Origin: Escherichia coli
Lineage (GTDB): Bacteria > Pseudomonadota > Gammaproteobacteria > Enterobacterales > Enterobacteriaceae
Length of the DNA stretch: 64,000 nucleotides
Strand: one strand, 5' to 3'
Assembly: GCF_051903065.1 (NCBI RefSeq)
Contig: NZ_CP178438.1
In this document: positions 1-64,000 of the stretch, piece by piece
Layout: the number at the start of each line of letters is the position of its first letter
How positions within the stretch are numbered: position 1 is the stretch's first letter
Program-made: the position numbers and the translations under genes
The notes under the pieces: model-generated
What the model saw: only the letters and a program-made list of their open reading frames with translations
Told to the model about the DNA's origin: nothing
The model's database searches: none

Positions 1-795
1 GTCAGCACGGTCGCCTTTGGCTTGCTGACTTATATGATTGTCGGCGGCACTCGCGCCAATATCATCATCGCATTCGCTATCTTCCTGTTTATTGGCATTA
101 TTCGCGGCTGGATTTCGTTGTGGATGCTGGCGGCGGCGGGCGTGCTGGGGATTGTTGGCATGTTCTGGCTGGCGCTAAAACGCTATGGAATGAATGTGAG
201 CGGCGATGAAGCGTTCTATACGTTTCTCTATCTCACTCGCGACACCTTCTCGCCGTGGGAGAATCTGGCGTTGCTGTTGCAGAACTACGACAACATCGAC
301 TTCCAGGGCCTGGCTCCAATTGTCCGCGATTTCTATGTCTTTATCCCTTCCTGGCTGTGGCCGGGTCGCCCGAGTATGGTGCTGAACTCAGCCAACTACT
401 TTACCTGGGAAGTGCTGAATAACCACTCCGGACTGGCGATCTCGCCTACGCTTATAGGCTCACTGGTGGTGATGGGCGGCGCGTTGTTCATCCCGCTCGG
501 GGCGATTGTGGTTGGACTGATCATCAAATGGTTCGACTGGCTGTATGAGCTGGGCAACCGCGAGACTAATCGCTATAAGGCTGCGATATTGCACAGTTTC
601 TGCTTTGGGGCGATCTTCAATATGATCGTGCTGGCACGTGAAGGGCTGGATTCGTTTGTCTCACGCGTAGTCTTTTTTATCGTGGTCTTCGGCGCATGTC
701 TGATGATCGCAAAACTGTTGTACTGGCTTTTTGAAAGCGCCGGACTCATTCATAAACGTACAAAATCATCGCTCCGGACGCAGGTTGAAGGATAA
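1..795 (+). CDS. wzyE: 3' portion of a polytopic membrane protein, probably ECA polymerase WzyE (5' end outside window)
   Basis: Frame is open from base 1 to the stop at 795 (first in-frame ATG at 22); very hydrophobic multi-TM product; sits directly upstream of wecG as in the enterobacterial common antigen cluster. Confidence 0.7.
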
Positions 796-797
796 CA

Positions 798-1538
798 ATG
801 AATAACAACACCACGGCACCGACCTATACGCTGCGTGGCTTACAGTTGATTGGTTGGCGTGATATGCAGCACGCCCTCGATTATCTGTTTGCTGACGGGC
901 AGCTTAAGCAGGGAACGCTGGTTGCCATTAATGCTGAAAAAATGCTGACCATTGAAGATAACGCCGAGGTCAGGGAGTTAATTAACGCTGCCGAATTTAA
1001 ATATGCGGATGGCATCAGCGTTGTACGTTCAGTACGTAAAAAGTACCCGCAGGCGCAGGTTTCCCGCGTTGCCGGTGCCGATCTCTGGGAAGAGCTGATG
1101 GCGCGCGCAGGCAAAGAAGGGACGCCGGTATTTCTTGTGGGCGGTAAACCTGAAGTGCTGGCGCAAACTGAAGCTAAACTGCGCAACCAATGGAATGTGA
1201 ATATCGTTGGCAGTCAGGATGGTTATTTTAAACCCGAGCAGCGTCAGGCGCTGTTTGAACGCATTCATGCCAACGGAGCGCAAATCGTCACCGTTGCGAT
1301 GGGATCGCCAAAGCAGGAGATCTTCATGCGCGACTGCCGTCTGGTGCATCCAGATGCGCTGTATATGGGCGTTGGCGGGACTTACGATGTTTTCACCGGT
1401 CACGTAAAACGCGCACCGAAAATCTGGCAAACGCTGGGACTGGAGTGGCTCTACCGCCTGCTTTCGCAGCCGAGCCGCATTAAGCGTCAGCTTCGTTTGC
1501 TGCGTTATTTACGCTGGCACTACACCGGCAACCTCTGA
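798..1538 (+). CDS. wecG: UDP-N-acetyl-D-mannosaminuronic acid transferase (ECA biosynthesis), 246 aa
   Basis: Complete ORF starting 3 bp after the upstream stop; length and sequence match WecG/RffM as I recall it; terminator hairpin follows. Confidence 0.85.
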
Positions 1539-1556
1539 TTTTCCTCTCTTTGTAAA

Positions 1557-1596
1557 GCGACGGAGTGGTCACTCCGTCGCCTGTCTGCTTTTTTAT
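1557..1596 (+). terminator. Rho-independent terminator after wecG
   Basis: Inverted repeat gcgacggagtg/cactccgtcgc followed by a T-run (ctgcttttttatt). Confidence 0.6.
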
Positions 1597-1728
1597 TACA
1601 CAAAGCATTCAAATTTTTAATGCTTTATTTGCCATTTCTCCTGAATTACGAAAACATTCGCAACACTCGATGTACCCATAACGATAACCGGTAACACCGG
1701 AAAGCATGCAAACACAACACGAGGATTT

Positions 1729-3114
1729 ATGGCAGATAACAAACCAGAGCTACAGCGTGGGCTGGAAGCTCGACATATCGAACTCATCGCCCTGGGGGGC
1801 ACCATTGGCGTCGGCCTGTTTATGGGGGCCGCCAGTACCCTGAAATGGGCCGGGCCATCCGTATTGTTGGCCTATATCATCGCCGGGCTGTTCGTCTTTT
1901 TCATCATGCGTTCAATGGGCGAAATGTTGTTCCTCGAACCGGTTACCGGTTCGTTCGCCGTTTATGCGCATCGTTATATGAGCCCGTTCTTTGGCTATCT
2001 CACCGCCTGGTCTTACTGGTTTATGTGGATGGCGGTGGGGATCTCTGAAATCACCGCCATTGGCGTTTATGTCCAGTTCTGGTTCCCGGAGATGGCGCAG
2101 TGGATACCCGCATTGATCGCAGTGGCGCTGGTGGCGTTGGCGAATCTGGCGGCGGTGCGGTTGTACGGCGAAATCGAGTTCTGGTTCGCGATGATCAAAG
2201 TCACCACGATTATCGTGATGATTGTCATTGGCCTGGGCGTGATTTTCTTTGGCTTTGGCAATGGCGGGCAGTCGATTGGTTTTAGCAATCTCACAGAGCA
2301 TGGCGGTTTCTTTGCGGGTGGCTGGAAAGGGTTCCTGACCGCGCTGTGTATTGTGGTGGCGTCCTACCAGGGCGTGGAGCTGATTGGCATTACTGCCGGT
2401 GAAGCGAAGAATCCGCAGGTGACGCTGCGCAGTGCCGTAGGCAAGGTGCTGTGGCGGATCCTGATTTTCTACGTAGGCGCGATTTTCGTTATCGTCACCA
2501 TCTTCCCGTGGAATGAAATAGGCAGCAACGGCAGCCCGTTCGTACTGACTTTTGCCAAAATCGGTATTACCGCAGCGGCGGGCATTATCAACTTTGTGGT
2601 GCTGACGGCTGCGCTCTCTGGCTGTAACAGCGGCATGTACAGTTGCGGACGTATGCTCTATGCACTGGCGAAAAACCGTCAGTTACCGGCGGCGATGGCG
2701 AAAGTTTCCCGTCACGGCGTACCAGTTGCGGGTGTGGCAGTATCTATTGCTATTCTGCTAATTGGCTCATGCCTGAACTACATCATTCCCAATCCGCAGC
2801 GTGTGTTTGTCTACGTCTACAGTGCCAGCGTGCTTCCGGGGATGGTGCCATGGTTTGTGATATTGATAAGCCAGCTGCGTTTTCGGCGTGCACATAAAGC
2901 GGCGATTGCCAGCCATCCGTTCCGCTCAATCCTGTTCCCGTGGGCCAACTACGTAACAATGGCATTCCTGATTTGCGTTTTGATCGGCATGTACTTTAAT
3001 GAAGATACGCGTATGTCGCTGTTTGTTGGCATCATCTTTATGCTGGCGGTGACGGCGATTTATAAAGTTTTTGGCCTTAATCGCCACGGGAAAGCGCATA
3101 AACTGGAGGAATAA
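1729..3114 (+). CDS. yifK: APC-family amino-acid permease, 461 aa
   Basis: Long ORF with about 12 predicted TM segments; matches YifK by length and position between wecG and the tRNA cluster. Confidence 0.85.
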
Positions 3115-3166
3115 GCAGCAAAACGCACAAACCGTAACCAAACGCGCAATTTATTTAAAAAGGGAC

Positions 3167-3195
3167 TAGACAGAGGGGGGGGAAGTCCGTATTAT
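3167..3195 (+). promoter_or_regulatory. Candidate sigma70 promoter of the argX-hisR-leuT-proM tRNA operon
   Basis: TAGACA (3167-3172), 17-bp spacer, TATTAT (3190-3195); A/T-rich tract upstream; tRNA-Arg begins about 22 bp downstream. Confidence 0.45.
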
Positions 3196-3216
3196 CCACC
3201 CCCGCAACGGCGCTAA

Positions 3217-3293
<77 letters not shown>

Positions 3294-3350
3294 TTTAGTC
3301 CCGGCGCTTGAGCTGCGGTGGTAGTAATACCGCGTAACAAGATTTGTAGT

Positions 3351-3427
3351 GGTGGCTATAGCTCAGTTGGTAGAGCCCTGGATTGTGATTCCAGTTGTCG
3401 TGGGTTCGAATCCCATTAGCCACCCCA
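3351..3427 (+). tRNA. hisR: tRNA-His (anticodon GUG), with the extra 5' G(-1)
   Basis: GGTGGCTATAGCTCAGTTGGTAGAGC...CCCATTAGCCACCCCA; anticodon loop region TTGTGAT. Confidence 0.95.
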
Positions 3428-3447
3428 TTATTAGAAGTTGTGACAAT

Positions 3448-3534
3448 GCGAAGGTGGCGGAATTGGTAGACGCGCTAGCTTCAGGTGTTAGTGTCCTTAC
3501 GGACGTGGGGGTTCAAGTCCCCCCCCTCGCACCA
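3448..3534 (+). tRNA. leuT: tRNA-Leu (anticodon CAG), long variable arm
   Basis: 87-nt class II tRNA GCGAAGGTGGCGGAATTGGTAGACGCG...CCCCCCCTCGCACCA. Confidence 0.95.
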
Positions 3535-3576
3535 CGACTTTAAAGAATTGAACTAAAAATTCAAAAAGCAGTATTT

Positions 3577-3653
3577 CGGCGAGTAGCGCAGCTTGGTAGC
3601 GCAACTGGTTTGGGACCAGTGGGTCGGAGGTTCGAATCCTCTCTCGCCGACCA
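3577..3653 (+). tRNA. proM: tRNA-Pro (anticodon UGG)
   Basis: CGGCGAGTAGCGCAGCTTGGTAGCGC...TCTCTCGCCGACCA; anticodon loop TTTGGGA. Confidence 0.95.
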
Positions 3654-3658
3654 ATTTT

Positions 3659-3686
3659 GAACCCCGCTTCGGCGGGGTTTTTTGTT
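3659..3686 (+). terminator. Rho-independent terminator of the tRNA operon
   Basis: aaccccgcttcggcggggtt hairpin followed by TTTTTTGTTTT. Confidence 0.8.
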
Positions 3687-3799
3687 TTCTGTGCATTTCG
3701 TCACTCTCCCTTCGCAATAAACGCCCGTAATAACTCATTGCCCCACGGTATGATTTCGCCCTTAACGTATTGAAGGATGACTTCAGGCAAGGAGCGACC

Positions 3800-5035
3800 A
3801 TGCTGCAACAGGTTCCAACGCGTGCTTTTCATGTGATGGCGAAACCGAGCGGTTCCGATTGTAATCTGAACTGTGACTACTGTTTTTATCTCGAAAAACA
3901 ATCCCTTTACCGCGAAAAGCCAGTCACGCATATGGACGATGACACGCTGGAAGCGTATGTCCGTCACTATATCACTGCCAGCGAACCGCAAAACGAAGTG
4001 GCTTTTACCTGGCAGGGCGGCGAACCAACGTTACTCGGGCTGGATTTTTACCGCCGTGCCGTAAAGTTACAGGCGAAATACGGTGCTGGCAGGAAGATAA
4101 GTAACAGCTTCCAGACTAACGGCGTGCTGCTCGATGATAAATGGTGTGCATTTCTGGCAGAAAATCATTTTCTTGTTGGGTTATCGCTGGACGGTCCGGC
4201 TGAGATCCACAATCAATATCGCGTGACCAAAGGTGGCAGACCAACGCATAAGCTGGTGATGCGTGCCCTGACGCTGCTGCAAAAACATCATGTCGACTAT
4301 AACGTGCTGGTCTGCGTCAACCGCACCAGCGCGCAGCAACCGTTGCAGGTTTATGATTTTTTGTGCGATGCGGGAGTCGAATTCATCCAGTTTATTCCGG
4401 TGGTCGAGCGTCTGGCTGATGAAACAGCTGCCCGCGATGGACTGAAATTGCATGCGCCTGGTGATATTCAGGGGGAACTGACGGAATGGTCGGTGCGCCC
4501 CGATGAATTTGGTGAATTTCTGGTGGCGATATTCGACCACTGGATTAAACGCGACGTCGGCAAGATTTTCGTGATGAATATCGAATGGGCGTTTGCCAAT
4601 TTTGTCGGTGCGCCGGGTGCGGTTTGCCATCATCAGCCAACCTGTGGGCGCTCGGTGATTGTTGAGCACAATGGCGACGTTTACGCCTGCGATCACTATG
4701 TTTATCCGCAATATCGACTGGGGAATATGCACCAGCAAACAATTGCAGAAATGATCGATTCCCCGCAACAGCAGGTGTTTGGTGAAGATAAATTTAAGCA
4801 ATTACCGGCGCAGTGTCGCAGTTGTAACGTGTTAAAAGCATGTTGGGGAGGCTGCCCGAAACACCGCTTCATGCTCGATGCCAGCGGCAAACCGGGACTG
4901 AATTATTTGTGTGCCGGGTATCAGCGTTATTTCCGCCATCTACCGCCATATCTTAAAGCAATGGCTGATTTGCTGGCGCACGGTCGCCCGGCCAGCGACA
5001 TTATGCATGCGCATTTGCTGGTGGTGAGTAAGTAA
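3800..5035 (+). CDS. aslB: Radical-SAM anaerobic sulfatase-maturating enzyme homologue, 411 aa
   Basis: CxxxCxxC radical-SAM motif (CNLNCDYC) near the N-terminus and C-terminal Cys clusters; start trimmed from the track ORF (3770) to the ATG giving MLQQVPTRAF; lies next to sulfatase aslA. Confidence 0.8.
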   Translation: MLQQVPTRAFHVMAKPSGSDCNLNCDYCFYLEKQSLYREKPVTHMDDDTLEAYVRHYITASEPQNEVAFTWQGGEPTLLGLDFYRRAVKLQAKYGAGRKISNSFQTNGVLLDDKWCAFLAENHFLVGLSLDGPAEIHNQYRVTKGGRPTHKLVMRALTLLQKHHVDYNVLVCVNRTSAQQPLQVYDFLCDAGVEFIQFIPVVERLADETAARDGLKLHAPGDIQGELTEWSVRPDEFGEFLVAIFDHWIKRDVGKIFVMNIEWAFANFVGAPGAVCHHQPTCGRSVIVEHNGDVYACDHYVYPQYRLGNMHQQTIAEMIDSPQQQVFGEDKFKQLPAQCRSCNVLKACWGGCPKHRFMLDASGKPGLNYLCAGYQRYFRHLPPYLKAMADLLAHGRPASDIMHAHLLVVSK

Positions 5036-5060
5036 AAAAGCGGCCATTTTGTGGCCGCCT

Positions 5061-5177
<117 letters not shown>

Positions 5178-5202
5178 GGCAGATCTCAGCGATAGCGCCG
5201 GC

Positions 5203-6858
5203 TTAATCAGATTTAATCTGCGCGCGTGGTGGATACTTTTTCAGGATCTCCATATACGCGTGCATTTCGGTCTGTAGCGGTACACCCATCGGAATATGGC
5301 GCACGCCGATAGAGTCGCTCTCCTGCGGATCGGTGTACAGGTTAAACACCGACGATCCGGCTGTTTGCATTACTGTGCCGGTGAATCCACCCTGATATCC
5401 GCTCTGGGTATAAGCGTAAGGTTGCTGAATCAGGACGTGATACTTGAATTCATCCATACGCACAGCAGCGAGTTTACCGTTGAGGAAGTAGTGCTCGGCC
5501 TTACGGTTAGACTGACCATTTGTTCCCAGGAAGAAAGATGTCTGGTCCACACCATCGATAAAGGTGGTTTTCGGCACTAAATTCGCCACTTTCGCGCCAG
5601 GATGCCCTGCCAGATCCAGCGCGGTAGGGAAGAGATCTGCCAGATCGACAATACCGTCAGATTTACGCGGTTGGATCATCCCTTTCCAGTACACGAAAGT
5701 CGGAACGCGAACGCCGCCTTCCCAGGTAGATCCTTTCGCACCACGGAACGGTGTGCGTCCGTGCGGCGGTACTTCGGCTTCCGGTCCGTTATCGGAGGTA
5801 AAGACAATCAGCGTGTTATCAAGCTGACCGTTTTTCTCTAGTGCTTTATACAGATTAGCGAACACATCGTTCATTTCCACCATGCAGTCGCCATACGAGG
5901 TGCGTGCCGGAGAGCTACCCGCATATTTGGCGTTCGGGTAGTTATCGAAGTGACAGCCGCGAGTGCCGTAATAGAGGAAGAAAGGCTTCTCACTCTTCGC
6001 CATCTTGTCGAGGAACTTAACGCCATATTCCATCCAGCGTTGATCCAGATCTTCCATATATTTCGGCGTAATGTCGGCAATGGCCTGTTGTTCGCCGCCG
6101 CGCACCGCATGAACGTCATCTTTGCTAAATGGTAATTGCTTGATGTATTCAGAACGGTCCGGACTCAGGGCCACTTCCGGATTGACGTGAACGTCGCGCC
6201 ATTCGGTGTACATATCAGACACCGAGTTAAAGCCACGGAAATCATCAAAGCCAACGTTCTGCGGCTGCGACTCTTTGTTTTCCCCCATATGCCATTTCCC
6301 GATGGCCTGAGTGACGTAGCCCTGATCGTGCAGCAACTGCGGCAGCGTGGTTAACCCTTGCAGCCCGCCCGGTTGCCCGTACATTGGCGGCATCAGAATG
6401 CCGTGGTGGATGGAGTATTGTCCGGTGAGAATGGTGGCGCGGGTTGGGGAAGAGCTTGGTTGAGAATACGCCGAAGTTAAAATCAGCCCCTGGCTGGCAA
6501 CGGCGTCGATATCTGGTGTAGGGTTACCCACCGCCACGCCGCCACCGTTAAAACCGACGTCCATCCAGCCCACATCGTCCAGCAAGAAAACAACCACATT
6601 CGGTTTCTTACCGGTTTTTTTCTCAAGTTCTGCCAGCTTCTGCTGGGTTTCTTTATCCTGCGCCGGATGCTGCATTACTGGCATCATGTTGTCGGCAATA
6701 GTGGTCGCCGGTTTAACCAGATACTGGTTTGGGTGATCGTATCCGGCAAAGCCTTTGCGTGCGGTGGCAGTTGAAGGGGTATCTGCTGCGCTGGCCATGA
6801 GAGGAAGAGCGGCGGCGACAGCAACAACAAGAAGTTTGGGTGAAAACGAAAATTCCAT
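5203..6858 (-). CDS. aslA: Arylsulfatase-like protein with signal peptide, 551 aa; Ser-type sulfatase signature
   Basis: N-terminal signal peptide ([15 protein letters not shown]); sulfatase signature S-x-P-x-R-xxx-L-T-G present as [11 protein letters not shown]. Confidence 0.85.
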
Positions 6859-7282
6859 GCAAAATGCTCCGGTTTCATGTCATCAAAATGATGACGTAAT
6901 TAAGCATTGATAATTGAGATCCCTCTCCCTGACAGGATGATTACATAAATAATAGTGACAAAAATAAATTATTTATTTATCCAGAAAATGAATTGGAAAA
7001 TCAGGAGAGCGTTTCCAATCCTACCTCTGGCGCAGTTGATATGTAAGGCAGGTTTATTATATCGCGTTGATTATTGATGCTGTTTTTAGTTTTAACGGCA
7101 ATTAATATATGCGTTATTAATTGAATGAATTTTATCATTCATAATAAGTATGTGTAGGATCAAGCTCAGGTTAAATATTCACTCAGGAAGTTATTACTCA
7201 GGAAGCCAAGAGGATTACAGAATTATCTCATAACAAGTGTTAAGGGATGTTATTTCCCGATTCTCTGTGGCATAATAAACGA

Positions 7283-7489
7283 GTAGATGCTCATTCCATC
7301 TCTTATGTTCGCCTTAGTGCCTCATAAACTCCGGAATGACGCAGAGCCGTTTACGGTGCTTATCGTCCACTGACAGATGTCGCTTATGCCTCATCAGACA
7401 CCATGGACACAACGTTGAGTGAAGCACCCACTTGTTGTCATACAGACCTGTTTTAACGCCTGCTCCGTAGTAAGAGCAGGCGTTTTTTT
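7283..7489 (+). ncRNA. glmZ: Small RNA GlmZ (activator of glmS translation), about 207 nt including its intrinsic terminator
   Basis: No ORF; sequence GTAGATGCTCATTCCATCTCTTATGTTCGCC... matches GlmZ as I recall it; located in the aslA-hemY spacer; ends in hairpin aacgcctgctc/gagcaggcgtt plus T7; CATAAT -10 hexamer at 7271-7276. Confidence 0.8.
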
Positions 7490-7536
7490 ATGTGTCAGGA
7501 AGGCCCCGGAGGTGCTTGCCTCCGGGTGAGAAGGAA

Positions 7537-8733
7537 CTACTGTGGTGGGTTGTTCTGCAACGTTAACATCAAACCGTCGCGACGCATCGCTGCAGCTTCT
7601 TCCGGCTTGTGCAGTCTGTCCAGCGCGTCGGCAAGCCATGCGTAATCGTAGGCGTCCGGACGTTGTTTCAGCGCTGCGCGGAAGGCGAGCGATGCTTCCT
7701 GCCATTCTCCGTGCTTCATCAGTGACTGGCCCAGTGTGCTCCACAACAGCGGGCGATCGCCGACGTTTTTGATTTGCTGGCGCAGCACTTTTTCAAGCTG
7801 TTCAGGGTTATTGGTTTTCAGACGCGGGATCGGCAGCAGTAGGCGATCGTCATACTGGCGTTTCAGGCCGTCGATGATAATTTGCTGGGCAGTATCATGA
7901 TCGTCACATTCAATAAGATGTTCCGCCATTGCCACCTGCAACGCTACCTGATGACGCGTTTTCCGGCTTTGGTTTTTCCACCAGTTACGCAAACCTTCGC
8001 TACCGTTATCGGCACGCGCCTGATCCATCAGGCCAATCCATGCCTGTTGTTCCAGCATTGCACGATGTTCTTCATCACCAACATGGGCTTTCGCCATTGA
8101 TGGGATAATATCCAGCAGCGAACTCCATGCACCTGTGCGGATATACGCCTGTTCCGCCAGACGTAATACTTCCGGATGGCGTGGCGTAACTTCCAGCAGC
8201 TTATCCACGCCGTGGCGTGCAGCATGGTTTTCATTACGGGCCAGTTGCAGACGTACACGGGTGATTTCTACCGGAATGGTGTCATTGCCGGCCAGCTCCG
8301 CTGCGCGTTCCAGATGTTGGTTGGCGCGCGCTTCATCACCACGTTGTTGCGCGGCTTCGGCAGCCAGTAGATAGTTCACCACCGGTTGTTCAGCGTGATC
8401 GGCATTTTTCGCCATCAGCTTTTCAACTTGCTGATAATCGCCTTCCGCCAGTTTCAGCAGCGCCTGTTCGGTCTGCTTACGTGCACGGCGACGCTTACGC
8501 CCGACAAACCACCCACGGGTGTGCGCGCCAGTGCGGAAGATCCGCCGCAGTAGCCACTCAATGGCAAACAGCACTACCATCGCCAGAATCAATATGATCG
8601 CCAGGCCCGTGACGCTGGTTTCGATATTGTAGTTGTCGGTCTGGATCAGCACATAACCCTGATGACCGGCAATCATCGGGCCAACCACGATCCCCGCAAT
8701 CAGCAACACAAAGAGCAATAACACTTTTAGCAT
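7537..8733 (-). CDS. hemY: HemY (TPR-like inner-membrane protein of the hem operon), 398 aa
   Basis: ORF with N-terminal TM segment; last gene of the hemCDXY arrangement. Confidence 0.85.
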   Translation of the reverse strand: MLKVLLLFVLLIAGIVVGPMIAGHQGYVLIQTDNYNIETSVTGLAIILILAMVVLFAIEWLLRRIFRTGAHTRGWFVGRKRRRARKQTEQALLKLAEGDYQQVEKLMAKNADHAEQPVVNYLLAAEAAQQRGDEARANQHLERAAELAGNDTIPVEITRVRLQLARNENHAARHGVDKLLEVTPRHPEVLRLAEQAYIRTGAWSSLLDIIPSMAKAHVGDEEHRAMLEQQAWIGLMDQARADNGSEGLRNWWKNQSRKTRHQVALQVAMAEHLIECDDHDTAQQIIIDGLKRQYDDRLLLPIPRLKTNNPEQLEKVLRQQIKNVGDRPLLWSTLGQSLMKHGEWQEASLAFRAALKQRPDAYDYAWLADALDRLHKPEEAAAMRRDGLMLTLQNNPPQ

Positions 8734-8735
8734 GG

Positions 8736-9965
8736 TTATTCTCCTTGCGGCGCGGCTGCCGGAGTATCAGCTTGCGGTGCAGGTGCAGGTGCAGGTGCAG
8801 GTGCAGGTGCAGGTGCAGGTGCAGGTGCAGGTGCAGGTTTAGCTTCCGTTGTCTCCGCTGCCGGTTGTGCCAGCAGGTTACGCACGCGAGTCTGCATCAG
8901 TTTTTCCAGCATCGCCTGGCTTTGCAGGGTTTCCGGAAGATCCATCGAGATATTTTGCTGGCTTAACTGGTCCACCTCGTCGAGGAACGCTTTGGTGGTG
9001 GCATCATCAGTATCGTAGTAAGCACGTACCCAGGTGGAGACGTTCTCCAGCGCCTGGCGATAAGTCTCTTCCTGATGACGCGGTACAGCTTGTGCTGCGA
9101 CCAGCAGGCGAGAGCGAATATTTTCGCGCAGATAGATATCCTGATTTGGCGCTAACAGCGGTACGGCGGTGTCATCACGACGGCGAATCGTAATGAAGTT
9201 GTCCATAAAGTTCTGCCAGCTTTTTTGCAGATTGATACGCCATTCGCTGATGGAACTGGAAAGCTCTTCACCGTCGGAATCCATCGGCGAACCATCGCTG
9301 TCATTATCGGCCAGACGCAGGTTATCTACCTGATTTGAAAGCTGATTAAGCTTAAGGATGATGCCGTCATAATCCACCTGCGATACTGCAGAAAGGCTGG
9401 CGATATCATCGGTAATTGCCCGACGAACGGTAATCAAACTCGGGTCATTCATATCCGCCAGGCTGGCGTCTGCACTTTTCAGCAACGCTGCAGCGGTCGT
9501 GACGTCCTGATCGCTCCACAGCTTCCGTCCGGCGAGTTTCACCAGAAAATCGGCCTGAGCCAGCAGCCAGGTTTTAGCATCGCTGCCGGAAATGGTGGCG
9601 ACCTTTTGTTGGACTTCATCCAACTGTTTTGCCAGCGTTTCTTGCTGACGATTCGCCTGCTTAAGTTGTGCAGCTTGTTGCTTAATAATGCCTTCCAGCT
9701 CGGCTTTTTGGCTCTCCTGGGCTTTTTGCAATGCCGTCAGTTGGTTAGCCAGGGCATCGCTGGTGGCGGTCTGATTGACGGCCTGTTGTTTACCCCAGCC
9801 ATACAAACCGACGCCTGCCGCCAGAGCAATAGCGATAGCCACCGCACTGAGAATCAATGCGGTATTGTTCTTACTCTTTTTTTCTGTTGCGACAGGTTGT
9901 GACGTGGTGTCCACGGCCTCCCTGGTCTCTTCAACCACGGCGGAGGTTTTTTCTTGTTCCGTCAT
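8736..9965 (-). CDS. hemX: HemX (membrane-anchored protein with coiled-coil region and a C-terminal Pro-Ala repeat), 409 aa as called
   Basis: ORF 2 bp upstream of hemY; single TM; Gln/Ala-rich coiled-coil region; C-terminal (PA)n tract; product length may vary with repeat number. Confidence 0.8.
8776..8838. repeat. Perfect hexanucleotide tandem repeat (GGTGCA/TGCACC), about 10.5 units, encoding the (Pro-Ala)n tract of HemX
   Basis: ggtgcaggtgcaggtgca... read directly from the sequence. Confidence 0.95.
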
Positions 9966-9986
9966 TATGGCTTCCTGTTATGAGAG

Positions 9987-10727
9987 TTATTGTAATGCCC
10001 GTAAAAGCGCATCGTTGTCAGCGTTATCGGCGACCTTAATGTCTTGCCAGCCCAGTTCCCGGGCGAGTTTCGCCAAACGCTCACTGACGACCAATAGTCG
10101 ACAGTGTAGTAACCAGTGCTCACGATACCATTGTGGGATCAGCGACCAGAGTTGCTGCAACATTTCACCGCTGGTAACAACGACCGTCGTCACCTCGCGG
10201 GATTGCCAGCGCATCGCTTCTTCTGCACCATCGTAATGGATTGCGCATCGTTGATAACATTCACAAAAAGTGACCTCAGCACCGCGCGCCGTCAGGGTAT
10301 CCCCAATTAGCTCACGACCGCCATTGCCACGTAATATCAGCGCACGTTTGCCCGCAATATTTTGTAATTCAGGTAATTGTAGCAAGACTTCGCTGATTTC
10401 CCGATCCTGTGGGTAGAGAATCTTCTGTCCGCTTACGGTATGTAGCGCCAGTGCGGTGGTGCGTCCAATGGCGAAATAAGTAGGTAGTCGGGGCCATTTA
10501 CGATCTTGCTGATGCAGCTGTGATTGGGCAAAAGCAACCGCGTGTTGCGAGAGGGCAAACAACAGATCGCTCTCCCCCAGCGCTGCCAGTTGATCAGCAA
10601 GTTGCGGTAATTGTCGACCCGGAGAAAACTCAATCAGCGGAAAATGCCAGGCCACCTGCCCCAGTGTGCGCAGACGGCTCACTAACTCTTCTCCAGCGGG
10701 AGACGGGCGGGTGACAAGGATACTCAT
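9987..10727 (-). CDS. hemD: Uroporphyrinogen-III synthase, 246 aa
   Basis: ORF length and position between hemC and hemX; start overlaps the hemC stop by 4 bp. Confidence 0.85.
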
Positions 10728-11665
10728 GCCGGGGCGTCTCCGTTATAGACTTCAGCGAGGATCTCGCGCGCGCCGTTATTCAGTAGCTCTTCTGCCAGCG
10801 AAATCCCCATTTGTTCGGCATCTTGCGGCGCACCGCGGCGTTCACCGCGAATAATCTGCGAACCGTCCGGCGCGCCGACCAGCGCACGCAGCCAGATTTC
10901 GCCATCAATAAGCTCGGCGTAGCTACCAATTGGCACCTGACATCCGCCTTCGAGACGGGTATTCATGGCGCGTTCTGCGGTAACGCGCAGTGCAGTTTCG
11001 TGGTGATTCAGCGCGGCAAGCAGCTCGCGAGTGCGTGAATCATCAAGGCGGCATTCAATACCGACTGCACCTTGTCCTACCGCCGGAAGAGAAATCTCGG
11101 GTGGCAACGCGGCGCGAATGCGGGACTCCAGACCTAAACGTTTTAGTCCGGCTACGGCAAGAATGATGGCATCGTATTCGCCGTTATCCAGTTTGCTCAG
11201 GCGAGTGCCGACGTTGCCGCGCAGGGAGCGGATAATCAGATCCGGGCGGCGTTCAGCCAGTTGGCACTGGCGACGTAAACTGGACGTCCCGACGATACTG
11301 CCTGCCGGTAACGCATCCAGACTGTCATAGTTATTGGACACAAAGGCATCGCGAGGATCTTCACGCTCACAAATAGTGACCAGTCCCAGACCTTGCGGGA
11401 ATTCAACCGGCACATCTTTCATTGAGTGTACGGCGATATCGGCGCGATTTTCGAGGAGCGCGACTTCCAGCTCTTTTACAAATAAGCCTTTTCCGCCTAC
11501 TTTCGCCAGCGGCGTATCAAGAATCACATCGCCGCGCGTCACCATCGGTACCAGTTCAACGACCAGGCCCGGATGGCTCGCCATCAACTTGTCTTTGACA
11601 TAGTGTGCCTGCCAGAGTGCAAGTGGGCTTTGGCGTGTGGCAATTCTTAAAACATTGTCTAACAT
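10724..11665 (-). CDS. hemC: Porphobilinogen deaminase (hydroxymethylbilane synthase), 313 aa
   Basis: Start trimmed to the ATG giving [19 protein letters not shown]...; the track ORF extends 7 codons further to 11686, an alternative start. Confidence 0.85.
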
Positions 11666-12051
11666 GCTTGTTACCGTCATTATCATCCGTGGTCCATCCT
11701 AACATCCTTGCCAGAGTGATGTCAGTGTTGTGGTGAAACGTAGACGCCTGCGCAAACCGTAAAATGAGGTCTGGCAGTGGATCCTGACAGGCGTTTCACG
11801 CCGTCGTAATAAGGAATTTACAGAGAATAAACGGTGCTACACTTGTATGTAGCGCATCTTTCTTTACGGTCAATCAGCAAGGTGTTAAATTGATCACGTT
11901 TTAGACCATTTTTTCGTCGTGAAACTAAAAAAACCAGGCGCGAAAAGTGGTAACGGTTACCTTTGACATACGAAATATCCCGAATGCCGCGTGTTACCGT
12001 TGATGTTGGCGGAATCACAGTCATGACGGGTAGCAAATCAGGCGATACGTC

Positions 12052-14598
12052 TTGTACCTCTATATTGAGACTCTGAAACAGAGACTGGATGCCATAAATC
12101 AATTGCGTGTGGATCGCGCGCTTGCTGCTATGGGGCCTGCATTCCAACAGGTCTACAGTCTACTGCCGACATTGTTGCACTATCACCATCCGCTAATGCC
12201 GGGTTACCTTGATGGTAACGTTCCCAAAGGCATTTGCCTTTACACGCCTGATGAAACTCAACGCCACTACCTGAACGAGCTTGAACTGTATCGTGGAATG
12301 TCAGTACAGGACCCGCCGAAAGGTGAGCTTCCAATTACTGGTGTATACACCATGGGCAGCACTTCGTCCGTAGGGCAAAGTTGTTCCTCTGACCTGGATA
12401 TCTGGGTCTGTCATCAATCCTGGCTCGATAGCGAAGAGCGCCAGTTGCTACAACGTAAATGTAGCCTGCTGGAAAGCTGGGCCGCCTCGCTGGGTGTGGA
12501 AGTCAGCTTCTTCCTGATTGATGAAAACCGCTTCCGTCATAATGAAAGTGGCAGTCTGGGGGGCGAAGATTGTGGCTCCACCCAGCATATACTGTTGCTT
12601 GACGAATTTTATCGTACCGCCGTGCGTCTCGCCGGTAAGCGTATTCTGTGGAATATGGTGCCGTGCGACGAAGAAGAGCATTACGACGACTATGTGATGA
12701 CGCTTTACGCGCAGGGCGTGCTGACGCCAAATGAATGGCTGGATCTCGGTGGCTTAAGCTCGCTTTCTGCTGAAGAGTACTTTGGTGCCAGCCTTTGGCA
12801 GCTCTACAAGAGTATCGATTCCCCATACAAAGCGGTACTGAAAACACTGCTGCTGGAAGCCTATTCCTGGGAATACCCGAACCCACGTCTGCTGGCGAAA
12901 GATATCAAACAGCGTTTGCACGACGGCGAGATTGTATCGTTTGGCCTCGATCCGTACTGCATGATGCTGGAGCGAGTTACTGAATACCTGACGGCGATTG
13001 AAGATTTCACCCGTCTGGATTTAGTACGTCGCTGCTTCTATTTAAAAGTGTGCGAAAAGCTCAGCCGTGAACGCGCCTGTGTAGGCTGGCGTCGCGCAGT
13101 GTTGAGCCAGTTAGTGAGCGAGTGGGGTTGGGACGAAGCTCGTCTGGCAATGCTCGATAACCGCGCTAACTGGAAGATTGATCAGGTGCGTGAGGCGCAC
13201 AACGAGTTGCTCGACGCGATGATGCAGAGCTACCGTAATCTGATCCGCTTTGCGCGTCGCAATAACCTTAGCGTCTCCGCCAGTCCGCAGGATATCGGCG
13301 TGCTGACGCGTAAGCTGTATGCCGCGTTTGAAGCATTACCAGGTAAAGTGACGCTGGTAAACCCGCAGATTTCACCCGATCTCTCGGAACCGAATCTGAC
13401 CTTTATTTATGTGCCGCCGGGCCGAGCTAACCGTTCAGGTTGGTATCTGTATAACCGCGCGCCAAATATTGAGTCGATCATCAGCCATCAGCCGCTGGAA
13501 TATAACCGTTACCTGAATAAACTGGTGGCGTGGGCATGGTTTAACGGCCTGCTGACCTCGCGCACCCGCTTGTATATTAAAGGTAACGGCATTGTCGATT
13601 TGCCTAAGTTGCAGGAGATGGTCGCCGACGTGTCGCACCATTTCCCGCTGCGCTTACCTGCACCGACACCGAAGGCGCTCTACAGCCCGTGTGAGATCCG
13701 CCATCTGGCGATTATCGTTAACCTGGAATATGACCCGACAGCTGCGTTCCGCAATCAGGTGGTGCATTTCGATTTCCGTAAGCTGGATGTCTTCAGCTTT
13801 GGCGAGAATCAAAATTGCCTGGTAGGTAGCGTTGACCTGCTGTATCGCAACTCGTGGAATGAAGTGCGTACGCTGCACTTCAACGGCGAGCAATCGATGA
13901 TCGAAGCCCTGAAAACTATTCTCGGCAAAATGCATCAGGACGCCGCACCGCCAGATAGCGTGGAAGTCTTCTGTTATAGCCAGCATCTGCGCGGCTTAAT
14001 TCGTACTCGCGTGCAGCAACTGGTTTCTGAGTGTATTGAATTGCGTCTTTCCAGCACCCGCCAGGAAACCGGGCGTTTCAAGGCGCTGCGCGTTTCTGGT
14101 CAAACCTGGGGCTTGTTCTTCGAACGCCTGAATGTATCGGTACAGAAACTGGAGAACGCCATCGAGTTTTATGGCGCTATTTCGCATAACAAACTGCACG
14201 GCCTGTCAGTGCAGGTTGAAACCAATCACGTCAAATTACCGGCGGTGGTGGACGGCTTTGCCAGCGAAGGGATCATCCAATTCTTCTTCGAAGAAACGCA
14301 AGACGAGAATGGCTTTAATATCTACATTCTCGACGAAAGCAACCGGGTTGAGGTGTATCACCACTGCGAAGGCAGCAAAGAGGAGCTGGTACGTGACGTC
14401 AGTCGCTTCTACTCGTCATCGCATGACCGTTTTACCTACGGCTCAAGCTTCATCAACTTCAACCTGCCGCAGTTCTATCAGATTGTGAAGGTTGATGGTC
14501 GTGAACAGGTGATTCCGTTCCGCACAAAATCTATCGGTAACATGCCGCCTGCCAATCAGGATCACGATACGCCGCTATTACAGCAGTATTTTTCGTGA
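12052..14598 (+). CDS. cyaA: Adenylate cyclase, 848 aa, TTG start codon
   Basis: Codon at 12052-12054 is TTG; product begins [18 protein letters not shown]...; divergent from hemC. Confidence 0.9.
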
Positions 14599-14637
14599 TG
14601 AACGTGCCGGAAAGCGAGGCTTATCCGGCATGCAATC

Positions 14638-14958
14638 TTAGCGGAAACTGACTGTTTCACCCGCCTGCTGCGTCGCCGCCTGTTCCAGCAAATCCCAGAA
14701 GGTTTCGCCGCTGCGATCGCAAATCCACTCATCGCCTTTCAGATCAAAATGGTAGCCGCCTTGTTTGGTTGCCAGCCATACCTGGTGCAGCGGTTCCTGG
14801 CGGTTGATAATGATTTTGCTGCCATTCTCAAAGGTAATGGTCAGCACGCCGCCGTTGATTTCGCAGTCGATATCGCTGTCGCCATCCCAGTCGTCCAGGC
14901 GTTCTTCAATGGTCAGCCAGAGTTGATCAGCCAGGCGATGAAATTCACTGTCGTTCAT
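14638..14958 (-). CDS. cyaY: Frataxin-like iron-binding protein CyaY, 106 aa
   Basis: 106-aa acidic protein convergent with cyaA. Confidence 0.9.
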
Positions 14959-15040
14959 TGTTGTATCCTGTTTTTAAGTGATGGCGGCAGTATAAGTTGT
15001 TTCGTCTAACAGTGAAATCAACATGGTTCGGCTATAAAAC

Positions 15041-15466
15041 TTAACCTACATACCTCGTCCCATTCCAACGCAAGATTGTATCCTCGTCGCATAAAAGGTT
15101 GTGTACGCCATGATTCTTTTCTTTCATCAGGCTGATTTTGCTACAAAAATAATCAATGTTAATTTTGGAGTTATCCGGGGTCATAATACTGCAAGCCATA
15201 GTTGGTGCGTCACTCGCGGTATATCCACAATCGTCTTTCCCGCAGGCAGCGGGAGGCGTGGAGGGTGAATACGTGCAGTTAAGCGTTTCGGAAATGCCAT
15301 CATCGTTAATGTCGAGGGGACGGCTAATCTCATCGCTGTCAGTGCCTAATGTGGTTGCATCCAGGATGACGTTTGGTTTTTGTATCTCGCTTGTGGCCGC
15401 GTAATTGAAGCTGCTTGCGGCCATTATGCCTAGAGCTATGCCAATCCGTAAGGCTATTTTTTGCAT
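15041..15466 (-). CDS. Small secreted cysteine-rich hypothetical protein, 141 aa (island gene A)
   Basis: ATG with GAGGA RBS upstream; N-terminal signal peptide (ALGIMAASSFNYAA); six Cys in the mature part; start overlaps the stop of gene B; AT-rich. Confidence 0.6.
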   Translation of the reverse strand: MQKIALRIGIALGIMAASSFNYAATSEIQKPNVILDATTLGTDSDEISRPLDINDDGISETLNCTYSPSTPPAACGKDDCGYTASDAPTMACSIMTPDNSKINIDYFCSKISLMKEKNHGVHNLLCDEDTILRWNGTRYVG

Positions 15467-16749
15467 CCTGGTTCCTCTGTAATAATCATAATGTCTCTGT
15501 TTTGAACTTCACGCACATTCTCTTCTCTGACACGAGTTTTCGCCGGACAGGGGGATGGCGTAATCCTGACCTCTGTATCGGTCCAGGTATAAACATTGCG
15601 ATCGTCATAAGCGAAGCGATCGTTTTTAATTAGCGGGCCGTTAGTTGGAATAATTTGCACGCTCTTTGACCGTAATTGGCGGATAAAGTAAACATGTTGT
15701 TTGCCGCCATTAAATGAGTTATCAATGACCAGGTCTGGCGAATCCAGCGGAATTATTTCAAGCTGGTCTTCACCAAAAGTCGATAATTTTGTTACATACA
15801 GACGATCTTTATACTGCGCAATATTGCCAGTAATCAGATGAAATTGTTCAGGTTCAATATCCGGTAGGTCTATCCACTTGCTCCACTGACGGTCGGGCGA
15901 GAGCTGTTTACGCCAGCGAACGCGACTTTCCCCCACTTCAAAAGAGACGTCATCATCTACGGGTATCGCTTTGCCAGATAATTGCCCAAAGGGATAACGA
16001 TGCAGACCATTGTTGTCGCGAAAAACCAGCAGTGAATGAGGTATCCAGCGAATTATCTCAAATGAGTCTGCATTCGCCGTAAGGTGAACGCCATTTAAAT
16101 AAATATTCTGCCCACTGCGGATAAGCAGATCATTGGAATACAAATTTCTGTTTACACTCATAAGACGTGGATTAATACCCCACCATCTTTTTTCTAATAC
16201 AGTAACATTACTGCTGCTCCCCTGACGTCGACCGGACAAATAGAGATTTTTACTATCCACCAGCGTGGTAGAGTTACCTTCGATAGCTTTTAGTGTCGCC
16301 AGATCAACACGTGACGCGCCGCTATTACTTTCGGTGCGCTGTCCATCAAAATAGAGGCTATATTTATCGACCGCGAAGCGGCCCATAGCCTGAAAGCTGG
16401 CAATATCGACAGTGGGTATTCCCGGTGGATTGCTAACGATTTTGCCACGCCAGAGAATAACGCGGCCGTCTGTCACCCAGTGGTATTCCTCATTTTTTAT
16501 GCTTATTTCATCGGTGGGTATATAGCCTTCCACTAACTCCCGCTCCCCGGATATATTTGTCACAAGGCGCAAATCGGCTCTGTTCATCTTCGGAAATTGG
16601 GCAATGATTTTCTCATCCTCCCCATAACCTTTACCGTAAGACATGACACCGTGATCATTGTAATAGTCGAACCCTATGGCCTGTACAGCAGGTGTCAGAA
16701 ATGTGTGCCCCAACAGGATGAGTGCAACTGTGATTATTTGACCATTCAT
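15454..16749 (-). CDS. Secreted repeat protein, DKNYY-like family, 431 aa (island gene B)
   Basis: Signal peptide; repeated motifs DKYSLYFDG, SKNLYLSG, GQNIYLNG, ANADSFEII; paralogous to the upstream 502-aa gene; ATGA overlap with that gene's stop. Confidence 0.8.
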   Translation of the reverse strand: MNGQIITVALILLGHTFLTPAVQAIGFDYYNDHGVMSYGKGYGEDEKIIAQFPKMNRADLRLVTNISGERELVEGYIPTDEISIKNEEYHWVTDGRVILWRGKIVSNPPGIPTVDIASFQAMGRFAVDKYSLYFDGQRTESNSGASRVDLATLKAIEGNSTTLVDSKNLYLSGRRQGSSSNVTVLEKRWWGINPRLMSVNRNLYSNDLLIRSGQNIYLNGVHLTANADSFEIIRWIPHSLLVFRDNNGLHRYPFGQLSGKAIPVDDDVSFEVGESRVRWRKQLSPDRQWSKWIDLPDIEPEQFHLITGNIAQYKDRLYVTKLSTFGEDQLEIIPLDSPDLVIDNSFNGGKQHVYFIRQLRSKSVQIIPTNGPLIKNDRFAYDDRNVYTWTDTEVRITPSPCPAKTRVREENVREVQNRDIMIITEEPGCKK

Positions 16750-18254
16750 TTTGTCGCCTCATTGCGCGGGGCAGGAATAAATTCGCCGTCATCGGTAATT
16801 TTTCCGTCCAGATATCCCGTTTTGTAATTTACCCCGTAGCCATATCCCGAATGTTGTTCCTTCCAGATTAAGCGAACTTGTTTCGGATCAGCGGTGCGGT
16901 ATCGCCAGAGCTGCGCGCCATCAAAGCTGTAAACGTAGCGGTTATCGCGGGCATACCATCTGCGCAAAAAGGGATGGTCATTAAGATGGGCTTCGCGTTC
17001 ATCCGGAGAACGGTTATCCAGTAAGATCAGCGGTCCGTCAGATTCAAACACGTGTAAACCGGAATGGTATGGCCACCCTTCGGCACGCGTAAGTAAATAG
17101 CCGTGGCGTTTCCCGGCGTTGAAACGTTTGTTGATAATAAGATTGGGATCATCAAGTTTCACGATCTCCAGCTTGCGGTCACCAGACTCTGTTTCGATGA
17201 TGGTATAAAGCGAGTCCTGATACTGTGCGACAGCATCACTGATGGGGTGAAACTGTTCCGGATCGAGTCCGGGTAATTCTTCCTGTTTACAGTCAGGCCC
17301 CTGACGCCAGAACACTTTCTTTTCCAGCAGAGAAAAATCCAGACAGTGCTTTGTTAAATCTTCATCCCACGCCAGATTTTCCTTGTCGAGGACTTTACGC
17401 TGCAGCCCGTTTTTATCACGCCAGGTCAAGAGTGAGCCGGGCATCCAGCGCACGACGGAAAAAGTGTCCGGGTCGGCATCAAGCTGTTCGCCGTTGATCA
17501 GGATTTTGGTTCTTGTACGAGCCAGGGTATCCCAGGGGCCAAATGGCATAGCCACACAGGGATTAAACGCGGTAGAAAACTTTCCTCTTTGATCCCATGA
17601 CTTTTGTGCCAGCACACGGAAACTCTCGGGGTCAGCGAGGCGATGCCCATCGACATATAAGAAATTAGCGTCACGTAATATCAGCCCCAGTAAGTCAGGA
17701 TCCCAGGGAGGCCGGAATTCCACCTGATGCAGTGTTTTGATATCTACGCTATTTCCCCCGCCATTGTCATCGGTGCGCTTGCCTTCGAAATAGAGACTGT
17801 GTTTATCTGCGGCAAAATCACCCCATGCCTTGAACGAGGCGACATCGACGGGAGGTTTGTCTGGCGGGTTTTGCACAACTTCACCCGCGTAGAGGATATT
17901 GCGGCCATCGCTATGCCAGGAGTAATGAGGATACCAGGCTTGTGCGCCTTCATAGAGGTAGTCGGTTGTTAGATCAGTCAGAGGTGGTTCTTTATTCCAT
18001 TCATCTTGTGTTGTTGGGTCTATTAATAAATTGGGTAAACGGCGCAAACTCTTGTAATTCACGTCAGGTAGAGAAAGATTTGTTTCTTTATAAGGGCGCA
18101 GGTACACCACGCCTTTTCCCTGTTTCTGGTAAATATTATGTTCAGGTGCATCAAGCCGACATCCCCATGCCGACGATAAGAACAATGAACAAGCCAACAA
18201 ACAAACCACATTGCGATAGTGCATAAAGCCATCCTGGCGCGAGGTGTTGATCAC
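16746..18254 (-). CDS. Secreted repeat protein, DKNYY-like family, 502 aa as called (island gene C)
   Basis: GTG at 18254, or ATG at 18224 giving MHYRNVVCLLACSLFLSSAWG... signal peptide; motifs DKHSLYFEG, DANFLYVDG, ADPESFRVL, ADPDTFSVV; similar to gene B (e.g. NPPDKPPVDVASFKAWGDFAADKHSLYFEGKRT vs NPPGIPTVDIASFQAMGRFAVDKYSLYFDGQRT). Confidence 0.8.
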   Translation of the reverse strand: MINTSRQDGFMHYRNVVCLLACSLFLSSAWGCRLDAPEHNIYQKQGKGVVYLRPYKETNLSLPDVNYKSLRRLPNLLIDPTTQDEWNKEPPLTDLTTDYLYEGAQAWYPHYSWHSDGRNILYAGEVVQNPPDKPPVDVASFKAWGDFAADKHSLYFEGKRTDDNGGGNSVDIKTLHQVEFRPPWDPDLLGLILRDANFLYVDGHRLADPESFRVLAQKSWDQRGKFSTAFNPCVAMPFGPWDTLARTRTKILINGEQLDADPDTFSVVRWMPGSLLTWRDKNGLQRKVLDKENLAWDEDLTKHCLDFSLLEKKVFWRQGPDCKQEELPGLDPEQFHPISDAVAQYQDSLYTIIETESGDRKLEIVKLDDPNLIINKRFNAGKRHGYLLTRAEGWPYHSGLHVFESDGPLILLDNRSPDEREAHLNDHPFLRRWYARDNRYVYSFDGAQLWRYRTADPKQVRLIWKEQHSGYGYGVNYKTGYLDGKITDDGEFIPAPRNEATK

Positions 18255-18333
18255 GATACTGCCAGCAGAACATAAATCCTCACACGTAAGCGTAATTCTC
18301 GCGGCAAATCGTCACTTTTCAGAATCCATAAAG
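18163..18333. repeat. Copy 1 of a 171-bp direct repeat (promoter/leader/signal-peptide module), covering the 5' end of gene C
   Basis: About 93% identical to 19245-19415 at a constant offset of 1082 bp (ccccatgccgacgataa...cacttttcaga). Confidence 0.9.
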
Positions 18334-18590
18334 GTCATTGCTATTTTCTGATAGTTGCTGGGGTAAACGTGATGTTTTCATTCACGATATAAATACGAGG
18401 TACTGCGCCATGGTGTGACTGATCACGTTAAAATGTGCCGGGTTGACGCCGGGAAGGGGTTCAACATGCGACTCTGCCCCCGTTGCCTACTTTATTGTCT
18501 TTCGCGAGTTGTACCCATGTTCCACCACTGGTATCTAACATTCTCCACATTATTACGCTTTCTGCCGAATGTGATTTTTATAGAAATCTA

Positions 18591-19145
18591 TCAATTCATT
18601 TTCCCTGTGCCATAAATTTTATCCTTCACATCCTGCCGAACGCGGGTCTTGTACCCCCCGTTGTGAAGATCTTCATACGGAGAAAAAGAATCTTTACTCC
18701 ACCCCAGCAGCACTTTATCGCCAGGCATAAAATGCACATGCAGAAAATCTTCTCCCCATTCTCTTTTGGGGAGAGGTAACGTCATATTCCGTTTCTCCAG
18801 ACGCATTCCAGCATTATACTGTGTACGAGTAGTACTTAATGTCCAGATAACCTCTGCAGTATCCCCACTGACATCACCACAACAGGTTGTTGAACCTCCA
18901 CCATTTGCAAAAGCATTCGCGCCCGCCACGCCGTTAACACTGAATCCCAGTATCGGACGGTCAATTTCACTGTGGATTTCCAGAATCACTCCACCTCTTG
19001 GACCTCCCCATACTGCCTGCCCTATATTCCACAACACGACCAGTACTGGAACGACAATTAACGTCCGCCATACCCAGCGCCCCCAGCGGGCATAACCGCG
19101 CGTAAGCTTTTGGTCAAATTTTTCCAGTTGGGTAAATAGCCCCAT
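18591..19145 (-). CDS. DUF3304-like membrane-anchored protein, 184 aa (island gene D)
   Basis: ATG with AGGGA RBS upstream; N-terminal TM segment (WRTLIVVPVLVVLWNIG); motifs GFSVNGVAGANAFANGGGSTTCCGD and LHVHFMPGDKVLLGW resemble DUF3304 proteins as I recall them. Confidence 0.6.
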   Translation of the reverse strand: MGLFTQLEKFDQKLTRGYARWGRWVWRTLIVVPVLVVLWNIGQAVWGGPRGGVILEIHSEIDRPILGFSVNGVAGANAFANGGGSTTCCGDVSGDTAEVIWTLSTTRTQYNAGMRLEKRNMTLPLPKREWGEDFLHVHFMPGDKVLLGWSKDSFSPYEDLHNGGYKTRVRQDVKDKIYGTGKMN

Positions 19146-19244
19146 CAGATTTTATTCCCTCTTATCACCAGGTTGGCAAAGTTGTATGTCACTAGCGACT
19201 AAGGTCAGACAACGAAATTGCATGGTGCGCCACTCTATTAAAAG

Positions 19245-19415
19245 CCCCATGCCGACGATAAAAACAACGAACAAGCCAACAAACAAACCACATTGCGATA
19301 GTGCATAAAGCCATCCTGGCGCGAGGTGTTGATCACGAAACTGCCAGCAGAACATAAATCCTCACGAGTAAGCGTTATACTCGCAGCATTTCCTCACTTT
19401 TCAGACTTCATAAAG
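19245..19415. repeat. Copy 2 of the 171-bp direct repeat, upstream of gene D; holds a 32-codon stub of the gene C signal peptide
   Basis: Minus-strand reading from GTG at 19336 gives VINTSRQDGFMHYRNVVCLLACSLFLSSAWGF then a stop at 19238-19240. Confidence 0.9.
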
Positions 19416-19494
19416 AGTCGCTAAACGCTTGCTTTTACGCCTTCTCCTGCGATGATAGAAAGCAGAAAGCGATGAACTTTACAGGCAATCCATA

Positions 19495-19698
19495 ATGAAA
19501 AACGTGTTTAAGGCACTCACTGTATTACTTACTCTCTTCAGCCTGACGGGCTGCGGTCTGAAAGGTCCGCTCTATTTCCCGCCTGCAGATAAAAATGCAC
19601 CGCCGCCGACCAAACCGGTAGAGACGCAAACGCAATCCACGGTGCCGGATAAAAACGATCGCGCCACTGGCGATGGTCCATCCCAGGTGAATTACTAA
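19495..19698 (+). CDS. yifL: Small lipoprotein YifL, 67 aa
   Basis: Lipobox LTGC after a short signal peptide; Pro-rich; directly upstream of dapF. Confidence 0.85.
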   Translation: MKNVFKALTVLLTLFSLTGCGLKGPLYFPPADKNAPPPTKPVETQTQSTVPDKNDRATGDGPSQVNY

Positions 19699-19734
19699 AA
19701 GTCAGTTTCTGTACCCGCGTGATTGGAGTAAATG

Positions 19735-20559
19735 ATGCAGTTCTCGAAAATGCATGGCCTTGGCAACGATTTTATGGTCGTCGACGCGGTAACGCAGAAT
19801 GTCTTTTTTTCACCGGAGCTGATTCGTCGCCTGGCGGATCGGCACCTGGGGGTAGGGTTTGACCAGCTGCTGGTGGTTGAGCCGCCGTATGATCCTGAAC
19901 TGGATTTTCACTATCGCATTTTCAATGCTGATGGCAGTGAAGTGGCGCAGTGCGGCAACGGTGCGCGCTGCTTTGCCCGTTTTGTGCGCCTGAAAGGGCT
20001 GACCAATAAGCGCGATATCCGCGTCAGCACCGCCAACGGGCGGATGGTTCTGACCGTCACCGATGATGATCTGGTCCGCGTAAATATGGGCGAACCCAAC
20101 TTCGAACCTTCCGCTGTGCCGTTTCGCGCTAACAAAGCGGAAAAGACCTACATTATGCGCGCCGCCGAGCAGACAATCTTATGCGGCGTGGTGTCGATGG
20201 GAAATCCGCATTGCGTGATTCAGGTCGATGATGTCGATACCGCGGCGGTAGAAACGCTTGGTCCTGTTCTGGAAAGCCACGAGCGTTTTCCGGAGCGAGC
20301 CAATATCGGTTTTATGCAAGTGGTTAAGCGCGAGCATATTCGTTTACGCGTTTATGAGCGTGGGGCAGGAGAAACCCAGGCCTGCGGCAGCGGCGCGTGT
20401 GCGGCGGTTGCAGTAGGGATTCAGCAAGGTTTGCTGGCCGAAGAAGTACGCGTGGAACTCCCCGGCGGTCGTCTTGATATCGCCTGGAAAGGTCCGGGTC
20501 ACCCGTTATATATGACTGGCCCGGCGGTACATGTCTACGACGGATTTATTCATCTATGA
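19735..20559 (+). CDS. dapF: Diaminopimelate epimerase, 274 aa
   Basis: Start trimmed by one codon to [13 protein letters not shown]; conserved GNDF and catalytic Cys (CGNGARC) motifs. Confidence 0.9.
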
Positions 20560-21263
20560 AGCAACCAGGGGAAGAACTGCAGGAAACACTCACGGAGCTT
20601 GATGACCGGGCGGTTGTCGATTATCTGATTAAAAATCCTGAGTTTTTTATCCGCAATGCGCGCGCAGTAGAAGCGATACGTGTGCCGCATCCGGTACGCG
20701 GCACCGTTTCGTTGGTCGAGTGGCACATGGCCCGCGCACGTAATCATATTCATGTTCTGGAAGAGAACATGGCGCTGTTGATGGAACAGGCTATCGCCAA
20801 CGAAGGCCTGTTTTATCGCCTACTCTACCTGCAGCGCAGTCTCACCGCCGCCAGCAGTCTCGACGATATGCTGATGCGCTTTCACCGCTGGGCGCGCGAT
20901 CTCGGCCTGGCAGGTGCGAGTCTGCGCCTGTTTCCAGATCGCTGGCGCTTAGGTGCGCCGTCGAACCACACTCATCTGGCATTAAGCCGTCAGTCTTTCG
21001 AACCGCTGCGTATTCAGCGTTTGGGGCAGGAACAGCACTATCTTGGGCCGCTTAACGGACCGGAGCTGCTGGTGGTGCTACCGGAAGCGAAAGCGGTGGG
21101 ATCGGTGGCGATGTCGATGCTGGGGAGCGATGCTGATTTGGGTGTCGTGCTGTTTACCAGTCGCGATGCCAGTCACTATCAACAAGGGCAGGGAACGCAG
21201 TTACTTCATGAAATTGCGCTGATGTTGCCGGAGCTTCTGGAGCGTTGGATTGAACGCGTATGA
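20556..21263 (+). CDS. yigA: DUF484-family protein YigA, 235 aa
   Basis: Start overlaps dapF stop (ATGA); upstream of xerC. Confidence 0.8.
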
Positions 21264-22156
21264 CCGATTTACACACCGATGTAGAACGCTACCTACGTTA
21301 TCTGAGCGTGGAGCGTCAGCTTAGCCCGATAACCCTACTTAACTACCAGCGTCAGCTTGAGGCGATCATCAATTTTGCCAGCGAAAACGGCCTGCAAAGC
21401 TGGCAACAATGCGATGCAGCGATGGTACGCAATTTTGCTGTACGCAGTCGCCGTAAAGGGCTGGGAGCAGCAAGCCTCGCGTTACGGCTTTCTGCGCTAC
21501 GTAGCTTTTTTGACTGGCTGGTCAGCCAGAACGAACTCAAAGCTAACCCGGCGAAAGGTGTTTCGGCACCGAAAGCGCCGCGTCATCTGCCGAAAAACAT
21601 CGACGTCGACGATATGAATCGGCTGCTGGATATTGATATCAACGATCCCCTCGCTGTACGCGACCGTGCAATGCTGGAAGTGATGTACGGCGCGGGTCTG
21701 CGTCTTTCCGAGCTGGTGGGGCTGGATATCAAACACCTCGACCTGGAGTCTGGTGAAGTGTGGGTAATGGGGAAAGGCAGCAAAGAGCGCCGCCTGCCGA
21801 TTGGTCGCAACGCTGTGGCGTGGATTGAGCACTGGCTTGATTTGCGCGACCTGTTTGGTAGCGAAGACGACGCGCTTTTTCTGTCGAAACTGGGCAAGCG
21901 TATCTCCGCGCGTAATGTGCAGAAACGCTTTGCCGAATGGGGCATAAAACAAGGGCTGAATAATCACGTTCACCCGCATAAATTACGTCACTCGTTCGCT
22001 ACGCATATGCTGGAGTCGAGCGGCGATCTTCGTGGTGTGCAGGAGCTGCTGGGTCATGCCAACCTCTCCACCACGCAAATCTATACTCATCTTGATTTTC
22101 AACACCTTGCCTCGGTGTACGATGCGGCGCATCCACGCGCCAAACGGGGGAAATAA
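21260..22156 (+). CDS. xerC: Tyrosine site-specific recombinase XerC, 298 aa
   Basis: Tyrosine-recombinase C-terminal motifs ([27 protein letters not shown]); start overlaps yigA stop. Confidence 0.9.
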
Positions 22157-22872
22157 TGCGTTTTTACCGGCCTTTGGGGCGCATCTCGGCGCTCACCTTT
22201 GACCTGGATGATACCCTTTACGATAACCGTCCGGTGATTTTGCGCACCGAGCGAGAGGCGCTTACCTTTGTGCAAAATTATCATCCGGCGCTGCGCAGCT
22301 TCCAGAATGAAGATCTGCAACGCCTGCGCCAGGCGGTACGGGAAGCGGAACCCGAGATTTATCACGACGTGACGCGTTGGCGTTTTCGTTCGATTGAACA
22401 AGCGATGCTCGACGCCGGGCTGAGTGCCGAAGAAGCCAGTGCAGGCGCACACGCAGCAATGATTAACTTTGCCAAATGGCGCAGCCGAATCGACGTCCCG
22501 CAGCAAACTCACGACACCTTAAAACAGCTGGCGAAGAAATGGCCGCTGGTGGCGATCACCAACGGTAACGCCCAGCCGGAACTGTTTGGTTTGGGGGATT
22601 ATTTTGAGTTTGTGCTGCGCGCTGGCCCGCACGGGCGCTCAAAACCGTTCAGCGATATGTACTTTTTGGCTGCGGAAAAACTCAACGTGCCGATCGGCGA
22701 GATCTTACATGTTGGGGACGATCTCACCACTGACGTGGGTGGGGCAATTCGCAGCGGAATGCAGGCCTGTTGGATCAGACCGGAAAATGGCGATCTGATG
22801 CAAACCTGGGACAGCCGTTTACTGCCGCATCTGGAAATTTCCCGGTTGGCATCTCTGACCTCGCTGATATAA
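22156..22872 (+). CDS. yigB: HAD-superfamily phosphatase YigB, 238 aa
   Basis: HAD motif I (FDLDDTL) near the N-terminus; immediately follows xerC. Confidence 0.85.
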
Positions 22873-22881
22873 TCAGCAAAT

Positions 22882-22897
22882 CTGTATATATACCCAG
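22882..22897. promoter_or_regulatory. LexA (SOS) box upstream of uvrD
   Basis: ctgtatatatacccag matches the CTG-N10-CAG SOS box consensus, about 60 bp upstream of the uvrD ATG. Confidence 0.75.
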
Positions 22898-22955
22898 CTT
22901 TTTGGCGGAGGGCGTTGCGCTTCTCCGCCCAACCTATTTTTACGCGGCGGTGCCA

Positions 22956-25118
22956 ATGGACGTTTCTTACCTGCTCGACAGCCTTAATGACAAACAGCGC
23001 GAAGCGGTGGCCGCGCCACGCAGCAACCTTCTGGTGCTGGCGGGCGCGGGCAGTGGTAAGACGCGCGTACTGGTGCATCGTATCGCCTGGCTGATGAGCG
23101 TGGAAAACTGCTCGCCATACTCGATTATGGCGGTGACGTTTACCAACAAAGCGGCGGCGGAGATGCGTCATCGTATCGGGCAACTGATGGGCACCAGCCA
23201 GGGCGGCATGTGGGTCGGCACCTTCCACGGGCTGGCGCACCGCCTGCTGCGTGCGCACCATATGGACGCCAATCTGCCGCAGGATTTCCAGATCCTAGAC
23301 AGTGAAGACCAGCTACGCCTGCTTAAGCGTCTGATCAAAGCCATGAACCTCGACGAGAAGCAGTGGCCGCCGCGCCAGGCAATGTGGTACATCAACAGCC
23401 AGAAAGATGAAGGCCTGCGTCCGCATCATATTCAAAGCTACGGTAATCCGGTGGAGCAGACCTGGCAGAAGGTGTATCAGGCGTATCAGGAAGCGTGTGA
23501 CCGCGCGGGCCTGGTGGACTTCGCCGAGCTGCTGCTGCGCGCTCACGAGTTGTGGCTTAACAAGCCGCATATCCTGCAACACTACCGCGAACGTTTTACC
23601 AATATCCTGGTGGACGAATTCCAGGATACCAACAACATTCAGTACGCGTGGATCCGCCTGCTGGCGGGCGACACCGGCAAAGTGATGATCGTCGGTGATG
23701 ACGACCAGTCAATCTACGGCTGGCGCGGGGCGCAGGTGGAGAATATTCAGCGTTTCCTCAATGATTTCCCCGGTGCCGAAACTATCCGTCTGGAGCAGAA
23801 CTATCGTTCTACCAGTAACATTCTGAGCGCCGCGAACGCCCTGATTGAAAACAACAACGGGCGTCTGGGTAAAAAACTGTGGACCGATGGCGCGGACGGT
23901 GAGCCTATTTCCCTCTATTGCGCTTTTAACGAACTCGATGAAGCGCGTTTTGTGGTTAACCGCATCAAAACCTGGCAGGACAACGGTGGGGCGCTCGCCG
24001 AGTGCGCCATTCTCTACCGCAGCAACGCCCAGTCGCGTGTACTGGAAGAAGCACTGTTGCAGGCAAGTATGCCGTACCGTATTTACGGCGGGATGCGATT
24101 CTTCGAACGCCAGGAAATCAAAGATGCGCTCTCGTATCTGCGCCTGATTGCCAACCGCAACGACGACGCGGCCTTTGAGCGTGTGGTGAATACGCCAACG
24201 CGGGGTATTGGTGACCGGACGCTGGACGTGGTACGTCAGACATCGCGCGATCGCCAGTTAACACTCTGGCAGGCATGTCGTGAGCTGTTGCAGGAAAAAG
24301 CGCTCGCCGGGCGAGCTGCCAGCGCCTTGCAGCGATTTATGGAATTAATCGACGCCTTAACGCAAGAAACTGCCGATATGCCGCTGCATGTACAGACTGA
24401 CCGGGTAATTAAAGACTCCGGCCTGCGCACCATGTACGAGCAGGAGAAGGGCGAAAAAGGCCAGACGCGTATCGAAAACTTAGAGGAACTGGTGACGGCA
24501 ACGCGCCAGTTCAGCTACAACGAAGAAGATGAAGATTTAATGCCGCTGCAGGCGTTCCTCTCCCATGCGGCACTGGAAGCGGGCGAGGGGCAGGCGGATA
24601 CCTGGCAGGACGCGGTGCAGTTGATGACGCTACACTCGGCGAAAGGGCTGGAGTTCCCGCAGGTGTTTATCGTCGGTATGGAAGAGGGCATGTTCCCAAG
24701 CCAGATGTCGCTGGATGAAGGCGGTCGTCTGGAAGAAGAACGCCGTCTGGCCTACGTTGGCGTAACCCGTGCGATGCAGAAACTGACGCTGACCTACGCG
24801 GAAACTCGCCGTCTGTATGGCAAAGAGGTTTACCATCGCCCGTCGCGCTTTATCGGCGAGCTGCCGGAAGAGTGTGTGGAAGAGGTGCGCCTGCGCGCCA
24901 CGGTAAGCCGCCCGGTCAGCCATCAGCGTATGGGTACGCCGATGGTCGAGAACGACAGCGGCTACAAGCTCGGCCAGCGTGTACGCCACGCTAAGTTTGG
25001 TGAAGGCACTATCGTCAATATGGAAGGCAGCGGCGAGCATAGCCGTTTGCAGGTGGCATTCCAGGGCCAGGGTATTAAATGGCTGGTGGCGGCTTACGCC
25101 CGGCTGGAGACGGTATAA
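22956..25118 (+). CDS. uvrD: DNA helicase II, 720 aa
   Basis: Start trimmed to ATG giving MDVSYLLDSLNDKQREAVAAP...; Walker A (GAGSGKT); the track ORF extends upstream through the LexA box. Confidence 0.9.
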   Translation: MDVSYLLDSLNDKQREAVAAPRSNLLVLAGAGSGKTRVLVHRIAWLMSVENCSPYSIMAVTFTNKAAAEMRHRIGQLMGTSQGGMWVGTFHGLAHRLLRAHHMDANLPQDFQILDSEDQLRLLKRLIKAMNLDEKQWPPRQAMWYINSQKDEGLRPHHIQSYGNPVEQTWQKVYQAYQEACDRAGLVDFAELLLRAHELWLNKPHILQHYRERFTNILVDEFQDTNNIQYAWIRLLAGDTGKVMIVGDDDQSIYGWRGAQVENIQRFLNDFPGAETIRLEQNYRSTSNILSAANALIENNNGRLGKKLWTDGADGEPISLYCAFNELDEARFVVNRIKTWQDNGGALAECAILYRSNAQSRVLEEALLQASMPYRIYGGMRFFERQEIKDALSYLRLIANRNDDAAFERVVNTPTRGIGDRTLDVVRQTSRDRQLTLWQACRELLQEKALAGRAASALQRFMELIDALTQETADMPLHVQTDRVIKDSGLRTMYEQEKGEKGQTRIENLEELVTATRQFSYNEEDEDLMPLQAFLSHAALEAGEGQADTWQDAVQLMTLHSAKGLEFPQVFIVGMEEGMFPSQMSLDEGGRLEEERRLAYVGVTRAMQKLTLTYAETRRLYGKEVYHRPSRFIGELPEECVEEVRLRATVSRPVSHQRMGTPMVENDSGYKLGQRVRHAKFGEGTIVNMEGSGEHSRLQVAFQGQGIKWLVAAYARLETV

Positions 25119-25132
25119 TTTACGATCACGGT

Positions 25133-25163
25133 GCCGGATGCGGTGCGCCACACCGCATCCGGC
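25133..25163. repeat. REP-like perfect palindrome between uvrD and the downstream gene
   Basis: gccggatgcggtgcgccacaccgcatccggc. Confidence 0.7.
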
Positions 25164-25172
25164 ATCAGCACC

Positions 25173-26090
25173 TTACTTAGCGCACTTCTTCACATCAATA
25201 TTCCAGTTAGCACCAGACGCAACCTGATGTTTCTGCGCGAAATTATCCATATTCAGCGCCACGGAAACATTCAATAAGCTGTTCAGATACACCATCGGCT
25301 GACCTTCCGGCACATCGCCGAAGCTTGCGACATACGGCATTTTCCCTTCGTATTTTTGCTGGGAACCTTCGGAAATGGTTACACACAACGTGTCGTTGAG
25401 TTTGATTCCTGCCTGATTCAGCAACTCGTCGCTGATATTGCTCCAGACGTTGCCGTACTGAATATCGAGAATCGGGATATTGCCCTTCACTTCACCTTTT
25501 GTTGCTTTGGCTTTCTGATAAGAAAGTTCGACAACTTTTGCCGGAAGCTCTGGCCCCACCTGTTCGAACGTGATCGCTCCGGAAGCCAGGCGTGCACCGG
25601 TGTAGGCATACACGTCACGACCGTGGAAGGTATATGACTTTTCGGAACCTTTCAGGCGGTTGGTTTTTTCATCGATTTGCCGGACGCTCTCAATACCCAG
25701 CGATTCCGCCACCAAAGTGAGCGTACCGTTATCCGGTGAAACGAAGTATTGACCGTTTTTGGTTTTCAGCACTACCGATTTACGGTCTGTACCTACACCT
25801 GGATCGACCACGCTAACAAACACCGAACCTTGTGGCCAATAACTGGCGGTCTGATACAGGCGGTAAGCGCCTTCCCAGATGTTATACGGTGGAATTTCGT
25901 GTGTTAAATCAAAGATTTTAAGATTATGGTCAACACCGAATGCGACCCCTTTCATCGCCGAGACGGCACCATCTTTCAGGCTAAAATCAGTTTGTAAAAT
26001 CAAAGCGTTATCCGCATAAGCGGATGATGATCCCAGACACGTTAATAAAAATAACGTTGCGAGCGTTTTTTCATTTTTGTTTCCCTTCAT
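25173..26090 (-). CDS. Signal-peptide-bearing SAM hydroxide adenosyltransferase family protein (DUF62, fluorinase/chlorinase-like), 305 aa
   Basis: N-terminal signal peptide (LATLFLLTCLGSSSAYA); family motifs TDFSLKDGAVSAMKGV, VDPGVGTDRKSV, SPDNGTLTLV, FHGRDVYAYTGARLASG, YGNVWSNI align with fluorinase FlA as I recall it. Confidence 0.75.
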   Translation of the reverse strand: MKGNKNEKTLATLFLLTCLGSSSAYADNALILQTDFSLKDGAVSAMKGVAFGVDHNLKIFDLTHEIPPYNIWEGAYRLYQTASYWPQGSVFVSVVDPGVGTDRKSVVLKTKNGQYFVSPDNGTLTLVAESLGIESVRQIDEKTNRLKGSEKSYTFHGRDVYAYTGARLASGAITFEQVGPELPAKVVELSYQKAKATKGEVKGNIPILDIQYGNVWSNISDELLNQAGIKLNDTLCVTISEGSQQKYEGKMPYVASFGDVPEGQPMVYLNSLLNVSVALNMDNFAQKHQVASGANWNIDVKKCAK

Positions 26091-26156
26091 TTATCTGATG
26101 ATTTTCCAGCGGTGTAGCCAGCCCCAGTTTGTCTGGCCTCCTCGAGTGTACAATGC

Positions 26157-26921
26157 TTAACCTTTCCGCTCGACGGAAATCATGGTGACAAAAGGATAGC
26201 GTTGCCACGGGATTGCCCCGCCTTTCATATACATATGTGAAATCGTGCCATCAAGATTAAGCAGCTGCTCAACGTTCAGTTTCGCTTTGGCATAACAGGC
26301 AAAATCATAAAAATTTGTCGCCTGCTGGCTCAACAAAAACACGGCATTCCCATGTTTATTAATCCCAACACCGTTACGAATTTTACGTGAGGCGACGTTG
26401 GGATGAATACGCGGATTAATTACACTGTTTTCCATCAACATTGGCCCTGACTGCACCGCAAACTGAATCTCTTTACTGGTTTTGAAGGCATCCAGACGAA
26501 CGATGCCGACTTTATCTCCCGCGACATAAAACACGCCGCCAGGACTGATAAAGAAATTCCCTTCACCTGAAGCGAGATTTAACGCCACCTTCTGCTGACC
26601 GTTTTCGATGTACAAACCGAGCGGCGCATAGCTTTCATCATAGATGCCGCCGTTCATCGCCATCTGCACCTGACCGTGACTATTAATATCCGCCAGCAGA
26701 GCATGTAACGTTCCCCACGCTTCGCCATTGGCTTTTTGCCAGTACATTTTCACCCGCTCTGTTTGAGGATTAACGGTATACGCCTGTACGGTCAGCGTTG
26801 GATCTGAGAGTGCGCAATCATCAGCGGCAACAGCAAACAAGGGAAGTAAGGTGAGAGTGAGAAAAATCCGTTTGAGATTCAAGGTGATCATTCCTTTACC
26901 AATGAGTAGCCGATGCGCCAT
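26157..26921 (-). CDS. yigE: YigE (DUF2233 family), 254 aa, secreted
   Basis: Signal peptide; position between uvrD and corA. Confidence 0.8.
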   Translation of the reverse strand: MAHRLLIGKGMITLNLKRIFLTLTLLPLFAVAADDCALSDPTLTVQAYTVNPQTERVKMYWQKANGEAWGTLHALLADINSHGQVQMAMNGGIYDESYAPLGLYIENGQQKVALNLASGEGNFFISPGGVFYVAGDKVGIVRLDAFKTSKEIQFAVQSGPMLMENSVINPRIHPNVASRKIRNGVGINKHGNAVFLLSQQATNFYDFACYAKAKLNVEQLLNLDGTISHMYMKGGAIPWQRYPFVTMISVERKG

Positions 26922-27290
26922 TATAGGTCCTGGATGTGGGATTTTTTTATCCTGTTAGCGACCTTGACGAGTACCAAAAAGCGCGAAGTTCAACTATTGT
27001 TCTGTGGTGTTCTGTTGCGTGTTGACGGCAAAATTTTGCTGGCGTAACATGCGCGCACGATCACTCTAAGAGGACATTCGCCTTGGACACACCCAGTAGA
27101 TACTGGCTCACTATCCTGTCATCCAGGATCAACTCCTAAGGCTATCCCTTTTTGCTGATAGCCTTAGCGGTTGTCAGCGACCTCAATTTTTCCCGTCGCG
27201 CTGAGTCAGGCTGTTTAATGGTCTGAAACCCAATTTGTTTCTGTGTGCCCACCGAACTGTCCGATATTTTAAGCATTGGGAGTCCCGGTC

Positions 27291-28241
27291 ATGCTGAGCG
27301 CATTTCAACTGGAAAATAACCGACTGACCCGGCTGGAAGTCGAAGAGTCACAACCCCTTGTAAATGCAGTATGGATTGATCTTGTCGAACCGGACGACGA
27401 CGAGCGACTGCGCGTACAATCTGAACTTGGCCAGAGCCTGGCAACCCGCCCGGAACTGGAAGACATCGAAGCATCGGCCCGTTTCTTTGAAGACGATGAC
27501 GGCCTGCACATTCACTCCTTCTTCTTCTTTGAAGATGCGGAAGATCACGCCGGTAACTCCACTGTGGCATTTACCATCCGTGATGGTCGTCTGTTTACTC
27601 TGCGTGAGCGTGAACTGCCCGCTTTTCGTCTGTATCGTATGCGTGCCCGTAGCCAGTCGATGGTAGACGGTAACGCCTACGAGCTGCTGCTGGATCTGTT
27701 CGAAACCAAAATCGAACAGTTGGCAGATGAAATTGAAAATATCTATAGCGACCTGGAGCAATTGAGCCGGGTGATTATGGAAGGGCATCAGGGCGATGAG
27801 TACGACGAGGCGCTCTCCACGCTGGCGGAACTGGAAGATATCGGCTGGAAAGTGCGCCTGTGTCTGATGGATACCCAGCGCGCTCTCAACTTCCTGGTGC
27901 GTAAAGCGCGTTTACCGGGTGGGCAACTGGAGCAGGCGCGTGAAATCCTGCGAGATATCGAATCCCTGCTGCCGCATAACGAATCCCTGTTCCAGAAGGT
28001 GAACTTCCTGATGCAGGCGGCAATGGGTTTTATCAACATCGAGCAGAACCGCATCATCAAAATTTTCTCGGTGGTATCCGTCGTGTTCCTGCCGCCAACG
28101 CTGGTTGCTTCCAGCTACGGGATGAACTTTGAGTTTATGCCAGAACTGAAGTGGAGTTTCGGCTACCCAGGCGCGATTATCTTTATGATCCTCGCGGGCC
28201 TGGCACCGTATCTGTACTTTAAGCGGAAGAACTGGTTGTAA
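27291..28241 (+). CDS. corA: Magnesium/cobalt transport protein CorA, 316 aa
   Basis: Start trimmed to [12 protein letters not shown]; C-terminal TM pair with YGMNF motif. Confidence 0.9.
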
Positions 28242-28254
28242 AAAACGAGAGCGG

Positions 28255-28278
28255 TGGCTTAGTCTGGCTAAGCCACCT
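28255..28278. terminator. Candidate bidirectional terminator hairpin between corA and yigF
   Basis: ggtggcttag tctg gctaagccacc; flanking A-run and T-rich sequence are weak. Confidence 0.45.
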
Positions 28279-28283
28279 GTTAT

Positions 28284-28664
28284 TCAAAGGCTCCAGGTAT
28301 TTAACCCTTTTACCTCTTTCTCATAGAACCATTTGTTCGTGTTAACAGCAACATAGGCTGCTACGGCAATTCCCAGAATGTTAACGCCAATTAATGCACC
28401 AACAAATAGAGATAGAATGCCAAGTAATAGAACTATAATTGCTTTTTTCCATAAGCCCAGAACAAATAAATAGATCCAGGAACAGAAGAAAGCAATGAAA
28501 TTCATTTGAATAGTTAATCGTTGTCTTACTTTTAATGCTTTAAATGCTGCTTTATATTCTGGTGTTGCTCCCCAGAATCCAGGAAAGCCATGTTGATCAT
28601 AAAAATTAAATCGGTATTTCCATTTTTCACTTAATGAACCATCGTTCATATATTCCTTACTCAT
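28284..28664 (-). CDS. yigF: Inner-membrane protein YigF, 126 aa
   Basis: Start trimmed to MSKEYMNDGSL; two TM segments; AT-rich. Confidence 0.75.
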   Translation of the reverse strand: MSKEYMNDGSLSEKWKYRFNFYDQHGFPGFWGATPEYKAAFKALKVRQRLTIQMNFIAFFCSWIYLFVLGLWKKAIIVLLLGILSLFVGALIGVNILGIAVAAYVAVNTNKWFYEKEVKGLNTWSL

Positions 28665-28677
28665 AAATACTCCATAA

Positions 28678-29058
28678 CTATTGTTTTGATGAATCAGTAG
28701 GTGCAAGCATTAGCATACTGAAAGTGGAAAAATAACAAATCAAAAAAATCATCGAACCATTGCCTGAACAGGCAAAATCTTCGGCTATCATTGTGATGAT
28801 AGAGATGATATATACTGCTAATGTACCAAAAACATAAGTTTTTATATAGATGAAACCACTATCACGGAGTCGCTGGCAATTCATGTTGATGACGAGATAA
28901 TGGAGTACGATGGTAGAGACTATAACAAGAAAACCTACTTCCCCATCGTTAAAAAAGATAATAAGAAAGGCAAAAATGAAATTTATTAAAATAAATGAAA
29001 ATATATATCGGCGTCTGGAAATCTTACCGTTAGATGTTGGGATAAACATACGTAACAT
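28678..29058 (-). CDS. yigG: Inner-membrane protein YigG, 126 aa
   Basis: Start trimmed to [11 protein letters not shown]; multiple TM segments; AT-rich. Confidence 0.7.
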
Positions 29059-29152
29059 AAATTTTACATCCTTGTGTGAGTCTCCTGTCAGCATGGCAAT
29101 ATGCCCACTCTCATACAAGAGTCGGCATATTTTTTCAGAATATATTTATTTT

Positions 29153-30043
29153 TTATTTGGACGTTCTACGCTGCGTATAAATCGCATCCATCACAAAAAT
29201 TGCCAGCGCCACCCAAATAAAGGCGAAAGTCACCATCTTATCGGCACCCGGTTTTTCACCATAAAACGTCACAGCCAGCAGGAACATCAGCGTCGGGCCA
29301 ATGTACTGGAAAAAGCCTAACGTTGAGAGACGCAGGCGCGTGGCAGCGGCAGTAAAACACAACAGCGGTACGGTAGTGACAATACCGGCGGCGATCAGCA
29401 GTAAATTCAGCGACATCGGGTTTTGCCCCATATGGCTGGTTGAGCTGTCGGCAATAGCAAACAGGTAAATCGCCGCCACGGGCAGCAGCCACATAGTTTC
29501 GATTAACATGCCGGTTTGCGCTTCAACGGCAATCTTCTTGCGTACCAGACCGTAGAAGGCAAAACTAAATGCCAGCCCCAGCGCGATGATCGGCAGTGAA
29601 CCAAAAGTCCAGAGCTGAACCAACACGCCACATATCGCCAGAATCACCGCCAGCCATTGCATCCGGCGGAATCGCTCGCCGAGGAAAATCATCCCCAGCA
29701 CAATGTTCACCAGCGGGTTAATAAAGTAACCAAGGCTCGCTTCCAGCATATGGTGATTGTTCACCGCCCAGATAAACAGTAGCCAGTTGCCGCCAATCAG
29801 CACGGCAGAGACTGCCAGCATAAAAATTTTCTGTGGCGTCTGAATCAGCGTTTTTAAATAGGACCACTGGCGGCAAATGCTCATCAGCACCACCATAAAG
29901 AAAAATGACCAGATCACGCGATGCGTCAGGATTTCATCGGCGGGCACGTAGTAAATCAACTTGAAGTACGCTGGGGCTATACCCCAAATAAAATAAGCGG
30001 CAAGAGCGAGTAATACGCCCTGCCGCGTTTGTTTTGCATCCAT
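29153..30043 (-). CDS. rarD: DMT-superfamily permease RarD, 296 aa
   Basis: 10-TM EamA-like protein; length and sequence match. Confidence 0.85.
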   Translation of the reverse strand: MDAKQTRQGVLLALAAYFIWGIAPAYFKLIYYVPADEILTHRVIWSFFFMVVLMSICRQWSYLKTLIQTPQKIFMLAVSAVLIGGNWLLFIWAVNNHHMLEASLGYFINPLVNIVLGMIFLGERFRRMQWLAVILAICGVLVQLWTFGSLPIIALGLAFSFAFYGLVRKKIAVEAQTGMLIETMWLLPVAAIYLFAIADSSTSHMGQNPMSLNLLLIAAGIVTTVPLLCFTAAATRLRLSTLGFFQYIGPTLMFLLAVTFYGEKPGADKMVTFAFIWVALAIFVMDAIYTQRRTSK

Positions 30044-30094
30044 CGGGAATACTCATTTTTAATTGGTAACAGCAGTTTACCTGCTTTTATGTCT

Positions 30095-30562
30095 TCAACC
30101 TACCATATAGGTGGCGGTGGCACTGGCAATATAAAGCTGTTCTTCATTGTGTAATTCAACGCGGGCGACGGCGACTTTATTGCCTGCACGCAACAGACTA
30201 CTGGTAGCAGTAAAACGCTCGCCCCTGCCTGGGCGCAGATAATCAACGCGAAGATCAATGGTCCCCATCCGCGATAGCCGCTGGCGTAGTTCATCTTCAC
30301 TGATGGTTTCGTGGCGGGTTAAGGTACTTCCCACGCACACCAGACCGGCGGCGACATCCAGCGCCGACGCAATGACCCCGCCGTGCAAAATGCTTTGCGC
30401 CCAGTTGCCCACCATCATTGGCTGATTTTTAAAGGCCAGCTGTGCGAACTCTTTTTCGTAACGCTCCAGTTCCATCCCCAATGCGCGGTTAAATGGCATG
30501 TGATAAACAAACATCTCACCCACTAATTTCAGGGCTTGTTCAGCGGTCAGTACGGCAGACAT
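30095..30562 (-). CDS. yigI: Hotdog-fold acyl-CoA thioesterase YigI, 155 aa
   Basis: Start trimmed to [12 protein letters not shown]; PaaI-like thioesterase family. Confidence 0.8.
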
Positions 30563-30726
30563 ATCATCCTTACACTTCATTGGTTAATGAAATGTTGATT
30601 TTATGCTTCTTTGTTGTTGGTTTCTACTTTAGGAAGGGATAACTAACGGCTATGGAGTTAAGTATGTAAAATAGCCCGCAGAAAAATATTCACCTTATCA
30701 ATAATTCGTTACGGAGAACACGACCG

Positions 30727-31596
30727 ATGCGGACTCTGCAGGGCTGGTTGTTGCCGGTGTTTATGTTGCCTATGGCAGTATATGCACAAGAGGCAACGGT
30801 GAAAGAGGTGCATGACGCGCCAGCGGTGCGTGGCAGTATTATCGCCAATATGCTGCAGGAGCATGACAATCCGTTCACGCTCTATCCTTATGACACCAAC
30901 TACCTCATCTACACCCAAACCAGCGATCTGAACAAAGAAGCGATTGCCAGTTACGACTGGGCGGAAAATGCGCGTAAGGATGAAGTAAAGTTTCAGTTGA
31001 GCCTGGCATTTCCGCTGTGGCGTGGGATTTTAGGCCCGAACTCGGTGTTGGGTGCGTCTTATACGCAAAAATCCTGGTGGCAACTGTCCAATAGCGAAGA
31101 GTCTTCACCGTTTCGTGAAACCAACTACGAACCGCAATTGTTCCTCGGTTTTGCCACCGATTACCGTTTTGCAGGTTGGACGCTGCGCGATGTGGAGATG
31201 GGGTATAACCACGACTCTAACGGGCGTTCAGACCCGACCTCCCGCAGCTGGAACCGCCTTTATACTCGCCTGATGGCAGAAAACGGTAACTGGCTGGTAG
31301 AAGTGAAGCCGTGGTATGTGGTGGGTAATACTGACGATAACCCGGATATCACCAAATATATGGGTTACTACCAGCTTAAAATCGGCTATCACCTCGGTGA
31401 TGCGGTGCTCAGTGCGAAAGGACAGTACAACTGGAACACCGGCTACGGCGGCGCGGAGTTAGGCTTAAGTTACCCGATCACCAAACATGTGCGCCTTTAT
31501 ACTCAGGTTTACAGCGGCTATGGCGAATCGCTCATCGACTATAACTTCAACCAGACCCGTGTCGGTGTGGGGGTTATGCTAAACGATTTGTTTTGA
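30727..31596 (+). CDS. pldA: Outer-membrane phospholipase A, 289 aa
   Basis: Signal peptide; beta-barrel protein with C-terminal aromatic residue. Confidence 0.9.
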   Translation: MRTLQGWLLPVFMLPMAVYAQEATVKEVHDAPAVRGSIIANMLQEHDNPFTLYPYDTNYLIYTQTSDLNKEAIASYDWAENARKDEVKFQLSLAFPLWRGILGPNSVLGASYTQKSWWQLSNSEESSPFRETNYEPQLFLGFATDYRFAGWTLRDVEMGYNHDSNGRSDPTSRSWNRLYTRLMAENGNWLVEVKPWYVVGNTDDNPDITKYMGYYQLKIGYHLGDAVLSAKGQYNWNTGYGGAELGLSYPITKHVRLYTQVYSGYGESLIDYNFNQTRVGVGVMLNDLF

Positions 31597-31680
31597 TGAA
31601 CGGTTGAGTGGTTGGCAAATCTGGAATCCAGCATCCAGGATTACCCTCTCAGAGACTAAAAGCATTGCAGTTTCTCGCGC

Positions 31681-31710
31681 AGGCGCTGAAAATAGCGCCT
31701 GTTTTTATTT
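31681..31710 (+). terminator. Rho-independent terminator after pldA
   Basis: aggcgct gaaaat agcgcct followed by GTTTTTATTT. Confidence 0.7.
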
Positions 31711-31728
31711 CAGGCAATCGGGGTGAAT

Positions 31729-33558
31729 GTGGCGCAGGCGGAAGTGTTGAATCTGGAGTCCGGAGCTAAACAGGTTTTACAAGAAACCTTTGGCTACCAA
31801 CAGTTTCGCCCCGGCCAGGAAGAAATTATCGACACTGTGCTTTCCGGTCGCGATTGCCTGGTCGTCATGCCCACCGGTGGCGGAAAATCCCTTTGCTATC
31901 AAATTCCTGCCTTATTGCTAAACGGCCTTACCGTGGTTGTTTCACCGCTGATTTCGTTGATGAAAGATCAGGTGGATCAACTGCAAGCCAACGGCGTGGC
32001 GGCGGCGTGCCTTAACTCGACGCAAACCCGCGAACAGCAACTTGAAGTGATGACAGGCTGCCGCACCGGGCAAATTCGTCTGCTTTATATCGCCCCGGAA
32101 CGCCTGATGCTGGATAACTTTCTTGAGCATCTGGCGCACTGGAATCCGGTGTTATTAGCCGTTGATGAAGCGCACTGTATCTCCCAATGGGGCCACGATT
32201 TCCGCCCGGAATATGCCGCGCTCGGTCAGTTGCGCCAGCGGTTCCCGACGCTGCCGTTTATGGCGCTGACCGCCACAGCCGACGACACCACGCGCCAGGA
32301 TATCGTGCGCCTGCTGGGGCTGAACGATCCGCTGATTCAAATCAGCAGTTTTGACCGTCCGAATATTCGCTACATGCTGATGGAGAAATTCAAACCGCTC
32401 GATCAGTTGATGCGCTACGTGCAGGAACAGCGCGGTAAGTCCGGCATTATCTACTGCAACAGCCGGGCGAAAGTAGAAGACACCGCTGCGCGCCTGCAAA
32501 GCAAGGGTATTAGCGCGGCGGCCTATCATGCCGGGCTGGAAAATAATGTCCGCGCCGACGTGCAGGAGAAATTCCAGCGCGATGACCTGCAAATTGTGGT
32601 GGCGACGGTGGCGTTCGGCATGGGCATCAATAAACCAAACGTTCGCTTCGTGGTCCACTTTGATATTCCGCGCAATATCGAATCCTATTATCAGGAAACC
32701 GGTCGCGCCGGGCGTGATGGCCTGCCTGCGGAAGCGATGCTGTTTTACGATCCGGCTGATATGGCGTGGCTGCGCCGTTGTCTGGAAGAGAAGCCGCAGG
32801 GGCAGTTGCAGGATATCGAGCGCCATAAACTCAATGCGATGGGCGCTTTTGCCGAAGCGCAAACTTGCCGTCGTCTGGTGCTGCTGAACTACTTTGGCGA
32901 AGGGCGGCAGGAGCCGTGCGGGAACTGCGATATCTGCCTCGATCCGCCGAAACAATACGATGGTTCAACCGATGCTCAGATTGCCCTTTCCACCATTGGT
33001 CGTGTGAATCAGCGGTTTGGGATGGGTTATGTGGTGGAAGTGATTCGTGGTGCTAATAACCAGCGTATCCGCGACTATGGTCATGACAAACTGAAAGTCT
33101 ATGGCATGGGCCGTGATAAAAGCCATGAACATTGGGTGAGCGTGATCCGCCAGCTGATTCACCTCGGCCTGGTGACGCAAAATATAGCCCAGCATTCTGC
33201 CCTACAACTGACAGAGGCCGCGCGCCCGGTGCTGCGCGGCGAATCCTCTTTGCAACTTGCCGTGCCGCGTATCGTGGCGCTCAAACCGAAAGCGATGCAG
33301 AAATCGTTCGGCGGCAACTATGATCGCAAACTGTTCGCCAAATTACGCAAACTGCGTAAATCGATTGCCGATGAAAGTAATGTCCCGCCGTACGTGGTGT
33401 TTAACGACGCAACCTTGATTGAGATGGCTGAACAGATGCCGATCACCGCCAGCGAAATGCTCAGCGTTAACGGCGTTGGGATGCGCAAGCTGGAACGCTT
33501 TGGTAAACCGTTTATGGCGCTGATTCGTGCGCATGTCGATGGCGACGACGAAGAGTAG
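31729..33558 (+). CDS. recQ: ATP-dependent DNA helicase RecQ, 609 aa, GTG start
   Basis: Product [14 protein letters not shown]...; DEAH motif ([14 protein letters not shown]); C-terminal HRDC region; the track ORF starts two codons upstream at another GTG. Confidence 0.9.
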
Positions 33559-33621
33559 TCAGCAGCATAAAAAAGTGCCAGGATGAAGACTCCGTAAACG
33601 TTTCCCCCGCGAGTCAAATGT

Positions 33622-34242
33622 ATGTTGATGTTATTTCTCACCGTCGCCATGGTGCACATTGTGGCGCTTATGAGTCCCGGTCCCGATTTCTTTTTTGTCT
33701 CTCAGACCGCTGTCAGTCGTTCCCGTAAAGAAGCGATGATGGGCGTGCTGGGTATTACCTGCGGCGTTATGGTTTGGGCAGGGATTGCGTTGCTTGGCCT
33801 GCATTTGATTATCGAAAAAATGGCCTGGCTGCATACGCTGATTATGGTTGGCGGTGGCCTGTATCTCTGCTGGATGGGTTACCAGATGCTGCGCGGCGCG
33901 CTGAAAAAAGAGGCGGTTTCTGCACCTGCGCCACAGGTCGAGCTGGCGAAAAGTGGGCGCAGTTTCCTGAAAGGTTTACTGACCAATCTCGCTAATCCGA
34001 AAGCGATTATCTACTTTGGCTCGGTGTTCTCATTGTTTGTCGGTGATAACGTTGGCACTACCGCGCGCTGGGGCATTTTTGCGCTGATCATTGTCGAAAC
34101 ACTGGCGTGGTTTACCGTCGTTGCCAGCCTGTTTGCCCTGCCGCAAATGCGCCGTGGTTATCAACGTCTGGCGAAGTGGATTGATGGTTTTGCCGGGGCG
34201 TTATTTGCCGGATTTGGCATTCATTTGATTATTTCGCGGTGA
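33622..34242 (+). CDS. rhtC: Threonine efflux protein (LysE/RhtB family), 206 aa
   Basis: 6-TM LysE-type exporter; sequence matches RhtC. Confidence 0.85.
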   Translation: MLMLFLTVAMVHIVALMSPGPDFFFVSQTAVSRSRKEAMMGVLGITCGVMVWAGIALLGLHLIIEKMAWLHTLIMVGGGLYLCWMGYQMLRGALKKEAVSAPAPQVELAKSGRSFLKGLLTNLANPKAIIYFGSVFSLFVGDNVGTTARWGIFALIIVETLAWFTVVASLFALPQMRRGYQRLAKWIDGFAGALFAGFGIHLIISR

Positions 34243-34265
34243 TGCCAGACGCGTCTTCAGAGTAA

Positions 34266-34295
34266 GTCGGATAAGGCGTTTACGCCGCATCCGAC
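34266..34295. repeat. REP element between convergent rhtC and rhtB
   Basis: gtcggataaggcgtttacgccgcatccgac. Confidence 0.75.
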
Positions 34296-34303
34296 ATTAT
34301 TTT

Positions 34304-34924
34304 TCACGCATGCCTCGCCGATGCTAACAGCGCTCCCACCAGCATAAACAACGAGCCGAAAATCTTATTCAGCGCCTTCATCTGCTTTGGTCCTTTAATC
34401 CATAGAGCAATCCGTTGAGCAAGGGTGGCGTAACCGATCATCACAATAATATCGACCACAATAGTGGTGACGCCGAGCACGATATACTGCATCAGTTGCG
34501 GCTGTTGCGGCATGATGAATTGCGGAAATAGCGCCGCCAGAAACACAATACTTTTGGGATTGGTGAGATTCACAAAAACTGCGCGCTGGAACAAATGTCG
34601 ACGCGATTGAGTAGAGGCCAGCGATTTAAGATCAATTGCGCCAGCGGCGCGCCATTGCTGTATTCCTAGCCAAATCAAGTAAGCCGCGCCTGCCCACTTC
34701 AACACTTCAAACGCAATCACTGAGCGGGAAAATAGCGTCCCCAACCCCACGCCAACCAGCACAATATGAATCGCCAGTCCGGTCTGAAGCCCAGCAATAG
34801 ACGCCACCGCGCCGCGATAACCGTGGTTGAGCGAGGTGGTCATAGTGTTGATTGCACCAGAGCCTGGCGACAGGCTTAAAATGATCGATGTCAGCAGGTA
34901 GGCAAACCACCATTCTAAGGTCAT
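34304..34924 (-). CDS. rhtB: Homoserine/homoserine-lactone efflux protein (LysE/RhtB family), 206 aa
   Basis: Paralogue of rhtC in convergent orientation. Confidence 0.85.
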
Positions 34925-35034
34925 GATGAACTCCCGGTGTGTCTATTTTTGTGCCACAATACGCTACTGTCGCAGCGTTGTGTCAGGCACGCTAAAAAAA
35001 ACGATTTTACGTGGTTTAAGAGGCAGATTACCCG

Positions 35035-36057
35035 ATGTTTCAGCAGCAAAAAGACTGGGAAACAAGAGAAAACGCGTTTGCTGCTTTTACCATGGGACCG
35101 CTGACTGATTTCTGGCGTCAGCGTGATGAAGCAGAGTTTACTGGTGTGGATGACATTCCGGTGCGCTTTGTCCGTTTTCGCGCACAGCACCATGACCGGG
35201 TGGTAGTCATCTGCCCGGGGCGTATTGAGAGCTACGTAAAATATGCGGAACTGGCCTACGATTTGTTCCATTTGGGGTTTGATGTCTTAATCATCGACCA
35301 TCGCGGGCAGGGACGTTCCGGTCGCCTGTTAGCCGATCCGCATCTCGGGCATGTTAATCGCTTTAATGATTATGTTGATGATCTGGCGGCATTCTGGCAA
35401 CAGGAGGTCCAGCCCGGTCCGTGGCGTAAACGCTATATACTGGCACATTCGATGGGCGGTGCGATCTCCACATTATTTCTGCAACGCCATCCAGGTGTAT
35501 GTGACGCCATTGCGCTAACTGCGCCAATGTTTGGGATCGTGATTCGTATGCCGTCATTTATGGCACGGCAGATCCTCAACTGGGCCGAAGCGCATCCACG
35601 TTTCCGTGATGGCTATGCAATAGGCACCGGGCGCTGGCGCGCGTTGCCGTTTGCTATCAACGTACTGACCCACAGCAGACAGCGATATCGACGTAACTTA
35701 CGCTTCTATGCTGATGACCCAACGATTCGCGTCGGTGGGCCGACCTACCATTGGGTACGCGAAAGTATTCTGGCTGGCGAACAGGTGTTAGCCGGTGCGG
35801 GTGATGACGCCACGCCAACGCTTCTCTTGCAGGCTGAAGAGGAACGCGTGGTGGATAACCGCATGCATGACCGTTTTTGTGAACTCCGCACCGCCGCGGG
35901 CCATCCTGTCGAAGGAGGACGGCCGTTGGTAATTAAAGGTGCTTACCATGAGATCCTTTTTGAAAAGGACGCAATGCGCTCAGTCGCGCTCCACGCCATC
36001 GTTGATTTTTTCAACAGGCATAACTCACCCAGCGGAAACCGCTCTACAGAGGTTTAA
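35035..36057 (+). CDS. pldB: Lysophospholipase L2 (alpha/beta hydrolase), 340 aa
   Basis: GHSMGG nucleophile-elbow motif; length and position. Confidence 0.85.
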   Translation: MFQQQKDWETRENAFAAFTMGPLTDFWRQRDEAEFTGVDDIPVRFVRFRAQHHDRVVVICPGRIESYVKYAELAYDLFHLGFDVLIIDHRGQGRSGRLLADPHLGHVNRFNDYVDDLAAFWQQEVQPGPWRKRYILAHSMGGAISTLFLQRHPGVCDAIALTAPMFGIVIRMPSFMARQILNWAEAHPRFRDGYAIGTGRWRALPFAINVLTHSRQRYRRNLRFYADDPTIRVGGPTYHWVRESILAGEQVLAGAGDDATPTLLLQAEEERVVDNRMHDRFCELRTAAGHPVEGGRPLVIKGAYHEILFEKDAMRSVALHAIVDFFNRHNSPSGNRSTEV

Positions 36058-36064
36058 ATTTCTT

Positions 36065-36865
36065 ATGTACCAGGTTGTTGCGTCTGATTTAGATGGCACG
36101 TTACTTTCTCCCGACCATACGTTATCCCCTTACGCCAAAGAAACTCTGAAGCTGCTCACCGCGCGCGGCATCAACTTTGTGTTTGCGACCGGTCGTCACC
36201 ACGTTGATGTGGGGCAAATTCGCGATAATCTGGAGATTAAGTCTTACATGATTACCTCCAATGGTGCGCGCGTTCACGATCTGGATGGTAATCTGATTTT
36301 TGCTCATAACCTGGATCGCGACATTGCCAGCGATCTGTTTGGCGTAGTCAACGATAATCCGGACATCATTACTAACGTTTATCGCGACGACGAATGGTTT
36401 ATGAATCGCCATCGCCCGGAAGAGATGCGCTTTTTTAAAGAAGCGGTGTTCAAATATGCGCTGTATGAGCCTGGATTACTGGAGCCGGAAGGCGTCAGCA
36501 AAGTGTTCTTCACCTGCGATTCCCATGAACAACTGCTGCCGCTGGAGCAGGCGATTAACGCTCGTTGGGGCGATCGCGTCAACGTCAGTTTCTCTACTTT
36601 AACCTGTCTGGAAGTGATGGCGGGCGGCGTTTCAAAAGGCCATGCGCTGGAAGCGGTGGCGAAGAAACTGGGCTACAGCCTGAAGGATTGTATTGCGTTT
36701 GGTGACGGGATGAACGACGCCGAAATGCTGTCGATGGCGGGGAAAGGCTGCATTATGGGCAGTGCGCACCAGCGTCTGAAAGACCTTCATCCCGAGCTGG
36801 AAGTGATTGGTACTAATGCCGACGATGCGGTGCCGCATTATCTGCGTAAACTCTATTTATCGTAA
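36065..36865 (+). CDS. yigL: HAD-family sugar/pyridoxal phosphate phosphatase YigL, 266 aa
   Basis: Start trimmed to MYQVVASDLDGTLL (HAD motif I); the track ORF (35939) overlaps pldB. Confidence 0.85.
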   Translation: MYQVVASDLDGTLLSPDHTLSPYAKETLKLLTARGINFVFATGRHHVDVGQIRDNLEIKSYMITSNGARVHDLDGNLIFAHNLDRDIASDLFGVVNDNPDIITNVYRDDEWFMNRHRPEEMRFFKEAVFKYALYEPGLLEPEGVSKVFFTCDSHEQLLPLEQAINARWGDRVNVSFSTLTCLEVMAGGVSKGHALEAVAKKLGYSLKDCIAFGDGMNDAEMLSMAGKGCIMGSAHQRLKDLHPELEVIGTNADDAVPHYLRKLYLS

Positions 36866-36940
36866 TCGTTCTTTATTTGGTCAGTTGTCAACCTGATACT
36901 TCGCTACAATGGATACTCGTTAATCAAAGAGTTTTCCATT

Positions 36941-37840
36941 GTGGCGCTACTTATCATCACCACGATTTTGTGGGCCTTCTCCTTTAGTTTTTATGGCGAG
37001 TACCTTGCGGGGCACGTCGATAGCTATTTTGCGGTGCTGGTGCGCGTTGGCCTGGCGGCACTCGTTTTTCTGCCGTTTCTGCGTACCCGTGGCAATAGCC
37101 TGAAAACAGTAGGCCTGTATATGCTGGTGGGCGCGATGCAGCTCGGCGTGATGTATATGCTGAGTTTCCGCGCTTATCTCTACCTGACGGTTTCCGAACT
37201 GCTGCTGTTCACCGTACTGACGCCGCTCTACATCACGCTGATTTATGACATCATGAGTAAACGCCGTCTGCGCTGGGGATATGCTTTTAGTGCCTTGTTG
37301 GCGGTGATTGGTGCCGGGATTATTCGCTATGATCAGGTCACCGACCATTTCTGGACTGGCTTGTTGCTGGTGCAACTCTCCAATATCACTTTTGCCATCG
37401 GCATGGTGGGTTACAAACGCCTGATGGAAACTCGCCCGATGCCGCAGCATAACGCCTTTGCGTGGTTCTATCTTGGCGCGTTCCTGGTGGCGGTAATTGC
37501 ATGGTTCTTGCTGGGAAATGCGCAGAAAATGCCGCAAACCACGTTGCAATGGGGCATTCTGGTGTTTCTTGGCGTGGTGGCTTCCGGGATTGGCTACTTT
37601 ATGTGGAACTACGGCGCGACGCAGGTGGACGCCGGAACGCTGGGAATTATGAATAATATGCACGTTCCGGCAGGGCTGCTGGTAAACCTGGCTATCTGGC
37701 ACCAACAGCCGCACTGGCCAACGTTTATTACAGGCGCGCTGGTGATCCTGGCCTCACTGTGGGTGCATCGTAAGTGGGTCGCTCCGCGCTCTTCACAAAC
37801 GGCAGATGATCGCAGGCGTGATTGCGCGCTGAGCGAATAA
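36941..37840 (+). CDS. yigM: DMT/EamA-family membrane transporter YigM (biotin uptake, BioP), 299 aa, GTG start
   Basis: GTG at 36941; 10-TM hydrophobic product; 3' end overlaps the metR 3' end. Confidence 0.8.
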
Positions 37841-38681
37841 ACGCTTCTGTAATCGGCTGACGCTGCTCGCCATCGCGCACGGCGGCGTACAGTCGGCTCC
37901 ACAAGCCTTCGCCCAGGGTTTTGGTCACCACCAGACCCTGGCGCTCAAAACTCTCTACTACCCAATGCGGCAGGGCGGCAATACCCATCCGCGCGGCAAC
38001 CATCTGAATCAACAATAAGGTGTTATCGACGCTTTTCAGTGACGGGCTGACGCCTGCCGGCTGAAGAAAATGCCGCCAGACATCCAGTCGGCTACGCTGC
38101 ACCGGATAAATCAACAGCGTCTCGCTGGCGAGATCTTCCGGTGTAATACGCGTTTTTGCCGCCAATGGATGGTCAGGTGCTAACACCAGGCGTACTTCAT
38201 AGTCGAACATCGACGAATAATGCAGGCCACTGCGCGGCAGAATATCGGAGGTCATCACCAGATCCAGCTCGCCCTGTTGCAACGCGGGCTGCGGGTCAAA
38301 CGTCACGCCCGATTTAAAATCCATCTCTACCTGCGGCCAGTTCTTATGGAAATTTTCTAACGCGGGCGTCAGCCACTGAATACAGCTATGGCACTCAATG
38401 GCAATGCGCAGACGTGTCTGCTGCGGTTCATTGCAGGCTTGCAGTGCCTGGCTGATTTGCGGCAGCACCTGGTTTGCCAGTTGCAACAGGATTTCTCCCT
38501 GCGGTGTAAAGCGTAGCGGCTGGCTCTTACGCACAAAGAGCCGGAAGCCAAGGCGTTGTTCCAGATCGCTAAACTGGTGAGACAGGGCGGATTGCGTCTG
38601 ATGCAACGTCGCCGCAGCGGCTGCGAGCGAGCCGCAGTTCCGCAACGCTTGTAGCGTTTTCAGGTGTTTTACTTCGATCAT
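37728..38681 (-). CDS. metR: LysR-type transcriptional regulator MetR, 317 aa
   Basis: N-terminal HTH ([23 protein letters not shown]); divergent from metE. Confidence 0.9.
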
Positions 38682-38742
38682 GAAAGTCCTTCACTTCGGC
38701 ATGAATAATTTGCGCTTGAGGAATATACAGTAACCGCCAATT

Positions 38743-38766
38743 ATGGATGTGTAAACATCTGGACGG
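38743..38766. promoter_or_regulatory. Candidate MetJ operator (tandem met boxes) in the metR-metE divergent promoter region
   Basis: Tandem 8-mers AAACATCT GGACGGCT AAAATCCT, each 4-6/8 to the AGACGTCT met-box consensus. Confidence 0.5.
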
Positions 38767-38916
38767 CTAAAATCCTTCGTCTTTTAAATTTATGGTGCGT
38801 TGGCTGCGTTTCTCCACCCCGGTCACTTACTTCAGTAAGCTCCCGGGGATGAATAAACTTGCCGCCTTCCCTAAATTCAAAATCCATAGGATTTACATAT
38901 AATTAGAGGAAGAAAA

Positions 38917-41178
38917 ATGACAATATTGAATCACACCCTCGGTTTCCCTCGCGTTGGCCTGCGTCGCGAGCTGAAAAAAGCGCAAGAGAGTTATTGGGCG
39001 GGGAACTCCACGCGTGAAGAACTGCTGGCGGTAGGGCGTGAATTGCGTGCTCGTCACTGGGATCAACAAAAGCAAGCGGGTATCGACCTGCTGCCGGTGG
39101 GCGATTTTGCCTGGTACGATCATGTACTGACCACCAGTCTGCTGCTGGGTAACGTTCCGGCGCGTCATCAGAACAAAGATGGTTCGGTAGATATCGACAC
39201 CCTGTTCCGTATTGGTCGTGGACGTGCGCCGACTGGCGAACCTGCGGCGGCAGCGGAAATGACCAAATGGTTTAACACCAACTATCACTACATGGTGCCG
39301 GAGTTCGTTAAAGGCCAACAGTTCAAACTGACCTGGACGCAGCTGCTGGAGGAAGTGGACGAGGCGCTGGCGCTGGGCCACAAGGTGAAACCTGTGCTGC
39401 TGGGGCCGGTTACCTGGCTGTGGCTGGGGAAAGTGAAAGGTGAACAGTTTGATCGCCTGAGCCTGCTGAACGACATTCTGCCGGTTTATCAGCAAGTGCT
39501 GGCAGAACTGGCGAAACGCGGTATTGAGTGGGTACAGATCGACGAGCCCGCGCTGGTACTGGAACTACCACAGGCGTGGCTGGACGCATACAAACCCGCT
39601 TACGACGCGCTCCAGGGACAGGTGAAACTGCTGCTGACCACCTATTTTGAAGGCGTAACGCCAAATCTCGACACGATTACTGCGCTGCCTGTTCAGGGGC
39701 TGCATGTGGACCTTGTACATGGTAAAGATGACGTTGTTGAACTGCACAAGCGCCTGCCTTCTGACTGGCTGCTGTCTGCGGGTCTGATCAATGGTCGTAA
39801 CGTCTGGCGCGCCGATCTTACTGAGAAATATGCGCAAATTAAGGACATTGTCGGCAAACGTGATTTGTGGGTGGCATCTTCCTGCTCGTTGCTGCACAGC
39901 CCCATCGACCTGAGCGTGGAAACGCGTCTTGATGCAGAAGTGAAAAGCTGGTTTGCCTTCGCCCTACAAAAATGCCATGAACTGGCACTGCTGCGCGATG
40001 CGCTGAACAGTGGTGACACGGCAGCTCTGGCAGAGTGGAGCGCCCCAATTCAGGCGCGTCGTCACTCTACTCGTGTACATAATCCGGCGGTAGAAAAGCG
40101 TCTGGCGGCGATCACCGCCCAGGACAGCCAGCGTGCGAATGTCTATGAAGTGCGTGCTGAAGCCCAGCGTGCGCGTTTTAAACTGCCAGCGTGGCCGACC
40201 ACCACGATTGGTTCCTTCCCGCAAACCACGGAAATTCGTACCCTGCGTCTGGATTTCAAAAAGGGCAATCTCGACGCCAATAACTACCGCACGGGCATTG
40301 CGGAACATATCAGGCAGGCCATTGTTGAACAGGAACGTTTGGGACTGGATGTGCTGGTACATGGCGAGGCCGAGCGTAATGACATGGTGGAATACTTTGG
40401 CGAGCACCTCGACGGGTTTGTCTTTACGCAAAACGGTTGGGTACAGAGCTACGGTTCCCGCTGCGTGAAGCCACCGATTGTTATTGGTGACGTTAGTCGC
40501 CCGGCACCGATTACCGTGGAGTGGGCGAAGTATGCGCAATCGCTGACTGATAAACCGGTGAAAGGGATGCTGACTGGCCCGGTGACCATTCTCTGCTGGT
40601 CGTTCCCGCGTGAAGATGTCAGCCGTGAAACTATCGCCAAACAAATTGCGCTGGCGCTGCGTGATGAAGTGGCGGACCTGGAAGCCGCAGGAATTGGCAT
40701 CATCCAGATTGATGAACCGGCGCTGCGCGAAGGTTTACCGCTGCGTCGTAGCGACTGGGATGCATATCTCCAGTGGGGCGTGGAGGCCTTCCGTATCAAC
40801 GCCGCCGTGGCGAAAGATGACACACAAATCCACACTCACATGTGTTATTGCGAGTTCAACGACATCATGGATTCGATTGCGGCACTGGATGCAGACGTCA
40901 TCACCATCGAAACCTCGCGTTCCGACATGGAGTTGCTGGAGTCGTTTGAAGAGTTTGATTATCCGAATGAAATCGGTCCAGGCGTCTATGACATTCACTC
41001 GCCAAACGTACCGAGCGTAGAATGGATTGAAGCCTTGCTGAAGAAAGCGGCAAAACGCATTCCGGCAGAGCGCCTGTGGGTCAACCCGGACTGTGGCCTG
41101 AAAACGCGCGGCTGGCCAGAAACCCGCGCGGCACTGGCGAACATGGTGCAGGCGGCGCAGAACTTGCGTCGGGGGTAA
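38917..41178 (+). CDS. metE: Cobalamin-independent methionine synthase, 753 aa
   Basis: Product [27 protein letters not shown]...; length 753 aa. Confidence 0.95.
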
Positions 41179-41185
41179 AATCCAA

Positions 41186-41216
41186 ACCGGGTGGTAATAC
41201 CACCCGGTCTTTTCTC
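41186..41216. terminator. Bidirectional terminator between convergent metE and ysgA
   Basis: accgggtgg taat accacccggt followed by CTTTTCTC; opposite strand followed by a T-rich tract. Confidence 0.65.
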
Positions 41217-41217
41217 A

Positions 41218-42033
41218 TTACAGCGACTTCTTCCCACCATACTGCTTAAACCATTCCAGCATACGCTGCCAGCCATCTTTCGCAGATTCGGCATGATAGC
41301 TCGGGCGATAATCAGCGTTGAATGCATGCCCGGCGTCCGGGTACACGATAATCTCTGCTTTCGCATTAGCAGCCCGCAGCGCCTGGCGCATGGTTTCAAC
41401 GCTCTCCTGCGGAATACTGTTATCCAGACCGCCATATAAGCCGAGAACCGGCGCGTTAAGATCGGTTGCGATATCAACAGGTTGTTTCGGTGAATTCAGC
41501 GACTTATCGCCCGTCAGTTTGCCGTACCACGCCACTGCGGCTTTTAGCTGTGGATTATGCGCGGCATACAGCCAAGTGATACGTCCACCCCAGCAGAATC
41601 CGGTGATCATTAAACGATGAACATCGCCGCCGTTGCGGGAAGCCCAACTGGCGACATGATCGAGATCGGCCAGCACCTGCGAGTCAGGCACTTTTGCTAC
41701 CAGACCGCTAAGCAACGTGGGGATATCGGCAAAATCATTCGGATCGCCTTCGCGGAAGTAAAGTTCAGGTGCGATAGCCAGATACCCCTCCAGCGCCAGA
41801 CGGCGACAAATGTCGCGGATATGTTCATGCACGCCAAAAATTTCCTGCACTACAATGACCACTGGCAGTGGGCCATCGCTTTGCTTTGGTCTGGCATGGT
41901 AAGCAGGCATGTTATCCCCTTGTGAAGGGATAGAGGTGAAGCCCGCCACAATCGCGTCGTCCGGGGTCTGAACGATGGTCGAAGCGAGAGGCGATGCAGC
42001 AGGTGCAAATCCAGATTGTTGTGTTGTTGCCAT
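41218..42033 (-). CDS. ysgA: Dienelactone-hydrolase-family protein YsgA, 271 aa
   Basis: Start trimmed to [14 protein letters not shown]; alpha/beta hydrolase. Confidence 0.8.
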
Positions 42034-42294
42034 GGTATTCTCCGTACCCTTATAAAAATGTTGCGCAATGTTAACTATAGTCAGCATGCAACAAATCACA
42101 TTGCCTGAATCGGCTCATCTTTTATGCAGTCCTGCAGAATGAAGAGTGATTTATGTGATTTGCATCACTTTTGGTGGGTAAATTTATGCAACGCATTTGC
42201 GTCATGGTGATGAGTATCACGAAAAAATGTTAAACCCTTCGGTAAAGTGTCTTTTTGCTTCTTCTGACTAAACCGATTCACAGAGGAGTTGTAT

Positions 42295-43056
42295 ATGTCC
42301 AAGTCTGATGTTTTTCATCTCGGCCTCACTAAAAACGATTTACAAGGGGCTACGCTTGCCATCGTCCCTGGCGACCCGGATCGTGTGGAAAAGATCGCCG
42401 CGCTGATGGATAAGCCGGTTAAGCTGGCATCTCACCGCGAATTCACTACCTGGCGTGCAGAGCTGGATGGTAAACCTGTTATCGTCTGCTCTACCGGTAT
42501 CGGCGGCCCGTCTACCTCTATTGCTGTTGAAGAGCTGGCACAGCTGGGCATTCGCACCTTCCTGCGTATCGGTACAACGGGCGCTATTCAGCCGCATATT
42601 AATGTGGGTGATGTCCTGGTTACCACGGCGTCTGTCCGTCTGGATGGCGCGAGCCTGCACTTCGCACCGCTGGAATTCCCGGCTGTCGCTGATTTCGAAT
42701 GTACGACTGCGCTGGTTGAAGCTGCGAAATCCATTGGCGCGACAACTCACGTTGGCGTGACAGCTTCTTCTGATACCTTCTACCCAGGTCAGGAACGTTA
42801 CGATACTTACTCTGGTCGCGTAGTTCGTCACTTTAAAGGTTCTATGGAAGAGTGGCAGGCGATGGGCGTAATGAACTATGAAATGGAATCTGCAACCCTG
42901 CTGACCATGTGTGCAAGTCAGGGCCTGCGTGCCGGTATGGTAGCGGGTGTTATCGTTAACCGCACCCAGCAAGAGATCCCGAATGCTGAGACGATGAAAC
43001 AAACTGAAAGCCAAGCGGTGAAAATCGTGGTGGAAGCGGCGCGTCGTCTGCTGTAA
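42295..43056 (+). CDS. udp: Uridine phosphorylase, 253 aa
   Basis: Start trimmed to [16 protein letters not shown]; PNP/UDP family. Confidence 0.9.
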
Positions 43057-43073
43057 TTCTCTTCTCCTGTCTG

Positions 43074-43104
43074 AAGGCCGACGCGTTCGGCCTTTTGTAT
43101 TTTT
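43074..43104 (+). terminator. Rho-independent terminator after udp
   Basis: aaggccga cgcgt tcggcctt followed by TTGTATTTTT. Confidence 0.75.
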
Positions 43105-43196
43105 GCGTAGCGCCTCGCAGGAAATGCCTTTCCAACTGGACGTTTGTACAGCACAATTCTATTTTGTGCGGGTAAGTTGTTGCGTCAGGAGGCGTT

Positions 43197-44624
43197 GTGG
43201 ATTTCTCAATCATGGTTTACGCAGTTATTGCGTTGGTGGGTGTGGCAATTGGCTGGCTGTTTGCCAGTTATCAACATGCGCAGCAAAAAGCCGAGCAATT
43301 AGCTGAACGTGAAGAGATGGTCGCGGAGTTAAGCGCGGCAAAACAACAAATTACCCAAAGCGAGCACTGGCGTGCAGAGTGCGAGTTACTCAATAACGAA
43401 GTGCGCAGCCTGCAAAGTATTAACACCTCTCTGGAGGCCGATCTGCGTGAAGTAACCACGCGGATGGAAGCCGCACAGCAACATGCTGACGATAAAATTC
43501 GCCAGATGATTAACAGCGAGCAGCGCCTCAGTGAGCAGTTTGAAAACCTCGCCAACCGTATTTTTGAGCACAGCAATCGCCGGGTTGATGAGCAAAATCG
43601 TCAGAGTCTGAACAGCCTGTTGTCGCCGCTACGTGAACAACTGGACGGTTTCCGCCGTCAGGTTCAGGACAGCTTCGGTAAAGAAGCACAAGAACGCCAT
43701 ACCCTGACCCACGAAATTCGCAATCTCCAGCAACTCAACGCGCAAATGGCCCAGGAAGCGATCAACCTGACGCGCGCGCTGAAAGGCGACAATAAAACCC
43801 AGGGCAACTGGGGCGAGGTAGTATTGACGCGGGTGCTGGAGGCTTCCGGTCTGCGTGAAGGGTATGAATATGAAACCCAGGTCAGCATCGAAAATGACGC
43901 CCGCTCGCGGATGCAGCCGGATGTCATCGTGCGGCTGCCGCAGGGAAAAGATGTGGTGATCGACGCCAAAATGACGCTGGTCGCCTATGAACGCTATTTT
44001 AACGCCGAAGACGACTACACCCGCGAAAGCGCGCTACAGGAACATATCGCGTCGGTGCGTAACCATATCCGTTTGCTGGGACGCAAAGATTATCAACAGC
44101 TGCCGGGGCTGCGAACTCTGGATTACGTGCTGATGTTTATTCCCGTTGAACCCGCTTTTTTACTGGCGCTTGACCGCCAGCCGGAGCTGATCACCGAAGC
44201 GTTGAAAAACAATATCATGCTGGTTAGCCCGACTACGCTGCTGGTGGCGCTGCGCACTATCGCCAACCTGTGGCGTTATGAGCATCAAAGCCGCAACGCC
44301 CAGCAAATCGCTGATCGTGCCAGCAAGCTGTACGACAAGATGCGTTTGTTCGTCGATGACATGTCAGCGATTGGTCAAAGTCTCGACAAAGCGCAGGATA
44401 ACTACCGCCAGGCAATGAAAAAACTCTCTTCAGGTCGCGGAAATGTGCTGGCGCAGGCAGAAGCGTTTCGCGGTTTAGGAGTAGAAATTAAACGCGAGAT
44501 TAATCCGGATTTGGCTGAACAGGCGGTGAGCCAGGATGAAGAGTATCGACTTCGGTCGGTTCCGGAGCAGCCGAATGATGAAGCTTATCAACGCGATGAT
44601 GAATATAATCAGCAGTCGCGCTAG
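43197..44624 (+). CDS. rmuC: DNA recombination protein RmuC, 475 aa, GTG start
   Basis: GTG at 43197; N-terminal TM then long coiled-coil; C-terminal RmuC domain. Confidence 0.85.
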   Translation: MDFSIMVYAVIALVGVAIGWLFASYQHAQQKAEQLAEREEMVAELSAAKQQITQSEHWRAECELLNNEVRSLQSINTSLEADLREVTTRMEAAQQHADDKIRQMINSEQRLSEQFENLANRIFEHSNRRVDEQNRQSLNSLLSPLREQLDGFRRQVQDSFGKEAQERHTLTHEIRNLQQLNAQMAQEAINLTRALKGDNKTQGNWGEVVLTRVLEASGLREGYEYETQVSIENDARSRMQPDVIVRLPQGKDVVIDAKMTLVAYERYFNAEDDYTRESALQEHIASVRNHIRLLGRKDYQQLPGLRTLDYVLMFIPVEPAFLLALDRQPELITEALKNNIMLVSPTTLLVALRTIANLWRYEHQSRNAQQIADRASKLYDKMRLFVDDMSAIGQSLDKAQDNYRQAMKKLSSGRGNVLAQAEAFRGLGVEIKREINPDLAEQAVSQDEEYRLRSVPEQPNDEAYQRDDEYNQQSR

Positions 44625-44718
44625 CCCATTGGGAGTAGTTAAGCCGGGTAGAAATCTAGGGCATCGACGCCCAATCTGTTACACTTCTGGAACAATTTTT
44701 TGATGAGCAGGCATTGAG

Positions 44719-45474
44719 ATGGTGGATAAGTCACAAGAAACGACGCACTTTGGTTTTCAGACCGTCGCGAAGGAACAAAAAGCGGATATGGTCGCCCACG
44801 TTTTCCATTCCGTGGCATCAAAATACGATGTCATGAATGATTTGATGTCATTTGGTATTCATCGTTTGTGGAAGCGATTCACGATTGATTGCAGCGGCGT
44901 ACGCCGTGGGCAGACCGTGCTGGATCTGGCTGGTGGCACCGGCGACCTGACAGCGAAATTCTCCCGCCTGGTCGGAGAAACTGGCAAAGTGGTCCTTGCT
45001 GATATCAATGAATCCATGCTCAAAATGGGCCGCGAGAAGCTGCGTAATATCGGTGTGATTGGCAACGTTGAGTATGTTCAGGCGAACGCTGAGGCGCTGC
45101 CGTTCCCGGATAACACCTTTGATTGCATCACCATTTCGTTTGGTCTGCGTAACGTCACCGACAAAGATAAAGCACTGCGTTCAATGTATCGCGTGCTGAA
45201 ACCCGGCGGCCGCCTGCTGGTGCTTGAGTTCTCGAAGCCAATTATCGAGCCGCTGAGCAAAGCCTATGATGCATACTCCTTCCATGTGCTGCCGCGTATT
45301 GGCTCACTGGTCGCGAACGACGCCGACAGCTACCGTTATCTGGCAGAATCCATCCGTATGCATCCCGATCAGGATACCCTGAAAGCCATGATGCAGGATG
45401 CCGGATTCGAAAGTGTCGACTACTACAATCTGACGGCAGGGGTTGTGGCGCTGCATCGTGGTTATAAGTTCTGA
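44719..45474 (+). CDS. ubiE: Ubiquinone/menaquinone C-methyltransferase, 251 aa
   Basis: SAM-binding motif ([11 protein letters not shown]); first gene of ubiE-ubiJ-ubiB. Confidence 0.9.
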
Positions 45475-45487
45475 CAGGAGACCGGAA

Positions 45488-47730
<2,243 letters not shown>

Positions 47731-47808
47731 TTTTTTCATCGCTCAAGGCGGGCCGTGTAACGTATAATGCGGCTTTGTTTAATCATCATCTACCACAGAG
47801 GAACATGT

Positions 47809-48078
47809 ATGGGTGGTATCAGTATTTGGCAGTTATTGATTATTGCCGTCATCGTTGTACTGCTTTTTGGCACCAAAAAGCTCGGCTCCATCGGTTCCGA
47901 TCTTGGTGCGTCGATCAAAGGCTTTAAAAAAGCAATGAGCGATGATGAACCAAAGCAGGATAAAACCAGTCAGGATGCTGATTTTACTGCGAAAACTATC
48001 GCCGATAAGCAGGCGGATACGAATCAGGAACAGGCTAAAACAGAAGACGCGAAGCGCCACGATAAAGAGCAGGTGTAA
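47809..48078 (+). CDS. tatA: Twin-arginine translocase subunit TatA, 89 aa
   Basis: Start trimmed to [33 protein letters not shown]; AGAGGA RBS upstream. Confidence 0.9.
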
Positions 48079-48081
48079 TCC

Positions 48082-48597
48082 GTGTTTGATATCGGTTTTA
48101 GCGAACTGCTATTGGTGTTCATCATCGGCCTCGTCGTTCTGGGGCCGCAACGACTGCCTGTGGCGGTAAAAACGGTAGCGGGCTGGATTCGCGCGTTGCG
48201 TTCACTGGCGACAACGGTGCAGAACGAACTGACCCAGGAGTTAAAACTCCAGGAGTTTCAGGACAGTCTGAAAAAGGTTGAAAAGGCGAGCCTCACTAAC
48301 CTGACGCCCGAACTGAAAGCGTCGATGGATGAACTACGCCAGGCCGCGGAGTCGATGAAGCGTTCCTACGTTGCAAACGATCCTGAAAAGGCGAGCGATG
48401 AAGCGCACACCATCCATAACCCGGTGGTGAAAGATAATGAAGCTGCGCATGAGGGCGTAACGCCTGCCGCTGCACAAACGCAGGCCAGTTCGCCGGAACA
48501 GAAGCCAGAAACCACGCCAGAGCCGGTGGTAAAACCTGCTGCGGACGCTGAACCGAAAACCGCTGCACCTTCCCCTTCGTCGAGTGATAAACCGTAA
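48082..48597 (+). CDS. tatB: Twin-arginine translocase subunit TatB, 171 aa, GTG start
   Basis: GTG at 48082; [26 protein letters not shown]. Confidence 0.9.
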
Positions 48598-48599
48598 AC

Positions 48600-49376
48600 A
48601 TGTCTGTAGAAGATACTCAACCGCTTATCACGCATCTGATTGAGCTGCGTAAGCGTCTGCTGAACTGCATTATCGCGGTGATCGTGATATTCCTGTGTCT
48701 GGTCTATTTCGCCAATGACATCTATCACCTGGTATCCGCGCCATTGATCAAGCAGTTGCCGCAAGGTTCAACGATGATTGCCACCGACGTGGCCTCGCCG
48801 TTCTTTACGCCGATCAAGCTGACCTTTATGGTGTCGCTGATTCTGTCAGCGCCGGTGATTCTCTATCAGGTGTGGGCATTTATCGCCCCAGCGCTGTATA
48901 AGCATGAACGTCGCCTGGTGGTGCCGCTGCTGGTTTCCAGCTCTCTGCTTTTTTATATCGGCATGGCGTTCGCCTACTTTGTGGTCTTTCCGCTGGCATT
49001 TGGCTTCCTTGCCAATACCGCGCCGGAAGGGGTACAGGTATCCACCGACATCGCCAGTTATTTAAGCTTCGTTATGGCGTTGTTTATGGCGTTTGGTGTC
49101 TCCTTTGAAGTGCCTGTGGCAATAGTGCTGCTGTGCTGGATGGGGATTACCTCGCCAGAAGACTTACGCAAAAAACGCCCGTATGTGCTGGTTGGTGCAT
49201 TCGTTGTCGGGATGTTGCTGACGCCGCCGGATGTCTTCTCGCAAACGCTGTTGGCGATCCCGATGTACTGTCTGTTTGAAATCGGTGTCTTCTTCTCACG
49301 CTTTTACGTTGGTAAAGGGCGAAATCGGGAAGAGGAAAACGACGCTGAAGCAGAAAGCGAAAAAACTGAAGAATAA
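48600..49376 (+). CDS. tatC: Twin-arginine translocase subunit TatC, 258 aa
   Basis: 6-TM protein immediately after tatB. Confidence 0.9.
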
Positions 49377-49417
49377 ATTCAACCGCCCGTCAGGGCGGTT
49401 GTCATATGGAGTACAGG

Positions 49418-50730
<1,313 letters not shown>

Positions 50731-50851
50731 TTACGCTAAGTTAATTATATTCCCCGGTTTGCGTTATACCGTCAGAGTTCACGCTAATTTAACAAATTTA
50801 CAGCATCGCAAAGATGAACGCCGTATAATGGGCGCAGATTAAGAGGCTACA

Positions 50852-52345
50852 ATGGACGCCATGAAATATAACGATTTACGCGACTTCTTGACGCTGCTTG
50901 AACAGCAGGGTGAGCTAAAACGTATCACGCTCCCGGTGGATCCGCATCTGGAAATCACTGAAATTGCTGACCGCACTTTGCGTGCCGGTGGGCCTGCGCT
51001 GTTATTCGAAAACCCTAAAGGCTACTCAATGCCGGTGCTGTGCAATCTGTTCGGTACGCCAAAGCGCGTGGCGATGGGCATGGGGCAGGAAGATGTTTCG
51101 GCGCTGCGTGAAGTTGGTAAATTATTGGCGTTTCTGAAAGAGCCGGAGCCGCCAAAAGGTTTCCGCGACCTGTTTGATAAACTGCCGCAGTTTAAGCAAG
51201 TATTGAACATGCCGACAAAGCGGCTGCGCGGTGCGCCTTGCCAACAAAAAATCGTCTCTGGCGATGACGTCGATCTCAATCGCATTCCCATTATGACCTG
51301 CTGGCCGGAAGATGCCGCGCCGCTGATTACCTGGGGGCTGACCGTAACGCGCGGCCCGCATAAAGAGCGGCAGAATCTGGGCATTTATCGCCAGCAGCTG
51401 ATTGGTAAAAACAAACTGATTATGCGCTGGCTGTCGCATCGCGGCGGCGCGCTGGATTATCAGGAGTGGTGTGCGGCGCATCCGGGCGAACGTTTCCCGG
51501 TTTCTGTGGCGCTGGGTGCCGATCCCGCCACGATTCTCGGTGCAGTCACTCCCGTTCCGGATACGCTTTCAGAGTATGCGTTTGCCGGATTGCTACGCGG
51601 CACCAAAACCGAAGTAGTAAAGTGTATCTCCAATGACCTTGAAGTGCCCGCCAGTGCGGAGATTGTGCTGGAAGGGTATATCGAACAAGGCGAAACTGCG
51701 CCGGAAGGGCCGTATGGCGACCACACCGGTTACTATAATGAAGTCGATAGTTTCCCGGTATTTACCGTGACGCATATTACCCAGCGTGAAGATGCGATTT
51801 ACCATTCCACCTATACCGGGCGTCCGCCAGATGAGCCCGCGGTACTGGGCGTGGCGTTGAACGAAGTGTTCGTGCCGATTCTGCAAAAACAGTTCCCGGA
51901 AATTGTCGATTTTTACCTGCCGCCGGAAGGCTGTTCTTATCGTCTGGCGGTAGTGACAATCAAAAAACAGTACGCCGGACACGCGAAGCGCGTCATGATG
52001 GGCGTCTGGTCGTTCTTACGCCAGTTTATGTACACTAAATTTGTGATCGTTTGCGATGATGACGTCAACGCACGCGACTGGAACGATGTGATTTGGGCGA
52101 TTACCACCCGTATGGACCCGGCGCGGGATACTGTTCTGGTAGAAAATACGCCTATTGATTATCTGGATTTTGCCTCGCCTGTCTCCGGGCTGGGTTCAAA
52201 AATGGGGCTGGATGCCACGAATAAATGGCCGGGGGAAACCCAGCGTGAATGGGGACGTCCCATCAAAAAAGATCCAGATGTTGTCGCGCATATTGACGCC
52301 ATCTGGGATGAACTGGCTATTTTTAACAACGGTAAAAGCGCCTGA
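50852..52345 (+). CDS. ubiD: 3-octaprenyl-4-hydroxybenzoate decarboxylase UbiD, 497 aa
   Basis: Length and sequence match; upstream of fre. Confidence 0.9.
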
Positions 52346-52390
52346 TGCGCGTTTGTTTTGCCCTATTTATCGATCCGACAGAGAAAGCGC

Positions 52391-53092
52391 ATGACAACCT
52401 TAAGCTGTAAAGTGACCTCGGTAGAAGCTATCACGGATACCGTATATCGTGTCCGCATCGTGCCAGACGCGGCCTTTTCTTTTCGTGCTGGTCAGTATTT
52501 GATGGTAGTGATGGATGAGCGCGACAAACGTCCGTTCTCAATGGCCTCGACGCCGGATGAAAAAGGGTTTATCGAGCTGCATATTGGCGCTTCTGAAATC
52601 AACCTTTACGCGAAAGCAGTCATGGACCGCATCCTCAAAGATCATCAAATCGTGGTCGATATTCCCCACGGAGAAGCGTGGCTGCGCGATGATGAAGAGC
52701 GTCCGATGATTTTGATTGCGGGCGGCACCGGGTTCTCTTATGCCCGCTCGATTTTGCTGACAGCGTTGGCGCGTAACCCAAACCGTGATATCACCATTTA
52801 CTGGGGCGGGCGTGAAGAGCAGCATCTGTATGATCTCTGCGAGCTTGAGGCGCTTTCGTTGAAGCATCCTGGTCTGCAAGTGGTGCCGGTGGTTGAACAA
52901 CCGGAAGCGGGCTGGCGTGGGCGTACTGGCACCGTGTTAACGGCGGTATTGCAGGATCACGGTACGCTGGCAGAGCATGATATCTATATTGCCGGACGTT
53001 TTGAGATGGCGAAAATTGCCCGTGACCTGTTTTGCAGTGAGCGTAATGCGCGGGAAGATCGCCTGTTTGGCGATGCGTTTGCATTTATCTGA
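52391..53092 (+). CDS. fre: NAD(P)H-flavin reductase, 233 aa
   Basis: Start trimmed to [20 protein letters not shown]; RPFS flavin-binding motif. Confidence 0.9.
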
Positions 53093-53103
53093 GATATAAA
53101 AAA

Positions 53104-53122
53104 ACCCGCCCCTGACAGGCGG
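53104..53122 (-). terminator. Rho-independent terminator of the fadBA operon (minus strand)
   Basis: On the minus strand: cccgcc tgtcagg ggcggg followed by TTTTTTT. Confidence 0.65.
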
Positions 53123-53170
53123 GAAGAACGGCAACTAAAACTTTATTCAGTGGCATTTAGATCTATGTCG

Positions 53171-53270
53171 CATCCGGCACACGATGCCTGATGCGACGCT
53201 GGCGCTTCTTATCAGGCCTACATTGGTGCCGGATCGGTAGACCGGATAAGGCGTCACGCCGCATCCGGCA
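53171..53270. repeat. REP/BIME cluster downstream of fadA
   Basis: gcatccggcac...cttatcaggcctac and gccggatcggtagaccggataaggcgtcacgccgcatccggca. Confidence 0.75.
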
Positions 53271-53275
53271 AGTGG

Positions 53276-54448
<1,173 letters not shown>

Positions 54449-56638
54449 TTAAGCCGTTTTCAGGTCGCCAACCGGACGGGCTGGCTCAACCGGGGGATAG
54501 TACGGTTCGTTATGACGCGCTTTATTACGCAGACCTTCCGGCACTTCGTACAGCGGGCCGAGGTGCTGATATTGCTGTGCCATATCGAGGTATTTCGCGC
54601 TGCCGAGGGTGTCCAGCCAGCGGAACGCGCCGCCGTGGAACGGAGGGAAGCCCAGGCCGTAGACCAGCGCCATATCCGCTTCTGCCGGAGTGGCGATAAT
54701 GCCTTCTTCCAGACAACGCACCACTTCGTTGACCATCGGGATCATCATGCGGGCGATAATCTCTTCTTCGCTGAAATCGCGCTTCGGCTGGCTCACTTCT
54801 ACTAGCAGGTCGTCAACAGCGGCGTCTTCTTCTTTCTTCGGCTTACCTTTGCTGTCTTCTTTATAACGCCAGAAACCGAGGCCGTTCTTCTGACCAAATC
54901 GGTTGGCATCAAACAGCGCGTCGATGGCATCGCGATAATCTTTCTGCATCCGCTGCGGGAAGCCTGCTGCCATCACCGCCTGGGCGTGATGCGCGGTGTC
55001 AATGCCCACAACGTCCAGCAGATATGCCGGACCCATAGGCCAGCCAAACTGTTTTTCCATCACTTTGTCGATCTTGCGGAAATCCGCGCCGTCGCGCAGC
55101 AACTGGCTGAAACCGGCGAAATACGGGAACAGCACGCGGTTGACGAAGAAGCCGGGGCAATCGTTAACCACAATCGGCGTTTTACCCATCTTGCTCGCCC
55201 AGGCGACGACTTTCGCAATAGTTTCGTCGGAGCTTTTCTCGCCGCGAATAATTTCCACCAACGGCATTCGGTGGACCGGGTTAAAGAAGTGCATCCCGCA
55301 GAAGTTTTCCGGACGTTCCAGCGCGTTGGCCAGTTCGCTGATAGGAATGGTTGAAGTGTTAGACGCCAGCACGGTATCCGGGCGTACTTTCTGCTCGGTT
55401 TCTGCCAGTACGGCTTTTTTCACTTTCGGGTTTTCGACAACCGCTTCTACCACAACATCCACGCGGTCAAACCCGGCGTAGTCGAGCGTTGGGTGGATTG
55501 TAGAGATCACGCCAGCCAGTTTCAGACCATCGATCTTGCCGCGCTCAAGCTGCTTGTTCAGCAGTTTCGCGGCTTCGGTCATGCCGAGGGTTAACGACTT
55601 GTCGTTGATATCTTTCATGACAACCGGCACGCCTTTCCACGCAGACTGGTAAGCGATGCCGCCGCCCATAATGCCTGCGCCCAGCACAGCGGCCTGTTTC
55701 GGGGTTTCAACGTCTTTGGTGAGTTTCTTCGCTTTGCCTTTTACATATTGATCGTTAAGGAATATGCCGACCAGTGCGCGAGCTTCGTTGGTATGCGCCA
55801 GCGGGACAAAACTTTTGTTTTCCAGGTTTAGGGCTTCTTCACGACCAAAACGGGCCGCAGCTTCAATGGTTTTTACTGCGGTGATGGGGGCCGGATAATG
55901 TTTCCCCGCCGTTTGTGCGACCATCCCTTTAGCGATGGTGAAGCTCATGGTAGCTTCAATCTTGCTCAGTTTTAGCGGTTCCAGCTTCGGCTGACGTTTC
56001 GCTTTCCAGTCGAGGTCGCCGTTAATGGCCTGGCGTAAAATCGCCATCGCCCCTTCAATCAGTTTTTCTGCTTTGACTACGCCATCCACCAGACCGATTT
56101 TCAGCGCCTGATCCGCGCCGACATCTTTACCGGCGGCAATGATTTCCAGCGCACTGTCAGCGCCCAGCATACGTGGCATACGTACAGAACCGCCAAAGCC
56201 CGGCATGATGCCCAGTTTGGTTTCCGGCAGACCGATGCGCAGATCTGGCGTCGCCAGACGATAATCGGTCGCCAGCACGCATTCACAGCCACCGCCCAGA
56301 GCGTAACCGTTAACCGCAGCAATGGTCGGCACCGGCAGATCTTCCAGGCGATTAAACACGCTATTGGCAAAGTGCAGCCACTGACTTAACTGTTCTTCAG
56401 GAACGAGGAACAGGGACAAAAATTCGGTGATATCAGCACCGACGATAAAGGCTGCTTTGTTCGAACGCAGCAGCAGCCCTTTTAGATCTGATTGCTGTTC
56501 CAGCACGCCGATGGCCTCGCCGAGGCTGGCGACGGTCGCAGTGTCGAGTTTATTAACTGAACCTGGGGCATCAAATACCAGTTCGGCAATGCCATCTTCC
56601 AGCCAGTCAAGGTACAGGGTGTCGCCTTTGTAAAGCAT
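54449..56638 (-). CDS. fadB: Fatty-acid oxidation complex alpha subunit (enoyl-CoA hydratase/3-hydroxyacyl-CoA dehydrogenase), 729 aa
   Basis: Start trimmed to ATG at 56638 ([16 protein letters not shown]) with AGGAG RBS; the track ORF extends 42 codons upstream across the FadR operator. Confidence 0.9.
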
Positions 56639-56663
56639 GTCAGTCTCCTGAATCCGCAAGGTG

Positions 56664-56680
56664 ATCTGGTCGTACCAGAT
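56664..56680. promoter_or_regulatory. FadR operator of the fadBA promoter
   Basis: Palindrome atctggtcgtaccagat, which matches the fadB FadR operator ATCTGGTACGACCAGAT as I recall it (reverse complement), 26 bp upstream of the fadB start. Confidence 0.7.
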
Positions 56681-56827
56681 GAGTCGAAGTGTGTATTTTG
56701 TGTTAAAAATATGCAAATAAAAGATTAAAGAAATGCCAATCTGATCACGCTCGGCAGAAATCACGCTCTGGATGAACGATGTGCTAAGATGCGGAGACTT
56801 AAGGTCAAAAAAACAGAAGGGTAAAAA

Positions 56828-58159
56828 ATGGAATCACTGGCCTCGCTTTATAAAAATCATATAGTTACCTTACAGGAACGGACTCGCGATGCGCTGGCGC
56901 GCTTCAAGCTGGATGCGTTACTTATTCACTCCGGCGAACTGTTCAACGTTTTTCTCGACGATCATCCCTATCCGTTTAAAGTGAACCCGCAATTCAAAGC
57001 GTGGGTGCCGGTAACTCAGGTACCAAACTGCTGGTTGCTGGTGGATGGCGTGAACAAGCCGAAACTGTGGTTTTATCTGCCGGTTGATTACTGGCACAAC
57101 GTCGAACCGCTGCCGACCTCCTTCTGGACTGAAGATGTAGAAGTGATCGCGCTGCCGAAAGCCGATGGCATTGGTAGCCTGCTGCCTGCTGCGCGCGGCA
57201 ATATCGGTTATATCGGTCCGGTGCCGGAACGTGCGCTGCAACTGGGTATTGAGGCCAGCAATATCAACCCGAAAGGGGTTATCGACTACCTGCATTACTA
57301 CCGCTCCTTCAAAACCGAGTACGAACTGGCCTGTATGCGTGAAGCGCAGAAAATGGCGGTCAACGGTCATCGCGCGGCAGAAGAAGCGTTCCGTTCTGGC
57401 ATGAGCGAGTTCGATATCAACATTGCCTATCTGACCGCGACCGGTCATCGTGATACCGACGTACCTTACAGCAACATTGTGGCACTCAACGAACACGCTG
57501 CGGTGCTGCATTACACCAAACTGGATCATCAGGCGCCGGAAGAGATGCGCAGCTTCCTGCTGGATGCCGGGGCCGAATATAACGGCTATGCCGCTGACCT
57601 GACCCGTACCTGGTCGGCAAAAAGTGACAACGATTACGCACAGCTGGTGAAAGACGTAAATGATGAACAACTGGCGCTGATCGCGACCATGAAAGCTGGC
57701 GTTAGCTATGTGGATTACCACATCCAGTTCCATCAGCGCATCGCCAAATTGCTGCGTAAACATCAAATCATCACCGATATGAGTGAAGAAGCGATGGTCG
57801 AAAACGATCTCACCGGACCGTTTATGCCGCACGGTATCGGCCATCCGCTGGGCCTGCAGGTGCATGACGTCGCCGGTTTTATGCAGGATGATAGCGGTAC
57901 GCACCTCGCGGCACCGGCAAAATATCCGTACCTGCGCTGCACCCGTATTCTCCAGCCGGGCATGGTGTTAACCATCGAACCGGGTATCTACTTCATTGAA
58001 TCGCTACTGGCACCGTGGCGTGAAGGGCAGTTCAGCAAGCACTTCAACTGGCAGAAAATTGAAGCACTGAAACCGTTCGGCGGCATTCGTATCGAAGACA
58101 ACGTGGTGATCCACGAAAATAACGTGGAAAACATGACCCGGGATCTGAAACTGGCGTGA
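56828..58159 (+). CDS. pepQ: Xaa-Pro dipeptidase (prolidase), 443 aa
   Basis: M24 metallopeptidase metal-ligand motifs; length matches. Confidence 0.9.
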
Positions 58160-58773
58160 TGGAAAGCTGGTTAATTCCTGCGGCACCGGTCACGGTCGTT
58201 GAAGAGATCAAAAAAAGCCGCTTCATAACGATGTTGGCGCATACCGATGGCGTTGAGGCGGCGAAAGCGTTTGTTGAATCGGTGCGGGCAGAACACCCCG
58301 ATGCCCGCCACCATTGCGTGGCGTGGGTGGCGGGTGCGCCGGATGATTCTCAACAGCTGGGTTTCTCTGACGACGGGGAGCCGGCGGGAACGGCAGGTAA
58401 ACCGATGCTCGCCCAGCTAATGGGCAGCGGCGTTGGGGAAATTACCGCTGTGGTGGTGCGCTACTACGGCGGCATATTGCTTGGCACCGGTGGGTTAGTG
58501 AAAGCGTATGGCGGCGGCGTGAATCAGGCGCTGCGGCAGCTAACGACCCAACGCAAGACGCCATTAACCGAATATACTTTGCAATGTGAATATAGTCAGT
58601 TAACCGGCATTGAAGCGTTGCTGGGGCAGTGTGACGGCAAAATTATCAACAGTGATTATCAGGCATTCGTTCTGCTGCGGGTGGCGCTTCCGGCGGCGAA
58701 AGTGGCTGAATTTTCCGCAAAGCTGGCGGATTTTAGCCGTGGTTCATTGCAATTGTTAGCGATTGAAGAATAA
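58159..58773 (+). CDS. yigZ: IMPACT-family protein YigZ, 204 aa
   Basis: Start trimmed by one codon to [10 protein letters not shown]; overlaps the pepQ stop. Confidence 0.8.
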   Translation: MESWLIPAAPVTVVEEIKKSRFITMLAHTDGVEAAKAFVESVRAEHPDARHHCVAWVAGAPDDSQQLGFSDDGEPAGTAGKPMLAQLMGSGVGEITAVVVRYYGGILLGTGGLVKAYGGGVNQALRQLTTQRKTPLTEYTLQCEYSQLTGIEALLGQCDGKIINSDYQAFVLLRVALPAAKVAEFSAKLADFSRGSLQLLAIEE

Positions 58774-58811
58774 TCCCCACTTCGTTTTGCAGAACTAAGG
58801 AAGCGGCAGAG

Positions 58812-60263
58812 ATGCATTTTCGCGCCATTACCCGAATCGTTGGACTACTGGTCATCTTATTTTCAGGGACCATGATTATCCCTGGGCTGGTAGCACTCAT
58901 CTACCGGGATGGAGCGGGCCGCGCTTTTACCCAGACCTTTTTTGTCGCCCTCGCCATTGGCTCTATGCTGTGGTGGCCGAACCGCAAAGAGAAGGGCGAA
59001 CTGAAATCCCGTGAGGGGTTTCTGATAGTGGTGCTGTTCTGGACCGTGCTGGGTAGTGTCGGTGCGCTCCCTTTTATCTTCTCGGAAAGCCCGAACCTCA
59101 CGATTACCGATGCGTTTTTTGAATCTTTCTCTGGCCTGACCACCACCGGGGCCACTACGCTGGTGGGGCTGGATTCGCTCCCTCATGCCATCCTCTTTTA
59201 TCGCCAGATGCTGCAATGGTTTGGCGGGATGGGGATCATCGTGTTAGCGGTTGCGATACTGCCTATCCTCGGCGTGGGTGGGATGCAGCTCTATCGTGCA
59301 GAAATGCCCGGCCCGCTGAAAGATAACAAAATGCGCCCGCGAATTGCGGAAACGGCGAAAACCCTGTGGTTGATTTATGTCTTGCTGACCGTCGCCTGTG
59401 CGCTGGCGTTGTGGTTTGCCGGAATGGATGCCTTTGATGCCATCGGCCATAGCTTTGCGACTATCGCTATTGGCGGCTTCTCGACACATGATGCCAGTAT
59501 CGGTTATTTCGATAGCCCGACTATTAACACTATCATTGCTATCTTCCTGCTGATCTCCGGCTGTAACTACGGTCTGCACTTTTCACTGTTAAGTGGGCGT
59601 AGTCTGAAGGTTTATTGGCGCGATCCGGAATTTCGCATGTTTATCGGCGTACAGTTTACGCTGGTGGTTATTTGTACCCTCGTACTGTGGTTTCATAATG
59701 TCTACAGTTCGGCGCTGATGACAATTAACCAGGCGTTTTTCCAGGTGGTGTCGATGGCGACAACCGCCGGGTTTACGACTGACAGCATTGCCCGCTGGCC
59801 GCTCTTTTTGCCGGTACTGCTTTTATGTTCCGCTTTTATCGGCGGTTGTGCCGGGTCAACGGGCGGTGGCCTGAAAGTGATCCGCATCCTGCTGCTGTTT
59901 AAGCAGGGGAACCGTGAGCTGAAACGACTGGTGCATCCGAACGCCGTCTATAGCATTAAGCTGGGGAATCGCGCACTGCCGGAACGTATCCTCGAAGCCG
60001 TTTGGGGATTTTTCTCCGCCTATGCATTGGTGTTTATTGTCAGTATGCTGGCGATTATCGCCACGGGCGTGGATGACTTTTCTGCTTTTGCCTCGGTTGT
60101 TGCGACATTGAATAACCTGGGGCCGGGGCTTGGCGTGGTTGCTGATAACTTTACCAGTATGAACCCGGTGGCTAAATGGATCCTGATTGCCAACATGCTG
60201 TTTGGTCGTCTCGAGGTCTTTACATTGCTGGTGCTCTTTACCCCGACTTTCTGGCGTGAATGA
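58812..60263 (+). CDS. trkH: Trk-system potassium uptake protein TrkH, 483 aa
   Basis: Polytopic membrane protein with repeated pore-loop-like segments. Confidence 0.9.
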   Translation: MHFRAITRIVGLLVILFSGTMIIPGLVALIYRDGAGRAFTQTFFVALAIGSMLWWPNRKEKGELKSREGFLIVVLFWTVLGSVGALPFIFSESPNLTITDAFFESFSGLTTTGATTLVGLDSLPHAILFYRQMLQWFGGMGIIVLAVAILPILGVGGMQLYRAEMPGPLKDNKMRPRIAETAKTLWLIYVLLTVACALALWFAGMDAFDAIGHSFATIAIGGFSTHDASIGYFDSPTINTIIAIFLLISGCNYGLHFSLLSGRSLKVYWRDPEFRMFIGVQFTLVVICTLVLWFHNVYSSALMTINQAFFQVVSMATTAGFTTDSIARWPLFLPVLLLCSAFIGGCAGSTGGGLKVIRILLLFKQGNRELKRLVHPNAVYSIKLGNRALPERILEAVWGFFSAYALVFIVSMLAIIATGVDDFSAFASVVATLNNLGPGLGVVADNFTSMNPVAKWILIANMLFGRLEVFTLLVLFTPTFWRE

Positions 60264-60274
60264 TGGAGTAATAC

Positions 60275-60820
60275 GTGAAAACATTAATTCTTTTCTCAAC
60301 AAGGGACGGACAAACGCGCGAGATTGCCTCCTACTTGGCTTCGGAACTGAAAGAACTGGGGATCCAGGCGGATGTCGCCAATGTGCACCGCATTGAAGAA
60401 CCACAGTGGGAAAACTACGACCGTGTGGTCATTGGTGCTTCTATTCGCTATGGTCACTACCACTCTGCGTTCCAGGAATTTGTCAAAAAACATGCGACGC
60501 GACTGAATTCGATGCCGAGCGCCTTTTATTCCGTAAACCTGGTGGCGCGCAAACCGGAGAAGCGTACTCCACAGACCAACAGCTACGCGCGGAAGTTTCT
60601 GATGAACTCGCAATGGCGTCCCGATCGCTGCGCGGTCATTGCCGGGGCGCTGCGTTACCCACGTTATCGCTGGTACGACCGTTTTATGATCAAGCTGATT
60701 ATGAAGATGTCAGGCGGTGAAACGGATACGCGCAAAGAAGTTGTCTATACTGATTGGGAGCAGGTGGCGAATTTCGCCCGAGAAATCGCCCATTTAACCG
60801 ACAAACCGACGCTGAAATAA
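60275..60820 (+). CDS. hemG: Protoporphyrinogen IX dehydrogenase (flavodoxin-like, menaquinone-dependent), 181 aa
   Basis: Flavodoxin-like start [25 protein letters not shown]; last CDS before the rRNA operon. Confidence 0.9.
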
Positions 60821-60869
60821 GCATAAAGAATAAAAAATGCGCGGTCAGAAAATTATTTTAAATTTCCTC

Positions 60870-60897
60870 TTGTCAGGCCGGAATAACTCCCTATAAT
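60870..60897 (+). promoter_or_regulatory. rRNA operon promoter P1
   Basis: TTGTCA (60870-60875), 16-bp spacer, TATAAT (60892-60897); A/T-rich UP-like tract aaattattttaaatttcct upstream. Confidence 0.8.
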
Positions 60898-60988
60898 GCG
60901 CCACCACTGACACGGAACAACGGCAAACACGCCGCCGGGTCAGCGGGGTTCTCCTGAGAATTCCGGCAGAGAAAGCAAAAATAAATGC

Positions 60989-61016
60989 TTGACTCTGTAG
61001 CGGGAAAGCGTATTAT
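60989..61016 (+). promoter_or_regulatory. rRNA operon promoter P2
   Basis: TTGACT (60989-60994), 16-bp spacer, TATTAT (61011-61016). Confidence 0.75.
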
Positions 61017-61053
61017 GCACACCCCGCGCCGCTGAGAAAAAGCGAAGCGGCAC

Positions 61054-61073
61054 TGCTCTTTAACAATTTATCA
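61054..61073 (+). promoter_or_regulatory. rrn leader boxA antitermination element
   Basis: tgctctttaacaatttatca in the 16S leader. Confidence 0.75.
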
Positions 61074-61197
61074 GACAATCTGTGTGGGCACTCGAAGATA
61101 CGGATTCTTAACGTCGCAAGACGAAAAATGAATACCAAGTCTCAAGAGTGAACACGTAATTCATTACGAAGTTTAATTCTTTGAGCATCAAACTTTT

Positions 61198-62739
<1,542 letters not shown>

Positions 62740-62807
62740 CCTTAAAGAAGCGTACTTTGCAGTGCTCACACAGATTGTCTGATGAAAATGAGCAGTAAAA
62801 CCTCTAC

Positions 62808-62884
<77 letters not shown>

Positions 62885-62926
62885 AATTTGCACGGCAAAT
62901 TTGAAGAGGTTTTAACTACATGTTAT

Positions 62927-63002
62927 GGGGCTATAGCTCAGCTGGGAGAGCGCCTGCTTTGCACGCAGGAGGTCTGCGGTTCGATCCCGCATAGCTCCAC
63001 CA
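62927..63002 (+). tRNA. alaT: Spacer tRNA-Ala (anticodon UGC)
   Basis: GGGGCTATAGCTCAGCTGGGAGAGCGCCTGCTTTGCACGCAGGAGG...CATAGCTCCACCA. Confidence 0.95.
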
Positions 63003-63176
63003 TCTCTGTAGTGATTAAATAAAAAATACTTCAGAGTGTACCTGCAAAGGTTCACTGCGAAGTTTTGCTCTTTAAAAATCTGGATCAAGCTGAAAATTGA
63101 AACACTGAACAACGAGAGTTGTTCGTGAGTCTCTCAAATTTTCGCAACTCTGAAGTGAAACATCTTCGGGTTGTGA

Positions 63177-64000
63177 GGTTAAGCGACTAAGCGTACACGG
63201 TGGATGCCCTGGCAGTCAGAGGCGATGAAGGACGTGCTAATCTGCGATAAGCGTCGGTAAGGTGATATGAACCGTTATAACCGGCGATTTCCGAATGGGG
63301 AAACCCAGTGTGTTTCGACACACTATCATTAACTGAATCCATAGGTTAATGAGGCGAACCGGGGGAACTGAAACATCTAAGTACCCCGAGGAAAAGAAAT
63401 CAACCGAGATTCCCCCAGTAGCGGCGAGCGAACGGGGAGGAGCCCAGAGCCTGAATCAGTGTGTGTGTTAGTGGAAGCGTCTGGAAAGGCGCGCGATACA
63501 GGGTGACAGCCCCGTACACAAAAATGCACATGCTGTGAGCTCGATGAGTAGGGCGGGACACGTGGTATCCTGTCTGAATATGGGGGGACCATCCTCCAAG
63601 GCTAAATACTCCTGACTGACCGATAGTGAACCAGTACCGTGAGGGAAAGGCGAAAAGAACCCCGGCGAGGGGAGTGAAAAAGAACCTGAAACCGTGTACG
63701 TACAAGCAGTGGGAGCCTCTTTTATGGGGTGACTGCGTACCTTTTGTATAATGGGTCAGCGACTTATATTCTGTAGCAAGGTTAACCGAATAGGGGAGCC
63801 GAAGGGAAACCGAGTCTTAACTGGGCGTTAAGTTGCAGGGTATAGACCCGAAACCCGGTGATCTAGCCATGGGCAGGTTGAAGGTTGGGTAACACTAACT
63901 GGAGGACCGAACCGACTAATGTTGAAAAATTAGCGGATGACTTGTGGCTGGGGGTGAAAGGCCAATCAAACCGGGAGATAGCTGGTTCTCCCCGAAAGCT
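63177..64000 (+). rRNA. rrlA: 23S ribosomal RNA, 5' part (continues beyond the window)
   Basis: Begins GGTTAAGCGACTAAGCGTACACGGTGGATGCCCTGGCAGTCAGAGGCGATGAAGGACG. Confidence 0.95.

Follow-up and report, generated by a model that had tools for sequence, protein, structure and literature searches.

A two-unit tandem repeat in the aslA–glmZ spacer of Escherichia coli and its relation to the promoters on either side

Among the described promoters of the GlmZ family of small RNAs, those of glmY and glmZ in Yersinia, Salmonella, Enterobacter and others are of the sigma-54/GlrR(QseF)/IHF type, in which repeated activator sites lie some 100–250 bp upstream of the start; the E. coli locus considered here resembles them in its place upstream of a gene of this family and in the notion of repeated sites at such a distance. 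Such promoters carry three GlrR sites, each an inverted repeat, together with a −27 element, whereas our locus has neither, its repeats are direct and GlrR does not bind them. A much closer match is the constitutive sigma-70 promoter of glmZ that defines group III, comprising Escherichia and Klebsiella, in the classification of Göpel et al. (NAR 2011, 39:1294, PMC3045617); locus, sequence, transcription start and spacer are the same as ours and there is no architectural difference between them. The third relevant class is that of the small intergenic VNTRs, which vary through slipped-strand mispairing. The repeat described below is like them in its 15-bp head-to-tail units, its recurrent contraction, its restriction to one lineage and its location in rapidly evolving DNA; unlike the hypervariable or phase-variation VNTRs it has two units at most, shows no expansions, and its contraction alters spacing with no known consequence.

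The window is the whole stretch of E. coli DNA that was analysed (64,000 nucleotides), and its background is that of EHEC. The features of the aslA–glmZ region are collected in Table 1. The original prediction had drawn attention to a long AT-rich spacer upstream of glmZ, and such a spacer is indeed there, with a GC content of 32–36% against 49–60% in its flanks. Its sequence shows 100% identity to O157:H7 strain TR01 and 99.3% to K-12; outside the spacer, the window and TR01 differ at many positions in 4378–5362 (aslB and 3' aslA sequence). Within the loop of the glmZ terminator hairpin, position 7470 is G in the window and A in K-12, O157:H7 TR01 and the B2-like strain W46, and this is the lone glmZ difference between the window and every other E. 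coli locus that was compared.

Table 1. Features of the aslA–glmZ region in window coordinates.
Feature	Position	Strand	Basis or remark
aslA (arylsulfatase AslA, 551 aa)	5203..6858	-	ORF and RefSeq annotation of identical locus; reads away from spacer
aslA–glmZ spacer, 424 bp	6859..7282		between aslA start codon (6858, minus strand) and glmZ start (7283)
Candidate aslA promoter, TACACA-16-TGnTAAAAT	7129..7156 (7156->7129)	-	best sigma-70-like match on aslA strand
Least conserved spacer segment, holds the repeats	7128..7216		E. albertii identity 40–63% in 30-nt windows
Partial third copy, AGCTCAGG	7163..7170		only CTCAGG in common with repeat unit
Two-unit 15-bp tandem repeat, TATTCACTCAGGAAG / TTATT-ACTCAGGAAG	7176..7205		Tandem Repeats Finder
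Predicted aslA promoter, TTAACA-18-TGTAAT	7213..7242 (7242->7213)	-	sequence prediction of Shimada et al. (PMC3946193), located in window
Constitutive sigma-70 promoter of glmZ, ATGTTA-N15-tggCATAAT	7247..7276	+	window sequence matches motif of Göpel et al. (PMC3045617)
glmZ sRNA gene	7283..7489	+	Rfam RF00083, full length, 218.3 bits, E 2.7e-57
glmZ intrinsic terminator	7455–7484 plus T run	+	terminator scan
hemY	after glmZ	-	next gene

An exact direct repeat at 7181–7205, about 80–100 bp upstream of glmZ, had been predicted, and sequence reading, repeat finding and pattern search agree on it: the 10-mer ACTCAGGAAG occupies 7181–7190 and 7196–7205 with TTATT in between, so that the two copies span −102 to −78 relative to the glmZ start. 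Tandem Repeats Finder describes a head-to-tail array with a period of 15, 1.9 copies, 93% matches, a score of 53 and the consensus unit TATTCACTCAGGAAGT. The partial third copy proposed for 7164–7171 fared less well; it is present, but one base away from that position, and its likeness to the unit does not extend beyond six bases (Table 1). It is moreover confined to the K-12/O157 haplotype of the spacer (see below), since B2-like strains have tGCGCAGG and E. albertii has ttGCCAGG in its place. When the spacer was shuffled 5000 times with its dinucleotides preserved, 101 of the products (2%) had an exact 10-mer direct repeat with copies 10–30 nt apart, and the 64-kb window as a whole holds eight such pairs, at about five independent loci, against 1.2 expected. 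The repeat is unlikely to be the product of pure local chance and is probably mutational in origin, yet it is ordinary for real bacterial DNA; it is not exceptional because slippage and duplication generate such repeats there. Our preferred reading, in which we have considerable though not complete confidence, is that the array is neutral and specific to E. coli, a 15-bp tandem repeat in spacer DNA free of constraint, losing a unit from time to time. The pair would have arisen in the distal part of the spacer by slipped-strand duplication or by a short templated conversion, and would play no part in the transcription of glmZ.

For glmZ itself, the regulatory architecture of the spacer was dissected experimentally in 2010–2011. 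The glmZ fragment studied by Göpel et al. (PMC3045617), −424 to +32, corresponds to this very spacer; purified GlrR did not shift it in EMSA, and a chromosomal glmZ'-lacZ fusion was unaffected by deletion of glrR, deletion of rpoN or overexpression of glrR. Graded 5' truncation of glmZ'-lacZ to −40 left the promoter active and truncation to −20 abolished its activity, these being plasmid fusions in wild-type K-12 under the authors' own conditions, with conditional or chromosome-context effects (e.g., those of H-NS) outside their scope. Mutations in the −35 or the −10 element killed the promoter; in the authors' conclusion, E. coli glmZ depends on one sigma-70 promoter, which is constitutive and, in the conditions that they examined, apparently subject to no regulation (PMC3045617). 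In the window the −35 element ATGTTA lies at 7247–7252 and tgg plus the −10 element CATAAT at 7268–7276 (the −10 itself at 7271–7276), which together cover −36 to −7; transcription of glmZ in Escherichia is driven from this lone promoter. The ACTCAGGAAG repeat is not singled out by Göpel et al., though it falls inside the part upstream of −40 that they found to be dispensable for glmZ, and because K-12 has both copies, their deletion result applies to it directly. In EHEC, neither QseF nor QseB affects glmZ expression (Gruber and Sperandio, PMC3903284). Hence the suggestion that the repeats are activator sites for glmZ is refuted by published experiments, in which the DNA upstream of −40 was dispensable, GlrR did not bind, and glrR, rpoN, qseF and qseB were without effect, and by the comparative data presented below.

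Strain PSS-16 of E. coli (NZ_AP027713.1, 1–1550) provides a natural parallel to the −40 truncation of Göpel et al.: an IS1A element with an adjoining deletion has eliminated the 5' portion of aslA along with all spacer DNA upstream of −50. The aslA gene of this strain is annotated as a pseudogene; its glmZ is intact and differs from that of the window at 7470 only.

The comparison with other genera drew on about 40 Enterobacterales glmZ loci among the matches listed, E. albertii included and E. fergusonii, Salmonella and Klebsiella absent, which were retrieved by scanning contigs with a degenerate pattern anchored at the 5' end of glmZ, a search that yields many chance matches. Among the loci listed, no genus beyond Escherichia has any homology to the window spacer upstream of about −17. 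In most of them a sigma-54 element is found at −27 along with GlrR sites (TGTCN10GACA) near −246, −214 and −151, all three being seen in Enterobacter, Lelliottia, Siccibacter, Cedecea, Serratia and others; the premise of the original prediction that glmZ promoters are regulated in related bacteria was therefore sound, in agreement with Göpel et al. (PMC3045617). A regular-expression search for the −24/−12 element TGGCA-N6-7-TGCA some 27 nt upstream of glmZ found none in the window, K-12, the other E. coli or E. albertii. Allowing up to three mismatches, there was no sigma-54 element near the glmZ start of the window, nor, allowing up to two, was there a GlrR site TGTCN10GACA in its spacer. The loci devoid of sigma-54/GlrR elements upstream of glmZ are those of Escherichia, two of the three Citrobacter species, Kluyvera and Pseudocitrobacter, a grouping that broadly reproduces the one published by Göpel et al., who put Citrobacter among the genera that retain these elements (PMC3045617).

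At the level of individual genomes, the full sigma-54 element and the GlrR sites are lacking in Citrobacter werkmanii, C. youngae, Kluyvera genomosp. 1 and Pseudocitrobacter faecalis, and Citrobacter sp. FP75 has kept the sigma-54 element; in Pseudocitrobacter, aslA adjoins glmZ as it does in Escherichia. These sequence comparisons suggest that GlrR/sigma-54 control of glmZ may have been lost in more lineages than Escherichia and Klebsiella. In Escherichia, we envisage that a minimal constitutive sigma-70 promoter replaced an ancestral sigma-54/GlrR/IHF architecture, a swap that the present locus would illustrate, and that the spacer DNA lost its regulatory function upon this exchange. The DNA upstream of about −45 would then have been free to drift, and could have accumulated the small tandem repeat, two diverged haplotypes and, in one strain, the IS1-associated deletion.

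The variation of the repeat within the species was surveyed in 5,426 complete E. coli genomes, 5,423 of which contain the spacer. The exact two-copy sequence is present in at least 5,177 of the 5,426, and 186 have lost precisely 15 bp, which leaves one unit. These fall on two haplotype backgrounds, B2/F-like in 176 genomes (SMS-3-5 and an ST648 strain among them) and K-12/O157 in 10. No three-unit allele occurs in the 5,426 genomes. The copy number thus varies recurrently among isolates, as it does in a VNTR, and the contraction either arose at least twice or crossed between the backgrounds by recombination. Since ten bases are identical between the units, at a distance of 15 bp, occasional contraction to one unit by slippage is to be expected, and this would produce a low-frequency copy-number polymorphism. 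The same AslA protein (WP_000395844.1) is encoded in a one-copy and a two-copy strain. A point against neutrality is that about 95% of E. coli genomes have the two 10-mers in identical form, on both of the deeply diverged upstream haplotypes; an invariant stretch of 25 nt is, however, what is expected at the level of diversity of E. coli.

The two haplotypes, K-12/O157 and B2/F-like, are defined by positions 7030–7175 of the spacer, where they have 19–20 differences in 146 nt (13–14%); divergence is 0.5–4.5% in the flanking aslA, the remaining spacer and glmZ. About 36% of the complete genomes fall in the 90–95% identity band, and E. albertii shares states with both haplotypes. Lying just upstream of the repeats, this block extends into the spacer segment with the lowest conservation. 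Its sequence pattern could reflect either ancient polymorphism or imported DNA, and an effect on the expression of aslA is conceivable.

The outgroup sample for E. albertii consisted of one genome and one metagenomic contig. Its repeat region has nearly the length of that in the window, with one extra base; copy 1 reads gCTCAGGAAa (8 of 10 positions matching) and copy 2 gtgtgtGAAG (4 of 10). The six mismatches of copy 2 to its E. coli counterpart are consecutive, which suggests a single multi-base event, and with one outgroup this may have been a gain in E. coli or a loss in E. albertii. The repeats sit in the worst conserved part of the spacer (Table 1); sliding windows over the remaining spacer and the core promoter gave 73–100% identity between the window and E. 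albertii, with 80–97% in the aslA-proximal portion. Metagenomes scanned for spacers of the Escherichia type whose copy 2 departs from the E. coli sequence yielded just one further E. albertii contig, and among the listed E. coli matches to the E. albertii segment, where the full-length ones stood at 79.9% and four records at 80–90% were left out, no cryptic-clade genome was evident. Phylogenetic footprinting thus gave no conservation of the repeats in E. albertii and nothing homologous in other genera, which, together with the dispensability for glmZ, is what the original prediction had named as refuting it; the conservation in related species that would mark a response-regulator site is not there.

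A separate observation concerns a block of 30 nt, TTTATTATATCGCGTTGATTATTGATGCTG (7053–7082), that is 100% identical in the window, K-12 and E. albertii and that differs only in its first four bases in B2-like strains. A perfect TATAAT lies within it on the aslA strand (7061->7056), the −35 that goes with it being poor; from its sequence the block could be a conserved promoter or operator element of aslA.

That the spacer must also carry the divergent promoter of aslA, as had been argued, is borne out by the RpoD-holoenzyme SELEX peak that Shimada et al. (2014, PMC3946193) mapped there, together with an H-NS site, in their entry aslA<HNS>glmZ. If transcription began where their predicted promoter would place it, at about 7206, the repeats would make up the first ~25 nt of an aslA leader of ~350 nt. 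Their function might then reside in the RNA, with CUUCCUGAGU present twice at the 5' end, for example as pyrimidine-rich motifs resembling an anti-Shine-Dalgarno sequence; the coincidence of the start with the edge of the repeat and the strong conservation of the aslA-proximal spacer, which fits a functional leader, are in accord with such a proposal. The promoter in question is, however, a sequence prediction, whose −10 is destroyed in E. albertii (TGCAAC); no part of the putative leader is conserved as poorly as the repeat, no Rfam family matches anywhere in 6700–7300 even at E <= 1, and folding of 7160–7225 revealed no significant secondary structure (z = 0.41). We regard a role in a leader RNA as highly improbable. 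The small ORFs of the spacer (6955–7077 on the plus strand and 7001–7138 on the minus strand) were also considered and set aside, the minus-strand start not being conserved in the E. coli or E. albertii alignments.

The alternative in which the repeats are tandem sites for a putative transcription factor, acting on aslA or conditionally on glmZ, has more in its favor, and we nevertheless judge it unlikely. The aslA promoter has to lie within the spacer, at which the RpoD-holoenzyme peak maps; from the candidate promoter 7156->7129 the repeats would be at about −59 to −83, a typical position for an activator. The two 10-mers are exact and, at ~50% GC, stand out from the AT-rich DNA around them. 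Regulators of aslA exist, given that its expression in E. coli K1, where it is reported to be an invasion determinant, responds indirectly to RpoE and LL-37. Against this, E. albertii lacks the repeats although its aslA and the aslA-proximal spacer are conserved, and the adjacent candidate promoters are not conserved even within E. coli: the −10 of 7156->7129 is TAAAAG in B2-like strains and is altered in E. albertii as well. Ranking of minus-strand promoters in the spacer gave many weak candidates, as is typical of AT-rich DNA, with no well-scoring one that was conserved. One-copy alleles arose at least twice, barring recombination, and persist in 186 genomes with aslA intact. Our search of the literature found neither a mapped aslA start nor a regulator reported to bind at the repeats, but only the prediction of Shimada et al., the indirect effect of RpoE and the choice of aslA as a neutral site for insertions.

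The geometry and sequence of the repeats do not favor a factor either. In PhoB, OmpR, CpxR and PhoP boxes, direct repeats follow one another at one helical turn, 10–11 bp from center to center. The period here is 15 bp, about 1.4 turns, so that the two copies point to different sides of the helix, off-phase for dimeric proteins that bind tandem repeats. The search for two-component regulator or IHF sites advocated in the original prediction was negative for the repeats: simple consensus scans for IHF, GlrR, CRP, FNR, CpxR, PhoB, ArcA, Fis, sigma-54, H-NS, NagC/Mlc and CysB-like sites gave no match that overlaps the two copies, the nearest being a PhoB-like sequence with five mismatches just downstream. 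The IHF consensus WATCAANNNNTTR, with at most one mismatch, is found in the spacer only at 6900–6912, 6963–6977 and 7060–7072, none of which overlaps 7163–7205. The most specific form of the factor hypothesis is that the 10-mers are E. coli-specific operators for a putative regulator of aslA or a conditional regulator of glmZ, the two-to-one contraction then being a natural switch of aslA between lineages; we give it little credence. Strain-specific variation in the repeat-bearing segment could still affect aslA. As for the repeat itself, because it is not conserved and one-copy alleles are tolerated, the sequence comparisons make a contribution to the control of aslA unlikely, and we return to a neutral repeat as the better account.

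Nor is specific recognition the only conceivable role, for the repeats might contribute spacing or curvature to an AT-rich tract that is bound by H-NS or another nucleoid protein and silences aslA, their exact sequence then being immaterial. The GC content of the spacer and the H-NS site reported in it (PMC3946193) speak for this option, and the nucleoid-protein alternative of the original prediction is plausible if applied to the whole spacer; the binding, detected by Genomic SELEX, was assigned to the spacer as such, at a resolution too coarse for the repeats. Among the short elements of the distal spacer, however, the units have the highest GC content, the opposite of the preference for AT-rich sequence described for H-NS, and the sole H-NS-motif-like match in the spacer is remote from them (6974–6983). 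Furthermore, glmZ is constitutive and strongly expressed from only 80 bp away, and the loss of 15 bp is tolerated. For the repeats, then, such a role seems very doubtful, and neutrality the likelier explanation.

Elsewhere in the window, a tandem run of the hexamer GGTGCA occupies 8776–8815, within the coding region of hemX (minus strand) and close to its 3' end, and gives 10-mer self-matches at distances of 12, 18, 24 and 30.

Follow-up and report, generated by a model that had tools for sequence, protein, structure and literature searches.

GlmZ is a small RNA that activates glmS in the homeostasis of cell-envelope precursors, GlmS being a cell-wall precursor enzyme. The mechanism has been established experimentally in Escherichia coli K-12 (PMC4152352, PMC4737144, PMC7073468, PMC9841335), where a primary transcript of 207 nt gives rise to a processed form of about 151 nt (PMC4152352). 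Binding of RapZ and RapZ-dependent cleavage by RNase E were shown for the K-12 RNA both in vitro and in vivo (PMC4737144, PMC9841335); the nuclease cuts 6 to 9 nt downstream of the central stem-loop SL2 (PMC4737144, PMC7073468, PMC9841335), at positions mapped around nt 151-155 (PMC4737144). The determinants for Hfq are the 3' oligo-U and the single-stranded region (PMC4737144). At the level of transcription, glmZ of E. coli represents a type with a single constitutive sigma-70 promoter, for which the segment from -40 to +32 is enough for expression in K-12 and mutations of the -35 and -10 elements abolish it (PMC3045617).

Two sets of relatives are useful for comparison. GlmY, from the same Rfam clan (CL00011), has a homologous SL1/SL2 fold and a terminator and binds RapZ (PMC4737144), but its single-stranded region has only 12 nt without complementarity to glmS, RNase E/RapZ does not cleave it and its gene adjoins glrK/qseE. 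Salmonella, Yersinia and most other Enterobacterales have orthologues of glmZ itself, which are convergent with hemY and whose RNAs keep the structure and the pairing site. Their promoters differ: in most other Enterobacterales glmZ has a sigma-54 promoter (TGGCAC-N5-(G/C)TGCA), often with GlrR-site-like motifs, whereas in Escherichia neither sigma-54 nor GlrR elements exist and a sigma-70 promoter is present instead (PMC3045617).

The DNA analyzed here (the window) is a chromosomal stretch of 64,000 nucleotides from E. coli, for which an initial annotation made from the sequence had placed GlmZ, as a plus-strand unit of about 207 nt, in the gap between aslA and hemY. We estimate at about 98% the probability that positions 7283-7489 of the plus strand are the glmZ gene of E. 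coli. The features discussed below are the following, with the basis of each assignment in brackets:

5203..6858, minus strand: aslA, divergent upstream neighbour, 551-aa ORF (ORF list; annotation in MG1655 and in a spacer-identical record)
7247..7276, plus strand: predicted sigma-70 promoter (direct reading; identity to K-12)
7283..7489, plus strand: glmZ, full-length primary transcript of 207 nt (Rfam RF00083, MG1655 alignment, literature length)
7283..7347, plus strand: stem-loop SL1 (Rfam consensus, MFE fold, RNAalifold helices 1-3 with 2 compensatory pairs)
7355..7428, plus strand: central stem-loop SL2, GlmZ nt 73-146 (Rfam consensus; RNAalifold helices 4-7, 100% paired)
7429..7454, plus strand: single-stranded region of 26 nt, nt 147-172 (unpaired in the consensus structure)
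7432..7451, plus strand: predicted base-pairing site for glmS, nt 150-169 (best accessibility-corrected interaction)
7455..7489, plus strand: intrinsic terminator SL3 with an 11-bp stem, an 8-nt loop and the T-run 7483-7489 (terminator scan)
7394..7744, minus strand: spurious ORF of 116 aa, lying opposite the 3' half of glmZ and overlapping the 3' end of hemY in another frame (comparative evidence)
7537..8733, minus strand: hemY, convergent downstream neighbour, 398-aa ORF (ORF list; annotation in MG1655 and in a spacer-identical record)

Scanning the whole window with Rfam 15 placed the family GlmZ_SraJ (RF00083) at exactly 7283-7489 on the plus strand, with 218.3 bits against a gathering score (GA) of 60 and E = 3.5e-56, and the match ran untruncated from position 1 to 214 of the 214 positions of the model, which bears out the identity proposed initially. 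The unit starts at 7283 with GTAGATGCTCATTCC, as had been read, and lies in a non-coding gap of 678 bp (6859-7536). Pairwise alignment to glmZ of K-12 MG1655 (SraJ/RyiA, b4456) gave 206 identities over 207 nt, the 5' end coinciding with that of the annotated gene; the promoter and the aslA/hemY context are also the same, as are the three-stem architecture, the glmS pairing site and the terminator stem. Between 7200 and 7540 the window differs from MG1655 at three positions in all: 7207, which is 76 nt 5' of the glmZ start, 7494, which is beyond the T-run, and 7470, the sole difference inside the RNA, where a G replaces the A of K-12 in the terminator loop. GlmZ nt 1-187 thus show no mismatch to K-12. 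The family traits that a sequence can reveal (covariance model, architecture, glmS complementarity, hemY synteny, E. coli-type promoter) are all present, and no result among our analyses contradicted the assignment; the biochemical features would follow from near-identity to the characterized K-12 RNA. In the MG1655 RefSeq record the glmZ feature (NC_000913.3, 3986432-3986603; 2933-3104 of locus L001) covers 172 nt and ends just before the terminator stem. The scan also returned SNORA68 on the minus strand, at 20.9 bits for a GA of 43 (E = 0.2); we rejected this eukaryotic family as a chance match driven by the terminator hairpin.

The structure of the RNA was studied in a single sequence and across species. 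The minimum free energy fold of the whole RNA (z = -2.9 relative to shuffled sequences) contains one stem-loop at the 5' end and one in the centre, followed by the terminator. For the comparative analysis, one genome per species was scanned for the conserved 17-mer ACGTTGAGTGANGCACC, loci presenting the GlmZ 5' motif and a T-run were retained, and 55 of them were aligned with the window to give 56 sequences; as conserved motifs seeded the alignment, the invariance of their columns is built in. RNAalifold recovered SL1, SL2 and the terminator, left the stretch between SL2 and the terminator unpaired, and predicted 42 pairs, with compensatory double changes in 11. Standard pairs occupied 99.7% of the cells of this consensus structure, a proportion falling to 32-43% when the partners were slid by 1-3 columns, and none of 500 shuffles matched the observed pairing, the number of compensatory pairs or the covariation score. 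In the terminator, 7 of the 9 aligned pairs underwent compensatory changes across species. The architecture characteristic of GlmZ, SL1-SL2-single-stranded region-SL3 with a 3' oligo-U, is therefore found here, and the single-stranded region 7429-7454 has the same length as that of K-12, 26 nt (PMC4737144). The terminator hairpin itself (7455-7484, AACGCCTGCTC-CGTAGTAA-GAGCAGGCGTT) has 11 pairs, 7 of them G-C, and precedes a T-run; it was the only site returned by a terminator scan of 6800-7600, a region for which shuffled sequences give 0.3 sites. The initial annotation had described a strong terminator ending in gagcaggcgtt plus seven T: the strong hairpin with its T-run stands, but two T were counted twice, since the run 7483-7489 has 7 T of which the first two are also the last two bases of the stem.

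Upstream of the RNA, the -10 hexamer CATAAT noticed initially is indeed present at 7271-7276, with 6 nt (7277-7282) separating it from 7283, and it is preceded by TGg at 7268-7270 in an extended -10 arrangement. The best candidate for the -35 element is ATGTTA (7247-7252), which has 3 of 6 consensus matches and an 18-nt spacer, the exact hexamer being a tentative choice. A simple consensus scanner for sigma-70 promoters did not report the glmZ promoter in its output because the -35 is weak. The segment from -75 to -1 (7208-7282) has the K-12 sequence without differences, and we infer the promoter from this identity to a K-12 promoter mapped by mutations; activity at 7247..7276 would likewise be that measured in K-12 (PMC3045617). 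Just 5' of +1, a sigma-54 motif (TGGCA-N6-8-TGC[AT]) occurs in 61 of the 76 orthologous loci with usable upstream sequence, and many orthologous loci also have GlrR-site-like motifs (TGTC-N10-GACA). Both kinds of motif were looked for upstream of glmZ and are absent from the window and from the other Escherichia loci, which fits the published sigma-70-only type of E. coli (group III; PMC3045617). We also considered TGGCAT (7269-7274) as the relic of a sigma-54 -24 element and rejected it: its counterpart in other genera is the -12/-10 part (GTGCAATAAT) of their sigma-54/sigma-70 promoters, and orthologue comparison shows unrelated sequence in Escherichia at the true position of the -24 TGGCAC.

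The genes glmS, rapZ, glmY and hfq are all outside the window, and pairing was calculated with the glmS leader of K-12, that is, the glmU-glmS intergenic region of MG1655. When the cost of opening both partners was taken into account, the top interaction joined GlmZ nt 150-169 (UUGUUGUCAUACAGACCUGU) to positions -40..-22 of glmS (ACAGGUUGACCGACAACGA), with a duplex of -19.2 kcal/mol and a net energy of -11.6 after opening costs, the runner-up being at -3.0. The accessibility-aware calculation thus returned the published site, in agreement with the pairing with the glmS leader that had been announced. The complementary leader segment is ACAGGUUGACCGACAAC, the elements GTTGTC...AGACCTG of the GlmZ site are conserved across orthologues, and the single-stranded region hence has, on the K-12 leader, the glmS complementarity that separates GlmZ from GlmY. 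Positions -40..-22 form the left arm of the hairpin occluding the glmS ribosome-binding site, and the same arm is the published target of GlmZ (PMC4152352). Energies without accessibility were uninformative. Full-length duplexfold of GlmZ with the glmS leader, which allows huge interior loops, scored better for 488 of 500 shuffled GlmZ sequences, and in a 25-nt window duplex scan the published site came 5th with -19.2 kcal/mol, the best energy being matched by 39 of 60 shuffles. Hybridization energy alone gives no statistical support to the GlmZ-glmS site, which is singled out only by the accessibility-corrected calculation. The shuffle comparison covers plain duplex energies only, because shuffled sequences lose their structure and would bias the accessibility version.

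Transferring the K-12 mechanism to this strain gives the following scenario. The constitutive sigma-70 promoter, with its extended -10 TGgCATAAT and weak -35, would produce a 207-nt RNA, which consists of two 5' stem-loops, the 26-nt single-stranded region and the intrinsic terminator with its 3' oligo-U tail. With the help of Hfq, nt ~150-169 would pair with glmS mRNA at the left arm of its Shine-Dalgarno-masking hairpin, the hairpin would open, and translation would be activated and the mRNA stabilized. The segments serving as Hfq determinants, the 3' oligo-U and the single-stranded region, are present and the same as in K-12, and their identity suggests that activation of glmS by the window RNA is Hfq-dependent. 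When glucosamine-6-phosphate (GlcN6P) is plentiful, the adaptor RapZ would bind SL2 and present GlmZ to RNase E, whose cut in the single-stranded region (around nt 151-155) would remove the pairing site; at low GlcN6P, RapZ would be sequestered by GlmY acting as a decoy sRNA, and full-length GlmZ would build up. Processing by RapZ and RNase E is expected here from the identity of nt 1-187 to K-12, which also makes SL2 the probable module for RapZ binding and RNase E recognition (PMC4737144) and would put the cleavage position at 7433-7437 of the window.

Since GlmY and GlmZ are homologous and have the SL1/SL2 architecture in common, we considered whether the window RNA could be the paralogous decoy of the same Rfam clan, which sequesters RapZ without pairing to glmS. 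One lower-scoring overlap from the same clan was suppressed in the Rfam scan, and the search motif finds two loci per genome in several species. Against these points, the GlmZ model won the clan competition with 218 bits, the locus is the annotated glmZ of K-12, it adjoins hemY instead of glrK/qseE (PMC3045617), and its 26-nt single-stranded region has the complementarity to glmS that is wanting in GlmY (PMC4737144). A higher score for the GlmY model and a loss of glmS complementarity were both checked for and neither was seen; the traits of GlmY, a glrK/qseE neighbour and a short single-stranded region without glmS complementarity, were not found at this locus, which differs from GlmY both by its 26-nt complementary region and by its hemY neighbour. 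That the RNA is GlmY has therefore a negligible probability. Just as implausible is a decayed copy of glmZ that this strain no longer expresses. The weak -35, unflagged by the consensus scanner, and an expression deduced from K-12 would leave room for it, but K-12, with its active promoter and functional RNA (PMC3045617), has exactly the same bases from -75 to -1 and over nt 1-187, the sole change in the RNA sits in the terminator loop, and the gene is single-copy and near-invariant over 5424 genomes.

A protein-coding interpretation of the same DNA was also weighed. The mechanical ORF list contains, at 7394-7744 on the minus strand, a frame of 116 aa with a GTG start, which the initial annotation had dismissed as spurious on account of the sRNA. 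If it were a real protein, the plus-strand RNA signal would be secondary, and indeed no stop interrupts the frame in this strain or in 23CRST027, an identical strain. The frame has, however, an internal stop in MG1655, two in E. coli locus L046 and one in locus L096, and it is frameshifted in E. albertii. No equivalent exists in related loci: an antisense ORF of at least 100 aa over the terminator occurs in 0 of 71 hemY-linked loci, where the median is 32 aa. The first 208 nt of the ORF lie over hemY in another frame, and the substitutions among close relatives in this overlap track the hemY frame, 148 of 184 falling at codon position 3. PGAP annotates no CDS at 7394-7744 in identical genomes, and the GTG start and Arg/Ala-rich product are as expected of GC-rich coding DNA read out of frame. 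The ORF is spurious and not a gene, as had been claimed, on independent comparative evidence (stops in other E. coli, lack of conservation, periodicity of substitutions in the hemY frame) and not merely through the presence of the sRNA; a real protein is very improbable. Somewhat less remote, though still very unlikely, is that hemY transcription reads through into glmZ. A strong G+C-rich hairpin of 8 bp (CCCGGAGG-CAAGCA-CCUCCGGG, 7505-7526 of the minus strand) lies 10 nt beyond the hemY stop codon without a U-tract, the glmZ terminator is followed in the minus direction only by UUAAAA, and the 106-nt minus-strand stretch as a whole has a folding z of -5.3. Such read-through would generate an RNA complementary to the 3' half of GlmZ, where the sites for glmS pairing and RNase E lie, and would place GlmZ under an additional control linked to the haem operon; translation of the strain-specific 116-aa open frame from this antisense RNA is a weaker alternative.

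The glmZ gene is highly conserved among E. coli. Of 5424 complete genomes with a match, 5422 have the 207 nt at 99% identity or more, while the whole 678-bp spacer reaches this level in just 1415 of 5425, and therefore the sRNA is much more strongly constrained than its surroundings. The gene is present in a single copy per complete E. coli genome; megablast left 2 of 5426 complete genomes without a match, and it returned one matching place on a plasmid record and two places in a few genomes. Both flanking genes, aslA and hemY, have the same offsets in MG1655 and in an E. coli record whose spacer is 100% identical. The convergent hemY lies 47 nt past the end of the sRNA, in the arrangement with hemCDXY characteristic of glmZ, and the glmZ-hemY linkage is found in 71 loci across Enterobacterales with gaps of 9 to about 1470 nt.

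The spacer between glmZ and hemY is a hotspot of insertions (L004, L022, L068, L077, L090 and L104): one E. coli strain (NZ_CP124483.1, L004 1706-2296) carries a 591-bp 'hypothetical protein' CDS starting at the glmZ T-run, and several Enterobacter/Phytobacter-like loci have an insert of about 1.4 kb from glmZ to hemY. In Yersinia, Morganella, Brenneria, Serratia and Pectobacterium, the 17-mer occurs at two loci per genome, one linked to hemY and one not (L017/L018, L020/L021, L029/L030, L041/L042, L057/L058, L063/L064 and L078/L079); the second is presumably the paralogue glmY, in which case the 3' segment of SL2 would be common to both sRNAs in those genera.

Elsewhere in the window, a cluster of four tRNAs (3217-3650, plus strand) lies upstream of aslB, and an rRNA operon occupies the end (61198-64000, plus strand), with 16S at 61198-62739, two tRNAs, StyR-44 at 63070-63169 and 23S from 63177. 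The start of 16S is 53,915 bp from glmZ, a distance that we take to be about 4.8 kb longer than in MG1655 and that would suggest an insertion somewhere between the two in this strain. At 45842-46093 of the plus strand, Rfam matches 'Erse small RNA' (RF02757) over its full length, with 318.5 bits for a GA of 138. The match ends in UAAAUGA; because this resembles a stop/start overlap, it probably falls within the 3' end of a protein-coding gene.

GlmZ is an already known sRNA, and finding it here is ordinary and brings no new biology. Its value is for annotation only: the other E. coli genomes listed (H1-H20), annotated by PGAP and three of them identical across the spacer, carry no glmZ feature under the match, which a detailed look at one of these genomes bore out. 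Routine annotation thus leaves glmZ unseen, and recognizing it closes a gap left by automated annotation and removes the false protein call at 7394-7744.

Follow-up and report, generated by a model that had tools for sequence, protein, structure and literature searches.

The 3′ end of hemX in the 64-kb stretch of Escherichia coli DNA analysed here (the window) carries a perfect tandem repeat. This raises the question of how the number of repeat units changes and whether such a change matters to HemX or to hemY, the gene immediately downstream. The features needed first are the following.

8736..9965, minus strand: hemX coding sequence, 409 aa plus stop (open reading frame, Pfam and RefSeq annotation of a near-identical relative)
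7537..8733, minus strand: hemY coding sequence, starting 2 nt past the hemX stop (open reading frame, Pfam HemY_N and TPR, annotation)
8776..8838, minus strand: perfect hexanucleotide array, GGTGCA x10.5 on the plus strand and (CCT GCA)10 on the hemX coding strand (Tandem Repeats Finder, sequence and codons)
8778..8837, minus strand: codons for (Pro-Ala)10, HemX residues 377-396 (translation and codon list)

A perfect hexanucleotide array within hemX

Tandem Repeats Finder reported the array at 8776-8838 with a period of 6, 10.5 copies, 100% matches, 0 indels and the unit GGTGCA, in agreement with the raw sequence. No other multi-copy perfect tandem array was present in the 64 kb, and all window matches to a three-unit GGTGCA probe fell within this one, with 0 expected from 100 dinucleotide-preserving shuffles. 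The two remaining rows of the program were both imperfect and of about two copies, namely 7176-7205 (15 nt x1.9), a tandem duplication within the aslA-hemY intergenic region, and 41094-41132 (19 nt x2.0).

Read in frame, the array is AAA (CCT GCA)x10 CCG CAA, or K-(PA)10-P-Q, after which 11 more residues precede the stop codon. The program, the sequence and the codons therefore all agree with an earlier note on this DNA, which had described a perfect in-frame GGTGCA microsatellite near the 3′ end of hemX. Its figure of roughly 11 Pro-Ala dipeptides was slightly high, as the codon list gives 10 full dipeptides and one Pro. Codon usage within the array was uniform, with CCT as the only Pro codon and GCA as the only Ala codon. 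This points to a recent expansion of the array at the DNA level rather than to selection for the peptide accompanied by synonymous drift.

The open reading frame at 8736-9965 is hemX in the RefSeq annotation of every relative examined. Its product matched the Pfam HemX family (PF04375) over residues 130-363 with E=4.1e-108 and 360.9 bits (cutoff 25.9), and the Pro-Ala tract falls outside the matched residues. From the open reading frames and a relative's annotation, the operon has the gene order hemC-hemD-hemX-hemY, and the hemY ATG lies 42 nt downstream of the end of the array. The hemC and hemD genes overlap by 4 nt. The mechanically called hemC open reading frame (10724-11686, 320 aa) starts 15 nt upstream of the RefSeq start in the near-identical relative, where the coding sequence is 942 nt long (313 aa).

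Elsewhere in the window, the annotation of the near-identical relative places a tRNA cluster (Arg-His-Leu-Pro) at 3217-3653 in the thrP-aslB interval, and that of the nearest relative places three hypothetical genes and a DUF3304 gene at ~15047-19151 in the cyaY-lptM interval. Features of other strains in the same 20 kb (window 1-20000) include a 'DKNYY family protein', and at least 80% of these 20 kb was matched in one place by 1032 of 5425 genomes. The comparison suggests that the cyaY-lptM segment (~15047-19151) is a variable region.

Copy number changes in whole units across E. coli

Positions 8600-9000 of the window were compared by megablast with 5,426 complete E. coli genomes, and the interval was found in 5,425 of them. 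Sixty records, evenly spaced along the ranking, were then listed. For 59 of the 60, the matched span (353-443 nt) was either equal to the 401 nt in the window or off by a multiple of 6 nt; the sole exception, P276M (NZ_CP044293.1), is taken up below. The full-unit counts in these 59 (genomes in brackets) were 2 (11), 4 (2), 5 (8), 6 (10), 7 (6) and 8 (8), with longer alleles of 9 (5), 10 (5), 11 (2), 13 (1) and 17 (1) units. Most of the 2-unit class were laboratory derivatives of K-12 (DH5a and C600, for example), which inflate this class so that it is over-represented in the sample. Alleles of 0, 1 or 3 units were absent from the 59 sampled genomes, and this could point to a minimum number of units.

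Twelve alleles of 2-17 units were retrieved. All consisted of GGTGCA without interruption and had matching flanks, so the differences in length map wholly to the array. The hemX gene was kept intact in all retrieved alleles. Over the 8600-9000 interval, the K-12 derivatives DH5a and C600 were 48 nt shorter than the window; DH5a has two full units and a hemX coding sequence of 1182 nt, or 393 aa. HemX of the window thus exceeds K-12 HemX by 16 aa, which is exactly 8 units and agrees with the earlier remark that the greater length of the called protein would fit a difference in repeat number. Many RefSeq HemX protein accessions also appear to differ mainly in the Pro-Ala tract.

Copy number differed even between close relatives. 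The nearest complete genome, 23CRST027, was identical to window positions 1-20000 except for a single SNP (at 5839) and an additional GGTGCA, and another relative at 99.9% identity had 8 units. The comparison of hemX copy number across E. coli genomes that the earlier note had proposed thus returned 2-17 units in the 59 sampled genomes, clearly not the identical number in all strains that would speak against a variable repeat. The further claim that the array can expand or contract without a frameshift is in line with the length differences, which were multiples of 6 in all 59.

The hemX array is the CVN014 typing locus

Generic E. coli MLVA uses 6-bp loci, and the published primers for one such locus, CVN014, were mapped onto the window to test for identity with the array.

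8691..8714, plus strand: CVN014 forward primer site, within hemY codons (exact match; PMC8143711 Table 1)
8842..8861, minus strand: CVN014 reverse primer site, within hemX (1 mismatch; PMC8143711)

The primers, F TCCCCGCAATCAGCAAMACAAAGA and R GCAGCRGGGACAACGGAAGC (PMC8143711 Table 1), each matched the window once, with 0 matches expected by chance. The predicted amplicon of 171 bp translates, by the published formula for the CVN014 allele, (size-111)/6 (PMC8143711), into allele 10, which is the number of full units. The formula with its 111-bp offset also gave whole-number alleles in 12 other E. coli sequences bearing the forward-primer site.

CVN014 is part of the generic E. coli MLVA schemes GECM-7 (Lindstedt et al. 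2007) and GECM-10 (Lobersli et al. 2012), and is described in the typing literature as the most variable GECM locus. In the same literature, ST131 alone has alleles 2-11, Swedish ESBL isolates have 2-12 repeats with the widest variation among all loci, and the published CVN014 data do include alleles 1 and 3. The allele range derived here from genomes (2-17) agrees with the published range obtained by PCR. The hemX GGTGCA array is the CVN014 locus: the flanking primers, the 6-bp unit, the 111-bp offset and the high polymorphism were all found at this site, and with respect to primers, unit, offset and allele range the two are the same, without any difference between them.

It follows that copy-number comparison and PCR sizing at this site are routine and were done years ago. 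The sizing across isolates that the earlier note had called for is already published for CVN014 and showed a variable locus. Copy-number variation at the hemX array is therefore already known and has been used for typing since 2007. What is added here, by primer mapping, is the placement of CVN014 in hemX, where it encodes a (Pro-Ala)n run in the terminal tail of the protein. In the excerpts of open-access MLVA literature examined, the gene that harbours CVN014 was not named. A full-text literature search for hemX together with 'tandem repeat' or 'VNTR' returned nothing relevant, and the mention of hemX in a Salmonella MLVA paper concerned an unrelated SNP only.

The Pro-Ala tract belongs to a terminal low-complexity tail

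Where the repeat lies in the protein was addressed by domain search, alignment and structure prediction, which together delimit one further feature.

8739..8867, minus strand: C-terminal low-complexity Pro/Ala-rich tail of HemX, residues 367-409 (80-species comparison, alignment and AF2)

In HemX, a Lys-rich segment precedes a hydrophobic stretch (residues 35-54), and an AF2 model predicted a long helix at 54-128 and a last helix ending at residue 366. For residues 367-409 the pLDDT was <50 and secondary structure was absent. Built on 35 close orthologues, the model had low overall confidence (mean pLDDT 57, pTM 0.36) and therefore supports disorder of the tail weakly. In an alignment of 35 enterobacterial HemX orthologues, conservation was high through Q367/P368, and beyond this point only P402 and Q407-G408-E409 were invariant. 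The Pfam scan found no domain past residue 363, and only 13 residues follow the Pro-Ala tract. As both conservation and the domain end before the tract, and few residues come after it, the tract is a portion of the terminal low-complexity tail. The proposal in the earlier note that it links the membrane/coiled-coil part to a C-terminal segment is thus not sustained. An interdomain Pro/Ala linker was rejected since there is no second domain, nor any structure predicted past residue 366 in the low-confidence model.

The tail was also compared in 80 Enterobacteriaceae species, each represented by one genome. A common 12-residue segment was followed by a stretch of 20-45 residues with abundant Ala, Pro, Glu and Thr, whose sequence and length varied among species, and nearly all of the proteins ended in QGE, mostly PQGE. 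All Enterobacteriaceae examined retained a Pro/Ala-rich HemX tail of about 20-45 residues, and thus the tail as such may matter.

HemX is a membrane-anchored, poorly understood protein. The Pfam scan detected the HemX domain only, with no methyltransferase family at E<=0.01. The RefSeq/PGAP product name is uroporphyrinogen-III C-methyltransferase, and Pfam calls the family 'putative'. This name looks like a legacy annotation, and we take it to be one. HemX has been described as a distant homologue of Mic60 that does not have the mitofilin domain (bioRxiv 10.1101/2022.06.14.496148, 2022 preprint), and apart from this remark no literature establishing a function for HemX was found.

The conserved HemX end overlaps the hemY ribosome-binding site

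The invariant residues at the very end of HemX coincide with a nucleotide signal for the next gene.

8741..8746, minus strand: hemY Shine-Dalgarno AAGGAG, within the last hemX codons (sequence and 80-species conservation)

The last hemX codons, CAA GGA GAA TAA, contain AAGGAG at 7 nt upstream of the hemY ATG, and HemX Q-G-E is encoded at window positions 8739-8747 by CAAGGAGAA, which includes this Shine-Dalgarno sequence. Across the 80 species, CAAGGAG hardly varied, even at the synonymous third positions of the CAA and GGA codons, whereas the third position of the next codon (GAA/GAG), just outside the Shine-Dalgarno core, varied freely. Because the synonymous sites are conserved within the Shine-Dalgarno and the next third position is variable, the conservation of QGE may act at the nucleotide level. 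From this pattern of sequence conservation, the invariant QGE may reflect a constraint on the hemY ribosome-binding site, with which a protein-level role would be compatible. The coincidence of the invariant QGE with the hemY ribosome-binding site is the second point added here.

The same array has expanded outside E. coli

In the 80-species comparison, expansion of the CCTGCA array was seen in E. albertii (36 nt), in Escherichia sp. E1V33 (42 nt) and MOD1-EC7003 (12 nt), in Citrobacter sp. NCU1 (60 nt), Awk 4 (84 nt) and R56 (78 nt), and in Raoultella ornithinolytica (24 nt). In most other genera the Pro/Ala-rich tail is encoded by mixed codons, without an array. In the three Citrobacter, HemX is 413-419 aa long and the arrays are perfect, with up to ~16 Pro-Ala pairs, and thus the same microsatellite has expanded outside Escherichia. 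A short APAP proto-repeat in the tail apparently seeded the expansion more than once. Expansion in several genera is the expected product of mutation pressure on a tolerant tail, and its occurrence in enterobacterial genera other than Escherichia is a modest new observation.

Probable slippage in a tolerant tail, and the alternatives

The array, the VNTR CVN014 in the 3′ end of hemX, very probably changes by slippage of 6-nt units within a tolerant, disordered tail. We infer that slipped-strand mispairing at replication adds or removes complete 6-nt units of (CCT GCA)n. Every unit has the palindrome TGCA, which lets both strands of the array fold back, and the array DNA was predicted to self-fold through TGCA·TGCA pairing at -13.9 kcal/mol (z -2.6 versus shuffles) and -11.3 kcal/mol (z -5.6). 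Such folding of the palindrome could stabilise the slipped intermediates. Each change in copy number would merely lengthen or shorten the (Pro-Ala)n run in the unstructured HemX tail. As the unit is two codons long, every change is in frame, with neither frameshift nor phase variation, and the array is therefore not an on/off switch. A phase-variable contingency locus was accordingly rejected, given the two-codon unit, the 59 of 59 length differences that were multiples of 6, and the intact hemX. If tail length is nearly neutral, such that the tail tolerates almost any length, then copy number would drift fast and be homoplasic between lineages, and fast drift of this kind makes for a high-resolution typing marker. 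With copy number as a drifting VNTR, differences in HemX length between strains should not be read as functional divergence, and the significance of the array beyond its existing use in strain typing is little.

A different reading is that the length of the tail is itself functional, with (Pro-Ala)n as a rigid, extended spacer that tunes the reach or the partners of the C-terminus, and with the variation as an adaptive knob. The Pro/Ala-rich tail was present in 80/80 Enterobacteriaceae species, P402 and the terminal QGE are invariant, and the CCTGCA array was expanded in the Escherichia species examined, three Citrobacter (60-84 nt) and Raoultella ornithinolytica (24 nt). However, neither Pfam nor AF2 gave a folded element beyond the tract for a spacer to position, and the invariance of QGE is paralleled by that of the hemY Shine-Dalgarno at the nucleotide level, synonymous sites included. 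Copy number differs between near-identical genomes, K-12 is able to grow with two units, the uniformity of the codons suggests mutation pressure, and in the typing literature ST131 alone covers alleles 2-11, a drift-like spread. A functional spacer is thus very unlikely. The broader proposal, that tail length is non-neutral and tunes either the activity or partner reach of HemX or a coupled translation of hemY, we consider very unlikely; if it were true, the recurrent expansion of CCTGCA would be the mark of selection favouring an evolvable 'tuning knob' within an envelope or heme-biogenesis operon.

The effect could instead be exerted on the RNA, with the length of the array setting translational coupling or mRNA structure and hence the HemX:HemY ratio. 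A distance of 42 nt separates the end of the array from the hemY ATG downstream, the repeat RNA folds into an imperfect hairpin of its own, and the hemY Shine-Dalgarno lies inside the last hemX codons, so that translation of hemY is probably coupled to termination of hemX. In the predicted fold, however, the repeat pairs only with itself, and the hemY Shine-Dalgarno and start pair with downstream hemY sequence. The 201-nt fold comprising the hemX 3′ end and the hemY start was ordinary (z -1.75), and the distance from the array to the hemY Shine-Dalgarno and start was identical in all alleles. Sequestration of the hemY Shine-Dalgarno by the repeat RNA was rejected on the self-pairing and this z value. 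Alternating Pro-Ala is not known as a strong ribosome-stalling motif. With a self-pairing repeat, an ordinary fold and a fixed spacing to hemY, neither RNA fold prediction nor the spacing across alleles gave a sign of the array regulating hemY, and an RNA-level role is highly improbable.

In P276M, the sole sampled genome with a span that was not off by a multiple of 6, the flanks were diverged and the array (726-812 of the retrieved sequence) read (GGTGCA)4 GGT (GGTGCA)2 GCA (GGTGCA)8, encoding ...PAAPAPPAPA.... The two 3-nt insertions that interrupt it may be real indels or assembly errors, and an assembly error is conceivable because the annotation of this genome gives hemY a frameshift and an internal stop. 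That the copy number in the window is likewise an assembly or sequencing artefact and not that of the genome is extremely improbable: long-read assemblers can mis-size microsatellites, and the P276M array is an example that would fit, but the interval was matched in 5425/5426 complete genomes, the alleles of the 59 sampled genomes form an integer-unit series, and PCR fragment sizing by independent laboratories gave the same range.

Comparison with known systems

Drift of whole units in a tolerant tail, the reading preferred here, can be set beside other Pro/Ala-rich segments and other hypermutable repeats. Pro/Ala-rich segments are known from the OmpA hinge (APAPAPAP), the linkers of the AceF lipoyl domains and the Pro-rich region of TonB. 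Their alternating Pro/Ala composition is like that of the HemX tract, and all are expected to be extended and unstructured, but these segments join two folded domains whereas in HemX just 13 residues and no domain come after the tract. Another in-frame coding VNTR used for typing enterobacteria is STTR5 of S. Typhimurium, a 6-bp repeat in the gene yohM. Both repeats are in frame, change rapidly within clones and are used in MLVA, and they differ in gene and species. Contingency loci of Haemophilus, Neisseria and Campylobacter also consist of simple hypermutable repeats that alter by slippage. In contingency loci, however, the units shift the frame or lie in promoters and give on/off switching, whereas the hemX array has a unit of two codons and the reading frame is kept in every allele seen.

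Follow-up and report, generated by a model that had tools for sequence, protein, structure and literature searches.

Where does translation of cyaA begin, and does the start codon used there limit the amount of adenylate cyclase that is made? These questions are raised by the cyaA locus of an Escherichia coli genome (RefSeq assembly GCF_051903065.1, contig NZ_CP178438.1), of which one stretch of 64,000 nucleotides, referred to here as the window, was analysed. An earlier note had proposed that the gene opens at a TTG, that an inefficient initiator of this kind is a known way of limiting the enzyme, and that gene finders restricted to ATG would miss or truncate the gene. The evidence discussed below indicates that cyaA, which encodes a class I adenylate cyclase, is almost certainly translated from a weak UUG at 12052 that keeps cyclase levels low. 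The UUG start of cyaA is already known: it was described in 1983-85, tested by mutagenesis and reviewed, and the observation is correct and ordinary. What goes slightly beyond the textbook is the strictness with which the codon and the block from -18 to +18 around it are conserved, and this is offered as a modest lead.

Identity of the gene and limits of its reading frame

Four features define the reading frame and its candidate starts.

12052..14598, + strand: cyaA coding sequence, class I adenylate cyclase, 848 aa (open reading frame, Pfam, NCBIfam)
12052..12054, + strand: TTG (UUG) initiation codon of cyaA (sequence, first start after the in-frame stop, RefSeq start, conservation)
12031..12033, + strand: in-frame stop (TAG), beyond which the cyaA frame cannot extend upstream (sequence and definition of the open reading frame)
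12130..12132, + strand: codon 27 and first in-frame ATG, the start that an ATG-only caller would choose (sequence and list of open reading frames)

Judged by its domains and family match, the product of 12052..14598 is a full-length class I adenylate cyclase (CyaA), for which catalytic conversion of ATP to cAMP is predicted. Pfam PF12633 (Adenyl_cycl_N) covers residues 5-200 (E = 1.2e-82) and PF01295 (Adenylate_cycl) covers residues 228-825 (E = 3.2e-258). The NCBIfam equivalog NF006977 aligns over 1-848 of the 848 residues, scoring 2050 bits vs a cutoff of 1761. The gene neighbourhood also matches the enterobacterial order for class I CyaA, with hemC divergent upstream and cyaY convergent downstream, and the same neighbours recur in Serratia, Erwinia and several distant loci. 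A search of the PDB by sequence for relatives of CyaA found none.

The same start has been annotated in other E. coli genomes. The RefSeq/PGAP start of cyaA in NZ_CP021726 (strain Combat11I9) is identical (locus position 3903 corresponds to 12052 of the window), and the RefSeq start of cyaA (b3806) in K-12 MG1655 is likewise a TTG, at 3991153. From -400 to +200 of the cyaA start, the window differs from MG1655 at one base (at -247), and CyaA differs from its K-12 counterpart in a single residue (N142S). Given this near-identity around the start, published experiments on K-12 cyaA apply directly to the window. A stretch of 801 nt spanning the cyaA start is present in 5425 of 5426 complete E. 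coli genomes. An island of ~4.5 kb that is absent from K-12 was observed downstream of cyaY; it leaves cyaA untouched.

The + strand around the start reads TAG CAA ATC AGG CGA TAC GTC TTG TAC CTC TAT ATT GAG ACT CTG AAA, and the TTG opens a frame whose product begins MYLYIETLK. The six codons between the TAG and the TTG (CAA ATC AGG CGA TAC GTC) include zero ATG, GTG or TTG. With the frame shut just upstream, the UUG is the 5'-most possible start of cyaA. An in-frame upstream extension of the gene was considered and rejected, being blocked in the window by the TAG at 12031. The earlier note had stated that no in-frame ATG lies nearby. This holds upstream of the TTG; downstream it fails, as an ATG is found at codon 27 (12130), 78 nt away. 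Two further in-frame candidates lie between them, a TTG at codon 18 (12103) and a GTG at codon 20 (12109).

A gene finder restricted to ATG would, as the note had anticipated, truncate cyaA: the call would start at 12130 and give 822 aa, with the TAG at 12031 blocking any upstream ATG. Such a call would lose 26 conserved residues of a central regulatory enzyme, and the main value of the locus is as an annotation check. Callers that prefer ATG have also been found to over-extend cyaA where an upstream ATG is in frame (for example, in the 866-aa Serratia models). A protein model of 822 aa (P0010) was considered as a product of ATG-27 and rejected, since it begins upstream of the TTG and is a fragment from the edge of a contig.

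Conservation of the start codon and its surroundings

Loci of cyaA were taken from the best 80 of 402 matching species by similarity, all of them Enterobacteriaceae. The start codon was readable in 79 of these loci, and 78 had enough flank for per-position analysis. TTG was found at the cyaA start in all 79 species, and ATG or GTG in none. Within E. coli, queries of 53 nt were built so that every 28-nt megablast seed spans the start codon. With the native TTG, the query finds matches in 5425 of 5426 complete genomes, 5421 of them in the identity band of 99% or better, which for a query of this length means a perfect match only. The ATG and GTG versions of the query had no match in the 5426 complete E. 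coli genomes.

Beyond Enterobacteriaceae, eleven loci were sampled one protein at a time, and TTG occupies the homologous position in six. These six belong to Serratia, Erwinia, two lineages at ~63-64% identity, one lineage at 49%, and Actinobacillus rossii (Pasteurellaceae, 45%); a recognisable TCAGG motif is retained upstream in several of them. A lineage at 55% identity has GTG at the homologous start position, and an AT-rich distant lineage has an ATG start. The Gilliamella gene has its called start at a GTG seven codons upstream, behind a strong Shine-Dalgarno, and ATG stands at the aligned position. A lineage at 43% identity has its gene called at a TTG, with an N-terminus that aligns unclearly with that of E. 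coli, and at one ambiguous locus the called start is ATG, with a TTG one codon ahead of the aligned position. On these comparisons, conservation of the TTG is far beyond chance, and a non-AUG start of cyaA is old and widespread in the family, yet UUG is not universal. UUG has also been reported to start cyaA in many Enterobacterales and in Gammaproteobacteria outside that order (PMC5499595, citing Reddy 1985 and Roy 1983).

The alignment with CyaA orthologues that the earlier note had suggested as a check also bears on the codons that follow the TTG. Codons 2-26 show zero amino-acid substitutions in 78 Enterobacteriaceae species, with the nucleotides varying (over residues 1-16 this invariance is partly ascertainment, as the 80 loci were found via peptide patterns from that stretch). 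In the same species the summed entropy of these codons reaches 10.78 at third positions, as against 1.54 at first and 0.00 at second positions, and first-position variation is limited to Leu and Arg codons in which the amino acid is unchanged. Zero substitutions together with synonymous variation argue that codons 2-26 are translated and held by purifying selection. M27 is invariant across species, and all 26 residues that precede it are equally invariant. Most of the 78 species have CTG at codon 18, and codon 20 is variable in the third position, which argues that neither TTG-18 nor GTG-20 is a conserved start. Whole-protein searches are free of the bias from the residue 1-16 patterns and offset the ascertainment. 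A word-index search recovered the same CyaA N-terminus in Salmonella, Klebsiella, Serratia, Erwinia and Edaphovirga, and an exhaustive search at 50% clustering recovered CyaA homologues at 45-64% identity that align from residue 1.

Three further features lie around or upstream of the start codon.

12034..12069, + strand: nucleotide-conserved initiation region, -18 to +18 (per-position entropy, 78 species)
12040..12046, + strand: modest Shine-Dalgarno-like AGGCGAT (predicted 16S pairing and conservation)
11883..11898, + strand: CRP-like site TGTTAAATTGATCACG in the cyaA promoter region (matching TGTGAN6TCACA at 8/10)

The AGG core of the Shine-Dalgarno-like element stands 9 nt before the TTG, and the extended pairing leaves a spacer of 5 nt. 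Paired with the window's own 16S 3' tail (GAUCACCUCCUUA), AGGCGAT is predicted to form a duplex of -5.9 kcal/mol; the background within the cyaA coding sequence has a mean of -3.4 kcal/mol, with ~22% of positions at -5 or better. The element is real but modest, and it lies at functional spacing. The block ATCAGGCGATAYGTC (-15 to -1) is nearly invariant, and all 78 species retain it. From -18 to -1, no position other than the Y at -4 has an entropy above 0.48; from -19 outward, values climb past 1.2. Upstream of -18 the sequence of the 78 species is essentially unconstrained, with indels that are not multiples of three, and E. coli and Salmonella differ in frame upstream of the conserved block. 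A conserved block that gives way to free sequence with frame-breaking indels is what one expects where a ribosome-binding site borders on a non-coding leader. On the coding side, codons 2-6 show almost no synonymous change, the 2nd lowest among 341 five-codon windows. These patterns hint that the whole initiation region, beyond the codon alone, may be under selection, which we regard as a modest lead.

The leader itself is plain. Folding predicted no more RNA structure in 11990-12100 than in shuffled controls (z = -0.01), on which ground a structured or riboswitch-like cyaA leader was rejected, and an Rfam search of the leader returned nothing. A promoter consensus scan missed the known cyaA promoters. 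The CRP-like site at 11883-11898 belongs to the transcriptional setting of the gene and not to the start-codon feature; it is a putative counterpart of the cAMP-CRP site reported by Aiba (1985) to overlap promoter P2 of cyaA. Of 77 species scanned, most carry the block AAGGTGTTARATTGATCACGTTTTA around this site, at 141-179 nt from the TTG; for 10 species (E. coli L002 among them) the scan settled on another 8/10 site that lies closer to the TTG. The variable distance of the block from the TTG fits a non-coding leader.

Alternative sites of initiation

Two other open reading frames near the start have to be considered when initiation elsewhere is weighed.

12023..12076, + strand: upstream ATG open reading frame, out of frame, 17 codons, overlapping the TTG start (sequence)
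12089..12097, + strand: out-of-frame mini-ORF ATG CCA TAA, 37 nt after the start (INRI-seq, mapped to the window)

The second of these corresponds to a site detected by start-site profiling. In INRI-seq Table S3, K-12 position 3991189/90 (+37, out of frame) is given as an alternative site with 9.1 CPM in 4/5 replicates, and this site is absent from the in vivo Ribo-RET values reproduced in that study (PMC9825163). The INRI-seq alternative-site table holds only the +37 entry for cyaA, with none in frame and none at the 12023 ATG (PMC9825163). The supplements of TRAINSPOTTER N-terminomics and of tetracycline profiling are without a cyaA entry.

Could translation begin only at ATG-27 (12130), with the 26 preceding codons forming an untranslated leader that is open by chance? 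ATG is the usual start, at ~88% of annotated E. coli start sites (PMC9825163), M27 is invariant across 78 species, and a GGAU upstream of ATG-27 gives a predicted duplex of -4.9 kcal/mol with the 16S tail. However, codons 2-26 carry a purely coding signature in which all variation among the 78 species is synonymous. The Pfam N-terminal domain is matched from residue 5, the NCBIfam equivalog from residue 1, and homologues at 45-64% identity also align from residue 1. The conserved non-coding block directly precedes the TTG and not the ATG, the INRI-seq alternative-site table gives no in-frame site at +78, and mutagenesis at the UUG alters expression (Reddy 1985, via PMC5499595). Initiation at a downstream ATG only, which the earlier note had named as the finding that would overturn its reading, is ruled out by the comparative data; judged by the substitution pattern, it is effectively refuted, with a probability close to nil. 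A second alternative is dual initiation, in which the UUG yields the full-length enzyme and GTG-20 or ATG-27 a minor, N-terminally truncated isoform. An in-frame GTG (12109) and ATG (12130) exist, weak primary starts can permit internal initiation, and speA is among the other E. coli genes for which in-frame internal starts have been documented (PMC9825163). The third base of GTG-20 varies among species, however, TTG-18 is CTG in most of them, and Shine-Dalgarno pairing before GTG-20 is essentially nil (-1.3 kcal/mol). Neither the INRI-seq table nor the Ribo-RET values reproduced with it give an in-frame alternative site for cyaA, and a minor isoform of this kind is considered very unlikely.

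Low translation of cyaA could also have its real determinant upstream, if the open reading frame at the 12023 ATG were translated and acted on the TTG by occlusion or coupling. This ATG is preceded by GGCGGAAU, for which a duplex of -5.9 kcal/mol is predicted, and its reading frame overlaps the TTG. Across species, however, it is conserved neither in presence nor in frame as judged from the aligned loci: Klebsiella, Enterobacter and most other genera lack it, Salmonella, Citrobacter and E. albertii have it in frame at -10 codons, and in E. coli it is out of frame, so that no small open reading frame is conserved. The INRI-seq alternative-site table has no in vitro entry for the 12023 ATG, and mutating the UUG alone shifts expression 2- to 6-fold (PMC5499595, citing Reddy 1985). 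An upstream determinant is likewise held to be very unlikely. The start of the 848-aa product at the TTG, with MYLYIETLK as its predicted N-terminus, is supported by the sequence, the closed frame, conservation and RefSeq.

A weak start codon and known systems

The simplest reading of the locus is a weak start codon in an otherwise ordinary, unstructured initiation region. The 30S subunit would be positioned by the modest Shine-Dalgarno-like AGGCGAU (12040-12046), and the initiator tRNA would read UUG with a first-position mismatch, leading to initiation several-fold less efficient than at AUG. Weak initiation would in turn result in a low amount of adenylate cyclase, and this translational limit would act on top of the transcriptional repression of cyaA by cAMP-CRP. 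That an inefficient initiator limits this enzyme, as the note had stated, is documented: after changes of the start codon, cyclase levels were in the ratio UUG:GUG:AUG = 1:2:6 (Reddy 1985, cited in PMC5499595). From the literature, the UUG also gives the cyaA mRNA particular regulatory properties. UUG initiation is described as the least sensitive among non-AUG starts to cold, nutritional state and ppGpp (PMC5499595). Polyamines are reported to stimulate UUG-dependent binding of fMet-tRNA, and Cya is placed in the polyamine modulon, in the class with inefficient UUG/GUG starts (PMC7177335).

The weak codon is fixed in E. coli and in the sampled Enterobacteriaceae, and it recurs in other Enterobacterales and in a Pasteurellaceae genome. 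From this distribution it appears to be kept by selection and not just tolerated, and we infer that selection acts specifically on its weakness. ATG and GTG are each a single base away and would raise expression; cyaA would be a clear case of a start codon kept weak by selection. The absence of ATG and GTG variants from 5425 E. coli genomes and 79 species is consistent with excess adenylate cyclase being harmful.

Does the initiation region do more than set a low rate? The near-invariance of the 36 nt from -18 to +18 and the synonymous constraint on codons 2-6 could be read as the mark of a site specifically recognised in trans by a regulator, such as a small RNA or a protein. They could also be read as a dedicated arrangement in which UUG initiation depends on conditions (polyamines, IF3 or ppGpp state, for example) and is not simply weak, and the in vitro signal at the +37 mini-ORF could take part. 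We put this forward tentatively and think it unlikely, at odds well short of even.

The closest known system is cyaA of E. coli K-12, whose UUG start was described by Roy, Haziza & Danchin (1983) and by Reddy, Peterkofsky & McKenney (1985). The locus, the TTG and the annotated start are the same, and nothing relevant differs. The AUU start of infC, which encodes IF3, is like the cyaA UUG a phylogenetically conserved non-AUG start that serves as a regulatory device (PMC5499595). For infC, the gene's own product discriminates against AUU and closes an autoregulatory loop, whereas the UUG of cyaA mainly sets a low ceiling on expression. An autoregulatory loop of the infC type is not known for cyaA. 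[quoted passage not shown] The cyaA gene of the window shares with this class a UUG, placed behind a normally spaced Shine-Dalgarno, and its responsiveness to polyamines is predicted.

Conserved initiation region of cyaA and nearby reading frames

The class I adenylate cyclase gene cyaA (12052..14598, plus strand, 848 aa) begins at a TTG codon. Its surroundings were compared at the nucleotide level across 78 Enterobacteriaceae species, which were the loci with enough flanking sequence among the 80 most similar of 402 matching species. The comparison delimited a near-invariant initiation region, and two out-of-frame reading frames lie close to the TTG:

12034-12069: near-invariant initiation region of 36 nt (-18 to +18 relative to the TTG)
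12023-12076: 17-codon ORF from an upstream ATG, in another frame, overlapping the cyaA TTG
12089-12097: mini-ORF ATG CCA TAA, out of frame, 37 nt inside cyaA

Codons 2-6 rank second-lowest in synonymous variation among 341 five-codon windows, and variation is low in codons 8-14 as well. [quoted passage not shown] In Salmonella, Citrobacter and E. albertii, the ATG of the 17-codon ORF is placed in frame with cyaA by a 1-nt indel, 10 codons upstream of its start. This in-frame ATG could mislead gene callers or could give rise to an extended CyaA isoform.

Start-site annotation in Serratia and at hemC

Several Serratia cyaA models (the distant locus L083 and the proteins P0030/P0036) are annotated with 866 aa from an upstream in-frame ATG (MEYGFFLNTGIIRRDV-LYLYIE...). 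The majority of Serratia models have 850 aa and start at TTG. The 866-aa models look misannotated, the gene caller having favoured ATG over the TTG. Another ambiguous start site was noted in hemC, the neighbour of cyaA:

10724-11686, minus strand: longest hemC ORF, ATG at 11686, 320 aa

RefSeq places the hemC start 21 nt downstream of this ATG, at 11665 (313 aa).

Other landmarks and the cyaY-lptM island

Three further features are ordinary landmarks:

3217-3650: four-tRNA cluster (Arg-His-Leu-Pro)
7283-7489: GlmZ small RNA
61198-64000: rRNA operon (16S, two tRNAs and the start of 23S), extending past the window end

Rfam also gives a strong match at 45842-46093 to RF02757, the family of the small RNA 'Erse' (318 bits), within the coding region annotated as tatB in the reference strain.

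The interval between cyaY and lptM, which spans 463 bp in K-12 MG1655, is longer here:

14959-19494: strain-variable island, approximately 4.5 kb

The island carries four ORFs (141, 431, 502 and 184 aa), all on the minus strand. Weak matches to the DKNYY family (PF13644) were found in two of them and a DUF3304 match in one; a search of all four against NCBIfam returned no match (0/4). Of the 5426 complete E. coli genomes, 846 carry the island in full. In another E. coli strain (NZ_CP021726), the same position is occupied by a different pair of DKNYY-family genes.

Follow-up and report, generated by a model that had tools for sequence, protein, structure and literature searches.

The lptM-cyaY locus of Escherichia coli is probably a composite of an ancestral DKNYY pair, a captured immunity gene and a rare six-cysteine protein gene

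We wanted to know what occupies the ~4.5 kb between the core genes cyaY and lptM (yifL) in a 64,000-nucleotide stretch of E. coli DNA (the window), and whether the genes found there form one system. A first-pass annotation had described this block as an AT-rich accessory unit of four minus-strand genes encoding exported proteins. Its anatomy was confirmed: four minus-strand ORFs (141, 431, 502, and 184 aa) fill the interval, and the same four genes are present in the PGAP annotation of strain ECNB21-M121 (100% identical). The positions of all features are given in Table 1. GC content is 46.9% in the block versus 52.1% in the window, and the four genes have a GC3 of 0.44-0.51 versus 0.54-0.65 for the flanking genes, an AT bias that is modest, yet real. 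The first three genes are coupled, as had been noticed: the 502-aa stop and the 431-aa start overlap as ATGA, the 431-aa and 141-aa genes overlap by 13 nt, and GAGG-type ribosome-binding sites precede both downstream starts. Export is predicted for each of the four products, whose signal peptides or anchors were judged by inspection of the sequence. A 67-aa chimeric ORF, without PGAP annotation, is probably not a gene.

Table 1. Positions of the genes, relics, and repeats of the lptM-cyaY locus in the window.
Feature	Position	Strand	Remarks
cyaY	14638..14958	-	core flank
489-bp lineage-specific segment	14995..15483	.	blastn breakpoints against L010 and L011
141-aa six-cysteine protein gene	15041..15466	-	predicted signal peptidase I signal, periplasmic; coupled to the 431-aa gene
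431-aa divergent DKNYY-repeat gene	15454..16749	-	product predicted soluble, periplasmic
502-aa divergent DKNYY-repeat gene	16746..18254	-	product predicted lipoprotein
171-nt direct repeat, copy 1	18163..18333	.	native 502-gene upstream region and signal-peptide coding head
vgrG-DUF4123-DUF3304-tle1 module remnant, inserted	18334..19244	-	bounded by the 171-nt repeats
tle1 5'-end relic	18470..18550	-	MLDTSGGTWVQLAKDNKVGNGGRV…, then stop; tblastn, Salmonella Tle1 residues 1-27
184-aa Tli1-type (DUF3304) gene	18591..19145	-	Pfam DUF3304 and module homologs
67-aa chimeric ORF	19152..19355	-	duplicated 502-gene head (alternative frame) joined to DUF4123 relic
DUF4123 (Tla/Tec-type adaptor) relic	19218..19247	-	LLIEWRTMQ vs LLREWRTMK; also a tblastn match
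171-nt direct repeat, copy 2	19245..19415	.	92% identical to copy 1; ahead of the DUF3304 segment
lptM (yifL)	19495..19698	+	core flank, divergent to the block genes

The block contains neither a tRNA or RNA family nor an integrase or transposase, in line with the earlier view that a classical mobile island is not involved. A GC content below that of the flanks, four products predicted to be exported, three translationally coupled genes, and the lack of the block in K-12 could still point to a single horizontally acquired island whose four proteins would cooperate as one new system (envelope, secreted, or surface). This reading, which we hold to be very improbable, is largely refuted by the gene frequencies, the synteny across genera, and the repeat and relic pattern of the alleles: the genes have three histories and unlike frequencies (1422 genomes for the DKNYY pair, ~1163 for DUF3304, and 16 for the 141-aa gene), the pair is syntenic across genera, the DUF3304 gene carries the scars of a T6SS module, and 336 bp and a further upstream-region copy lie between it and the operon. 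As the block has three origins, the initial interpretation holds only in part. We consider it fairly probable that the block combines three layers in one polymorphic chromosomal locus, namely an ancestral DKNYY pair, a captured immunity gene, and the rare 141-aa gene. The layout of the locus, its synteny and distribution, the scars left by insertion, and the mode of selection are shown by the data.

The oldest layer is the pair formed by the 502-aa and 431-aa genes. At least eight genera of Enterobacteriaceae have it between lptM and cyaY, with Escherichia, Citrobacter, Klebsiella spallanzanii, Pseudocitrobacter, Phytobacter, Atlantibacter, and Kosakonia among the carriers. When 100,044 species genomes were searched, all ten DKNYY-like loci found were located from lptM to cyaY, nine of them in Enterobacteriaceae genomes and one on an E. 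coli-like contig in a Collinsella MAG. No genuine plasmid carrying the genes was found. Counted over 5426 complete E. coli genomes, 1422 have an intact pair and ~74% have lost it, successful lineages included; it is therefore dispensable. A ~72-nt remnant of the pair locus persists in K-12, BL21, O157, and ST131, and in K-12 what is left of the 502-class gene is its head, as a pseudogene. The pair was thus not inserted between core neighbours, as had been supposed: it is the ancestral occupant of the slot, and the K-12 state is a deletion remnant. The first-pass annotation had left open whether the block was strain-specific or conserved; this can now be answered, the locus being an old, highly variable one of Enterobacteriaceae with several allelic states. 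The block is missing in K-12-like genomes. The pair is often fused, amplified, or deleted, tandem copy number ranging from one to four across loci. We propose that these coupled paralogs, which belong to a small branch of the DKNYY beta-repeat family confined to Enterobacterales, would have been in place between lptM and cyaY from before the divergence of the enterobacterial genera.

The two proteins are paralogs, as had been claimed (37% identity, E 4e-62). The signal of the 431-aa protein ends in ...VQA|I, an AxA site of the signal peptidase I type, while that of the 502-aa protein (...SSAWG-C-R) has a lipoprotein-type cysteine conserved across the 502-aa class, both by inspection; UniProt also tags relatives of the latter as 'lipoprotein'. 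The ATG at 18224 is likely the true start of the 502-aa gene, and the arginine at +2 suggests sorting of the lipoprotein to the outer membrane. The pair would therefore consist of one predicted lipoprotein and one predicted soluble periplasmic protein, both fast-evolving. Pfam DKNYY (PF13644) gave sub-threshold matches only (E 0.006 for the 431-aa protein and 1.8 for the other). Profile searches connect the pair to canonical DKNYY repeat proteins. Both the pair and this family share a D-K-x-x-hydrophobic-Y … G … A-D-x-x-S/T-F repeat motif, and relatives of the pair are already labelled 'DKNYY family protein' or 'lipoprotein' by NCBI/UniProt. The pair differs from the family by its distinct architecture of ~430-500 aa, restricted to Enterobacterales, which accounts for only 122 clusters among 1.84 billion representatives; in P0042 and P0055, a pair-type module is fused to canonical DKNYY repeats. 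The structural check that had been suggested gave an all-beta AlphaFold2 model of the 431-aa protein (pLDDT 83.7), and a structural search retrieved no solved structure resembling the pair. Our literature search on DKNYY found a single paper that mentions the family, silent on its function, and none on the pair.

All dN/dS values are below 1, 0.12-0.47 for the 431-aa gene and 0.11-0.22 for the 502-aa gene, and with 1422 intact copies this indicates that the pair consists of real genes. Among E. coli alleles, dS of the 502-aa gene reaches 0.74 versus 0.03-0.13 for flanking genes, and the alleles of the pair are as diverged as between species. For cyaY, dS versus other E. coli is 0.21-0.28, above cyaA/dapF (0.03-0.13). 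The adjacency to lptM and the divergent orientation conserved in all genera examined, the lipoprotein and periplasmic paralog architecture, and the presence of a second DKNYY pair between the core genes cycA and ytfE would agree with a housekeeping-type envelope role (peptidoglycan, LPS, or periplasmic ligand binding), perhaps tied to the divergent lptM-dapF operon, with the DUF3304 and 141-aa genes as unrelated passengers. Nevertheless, the loss of the pair in most E. coli genomes, its fast sequence evolution, and the limitation of the family to a handful of Enterobacterales argue against such a role, which we find quite unlikely.

The second layer of the proposed composite locus is the 184-aa gene. 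Its DUF3304-like character, noticed earlier, was borne out by Pfam (E 2.4e-4). The protein is 69% identical to the DUF3304 protein encoded between DUF4123 and tle1 in the T6SS module of ST131 and related strains, and 84% identical to P0150 of a Salmonella T6SS module, of equal length; the gene order in these homologous modules is vgrG-DUF4123-DUF3304-tle1. Downstream of the window gene lies a tle1 relic (56% identity with Salmonella Tle1 residues 1-27, E 1.6e-4), on the right strand, in the right order, and preserved in every orphan-bearing allele tested. On the other side, the 78 nt preceding the DUF3304 ATG are homologous to the T6SS module in nucleotide sequence, as is another stretch of 28 nt (93% identity). 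The insertion junction falls in the lipobox cysteine codon of the 502-aa gene; orphan-bearing alleles combine two repeat copies with the tle1 relic, and orphan-free alleles show a single copy and lack the relic. By sequence, the DUF3304 segment is an insertion from a T6SS effector module. Within E. coli, a vgrG-adaptor-immunity-tle1 fragment would have entered the signal-peptide region of the lipoprotein gene, after which the adaptor and effector genes would have decayed and the immunity gene would have been kept intact, preceded by duplicated upstream DNA of the host gene. It may use a duplicated promoter, although a simple scan of the duplicated region gave none of the sigma-70-like type.

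The DUF3304 proteins of P. aeruginosa, B. thailandensis, and K. pneumoniae are Tle1 immunity proteins, and the P. aeruginosa island has the matching order vgrG-tla1(DUF4123)-tli1(DUF3304)-tle1 (PMC13133936). No block protein matched an enzyme, regulator, defence-system, or phage family; the remark that none could be named as an enzyme or regulator thus held, although DUF3304 belongs to the characterised Tli1-type immunity family. Its close homologs in identical module order and its flanking adaptor and effector relics mark the window gene as a Tli1-type family member, and it is an orphan because no effector is adjacent. Like Tli1a (PA3291; vgrG4a-tla1-tli1b-tli1a-tle1 island), the protein has a DUF3304 domain, predicted to face the periplasm; unlike Tli1a, which has a lipoprotein signal, it has a charged N-terminus and one hydrophobic helix forming a signal anchor (by inspection), it scores 20 bits against the NCBIfam Tli1a cut-off of 110 bits, and its gene lies by an unrelated operon, with the duplicated upstream region ahead. 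With its anchor in the inner membrane and its DUF3304 beta-sandwich on the periplasmic side, the protein may bind and neutralise Tle1-family phospholipases injected by T6SS-armed Enterobacteriaceae, as inferred from homology and gene order; we therefore propose an orphan immunity gene guarding cells that lack the effector. At 69-84% identity its specificity may differ; PMC13133936 cites a V. cholerae immunity paralog that at 80% identity gives no protection.

The DUF3304 gene is under strong purifying selection (dN/dS 0.03-0.09) and is found at ≥90% identity in ~1163 genomes. Any DNA-detectable relative of the module tle1 occurs in only 620 genomes, 509 of which have near-identical copies matching that of ST131 EC958, and at most ~73 genomes have both DUF3304 types. 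Phylogeny is a confounder of this anticorrelation between orphan and T6SS-linked copies. As in the V. cholerae orphan immunity arrays, Bacteroidales acquired interbacterial defence (AID), and the orphan Rhs immunity genes of E. coli, an immunity-family gene is kept without its effector, under purifying selection and in many strains without the weapon. It differs from these in being a single gene, not an array of recognised immunity genes, and in lying outside T6SS clusters and mobile or recombinase-associated elements, in a core intergenic slot and within the head of another gene.

The whole block could also be an immunity depot, the DKNYY paralogs being themselves orphan or stand-alone toxin-neutralising proteins and the slot a recombinase-free analogue of acquired interbacterial defence arrays. 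The tandem diverged exported paralogs in one to four copies, the deep allele polymorphism with relaxed dN/dS, the frequent loss of the pair, and the capture and retention of a true immunity-family gene in the same transcriptional context are consistent with this, as is one distant DKNYY-like member near a vgrG-Rhs orphan array. We regard it as unlikely, however: no DKNYY-like gene was found adjoining a cognate toxin, the pair has no PADLOC or NCBIfam match, the DKNYY literature found is silent on function, the proteins are large, and the same pattern would fit any protein of the surface or periplasm under diversifying selection, such as a phage or host target. MliC/PliC are paralogous lipoprotein and soluble periplasmic inhibitors, both non-enzymatic binders, and resemble the DKNYY pair by analogy only. 

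Within the composite-locus reading, our working guess is that the pair binds incoming envelope-targeting proteins non-enzymatically in the periplasm, as an immunity-like or decoy defence; this is weakly supported speculation. It is backed by the distant member near a vgrG-Rhs array, by the immunity gene captured at the locus, and by the way the pair evolves, none of which ties the pair directly to a toxin; a length of 430-500 aa is large for immunity proteins.

The third layer of the composite locus is the 489-bp segment, which carries the 141-aa gene, gives the 431-aa protein a new C-terminus, and replaces ~71 bp of the common allele. It was found in 16 of the 5426 complete E. coli genomes, at the lptM-cyaY locus every time. 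The six cysteines reported for the 141-aa protein were confirmed, and its signal, by inspection, ends in ...NYA|A. The protein has no Pfam, NCBIfam, PADLOC, or PHROGs match, and its homologs form only two clusters among 5.8 billion proteins. In another taxon, the gene of P0027 (50% identical) is the first, overlapping gene of a DKNYY array by lptM-dapF; it heads its array, unlike the 141-aa gene, but both are coupled to DKNYY genes. In a rare lineage, the segment would have added a cysteine-rich periplasmic protein that is coupled to the pair and probably serves the DKNYY proteins as partner or ligand.

The interval between cyaY and lptM (yifL) was shown to be a composite with three histories. 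Those of the DKNYY pair, the DUF3304 gene and the 141-aa gene are separate, which largely rules out that the block is a single accessory unit. The region is 100% identical to strain ECNB21-M121, and the species is E. coli. The four minus-strand genes described in the first-pass annotation were recovered as ORFs, and the PGAP calls in the identical strain give the same four. The AT-richness was also confirmed, with a GC content of 46.9% in the block versus 52.1% in the window, and a GC3 of 0.44-0.51 for the four genes versus 0.54-0.65 for the flanking genes. The translational coupling proposed for the first three genes agrees with an ATGA overlap between the 502- and 431-aa genes and a 13-nt overlap between the 431- and 141-aa genes, with good Shine-Dalgarno sequences at both downstream starts. 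As anticipated, the two repeat proteins are paralogs (37% identity, E 4e-62).

Coordinates of the block genes, their flanks, the insertion scars and other features of the window
Feature	Position	Strand	Remark
four-tRNA cluster	3217-3650		Rfam
GlmZ	7283-7489		Rfam
cyaY	14638-14958	minus	core flank
489-bp segment	14995-15483		carries the 141-aa gene
141-aa ORF	15041-15466	minus	block gene
431-aa ORF	15454-16749	minus	block gene
502-aa ORF	16746-18254	minus	block gene
171-nt direct repeat, one copy	18163-18333
184-aa ORF	18591-19145	minus	block gene
67-aa ORF	19152-19355		chimera
171-nt direct repeat, other copy	19245-19415
lptM/yifL	19495-19698	plus	flank
'Erse' sRNA match	45842-46093		Rfam, 318 bits
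rrn operon start (16S, two tRNAs, StyR-44, 5' part of 23S)	61198-64000		Rfam

The earlier view that this is not a classical mobile island stands: no tRNA, Rfam family, integrase or transposase was found within or at the block, and no genuine plasmid in PLSDB bears its genes. NCBIfam, PADLOC and PHROGs gave no match for the 141-, 431- and 502-aa proteins, and none of the five ORFs matched the PADLOC anti-phage models. Acquired interbacterial defence (AID) arrays contain several recognised immunity genes and often a recombinase, whereas the block contains one such gene and no recombinase; xerC, 2 kb away, is a core gene. The block is neither an AID array nor a known defence system. Three records filed in PLSDB (H87-H89: NZ_OL790696.1, CP061233.1 and NZ_CP141089.1), 1.0-4.9 Mb in size, carry the locus and look like chromosomes filed under plasmids. 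The matched region of NZ_CP141089.1 has core-gene surroundings (rpsF, rplI, cycA, ytfE).

The DKNYY pair, formed by the 502- and 431-aa paralogs, is the ancestral occupant of the lptM–cyaY slot. It had been taken for an accessory insertion between core neighbours, which does not hold, as the same slot is used across Enterobacteriaceae genera and K-12 keeps a remnant. Homologs of the 431-aa protein are few, confined to Enterobacteriaceae, and encoded between lptM and cyaY wherever the flanks suffice. The slot contains two DKNYY-like genes in Citrobacter sp. FP75, four paralogs in tandem in Klebsiella spallanzanii, and, in a metagenomic taxon, a gene encoding a 664-aa fusion and then a PAP2 gene. 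When one genome per species was scanned for 100,044 species, ten DKNYY-like loci were obtained, nine from Enterobacteriaceae (E. coli, E. albertii, Escherichia sp., Citrobacter, K. spallanzanii, Pseudocitrobacter, Phytobacter, Atlantibacter and a Kosakonia remnant) and one from a Collinsella MAG contig. lptM-dapF adjoins every one of the nine Enterobacteriaceae loci, and cyaY adjoins eight; the contigs that stop short of the missing flanks are L025 from E. coli and the 4-kb one from the MAG. The latter (L021, MAG 'Collinsella sp.', JAIJJM010000270.1) encodes counterparts of the E. coli DUF3304, 502-aa and 431-aa proteins at 92-99% identity and is almost certainly E. coli sequence that was binned wrongly.

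Other genes are also found in this slot. In K. spallanzanii (L008:12599-20772), metabolic and transport genes (a GntR-aminotransferase regulator, an amidohydrolase and two MFS transporters) are inserted before cyaY beside the four DKNYY paralogs, and the slot looks like a general gene-gain hot spot. In one taxon, the gene between the DKNYY fusion gene and cyaY encodes a PAP2-family membrane protein (L006:12264-12797, L007:3021-3611). Salmonella STM3944, an ORF adjoining cyaY whose overexpression was reported to reduce free intracellular iron (PMC8264917), is probably not a DKNYY gene and may correspond to the PAP2-family neighbour of L006. A second DKNYY-like tandem pair occupies the cycA–ytfE slot of some E. 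coli (L031:8701-11610 in KE47, and L033:6844-9386). Its proteins share about 31-36% identity with those of the window, and one has a lipoprotein-type N-terminus. Since this pair lies between the core genes cycA and ytfE, the family is present in at least two chromosomal slots.

Among 1.84 billion representative proteins, a profile search detected only 122 clusters at E 1e-3 or better, and the weaker matches were canonical multi-repeat DKNYY proteins (E 1e-13 to 1e-4); the pair therefore belongs to a small, divergent DKNYY-repeat branch. Pfam DKNYY (PF13644) matches are weak for both the 431-aa protein (E 0.006, 0.04 and 2.2 over three stretches) and the 502-aa protein (E 1.8), and precomputed matches on their homologs are graded 'faint' or 'weak'. 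Repeated DKNYY-type motifs were seen in the family alignment, alongside the profile link to canonical members. Automated annotation already labels the pair as DKNYY; no published function for DKNYY/PF13644 or for the pair was found in the literature searched. Aligned sequences of the 502 class share a cysteine directly after the signal peptide (AWG-C, ALA-C), and those of the 431 class share AxA cleavage sites. Thus, inspection of these signal sequences, together with UniProt 'lipoprotein' labels, points to a predicted lipoprotein and a soluble periplasmic paralog, in line with the export first proposed for the repeat proteins. With a 37-sequence alignment, AlphaFold2 gave an all-beta model of the 431-aa protein (pLDDT 83.7, pTM 0.75), versus a pLDDT of 32 and no usable model from the single sequence. 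The predicted fold is without a solved relative: Foldseek against the PDB gave TM values of 0.19 or less, the sequence profile had no PDB match, and AFDB50 contained only unannotated Enterobacterales relatives (E. coli, Shigella, Salmonella, Leminorella, Budvicia).

Whether the block is strain-specific or conserved had been left undecided at first; the locus proved to be old and polymorphic. The intact pair is kept (at 80% or more) in 1422 of 5426 complete E. coli genomes (26%) and is also present in other genera. In most remaining E. coli, including K-12, BL21, O157:H7, O55:H7 and ST131, a remnant of about 72 nt is all that is left; it comes from the head of the 502-class gene and carries the annotation of a DKNYY pseudogene. 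The E. coli locus was found in five allelic states: 141 + 431 + 502 + DUF3304 (A, the window), 441 + 502 + DUF3304 (B, EH031), 438 + 489 without DUF3304 (C, APEC IMT5155), a 685-aa fusion + DUF3304 (D, GPEC1185) and the remnant only (E, K-12). The dN/dS of the pair is 0.11-0.47 versus 0-0.09 for most flanking core genes. For the 502-aa gene, dS ranges from 0.10 to 0.74 among E. coli alleles and is 0.77 against E. albertii; that of cyaA, dapF and yigA in the same comparisons is only 0.03-0.13. The two genes of the pair are real and fast-evolving, with a deep allelic polymorphism of a pattern typical of diversifying or balancing selection or of inter-species recombination. At cyaY, dS among E. 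coli strains (0.21-0.28) is higher than at cyaA, dapF and yigA by a factor of two to seven, which points to linkage with the polymorphic neighbour locus or to recombination spilling over from it.

The 184-aa protein, described at first as DUF3304-like, was assigned to the DUF3304/Tli1-type immunity family by a Pfam match (PF11745, E 2.4e-4 over residues 63-145) and by its homologs in type VI secretion system (T6SS) modules. Most close homologs have a precomputed PF11745 match. With NCBIfam Tli1a_fam (NF053804), the protein scored 20.1 bits for a cut-off of 110, and on these profile scores we class it as a member of the broader DUF3304 family and not as the equivalog of P. aeruginosa Tli1a. It is 69% identical to the DUF3304 protein of the T6SS cluster of ST131 EC958 and related strains, whose gene lies between DUF4123 and tle1 (vgrG-DUF4123-DUF3304-tle1-vgrG), and 84% identical, at equal length, to a Salmonella enterica module protein (vgrG-DUF4123-DUF3304-DUF3304-tle1-…-vgrG-TseH). 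The 404-aa and 149-aa hypotheticals of the ST131 cluster, tested as relatives of the DKNYY and 141-aa proteins, are unrelated. The gene order of these modules is the same as in the tla1-tli1-tle1 island of P. aeruginosa (vgrG4a-tla1-tli1b-tli1a-tle1), in which DUF3304 proteins are Tle1 immunity proteins (PMC13133936). Whereas Tli1a has a lipoprotein signal and is anchored in the outer membrane, the 184-aa protein has no lipobox: its N-terminus is charged and followed by a single hydrophobic helix, an architecture common to the T6SS-linked E. coli and Salmonella paralogs. Next to the window gene there are only relics and no intact vgrG, DUF4123 or tle1, and hence we call it an orphan.

These relics lie on both sides of the gene. 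Nucleotide homology to the T6SS module runs 78 nt upstream of the DUF3304 ATG into the end of the adaptor gene, with a further adaptor stretch of 28 nt at 93% identity. Downstream, on the strand and in the order of the module, 27 codons match the N-terminus of Salmonella Tle1 (56% identity, E 1.6e-4) before a stop; with ST131 Tle1 as the query, the match was marginal (E 0.3). The DUF3304 segment is surrounded by the sole repeat of the block, two 171-nt direct repeats that are 92% identical and spaced by 1082 nt. They are copies of the 502-aa gene's upstream sequence plus the head that codes for its signal peptide, and the repeat junction falls inside the lipobox cysteine codon. The 67-aa ORF is a chimera: it joins the duplicated head, read in another frame, to the adaptor relic. 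Two repeat copies and the tle1 relic occur together in all orphan-bearing alleles tested (A, B, D and a metagenomic contig). The repeat sequence is single and the relic missing in APEC, E. albertii and K-12, none of which has the orphan, and other genera are without DUF3304 at this site. The insertion was therefore probably one event within E. coli. A scan of the two upstream regions found neither promoter nor terminator.

Strong purifying selection acts on the orphan (dN/dS 0.03-0.09). The gene is present at 90% identity or more in about 1163 genomes; 510 further genomes have only the T6SS-linked paralog, and at most about 73 have both types. The linked tle1 allele is near-identical in 509 genomes, with distant relatives in 111 more, and therefore most orphan carriers are without a detectably related effector. 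Orphan immunity genes are already well known, E. coli included (PMC6730261); no description of this locus was found in the literature searched. Within a known immunity family, the DUF3304 gene is a new orphan, with an unusual membrane anchor and capture mode, and the whole is an orphan T6SS immunity gene of a known kind in a new setting, atop an exported-protein locus that is uncharacterised and unusual in its evolution. With moderate confidence, we propose that the N-terminal helix would anchor the protein in the inner membrane with the DUF3304 domain in the periplasm and, with similar confidence, that it would bind incoming Tle1-family phospholipases and shield weapon-less cells. The orphan is probably expressed from the duplicated upstream region. 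If it neutralises Tle1-type phospholipases, about one-fifth of E. coli would have chromosomal resistance to a T6SS weapon; this would be relevant to colonisation resistance and strain replacement in the gut. The closest E. coli relative of the window gene is part of the Tle1 module that recurs near-identically in 509 genomes, ST131 strains among them. The clean scar shows how an immunity gene can be rescued from an effector module in decay and come to lie behind the duplicated upstream region of a host gene.

For the DKNYY pair, we speculate that its products are non-enzymatic binders, acting at an antagonistic interface as decoys or in an immunity-like way. Consistent with this are the tandem, diverged and exported paralogs, the deep polymorphism and frequent loss, the captured immunity gene retained in the same context, and one distant member, P0044, located by a vgrG-Rhs orphan array. 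A housekeeping envelope function or a phage/host interface may apply instead. A bolder version of the antagonistic-interface reading, to which we give only a small chance, is that the enterobacterial DKNYY-like lipoprotein and periplasmic paralogs form a new class of proteins that neutralise toxins in the periplasm, as immunity proteins or decoys, the lptM–cyaY slot being a recombinase-free chromosomal 'immunity depot' under balancing selection, with the orphan Tli1 recruited by shared function and regulation and the 141-aa protein acting as a co-factor in rare alleles. The pair combines interspecies-level allelic divergence within E. coli, no solved fold relative and repeated loss, a pattern usual for molecules at competitor, phage or host interfaces, and it is therefore tractable for functional discovery. 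In the region L032:12478-21314, the P0044 gene adjoins a prophage, and a vgrG / 442-aa / Rhs (1274 aa) cluster with trailing small ORFs and an orphan RHS fragment lies 1-4 kb away. The gene and the Rhs array are convergently oriented; this single instance may or may not matter. The contigs of three other homologs (P0042, P0045 and P0055) were too short to be informative.

The 141-aa gene is the rarest component of the block. The 489-bp segment that carries it replaces about 71 bp of the common allele. Just 16 of the 5426 genomes have it, and in each case it lies at this locus. Homologs of the protein form only two clusters among 5.8 billion proteins. In another taxon, a 50%-identical homolog is encoded by the first gene of a 135-617-440-463-aa DKNYY array beside lptM-dapF; it overlaps the next DKNYY gene, with a TnpB-like fragment alongside. 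The two independent couplings to DKNYY genes suggest that the 141-aa and DKNYY proteins are functional partners. The fragment (L013:1240-1557, 105 aa, Cas12f1-like_TNB) lies between lptM and the 141-aa homolog and hints at a former IS200/IS605-type element beside the small gene.

Follow-up and report, generated by a model that had tools for sequence, protein, structure and literature searches.

T6SS effectors of the WHIX type take the name of their WHIX domain from the motif WHxxxH, and experiments on them established that signal-peptide proteins encoded beside the WHIX toxin domain are the cognate immunity proteins (PMC12135965). 'Double-blade' WHIX effectors, which carry two toxins, require two such immunity proteins (PMC12135965). 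DUF3304 is a domain of the proven Tli1 immunity proteins against Tle1 (PMC13133936), and XAC2610, an immunity protein of the Xanthomonas X-Tfi T4SS, has a Ca2+-binding acidic loop and is described as topologically related to Tsi1 and PliI-Ah (PMC10933484). Orphan T6SS immunity genes, and islets made up of them (PMC7400221), are already known, as are WHIX effectors with their flanking immunity genes (PMC12135965). What is new here is the delineation of a further family of small exported proteins, its pairing with a toxin domain of the PDB 9udh type, and the recognition of its E. coli copy as an orphan, carried as a single moving cassette in the gap between cyaY and lptM.

The window, as we call the whole 64,000-nt stretch of DNA that was analysed, is a piece of E. 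coli chromosome with the gene order hemX-hemD-hemC, cyaA, cyaY and then lptM-dapF-xerC-uvrD. Between cyaY and lptM lies an islet of four minus-strand genes, termed D, C, B and A, with a G+C content of 42-50% against 52-57% in the flanks. The subject of this analysis is gene A. Judged from its sequence and from the company its relatives keep, we favour the reading that it encodes a periplasmic immunity protein, an orphan without its toxin, whose target would be a T6SS effector that cleaves peptidoglycan.

Gene A within the cyaY-lptM islet

A preliminary description of this DNA had reported a 141-aa ORF with a signal peptide and six cysteines, ending about 80 bp from cyaY. The ORF is indeed present on the minus strand and is identical to RefSeq WP_047624399.1, a hypothetical protein; its stop at 15041 is separated by 82 nt from the cyaY ATG at 14958. 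All six cysteine contexts listed in that description were found, namely C64 (NCT), C75 (AAC), C80 (DDC), C92 (MAC), C108 (YFC) and C126 (LLC). The N-terminus, MQKIALRIGIALGIMAASSFNYAA, has the n/h/c arrangement of a Sec signal peptide, as read from the sequence. The positions of these and the other features of the islet are collected in the table.

Table. Features of gene A and of the surrounding islet in the window
Feature	Position	Strand	Basis
lptM (yifL), other islet boundary	19495..19698	+	RefSeq
Direct repeat copy 2, 92% identical, upstream of gene D	19245..19415		Encodes 32-aa signal-peptide stub
Gene D, DUF3304 protein	18591..19145	-	Pfam DUF3304 22.9 bits (cut-off 22); weak NCBIfam Tli1a match
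Direct repeat copy 1, leader and first 31 codons of gene C	18163..18333		Repeat comparison
Gene C, 502-aa DKNYY-like paralogue, lipoprotein-type leader	16746..18254	-	Pfam DKNYY 24 bits; 37% identical to B
Gene B, 431-aa exported DKNYY-like protein	15454..16749	-	Pfam DKNYY 30.2 bits
One-gene cassette: 27-nt leader, gene A and 82-nt spacer to cyaY	14959..15493	-	Common to window and Pseudocitrobacter
Segment setting the window allele apart from the common E. coli islet, 489 bp	14995..15483		BLAST against common-islet locus L008
Shine-Dalgarno GAGGA	15473..15477	-	6 nt 5' of gene A ATG, within gene B 3' end
Gene A, putative T6SS immunity-family exported protein, 141 aa	15041..15466	-	ORF list and RefSeq CDS
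Predicted signal-peptide coding region of gene A	15395..15466	-	Translation
Loop DINDDGISE (DxNxDGxxE), Ca2+-binding-motif-like	15287..15313	-	Translation and alignment columns
Codon C64	15275-15277	-	Arithmetic from start
Codon C75	15242-15244	-	Arithmetic from start
Codon C80	15227-15229	-	Arithmetic from start
Codon C92	15191-15193	-	Arithmetic from start
Codon C108	15143-15145	-	Arithmetic from start
Codon C126	15089-15091	-	Arithmetic from start
cyaY, islet boundary	14638..14958	-	ORF list and RefSeq

The ATG of gene A (15466-15464) lies within gene B, whose TAG stop is at 15456-15454, so that the two reading frames overlap by 13 nt. The frames of genes C and B also overlap, by 4 nt, which makes a common operon likely, and from the spacing and overlaps C, B and A probably form one operon. 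The spacing of A and B also suggests that gene A is co-transcribed with, and translationally coupled to, gene B. Scans for promoters and terminators gave no signal beyond the shuffled background.

Genes B and C are, like A, annotated as hypothetical proteins in RefSeq. The DKNYY (PF13644) profile, which matches both of them, gave no match in gene A, and BLASTP found no similarity of A to B or C. A PDB profile search with the B/C alignment returned nothing useful, a literature search on DKNYY found nothing relevant, and PADLOC matched none of the four islet genes. The majority E. coli allele of gene B encodes 441 aa and has a C-terminal tail different from that of the window; since the tail in the window resembles the normal tails of B orthologues, gene B of the window is not truncated. 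The common E. coli islet has 71 unrelated bp in place of the 489-bp segment that contains gene A, and alignment of this replacement in search of a gene A remnant found none that was convincing.

A family of small exported proteins

A phmmer search with the gene A protein against 1.84 billion representative proteins gave 22 matches at E<=1e-3, nearly all of 135-150 aa, with five members of 137-144 aa at E values of 4e-13 to 1e-10. A word-indexed search returned two clusters only, at 94% and 50% identity. Profile searching added members from Pluralibacter, Enterobacter hormaechei, Erwinia, Pantoea, Cronobacter and Commensalibacter, all of them annotated as 'hypothetical' and none with a Pfam domain. 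In the reverse direction, an HMM from which the subgroup of the window had been left out gave the gene A protein a score of 97 bits, and a T6SS-linked member from Enterobacter found gene A in the window by tblastn at E 4e-17. The homologues and the HMM score mark gene A as more than a chance ORF; the preliminary description had named a lack of both homologues and expression evidence as what would suggest a spurious one.

The family comprises about 22 clusters at 50% identity, and its members are exported proteins and lipoproteins of about 135-150 aa. On the evidence of an alignment of 35 sequences, the gene A product almost certainly belongs to it. The family had escaped the preliminary description, which recognised none; that statement holds for named families, as gene A has no match in Pfam, NCBIfam or PADLOC, while phmmer and the HMM reveal an unnamed one. 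A Pfam scan relaxed to E<=1 gave one chance match to Ion_trans_N and nothing else, and the family is absent from papers on the Pantoea T6SS (PMC9796082) and on structural bioinformatics (PMC11148199).

All 35 aligned members have a hydrophobic N-terminal leader, with a lipobox in 11. Five residues are invariant across the alignment (C108, C126, L132, W134 and Y139), and D52, P71, C75, C80 and G136 are nearly so. Two motifs characterise the family and are both present in gene A, the loop D-[IL]-[ND]-x-D-G-x-x-[DE] and a C-terminal L-x-W-N-G-x-x-Y. Within the loop, D52 is conserved in 32 sequences, D56 in 29, G57 in 28 and D/E60 in 30 of the 35; from the motif the loop is a candidate for Ca2+ binding.

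Conservation of the cysteine pattern, which had been proposed as a check, is divided. C75 and C80 (34 of 35 sequences) and C108 and C126 (35 of 35) are the only family-wide cysteines, and gene A has all four. C64 and C92, on the other hand, are restricted to the window protein, P0001 and P0002, and the remaining members have Tyr and Phe at these positions. As the two residues change together, they probably touch, which suggests a third disulfide specific to the subgroup. The full set would then be C75-C80, C108-C126 and, in the subgroup, C64-C92. With a leader in every member and conserved cysteines, the earlier view of an exported, cysteine-stabilised protein stands as a prediction.

AlphaFold2, run on the 35-sequence alignment, gave an all-beta domain for gene A with a mean pLDDT of 83.6, a value that exceeds 90 across most of residues 31-141 and dips at 71-90. 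A helix at residues 3-17 and a low-confidence linker precede this domain. A single-sequence prediction had reached a pLDDT of 43 and was discarded for the alignment-based model. A Foldseek search of the PDB with this model found no match at E<=0.001, and the family profile, run against the sequences in the PDB, hit nothing but zinc fingers by chance.

UniRef names a 141-aa variant, P0070, 'Cyanovirin-N domain-containing protein', and the gene A product is small and predicted to be beta-rich and disulfide-bonded, as a carbohydrate-binding lectin of the cyanovirin-N type would be. We examined this identity and rejected it, as there was no Pfam match, the hhalign probability was 0.3% and no CVN structure appeared among the fold matches; the lectin reading is therefore very remote indeed.

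Relatives beside T6SS toxins

At six loci, five of them in different named genera and the sixth from a metagenome, a family member lies directly downstream of a toxin gene and either starts 2 nt past the toxin stop or overlaps it. In Cronobacter sakazakii the order is Hcp, VgrG, a DUF3828 gene, an 883-aa protein and, 2 nt further, the family member. In Pluralibacter gergoviae VgrG is followed by two DUF3828-like genes, a 924-aa ORF and the family member, and in Pantoea and Erwinia by a protein of 730 and 753 aa, respectively, and then the family member. Enterobacter hormaechei has an effector split into 551 and 199 aa which, together with the family member, forms an insertion between tssF and tssG. 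The sixth locus, on a distant metagenomic contig, consists of a 367-aa ORF and a family member that overlaps it by 11 nt.

At the five T6SS loci the toxin follows VgrG or sits inside the T6SS cluster. These five large toxins constitute one family of 50-81% mutual identity, and all contain the sequence WHGGIH, that is, the WHxxxH motif. Their WHIX part is 85% identical at the DNA level to that of E. coli WP_115423830.1, a protein listed in the WHIX effector data files (PMC12135965). The last roughly 200 aa of the toxins match PDB 9udh, a 'lytic transglycosidase', at E values of 1e-32 to 1e-35, and the same region gives weak matches to Pfam SLT and EF-hand. The toxins of Cronobacter and Pluralibacter carry an additional N-terminal amidase domain of the Tae4 type (PDB 4hz9, E 1e-20). 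In both, a DUF3828/Tai3-like gene lies upstream of this two-domain toxin and the family member downstream, a layout that fits the two-immunity rule for double-blade effectors mentioned above.

The metagenomic 367-aa ORF has the same C-terminal toxin domain (52% identity) and may be truncated at its N-terminus. It is devoid of WHxxxH, which indicates that what stays constant beside the family is the SLT-like/EF-hand domain, irrespective of the protein that carries it. E. coli SC418 is informative in another way. Its WHIX effector has a GH24 C-terminal domain in place of the SLT-like one and is followed by a different 147-aa gene; farther downstream, SC418 has kept a family member (155 bits) whose C-terminus is slightly shortened. 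This copy looks like an immunity gene left behind by a swap of toxin domains. It has no adjoining toxin, and neither has the copy in Commensalibacter; both are orphans like that of the window.

Synteny with the toxins, and the analogy to what adjoins other WHIX effectors, form the basis on which we consider it probable that the gene A family is one of immunity proteins. In addition, the identities of toxin domain and family member co-vary (r = 0.96 over 15 comparisons among six pairs), a correlation confounded by shared phylogeny. An inhibitor of lysozyme-type enzymes might also be of the general kind, acting in the periplasm as Ivy, MliC/PliC or PliI do, against host lysozymes or the lytic transglycosylases of the cell itself. 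We regard this as unlikely for gene A. It matched none of the Ivy, MliC/PliC, PliI, PliG and LprI families in Pfam (E<=1) or NCBIfam, its rare and patchy occurrence (16 of 5,426 E. coli genomes) is unlike that of housekeeping inhibitors, and the one-to-one synteny and co-divergence of the family with one toxin domain point to specific pairs.

Under the immunity reading, family members would be cognate to T6SS toxins that combine an SLT-like domain of the lysozyme superfamily, cleaving glycan strands, with an EF-hand. The gene A product, predicted to be exported by Sec, stabilised by disulfides and all-beta, would be stationed in the periplasm, where it would bind an incoming toxin domain one-to-one and block its active-site cleft, leaving the cell wall uncut. 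The copy in the window would thereby protect E. coli from the effector of a rival, not from one of its own. A search for the cognate toxin of the window subgroup did not find it. The subgroup is 27-37% identical to the toxin-linked members and, going by the trend of toxin and immunity identities, the cognate toxin domain of gene A would be expected to share no more than about 50% identity with those described here.

Distribution, movement and comparison with known systems

In the window itself, the 64 kb gave no match to Hcp, VgrG, WHIX or a toxin domain, and the gene directly upstream of gene A is B, an exported DKNYY-like protein and not an SLT-like/EF-hand toxin. Effector DNA was matched in only eight E. 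coli genomes, in none of them via the SLT-like part, and the strain of the window is not included among these eight. Gene A is present in 16 of 5,426 complete E. coli genomes, and at least 80% of the stretch from cyaY to gene D in about 920 of them. Variants at least 90% identical to gene A occur in E. coli, E. marmotae, other Escherichia and Pseudocitrobacter, one of these variants on at least 1,000 contigs. The locus of the subgroup was not found among 100,044 species-representative genomes, whether the query was the alignment of the subgroup or a degenerate DNA pattern standing for PPAACGKDDCGYTA, and a metagenome scan with the subgroup added one further locus only, an islet of the E. coli type.

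In Pseudocitrobacter, gene A is the sole gene between lptM and cyaY; B, C and D are all missing. The BLAST match of this locus to the window spans 14623-15493, and similarity ends 27 nt 5' of the gene A ATG, which defines the one-gene cassette of the table. DNA identity between the two is 97.4% in gene A and 97.6% in the spacer, against 91% in cyaY, 85.2% in cyaA and 84.5% in dapF. The codon changes in gene A are seven synonymous and four non-synonymous, and the Pseudocitrobacter copy is preceded by AAGGA, similarly spaced from its start, in an otherwise unrelated leader. Going by these sequence comparisons, the gene A cassette looks like one recently exchanged between genera.

The preliminary description had raised the possibility that the protein serves B and C as a partner, inhibitor or chaperone. 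A protein inhibitor in the general sense it probably is; a dedicated partner, be it inhibitor, chaperone or subunit, of the DKNYY-like B and C we consider improbable. In favour of such a partner, gene A overlaps gene B and probably shares an operon with C and B. Its closest relative, P0002 (50% identical), likewise overlaps a B/C paralogue, by 11 nt, and the subgroup has an additional cysteine pair of its own. Against it, B and C occur without gene A in about 900 E. coli genomes, and B/C paralogues occupy the lptM-cyaY gap, again without it, in three further cases: four of them in Klebsiella spallanzanii, two in a Citrobacter and one on an enterobacterial contig from a metagenome. Conversely, A occurs without B and C in Pseudocitrobacter and has moved between genera as a one-gene cassette. 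Its place in the operon also varies, being last in E. coli and first in the Klebsiella-like locus of P0002, where it adjoins a TnpB fragment and is followed by three B/C paralogues. Finally, the linkage of the remaining members is to toxins, and none of them adjoins a DKNYY-like protein. As the single observation in favour of the preliminary description, both A and P0002 are embedded in B/C-type operons with overlapping frames. Since this arrangement recurs in two genera, the subgroup could have taken on a new role.

An orphan without its toxin, at low frequency in E. coli and missing from most of the islets, might also be a decaying, inactive passenger of a recombination hot spot, and the slightly truncated orphan of SC418 is of a piece with such decay. 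For gene A this too seems improbable. Its ORF is intact and preceded by a good Shine-Dalgarno sequence in two different upstream contexts, and every residue that is invariant in the family has been kept. Furthermore, the closely similar variants mentioned above are spread across Escherichia and Pseudocitrobacter, and synonymous changes exceed non-synonymous ones. We lean towards the orphan being functional as an immunity protein.

A wider conjecture, which we hold to be doubtful, concerns the islet as a whole. In Enterobacteriaceae the cyaY-lptM gap might be an undescribed hot spot of interbacterial defence, in which cassettes, each for a single exported protein, are exchanged behind one promoter and signal-peptide region that they have in common. 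Two such cassettes would be gene A and the DUF3304 gene, and B and C would be a new immunity family; or else the A subgroup, with its extra disulfide, might by now serve a new function in the periplasm, alongside B and C.

These results provide a testable function for a protein that RefSeq calls 'hypothetical', and define a small family for which Pfam and NCBIfam have no model. The pairing of this family with one toxin domain of WHIX effectors (SLT-like plus EF-hand, 9udh type) offers a ready effector-immunity pair for study. Some strains of E. coli, E. marmotae and Pseudocitrobacter probably carry the antidote to a toxin that they do not make, and carriage of antidotes bears on the displacement of one another by gut bacteria. 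The cyaY-lptM gap, moreover, is flagged as a hot spot for cassettes.

Of the described systems, AwiD and AwiU of the Aeromonas jandaei effector Awe1 (PMC12135965) are like the present family in being signal-peptide proteins encoded beside the toxin domain of a WHIX effector. In the same way, the family member lies directly downstream of the C-terminal peptidoglycan-targeting domain of WHxxxH effectors that follow VgrG. The likeness to AwiD rests on gene layout; the gene A family has neither name nor model, and the copy in the window has no adjoining effector. TseP of Aeromonas dhakensis (PMC11893102) is a similar effector, built from an N-terminal module, an EF-hand and, at the C-terminus, a domain that cleaves glycan, and it has a small downstream neutraliser, TsiP. 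In a sequence search, however, the SLT-like domain described here matched PDB 9udh and not the entry for the C-terminal domain of TseP, and no Aeromonas protein was found among the matches of the gene A family by phmmer or profile search.

XAC2610 is about twice as long as the gene A product and showed no sequence similarity to it in the PDB profile search. The structural match between the two was no better than that to generic propeller blades, and the resemblance is suggestive only. With the Tli1 proteins, which confer immunity against the phospholipase Tle1 (PMC13133936), it is gene D that shares a domain, DUF3304, at a score just at the threshold. Gene D has a membrane anchor instead of a lipoprotein signal, and it is unrelated to gene A.

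The locus as a whole can be compared with islets of orphan immunity genes, namely SAIDI-1 in Salmonella Typhi (PMC7400221) and the acquired interbacterial defence clusters of Bacteroides. The cyaY-lptM islet differs in its size, four genes against an array of at least eight; homologues of the immunity type exist for A and D only, and B and C have no known link to the toxins of secretion systems. Like SAIDI-1, it is an islet of low G+C content set in a gap of the core genome, with genes whose homologues follow T6SS effectors elsewhere, in a host without the cognate effector.

Gene content of the lptM-cyaY gap

The core-genome gap between lptM and cyaY is a general hot spot where genes for exported proteins vary. 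In other Enterobacteriaceae (L020, L021, L022 and the Klebsiella-like locus L002) it carries one to four DKNYY-like paralogues, the number differing by species. Some of these gaps hold additional cargo: L021 has a PAP2 phosphatase gene, and K. spallanzanii has genes of the GntR, amidohydrolase and MFS types. At L002 a 105-aa TnpB/Cas12f-like C-terminal fragment (1240-1557), with dapF on one side and an A-like gene on the other, is an IS remnant.

The Pseudocitrobacter gap contains gene A, encoding the 141-aa exported six-cysteine protein, and no other gene. Its DNA is 97.4% identical to the window copy, whereas cyaA and dapF are only about 85% identical, and this difference indicates that a one-gene cassette with gene A was probably swapped recently between the genera. 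One UniRef entry in the gene A protein cluster, a 141-aa variant, is titled 'Cyanovirin-N domain-containing protein', a name unsupported by every test run here.

Boundaries within the window islet

The DUF3304 gene (gene D) is bracketed by a 171-nt direct repeat, the two copies of which are 92% identical and comprise the leader of gene C, a DKNYY-like gene, together with its first 31 codons (signal peptide MINTSRQDGFMHYRNVVCLLACSLFLSSAWG). The copy upstream of gene D forms a stub ORF, so gene D was apparently introduced when recombination took place inside the part of a C-like gene that encodes the signal peptide. Alleles of gene B, the DKNYY-like paralogue next to gene A, differ in their C-terminal tail: the window allele has ...IMIITEEPGCKK, the common allele ...IIIPLTDESCRNAAAEVQTLKP. 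Because both tails are similar to those of B orthologues from other genera, the allele boundary is placed within approximately the last 10 codons of gene B. Elsewhere in the window, the C-terminal end of HemX is a Pro-Ala repeat run.

Coordinates of features in the window and in the comparison loci
Feature	Location	Remark
Direct repeat, two copies	window 18163-18333 and 19245-19415	
Stub ORF, 32 aa	window 19238-19336 (minus strand)	repeat copy upstream of gene D
Gene B, 3' end	window 15454-15540	
hemX	window 8736-9965	RefSeq label 'uroporphyrinogen-III C-methyltransferase'
Gene A, Pseudocitrobacter copies	L027 8001-8426; L028 3763-4188	
A-family member, Commensalibacter papalotli	L015 8001-8438	
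Effector-immunity module, Enterobacter hormaechei	L013 5741-9266	
T6SS cluster segment, E. coli SC418	L023 6010-9518	

Gene A relatives in other loci

The C. papalotli member is solitary: its neighbours are metabolic genes, and no T6SS gene occurs within 8 kb of it. Its proximity to dapF (about 2.3 kb) may be a coincidence. In E. hormaechei, the effector-immunity module interrupts the tssF/tssG junction, and beyond the module there is a duplicate of the final 64 tssF codons (9072-9266). The effector itself is split between two ORFs, of 551 and 199 aa. In E. coli SC418, the gene directly after a WHIX effector with a GH24 C-terminal domain is a new one of 147 aa. Behind it come an A-family member with a slightly truncated C-terminus and then an LprI lysozyme-inhibitor gene. 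This layout looks like a toxin-domain swap in which the old immunity gene was left over.

Follow-up and report, generated by a model that had tools for sequence, protein, structure and literature searches.

The interval between cyaY and lptM in Escherichia coli raises the question of why the upstream region and signal peptide of a resident gene, here called gene C, occur twice, the second time in front of a 32-codon stub and a DUF3304 gene (gene D). The window, i.e., the whole stretch of 64,000 nucleotides that was analyzed, holds this intergenic island with lptM, dapF, and cyaY as neighbors. The first-pass annotation had claimed a repeat of about 93% identity at a distance of 1082 bp, consisting of the 5' region and signal peptide of gene C, and both the repeat search and the alignment agree with it: the two copies are 92% identical over 171 nt at an offset of 1082, and no other repeat within 15-23 kb exceeds 27 nt. 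In MAFFT alignments the similarity falls away at either edge, with at most a ragged extension of ~12 nt, containing an indel, at the upstream end. The list of open reading frames (ORFs) likewise confirmed that the stub repeats the N-terminus of gene C, the likely true start being an ATG (MHYRN...) at 18224 in gene C and 19306 in the stub, and the distance from the stub's stop to the start of gene D, previously given as 89 bp, was corrected to 92 nt. The explanation that we consider likely is that a fragment of a T6SS locus was captured into the leader of gene C together with a duplication of that leader, and that gene D is an orphan immunity gene.

Table 1. Features of the cyaY-lptM island (coordinates are positions in the window)
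Feature	Coordinates	Strand	Details
Gene B, secreted paralogue of gene C, second of the pair	15454..16749	-	36% amino acid identity to gene C
Gene C, DKNYY-like predicted lipoprotein, ancestral resident	16746..18254	-	502 aa, start VINTSRQDGFMHYRNVVCLLACSLFLSSAWGC; conserved AWG-C
Repeat copy 1, derived copy	18163..18333	-	upstream sequence and signal peptide of the live gene C
128-nt piece between tle1 remnant and copy 1	18334..18461	-	two allele groups about 80% alike
tle1 phospholipase effector remnant	18462..18550	-	first ~90 nt, with indels; L009 alignment runs from 7674 (tle1 start) to 7764
Gene D, intact DUF3304 tli1-like orphan immunity gene (predicted)	18591..19145	-	184 aa; frame other than that of the stub
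Two DUF4123 (tla1 adaptor) gene remnants	19189..19245	-	internal 28 nt (19218-19245) and last 35 nt (19189-19223)
Stub ORF, pseudogene remnant	19238..19336	-	32 codons from GTG, 22 from ATG; ends ...SSAWGF-stop
Repeat copy 2, ancestral position	19245..19415	-	109 nt upstream and signal-peptide codons 1-21; ATG at 19306
lptM-proximal single-copy part of the divergent lptM/gene C intergenic region	19416..19494	.	outside the repeat

In the outgroups E. albertii, Salmonella, and Pseudocitrobacter, the locus comprises lptM, one leader, one or more DKNYY genes, and cyaY but lacks a DUF3304 gene, and because all three have one leader facing lptM, the single leader is the ancestral state. Copy 2 occupies the position of this single leader, as found in the outgroups and in B2 E. 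coli; only 2 positions of its first 53 nt are unlike E. albertii, and the single copy of O157 shares 98.6% identity with it. Copy 1 has about 10 substitutions of its own in the same 53 nt, common to all ten strains examined, and is without the 79 nt of the ancestral intergenic region nearest lptM, which are 100% identical across all E. coli variants and nearly invariant in the outgroups. Gene C orthologues adjoin lptM in the outgroups, with the Cys following AWG conserved. The match of gene C to Pfam DKNYY (PF13644) had an E-value of 1.7, obtained with the single sequence only; several homologues carry precomputed PF13644, and RefSeq calls some of them DKNYY family protein. The DKNYY pseudogene present in most E. 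coli is a leftover of the same ancestral gene. The literature searched on DKNYY and yzcX contained nothing of use here.

Between the copies lie 911 bp, made up of a T6SS vgrG island fragment of 783 nt and the 128-nt piece. In blastn comparisons, positions 19245-19218 matched an internal DUF4123 piece of the T6SS locus L009 (6789-6816) at 93% identity, and positions 19223-18462 matched 7001-7764 of the same locus at 91.4%, a stretch that runs from the DUF4123 end through the DUF3304 gene into the beginning of tle1. The two tla1 remnants are joined at an ATG(A/C)AA microhomology, and the ORF list contains no ORF in the tle1 remnant. As the neighbor genes are present only as truncated pieces, the direction of transfer was from the T6SS locus to the cyaY-lptM locus. 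On its left, the insert is joined exactly where the signal peptide ends, and inserted tla1 sequence supplies the last codon and stop of the stub. The stub is a by-product, the 5' end of one ancestral gene that was duplicated upon foreign insertion, and not a decayed paralogue. With the 128-nt piece as query, blastn and tblastx gave no significant similarity in the window, in three T6SS loci, or in any other locus retrieved, and a search of all E. coli genomes located it at this locus only, beside copy 1, in 1079 genomes. At least 80% of the 911-bp segment was found in 1116 of 5426 complete E. coli genomes; being carried by more than 1000 complete genomes, the structure is not an assembly artefact. 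The carriers, about 20% of E. coli, include O26:H11, O111, and O104:H4 lineages.

Transposition or insertion of an IS element with target-site duplication was ruled out, the duplication being 171 bp in length versus the expected 2-14 bp, with no terminal inverted repeats at the insert ends and no transposase ORF. Site-specific integration, as by integrons (attC/IntI) or of the XerC/D dif type, was also rejected: no dif-like site (up to 3 mismatches) occurs in the window and no integrase in the island, and in all variants and outgroups the xerC gene 2 kb off is part of the conserved dapF operon. For the cassette exchange suggested by the first-pass annotation, no site-specific machinery was found at the locus.

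The following order of events can be proposed. The cyaY-lptM interval of Escherichia would have held an ancient DKNYY-like gene C, usually with its paralogue B, transcribed away from lptM behind one leader. In one E. coli lineage, a tla1-tli1-tle1 piece would have been joined by illegitimate recombination to the last signal-peptide codon of gene C, and the 5' end of gene C would have been duplicated simultaneously over 171 nt, giving the order lptM, copy 2 with the stub, tla1 remnants, gene D, tle1 remnant, 128 nt, copy 1, and gene C. The flanking T6SS genes would have decayed, gene D being retained intact, and the predicted protein, judged by its sequence, would be anchored in the inner membrane, face the periplasm, and be translated from its own ribosome-binding site. 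The leader copies would now act as a substrate of homologous recombination, resulting in gene conversion and in precise loss of the 1082-bp unit. One observation that counts against this explanation is that over their first 53 nt the two copies diverge by ~19%, which exceeds the expectation for a duplication within E. coli.

Gene D, whose protein is named DUF3304 domain-containing in RefSeq, gave a weak single-sequence match to Pfam PF11745 (DUF3304) over residues 63-145 (E=2.4e-4), and most of its homologues (56-70% identity) carry precomputed PF11745. It scored 20.1 bits against the NCBIfam model Tli1a_fam, for which the cut-off is 110; gene D shares the domain with this family and lies outside that equivalog. 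At the nucleotide level it is 91-98% identical to a T6SS-linked gene located between DUF4123 and tle1 (L009, L010), and a paralogue with 69% amino acid identity stands beside a Tle1 phospholipase, a DUF4123 adaptor, and vgrG in L007. The 184-codon ORF is unbroken at all 10 loci compared, and pairwise dN/dS values of 0.03-0.24 indicate purifying selection. The N-terminus is basic and is followed by a hydrophobic stretch at about residues 24-40, with no lipobox; gene D also has its own GAGGG Shine-Dalgarno sequence and start codon, which, like the predicted anchor, derive from the T6SS locus. With its own translation signals and predicted membrane anchor, gene D does not use the signal peptide of the leader that it was thought to have inherited. 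No solved structure of gene D was found, and a PADLOC search for anti-phage defence systems gave no match for the four island proteins.

The DUF3304 gene was detected at 1751 places in 1673 genomes, so that at most 78 genomes have more than one copy, a count made at the nucleotide level that paralogues below about 65% nucleotide identity would escape; the strain of the window itself has one DUF3304 place. Because carriers almost never hold the T6SS-linked copy too, gene D can be regarded as an orphan immunity gene, and its earlier placement among orphan effector/immunity genes has held up, given its tli1-like DUF3304 domain and the tla1 and tle1 remnants retained beside it. DUF3304 is the domain of Tle1-neutralising immunity proteins, one of which is Tli1a of Pseudomonas aeruginosa (PMC13133936); the validated Tli1 of enteroaggregative E. 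coli (EAEC) belongs to another family (DUF2931), and its gene lies downstream of tle1 (10.1101/2024.03.05.583533; PMC9860674). Gene D most likely neutralises, as an orphan immunity protein, Tle1-type phospholipases injected by T6SS-armed E. coli; the weak matches to the Pfam and Tli1a models and the predicted membrane anchor in place of a lipoprotein signal count against this. Tle1-type modules next to a T6SS are present in about one in ten E. coli.

The source of gene D has the same order of vgrG, DUF4123, DUF3304, and DUF2235 Tle1 as the vgrG4a-tla1-tli1b-tli1a-tle1 module of P. aeruginosa (PA3294-PA3290). Gene D resembles this module in carrying DUF3304, but it is detached from its effector and located outside any T6SS cluster, and it has a predicted N-terminal membrane anchor whereas P. 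aeruginosa Tli1a has a lipoprotein signal. Orphan T6SS immunity genes of E. coli have been mentioned previously (PMC6730261, PMC12469244). Similar to those in V. cholerae arrays and in the acquired interbacterial defence clusters of Bacteroidales, gene D is intact, effector-less, and related to the immunity genes of effector-immunity pairs in other strains, and it occurs mostly in genomes without the armed module; however, it is single and lies in a housekeeping intergenic region with no array, mobile element, or recombinase, behind the duplicated 5' end of a resident lipoprotein gene. The orphan cdiA-CT/cdiI and rhs-CT/immunity modules, which retain a little homology to the full-length gene upstream of them, share with this locus repeated 5' homology before different cargo, which permits deletion or exchange by homologous recombination; here, in contrast, the cargo behind the upstream copy is not an in-frame fusion, the repeat is an upstream region plus signal peptide rather than a toxin pre-CT region, and only two copies exist (three in some strains).

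Differences between the two copies in the window are unevenly distributed (5' part, 10 of 53 positions; 3' part, 3 of 118; Fisher p=5e-4), and polymorphisms such as CAAC/CGGC are common to both copies within one strain, which points to later gene conversion. Copy-1-specific substitutions and both junctions are common to the strains examined, showing that the duplication arose once. Strain variants without the 1082-bp unit, which the first-pass annotation had proposed to look for, were found and agree with the predicted recombination product: a synthetic query of the copy 2/copy 1 junction matched end to end in M18 and at least 40 other genomes with 98.7-99.6% identity. The M18 leader combines the 5' part of copy 2 with copy-1-type bases, and its gene C is 99.1% identical to the window allele and nested among repeat-bearing alleles, B2 strains lying outside. 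For each single-leader strain, the direction, i.e., loss of the unit or never having gained it, is something that we infer.

Such haplotypes also allow a reading, to which we give an appreciable minority chance, in which the repeats are passive scars: M18-like strains would have been without the insert from the start, or allelic replacement would have removed it, and presence or absence spreads only by homologous recombination in the flanks, not by crossover between copy 2 and copy 1. The predicted deletion product does not differ in architecture from the ancestral state, both copies vary between strains at the diagnostic bases of the 3' leader part, and the locus is clearly a recombination mosaic, as exemplified by the E. 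albertii-like allele in L006. However, M18-type leaders have A54 and C66, which are seen in essentially all copies 1 and are missing from the single leaders of the B2 strain L002, L017, and E. albertii; M18-type gene C is nested in the clade of repeat-bearing alleles, and the 118 nt in the window at 97.5% identity are a workable RecA substrate. As a separate observation that counts against our explanation, window-like single-leader alleles may stem from allelic replacement and not from deletion between the repeats.

It seems improbable that two gene C-type cassettes, each preceded by a leader of its own, originally stood in tandem at the locus and that the lptM-proximal one had its body displaced by gene D and left the stub. 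DKNYY pairs in tandem do exist, e.g., EC_T6 has C480-B436, a third partial leader, and then C502-B437, and divergent alleles (66-78% amino acid identity) stand behind a nearly identical signal-peptide sequence; the leader therefore behaves as a conserved exchange anchor. Against this, a single leader with a single C gene is found in the outgroups and B2 E. coli at the site that copy 2 occupies, the 128 nt before copy 1 are unlike any part of the C or B genes, and the inter-cassette junction of the EC_T6 type keeps leader nt 71-171 without the upstream 70 nt of copy 1. The check for a full-length gene behind copy 2 across strains, suggested in the first-pass annotation, found none among the architectures sampled, and its idea of a further gene C paralogue deprived of its body finds no support: copy 2 is at the ancestral single-leader position, and gene C lies behind copy 1. 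A broader view, which we likewise regard as a long shot, is that the leader beside lptM is a standing homology anchor and recombinase-free capture site serving both swaps of highly divergent periplasmic lipoprotein alleles and the acquisition of defence genes, the orphan tli1 among them, that the DKNYY pair may act in this same envelope defence, and that a hypervariable patch of gene D (codons ~101-135) may track the Tle1 variants in circulation within E. coli.

That the stub itself functions, as a leader peptide or upstream ORF regulating gene D or as a micro-peptide that is secreted or sits in the membrane, is very hard to credit: its 22/32-codon ORF is unbroken in most sampled strains (window, L004, L008, L021, L022, and L023), but a 7-nt deletion in one clade frameshifts it in L006, L019, and L020, where gene D is intact, an IS3 parts it from gene D in L018, the 92 nt to the gene D start exclude translational coupling, and the leader has neither predicted RNA structure nor an Rfam match. 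An RNA element in the leader was rejected in its own right, Rfam giving no match at E<=1 over 14500-19800 and folding giving z-scores of +0.2 to +1.1 for the two leaders and the spacer between the stub and gene D.

With regard to expression under the capture explanation, no sigma-70 consensus was found on the gene strand at 18000-19600 in either copy, a scan that is uninformative on promoters either way, and every copy 1 has a mutated form of the TATAAC hexamer present in copy 2. The only terminator-like hairpin in 18000-19600 lies inside gene D and is at chance level. Our guess is that gene D probably owes its transcription to read-through from the ancestral promoter, located upstream of copy 2 or inside it.

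If functional, gene D would affect which gut strains survive T6SS-armed competitors. The locus would represent a clean and datable case of the domestication of a weapon locus, in which the effector and adaptor decay and the immunity gene is retained, and in which the 171-bp duplication made at insertion may then govern subsequent gene conversion and loss; the identification of the 32-codon ORF as a stub is a useful annotation point and no new principle. Among GTDB species representatives, an exact-pattern scan for the stub/tla1 junction found one contig only, which is E. coli sequence (95.7% identity to the window) binned in a 'Collinsella' metagenome-assembled genome.

Between 15 and 23 kb of the window, a repeat search detected a single long direct repeat (171 nt, 92% identity, spacing 1082), and in pairwise alignment the similarity of the two copies drops away at either end, which bears out the repeat and offset of the first-pass annotation. 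The genes concerned are all on the minus strand: gene C (a DKNYY-like predicted lipoprotein gene), the short ORF of copy 2 (hereafter the stub), and gene D (a DUF3304 gene resembling the T6SS immunity gene tli1). The ATG at 18224 is the likelier start of gene C, yielding MHYRNVVCLLACSLFLSSAWG followed by C. The stub was also recovered with the gene C N-terminus that had been described for it; for gene D, the change of frame stood, but its distance from the stub stop codon had been put at 89 bp and is larger (see table). This distance exceeds the reach of translational coupling, and in three strains a 7-nt deletion has frameshifted the stub while gene D is kept. The stub is a remnant.

Features of the repeat region and nearby sequence in the window
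Feature	Position	Strand	Remarks
Copy 1	18163-18333		leader of gene C
Copy 2	19245-19415		lptM side
Gene C	16746-18254	minus	502 aa from GTG
Stub	19238-19336	minus	32-codon ORF, N-terminus as gene C, ends AWGF-stop
Gene D	18591-19145	minus	184 aa, frame differs from stub, starts 92 nt past stub stop codon
Piece adjoining copy 1	18334-18461		128 nt
Extra ORF	15041-15466	minus	141 aa, signal peptide

Homologues of gene C were found in E. albertii, Salmonella enterica, and Pseudocitrobacter, in all of which the gene begins about 188 nt from lptM and runs towards cyaY behind a single leader, with no DUF3304 gene near it in these loci. Over these genera, almost no variation is seen in the 79 nt next to lptM or in the first ~25 nt of the repeat; the Cys after AWG of gene C is likewise conserved, suggesting that the gene C product is a lipoprotein. 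Compared with E. albertii, the first 53 nt show 0-2 differences in copy 2 and in every single leader, and copy 1 differs at 9-14 positions. Copy 2 thus sits at the ancestral position, and the state with two leaders and gene D is derived.

The suggestion that the 911 bp between the copies represent a displaced second gene C-like paralogue was rejected, as this segment holds no decayed gene C but sequence of tla1 (DUF4123 adaptor), DUF3304, and tle1 (phospholipase effector) genes from a T6SS island. Positions 19223-18462 align over 764 nt, at 91.4%, with a T6SS-1 vgrG island in strain cS76a (L009), comprising the final 35 nt of the DUF4123 gene, an intergenic region with a GAGGG Shine-Dalgarno, the DUF3304 gene of 184 aa, and the initial ~90 nt of a gene for a Tle1-like phospholipase. 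Positions 19245-19218 are a piece of the same DUF4123 gene from 185 nt further up, and the two pieces meet at an ATG(A/C)AA microhomology. T6SS-derived DNA takes over at the first base outside the repeat, which is the third position of the Gly21 codon, so that the Phe and stop codons of the stub are tla1 sequence. The piece adjoining copy 1 had no match in three T6SS loci, the other loci compared, or elsewhere in the window, and among E. coli genomes it was found at this locus only. Since the flanking T6SS genes are present as truncated pieces only, the transfer ran from a T6SS locus to the cyaY-lptM site. The resident lipoprotein gene has its 5' end duplicated over 171 bp, most likely upon capture of a tla1-tli1-tle1 fragment, which left an orphan DUF3304 immunity-type gene; the initial observation is confirmed and its interpretation partly supported. 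In the closest donor-like locus (L009 6215-7035), the DUF4123 gene is split into 56-aa and 210-aa ORFs, unlike the single 273-aa gene of another T6SS-linked locus, L010.

A comparison of the two copies in ten strains placed about ten copy 1-specific substitutions, common to every copy 1, within the first 53 nt, and both junctions were identical across all strains compared, so the duplication occurred once. Over the other 118 nt, polymorphisms (e.g., CAAC/CGGC) go with the strain, both copies being alike, rather than with position; between the window copies, 10 of the 53 sites of the 5' part differ, against 3 of 118 in the 3' part (Fisher p=5e-4). Such a pattern is consistent with gene conversion, either from one copy to the other or involving single-leader alleles. 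The upstream part of copy 1 is ~19% diverged, above expectation for an intraspecific duplication, possibly owing to a relaxation of constraint, to adaptation, or to an allele of foreign origin. Copy 2, all single leaders, and E. albertii have a TATAAC hexamer, in place of which each copy 1 has AATTAC or AGTTAC. A consensus scan of the gene strand detected no promoter in copy 1, copy 2, or the T6SS-derived spacer; Rfam and folding revealed no RNA family or unusual fold at the leaders or stub-gene D spacer, and no convincing terminator was found from gene D to gene C. In the simplest reading, transcription would run from a putative ancestral promoter near copy 2, across gene D, into gene C.

Recombinational loss of the 1082-bp unit, previously raised as a possibility, agrees with the strain comparison: a synthetic deletion product (lptM, copy 2, gene C body) was matched end to end in one piece by strain M18 together with at least 40 other genomes, with 98.7-99.6% identity. 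M18 has the order lptM, one leader, C, B (the paralogue of gene C), cyaY. With 99.1% identity to the window allele, the gene C of M18 clusters with that allele among two-leader alleles, B2 strains lying outside, and the M18 leader combines the copy-2 upstream part with copy-1-typical bases, as would be expected of a crossover between copies 2 and 1. Allelic replacement from a single-leader donor may also have produced this haplotype, because the deletion product has the ancestral architecture. Gene conversion now appears to act through the repeats, and loss of the unit by such crossover is probable.

Gene D matched DUF3304 in Pfam (E=2.4e-4), PF11745 was detected on hundreds of its enterobacterial homologues, and the match to the curated Tli1a family was faint (20 bits, cut-off 110). 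Tle1 is neutralised by DUF3304 immunity proteins in B. thailandensis, K. pneumoniae, and P. aeruginosa (PMC13133936), and the gene order of P. aeruginosa vgrG4a-tla1-tli1b-tli1a-tle1 is the same as in the T6SS-linked loci L007, L009, and L010. The Tli1 validated in EAEC is not this protein but a lipoprotein with DUF2931, and its gene lies downstream of tle1 (10.1101/2024.03.05.583533; PMC9860674). All ten two-leader loci inspected carry an intact gene D (dN/dS 0.03-0.24). Any gene D-type match occurred in 1673 genomes at only 1751 places, and in 510 genomes the T6SS-linked paralogue (60-80%) was the sole match; a T6SS-linked copy is therefore almost never found together with the orphan. The kinship to orphan effector/immunity genes proposed at first sight is upheld by these features, which together mark an orphan immunity gene with a predicted immunity function. 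Gene D is also mosaic: codons ~101-135 (18741-18845) show 77% nucleotide identity between two allele classes (97-98% elsewhere), one class being 99-100% identical there to the T6SS-linked alleles of L009 and L010. This stretch may either determine specificity or mark a conversion tract. The T6SS-like class is the one other than that of the window. Deletion between repeats is already well known, as are immunity genes without their effector; no description of the cyaY-lptM two-leader locus was found in the literature searched.

The window (gene order cyaA, cyaY, island, lptM, dapF, yigA, xerC, yigB, uvrD) is 100% identical to strain ECNB21-M121, and its whole island is matched at ≥99% by 16 genomes only. 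Among 5426 complete E. coli genomes, the cyaY-lptM interval is strongly polymorphic: the two-leader structure with gene D occurs in ~20%, at least 80% of the inter-repeat segment in 1116, the piece adjoining copy 1 in 1079, and a single leader leading directly into gene C in 509. About 70%, including K-12 and O157:H7, have only a leader and a ~95-180-nt frameshifted 'DKNYY family' pseudogene (L003 1985-2163). The leader of this type carries A54/C66/C73, which are common to copy 1 and window copy 2, hinting that these strains may come from a two-leader haplotype.

Further variants were observed. In four loci (L008 3215-8922; likewise L005, L018, and L022), a second, highly divergent DKNYY pair, C480-B436 (66% and 56% amino acid identity to C502 and B437, respectively), sits between leader copy 1 and a further leader, the third, of which only nt 71-171 are present and which precedes C502. 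In strain CP131_Sichuan (L018 182-1410), an IS3-family element in the tla1-derived spacer parts the stub from gene D, cutting the latter off from the copy 2 region. A 685-aa gene C-B fusion (L006 3826-5883; likewise L019 and L020) has a C part with 88% nucleotide identity to E. albertii vs 78% to other E. coli alleles, suggesting an interspecies or very old origin. In the window, ~490 bp (14995-15483) in place of 71 bp in other strains contain the extra ORF, which overlaps gene B, cutting it short at the 3' end, and had no match in Pfam, NCBIfam, or PADLOC. Finally, a 4-kb contig of a 'Collinsella sp.' MAG (JAIJJM010000270.1; L024 1-4058) is 95.7% identical to the E. coli locus and looks like a binning error.
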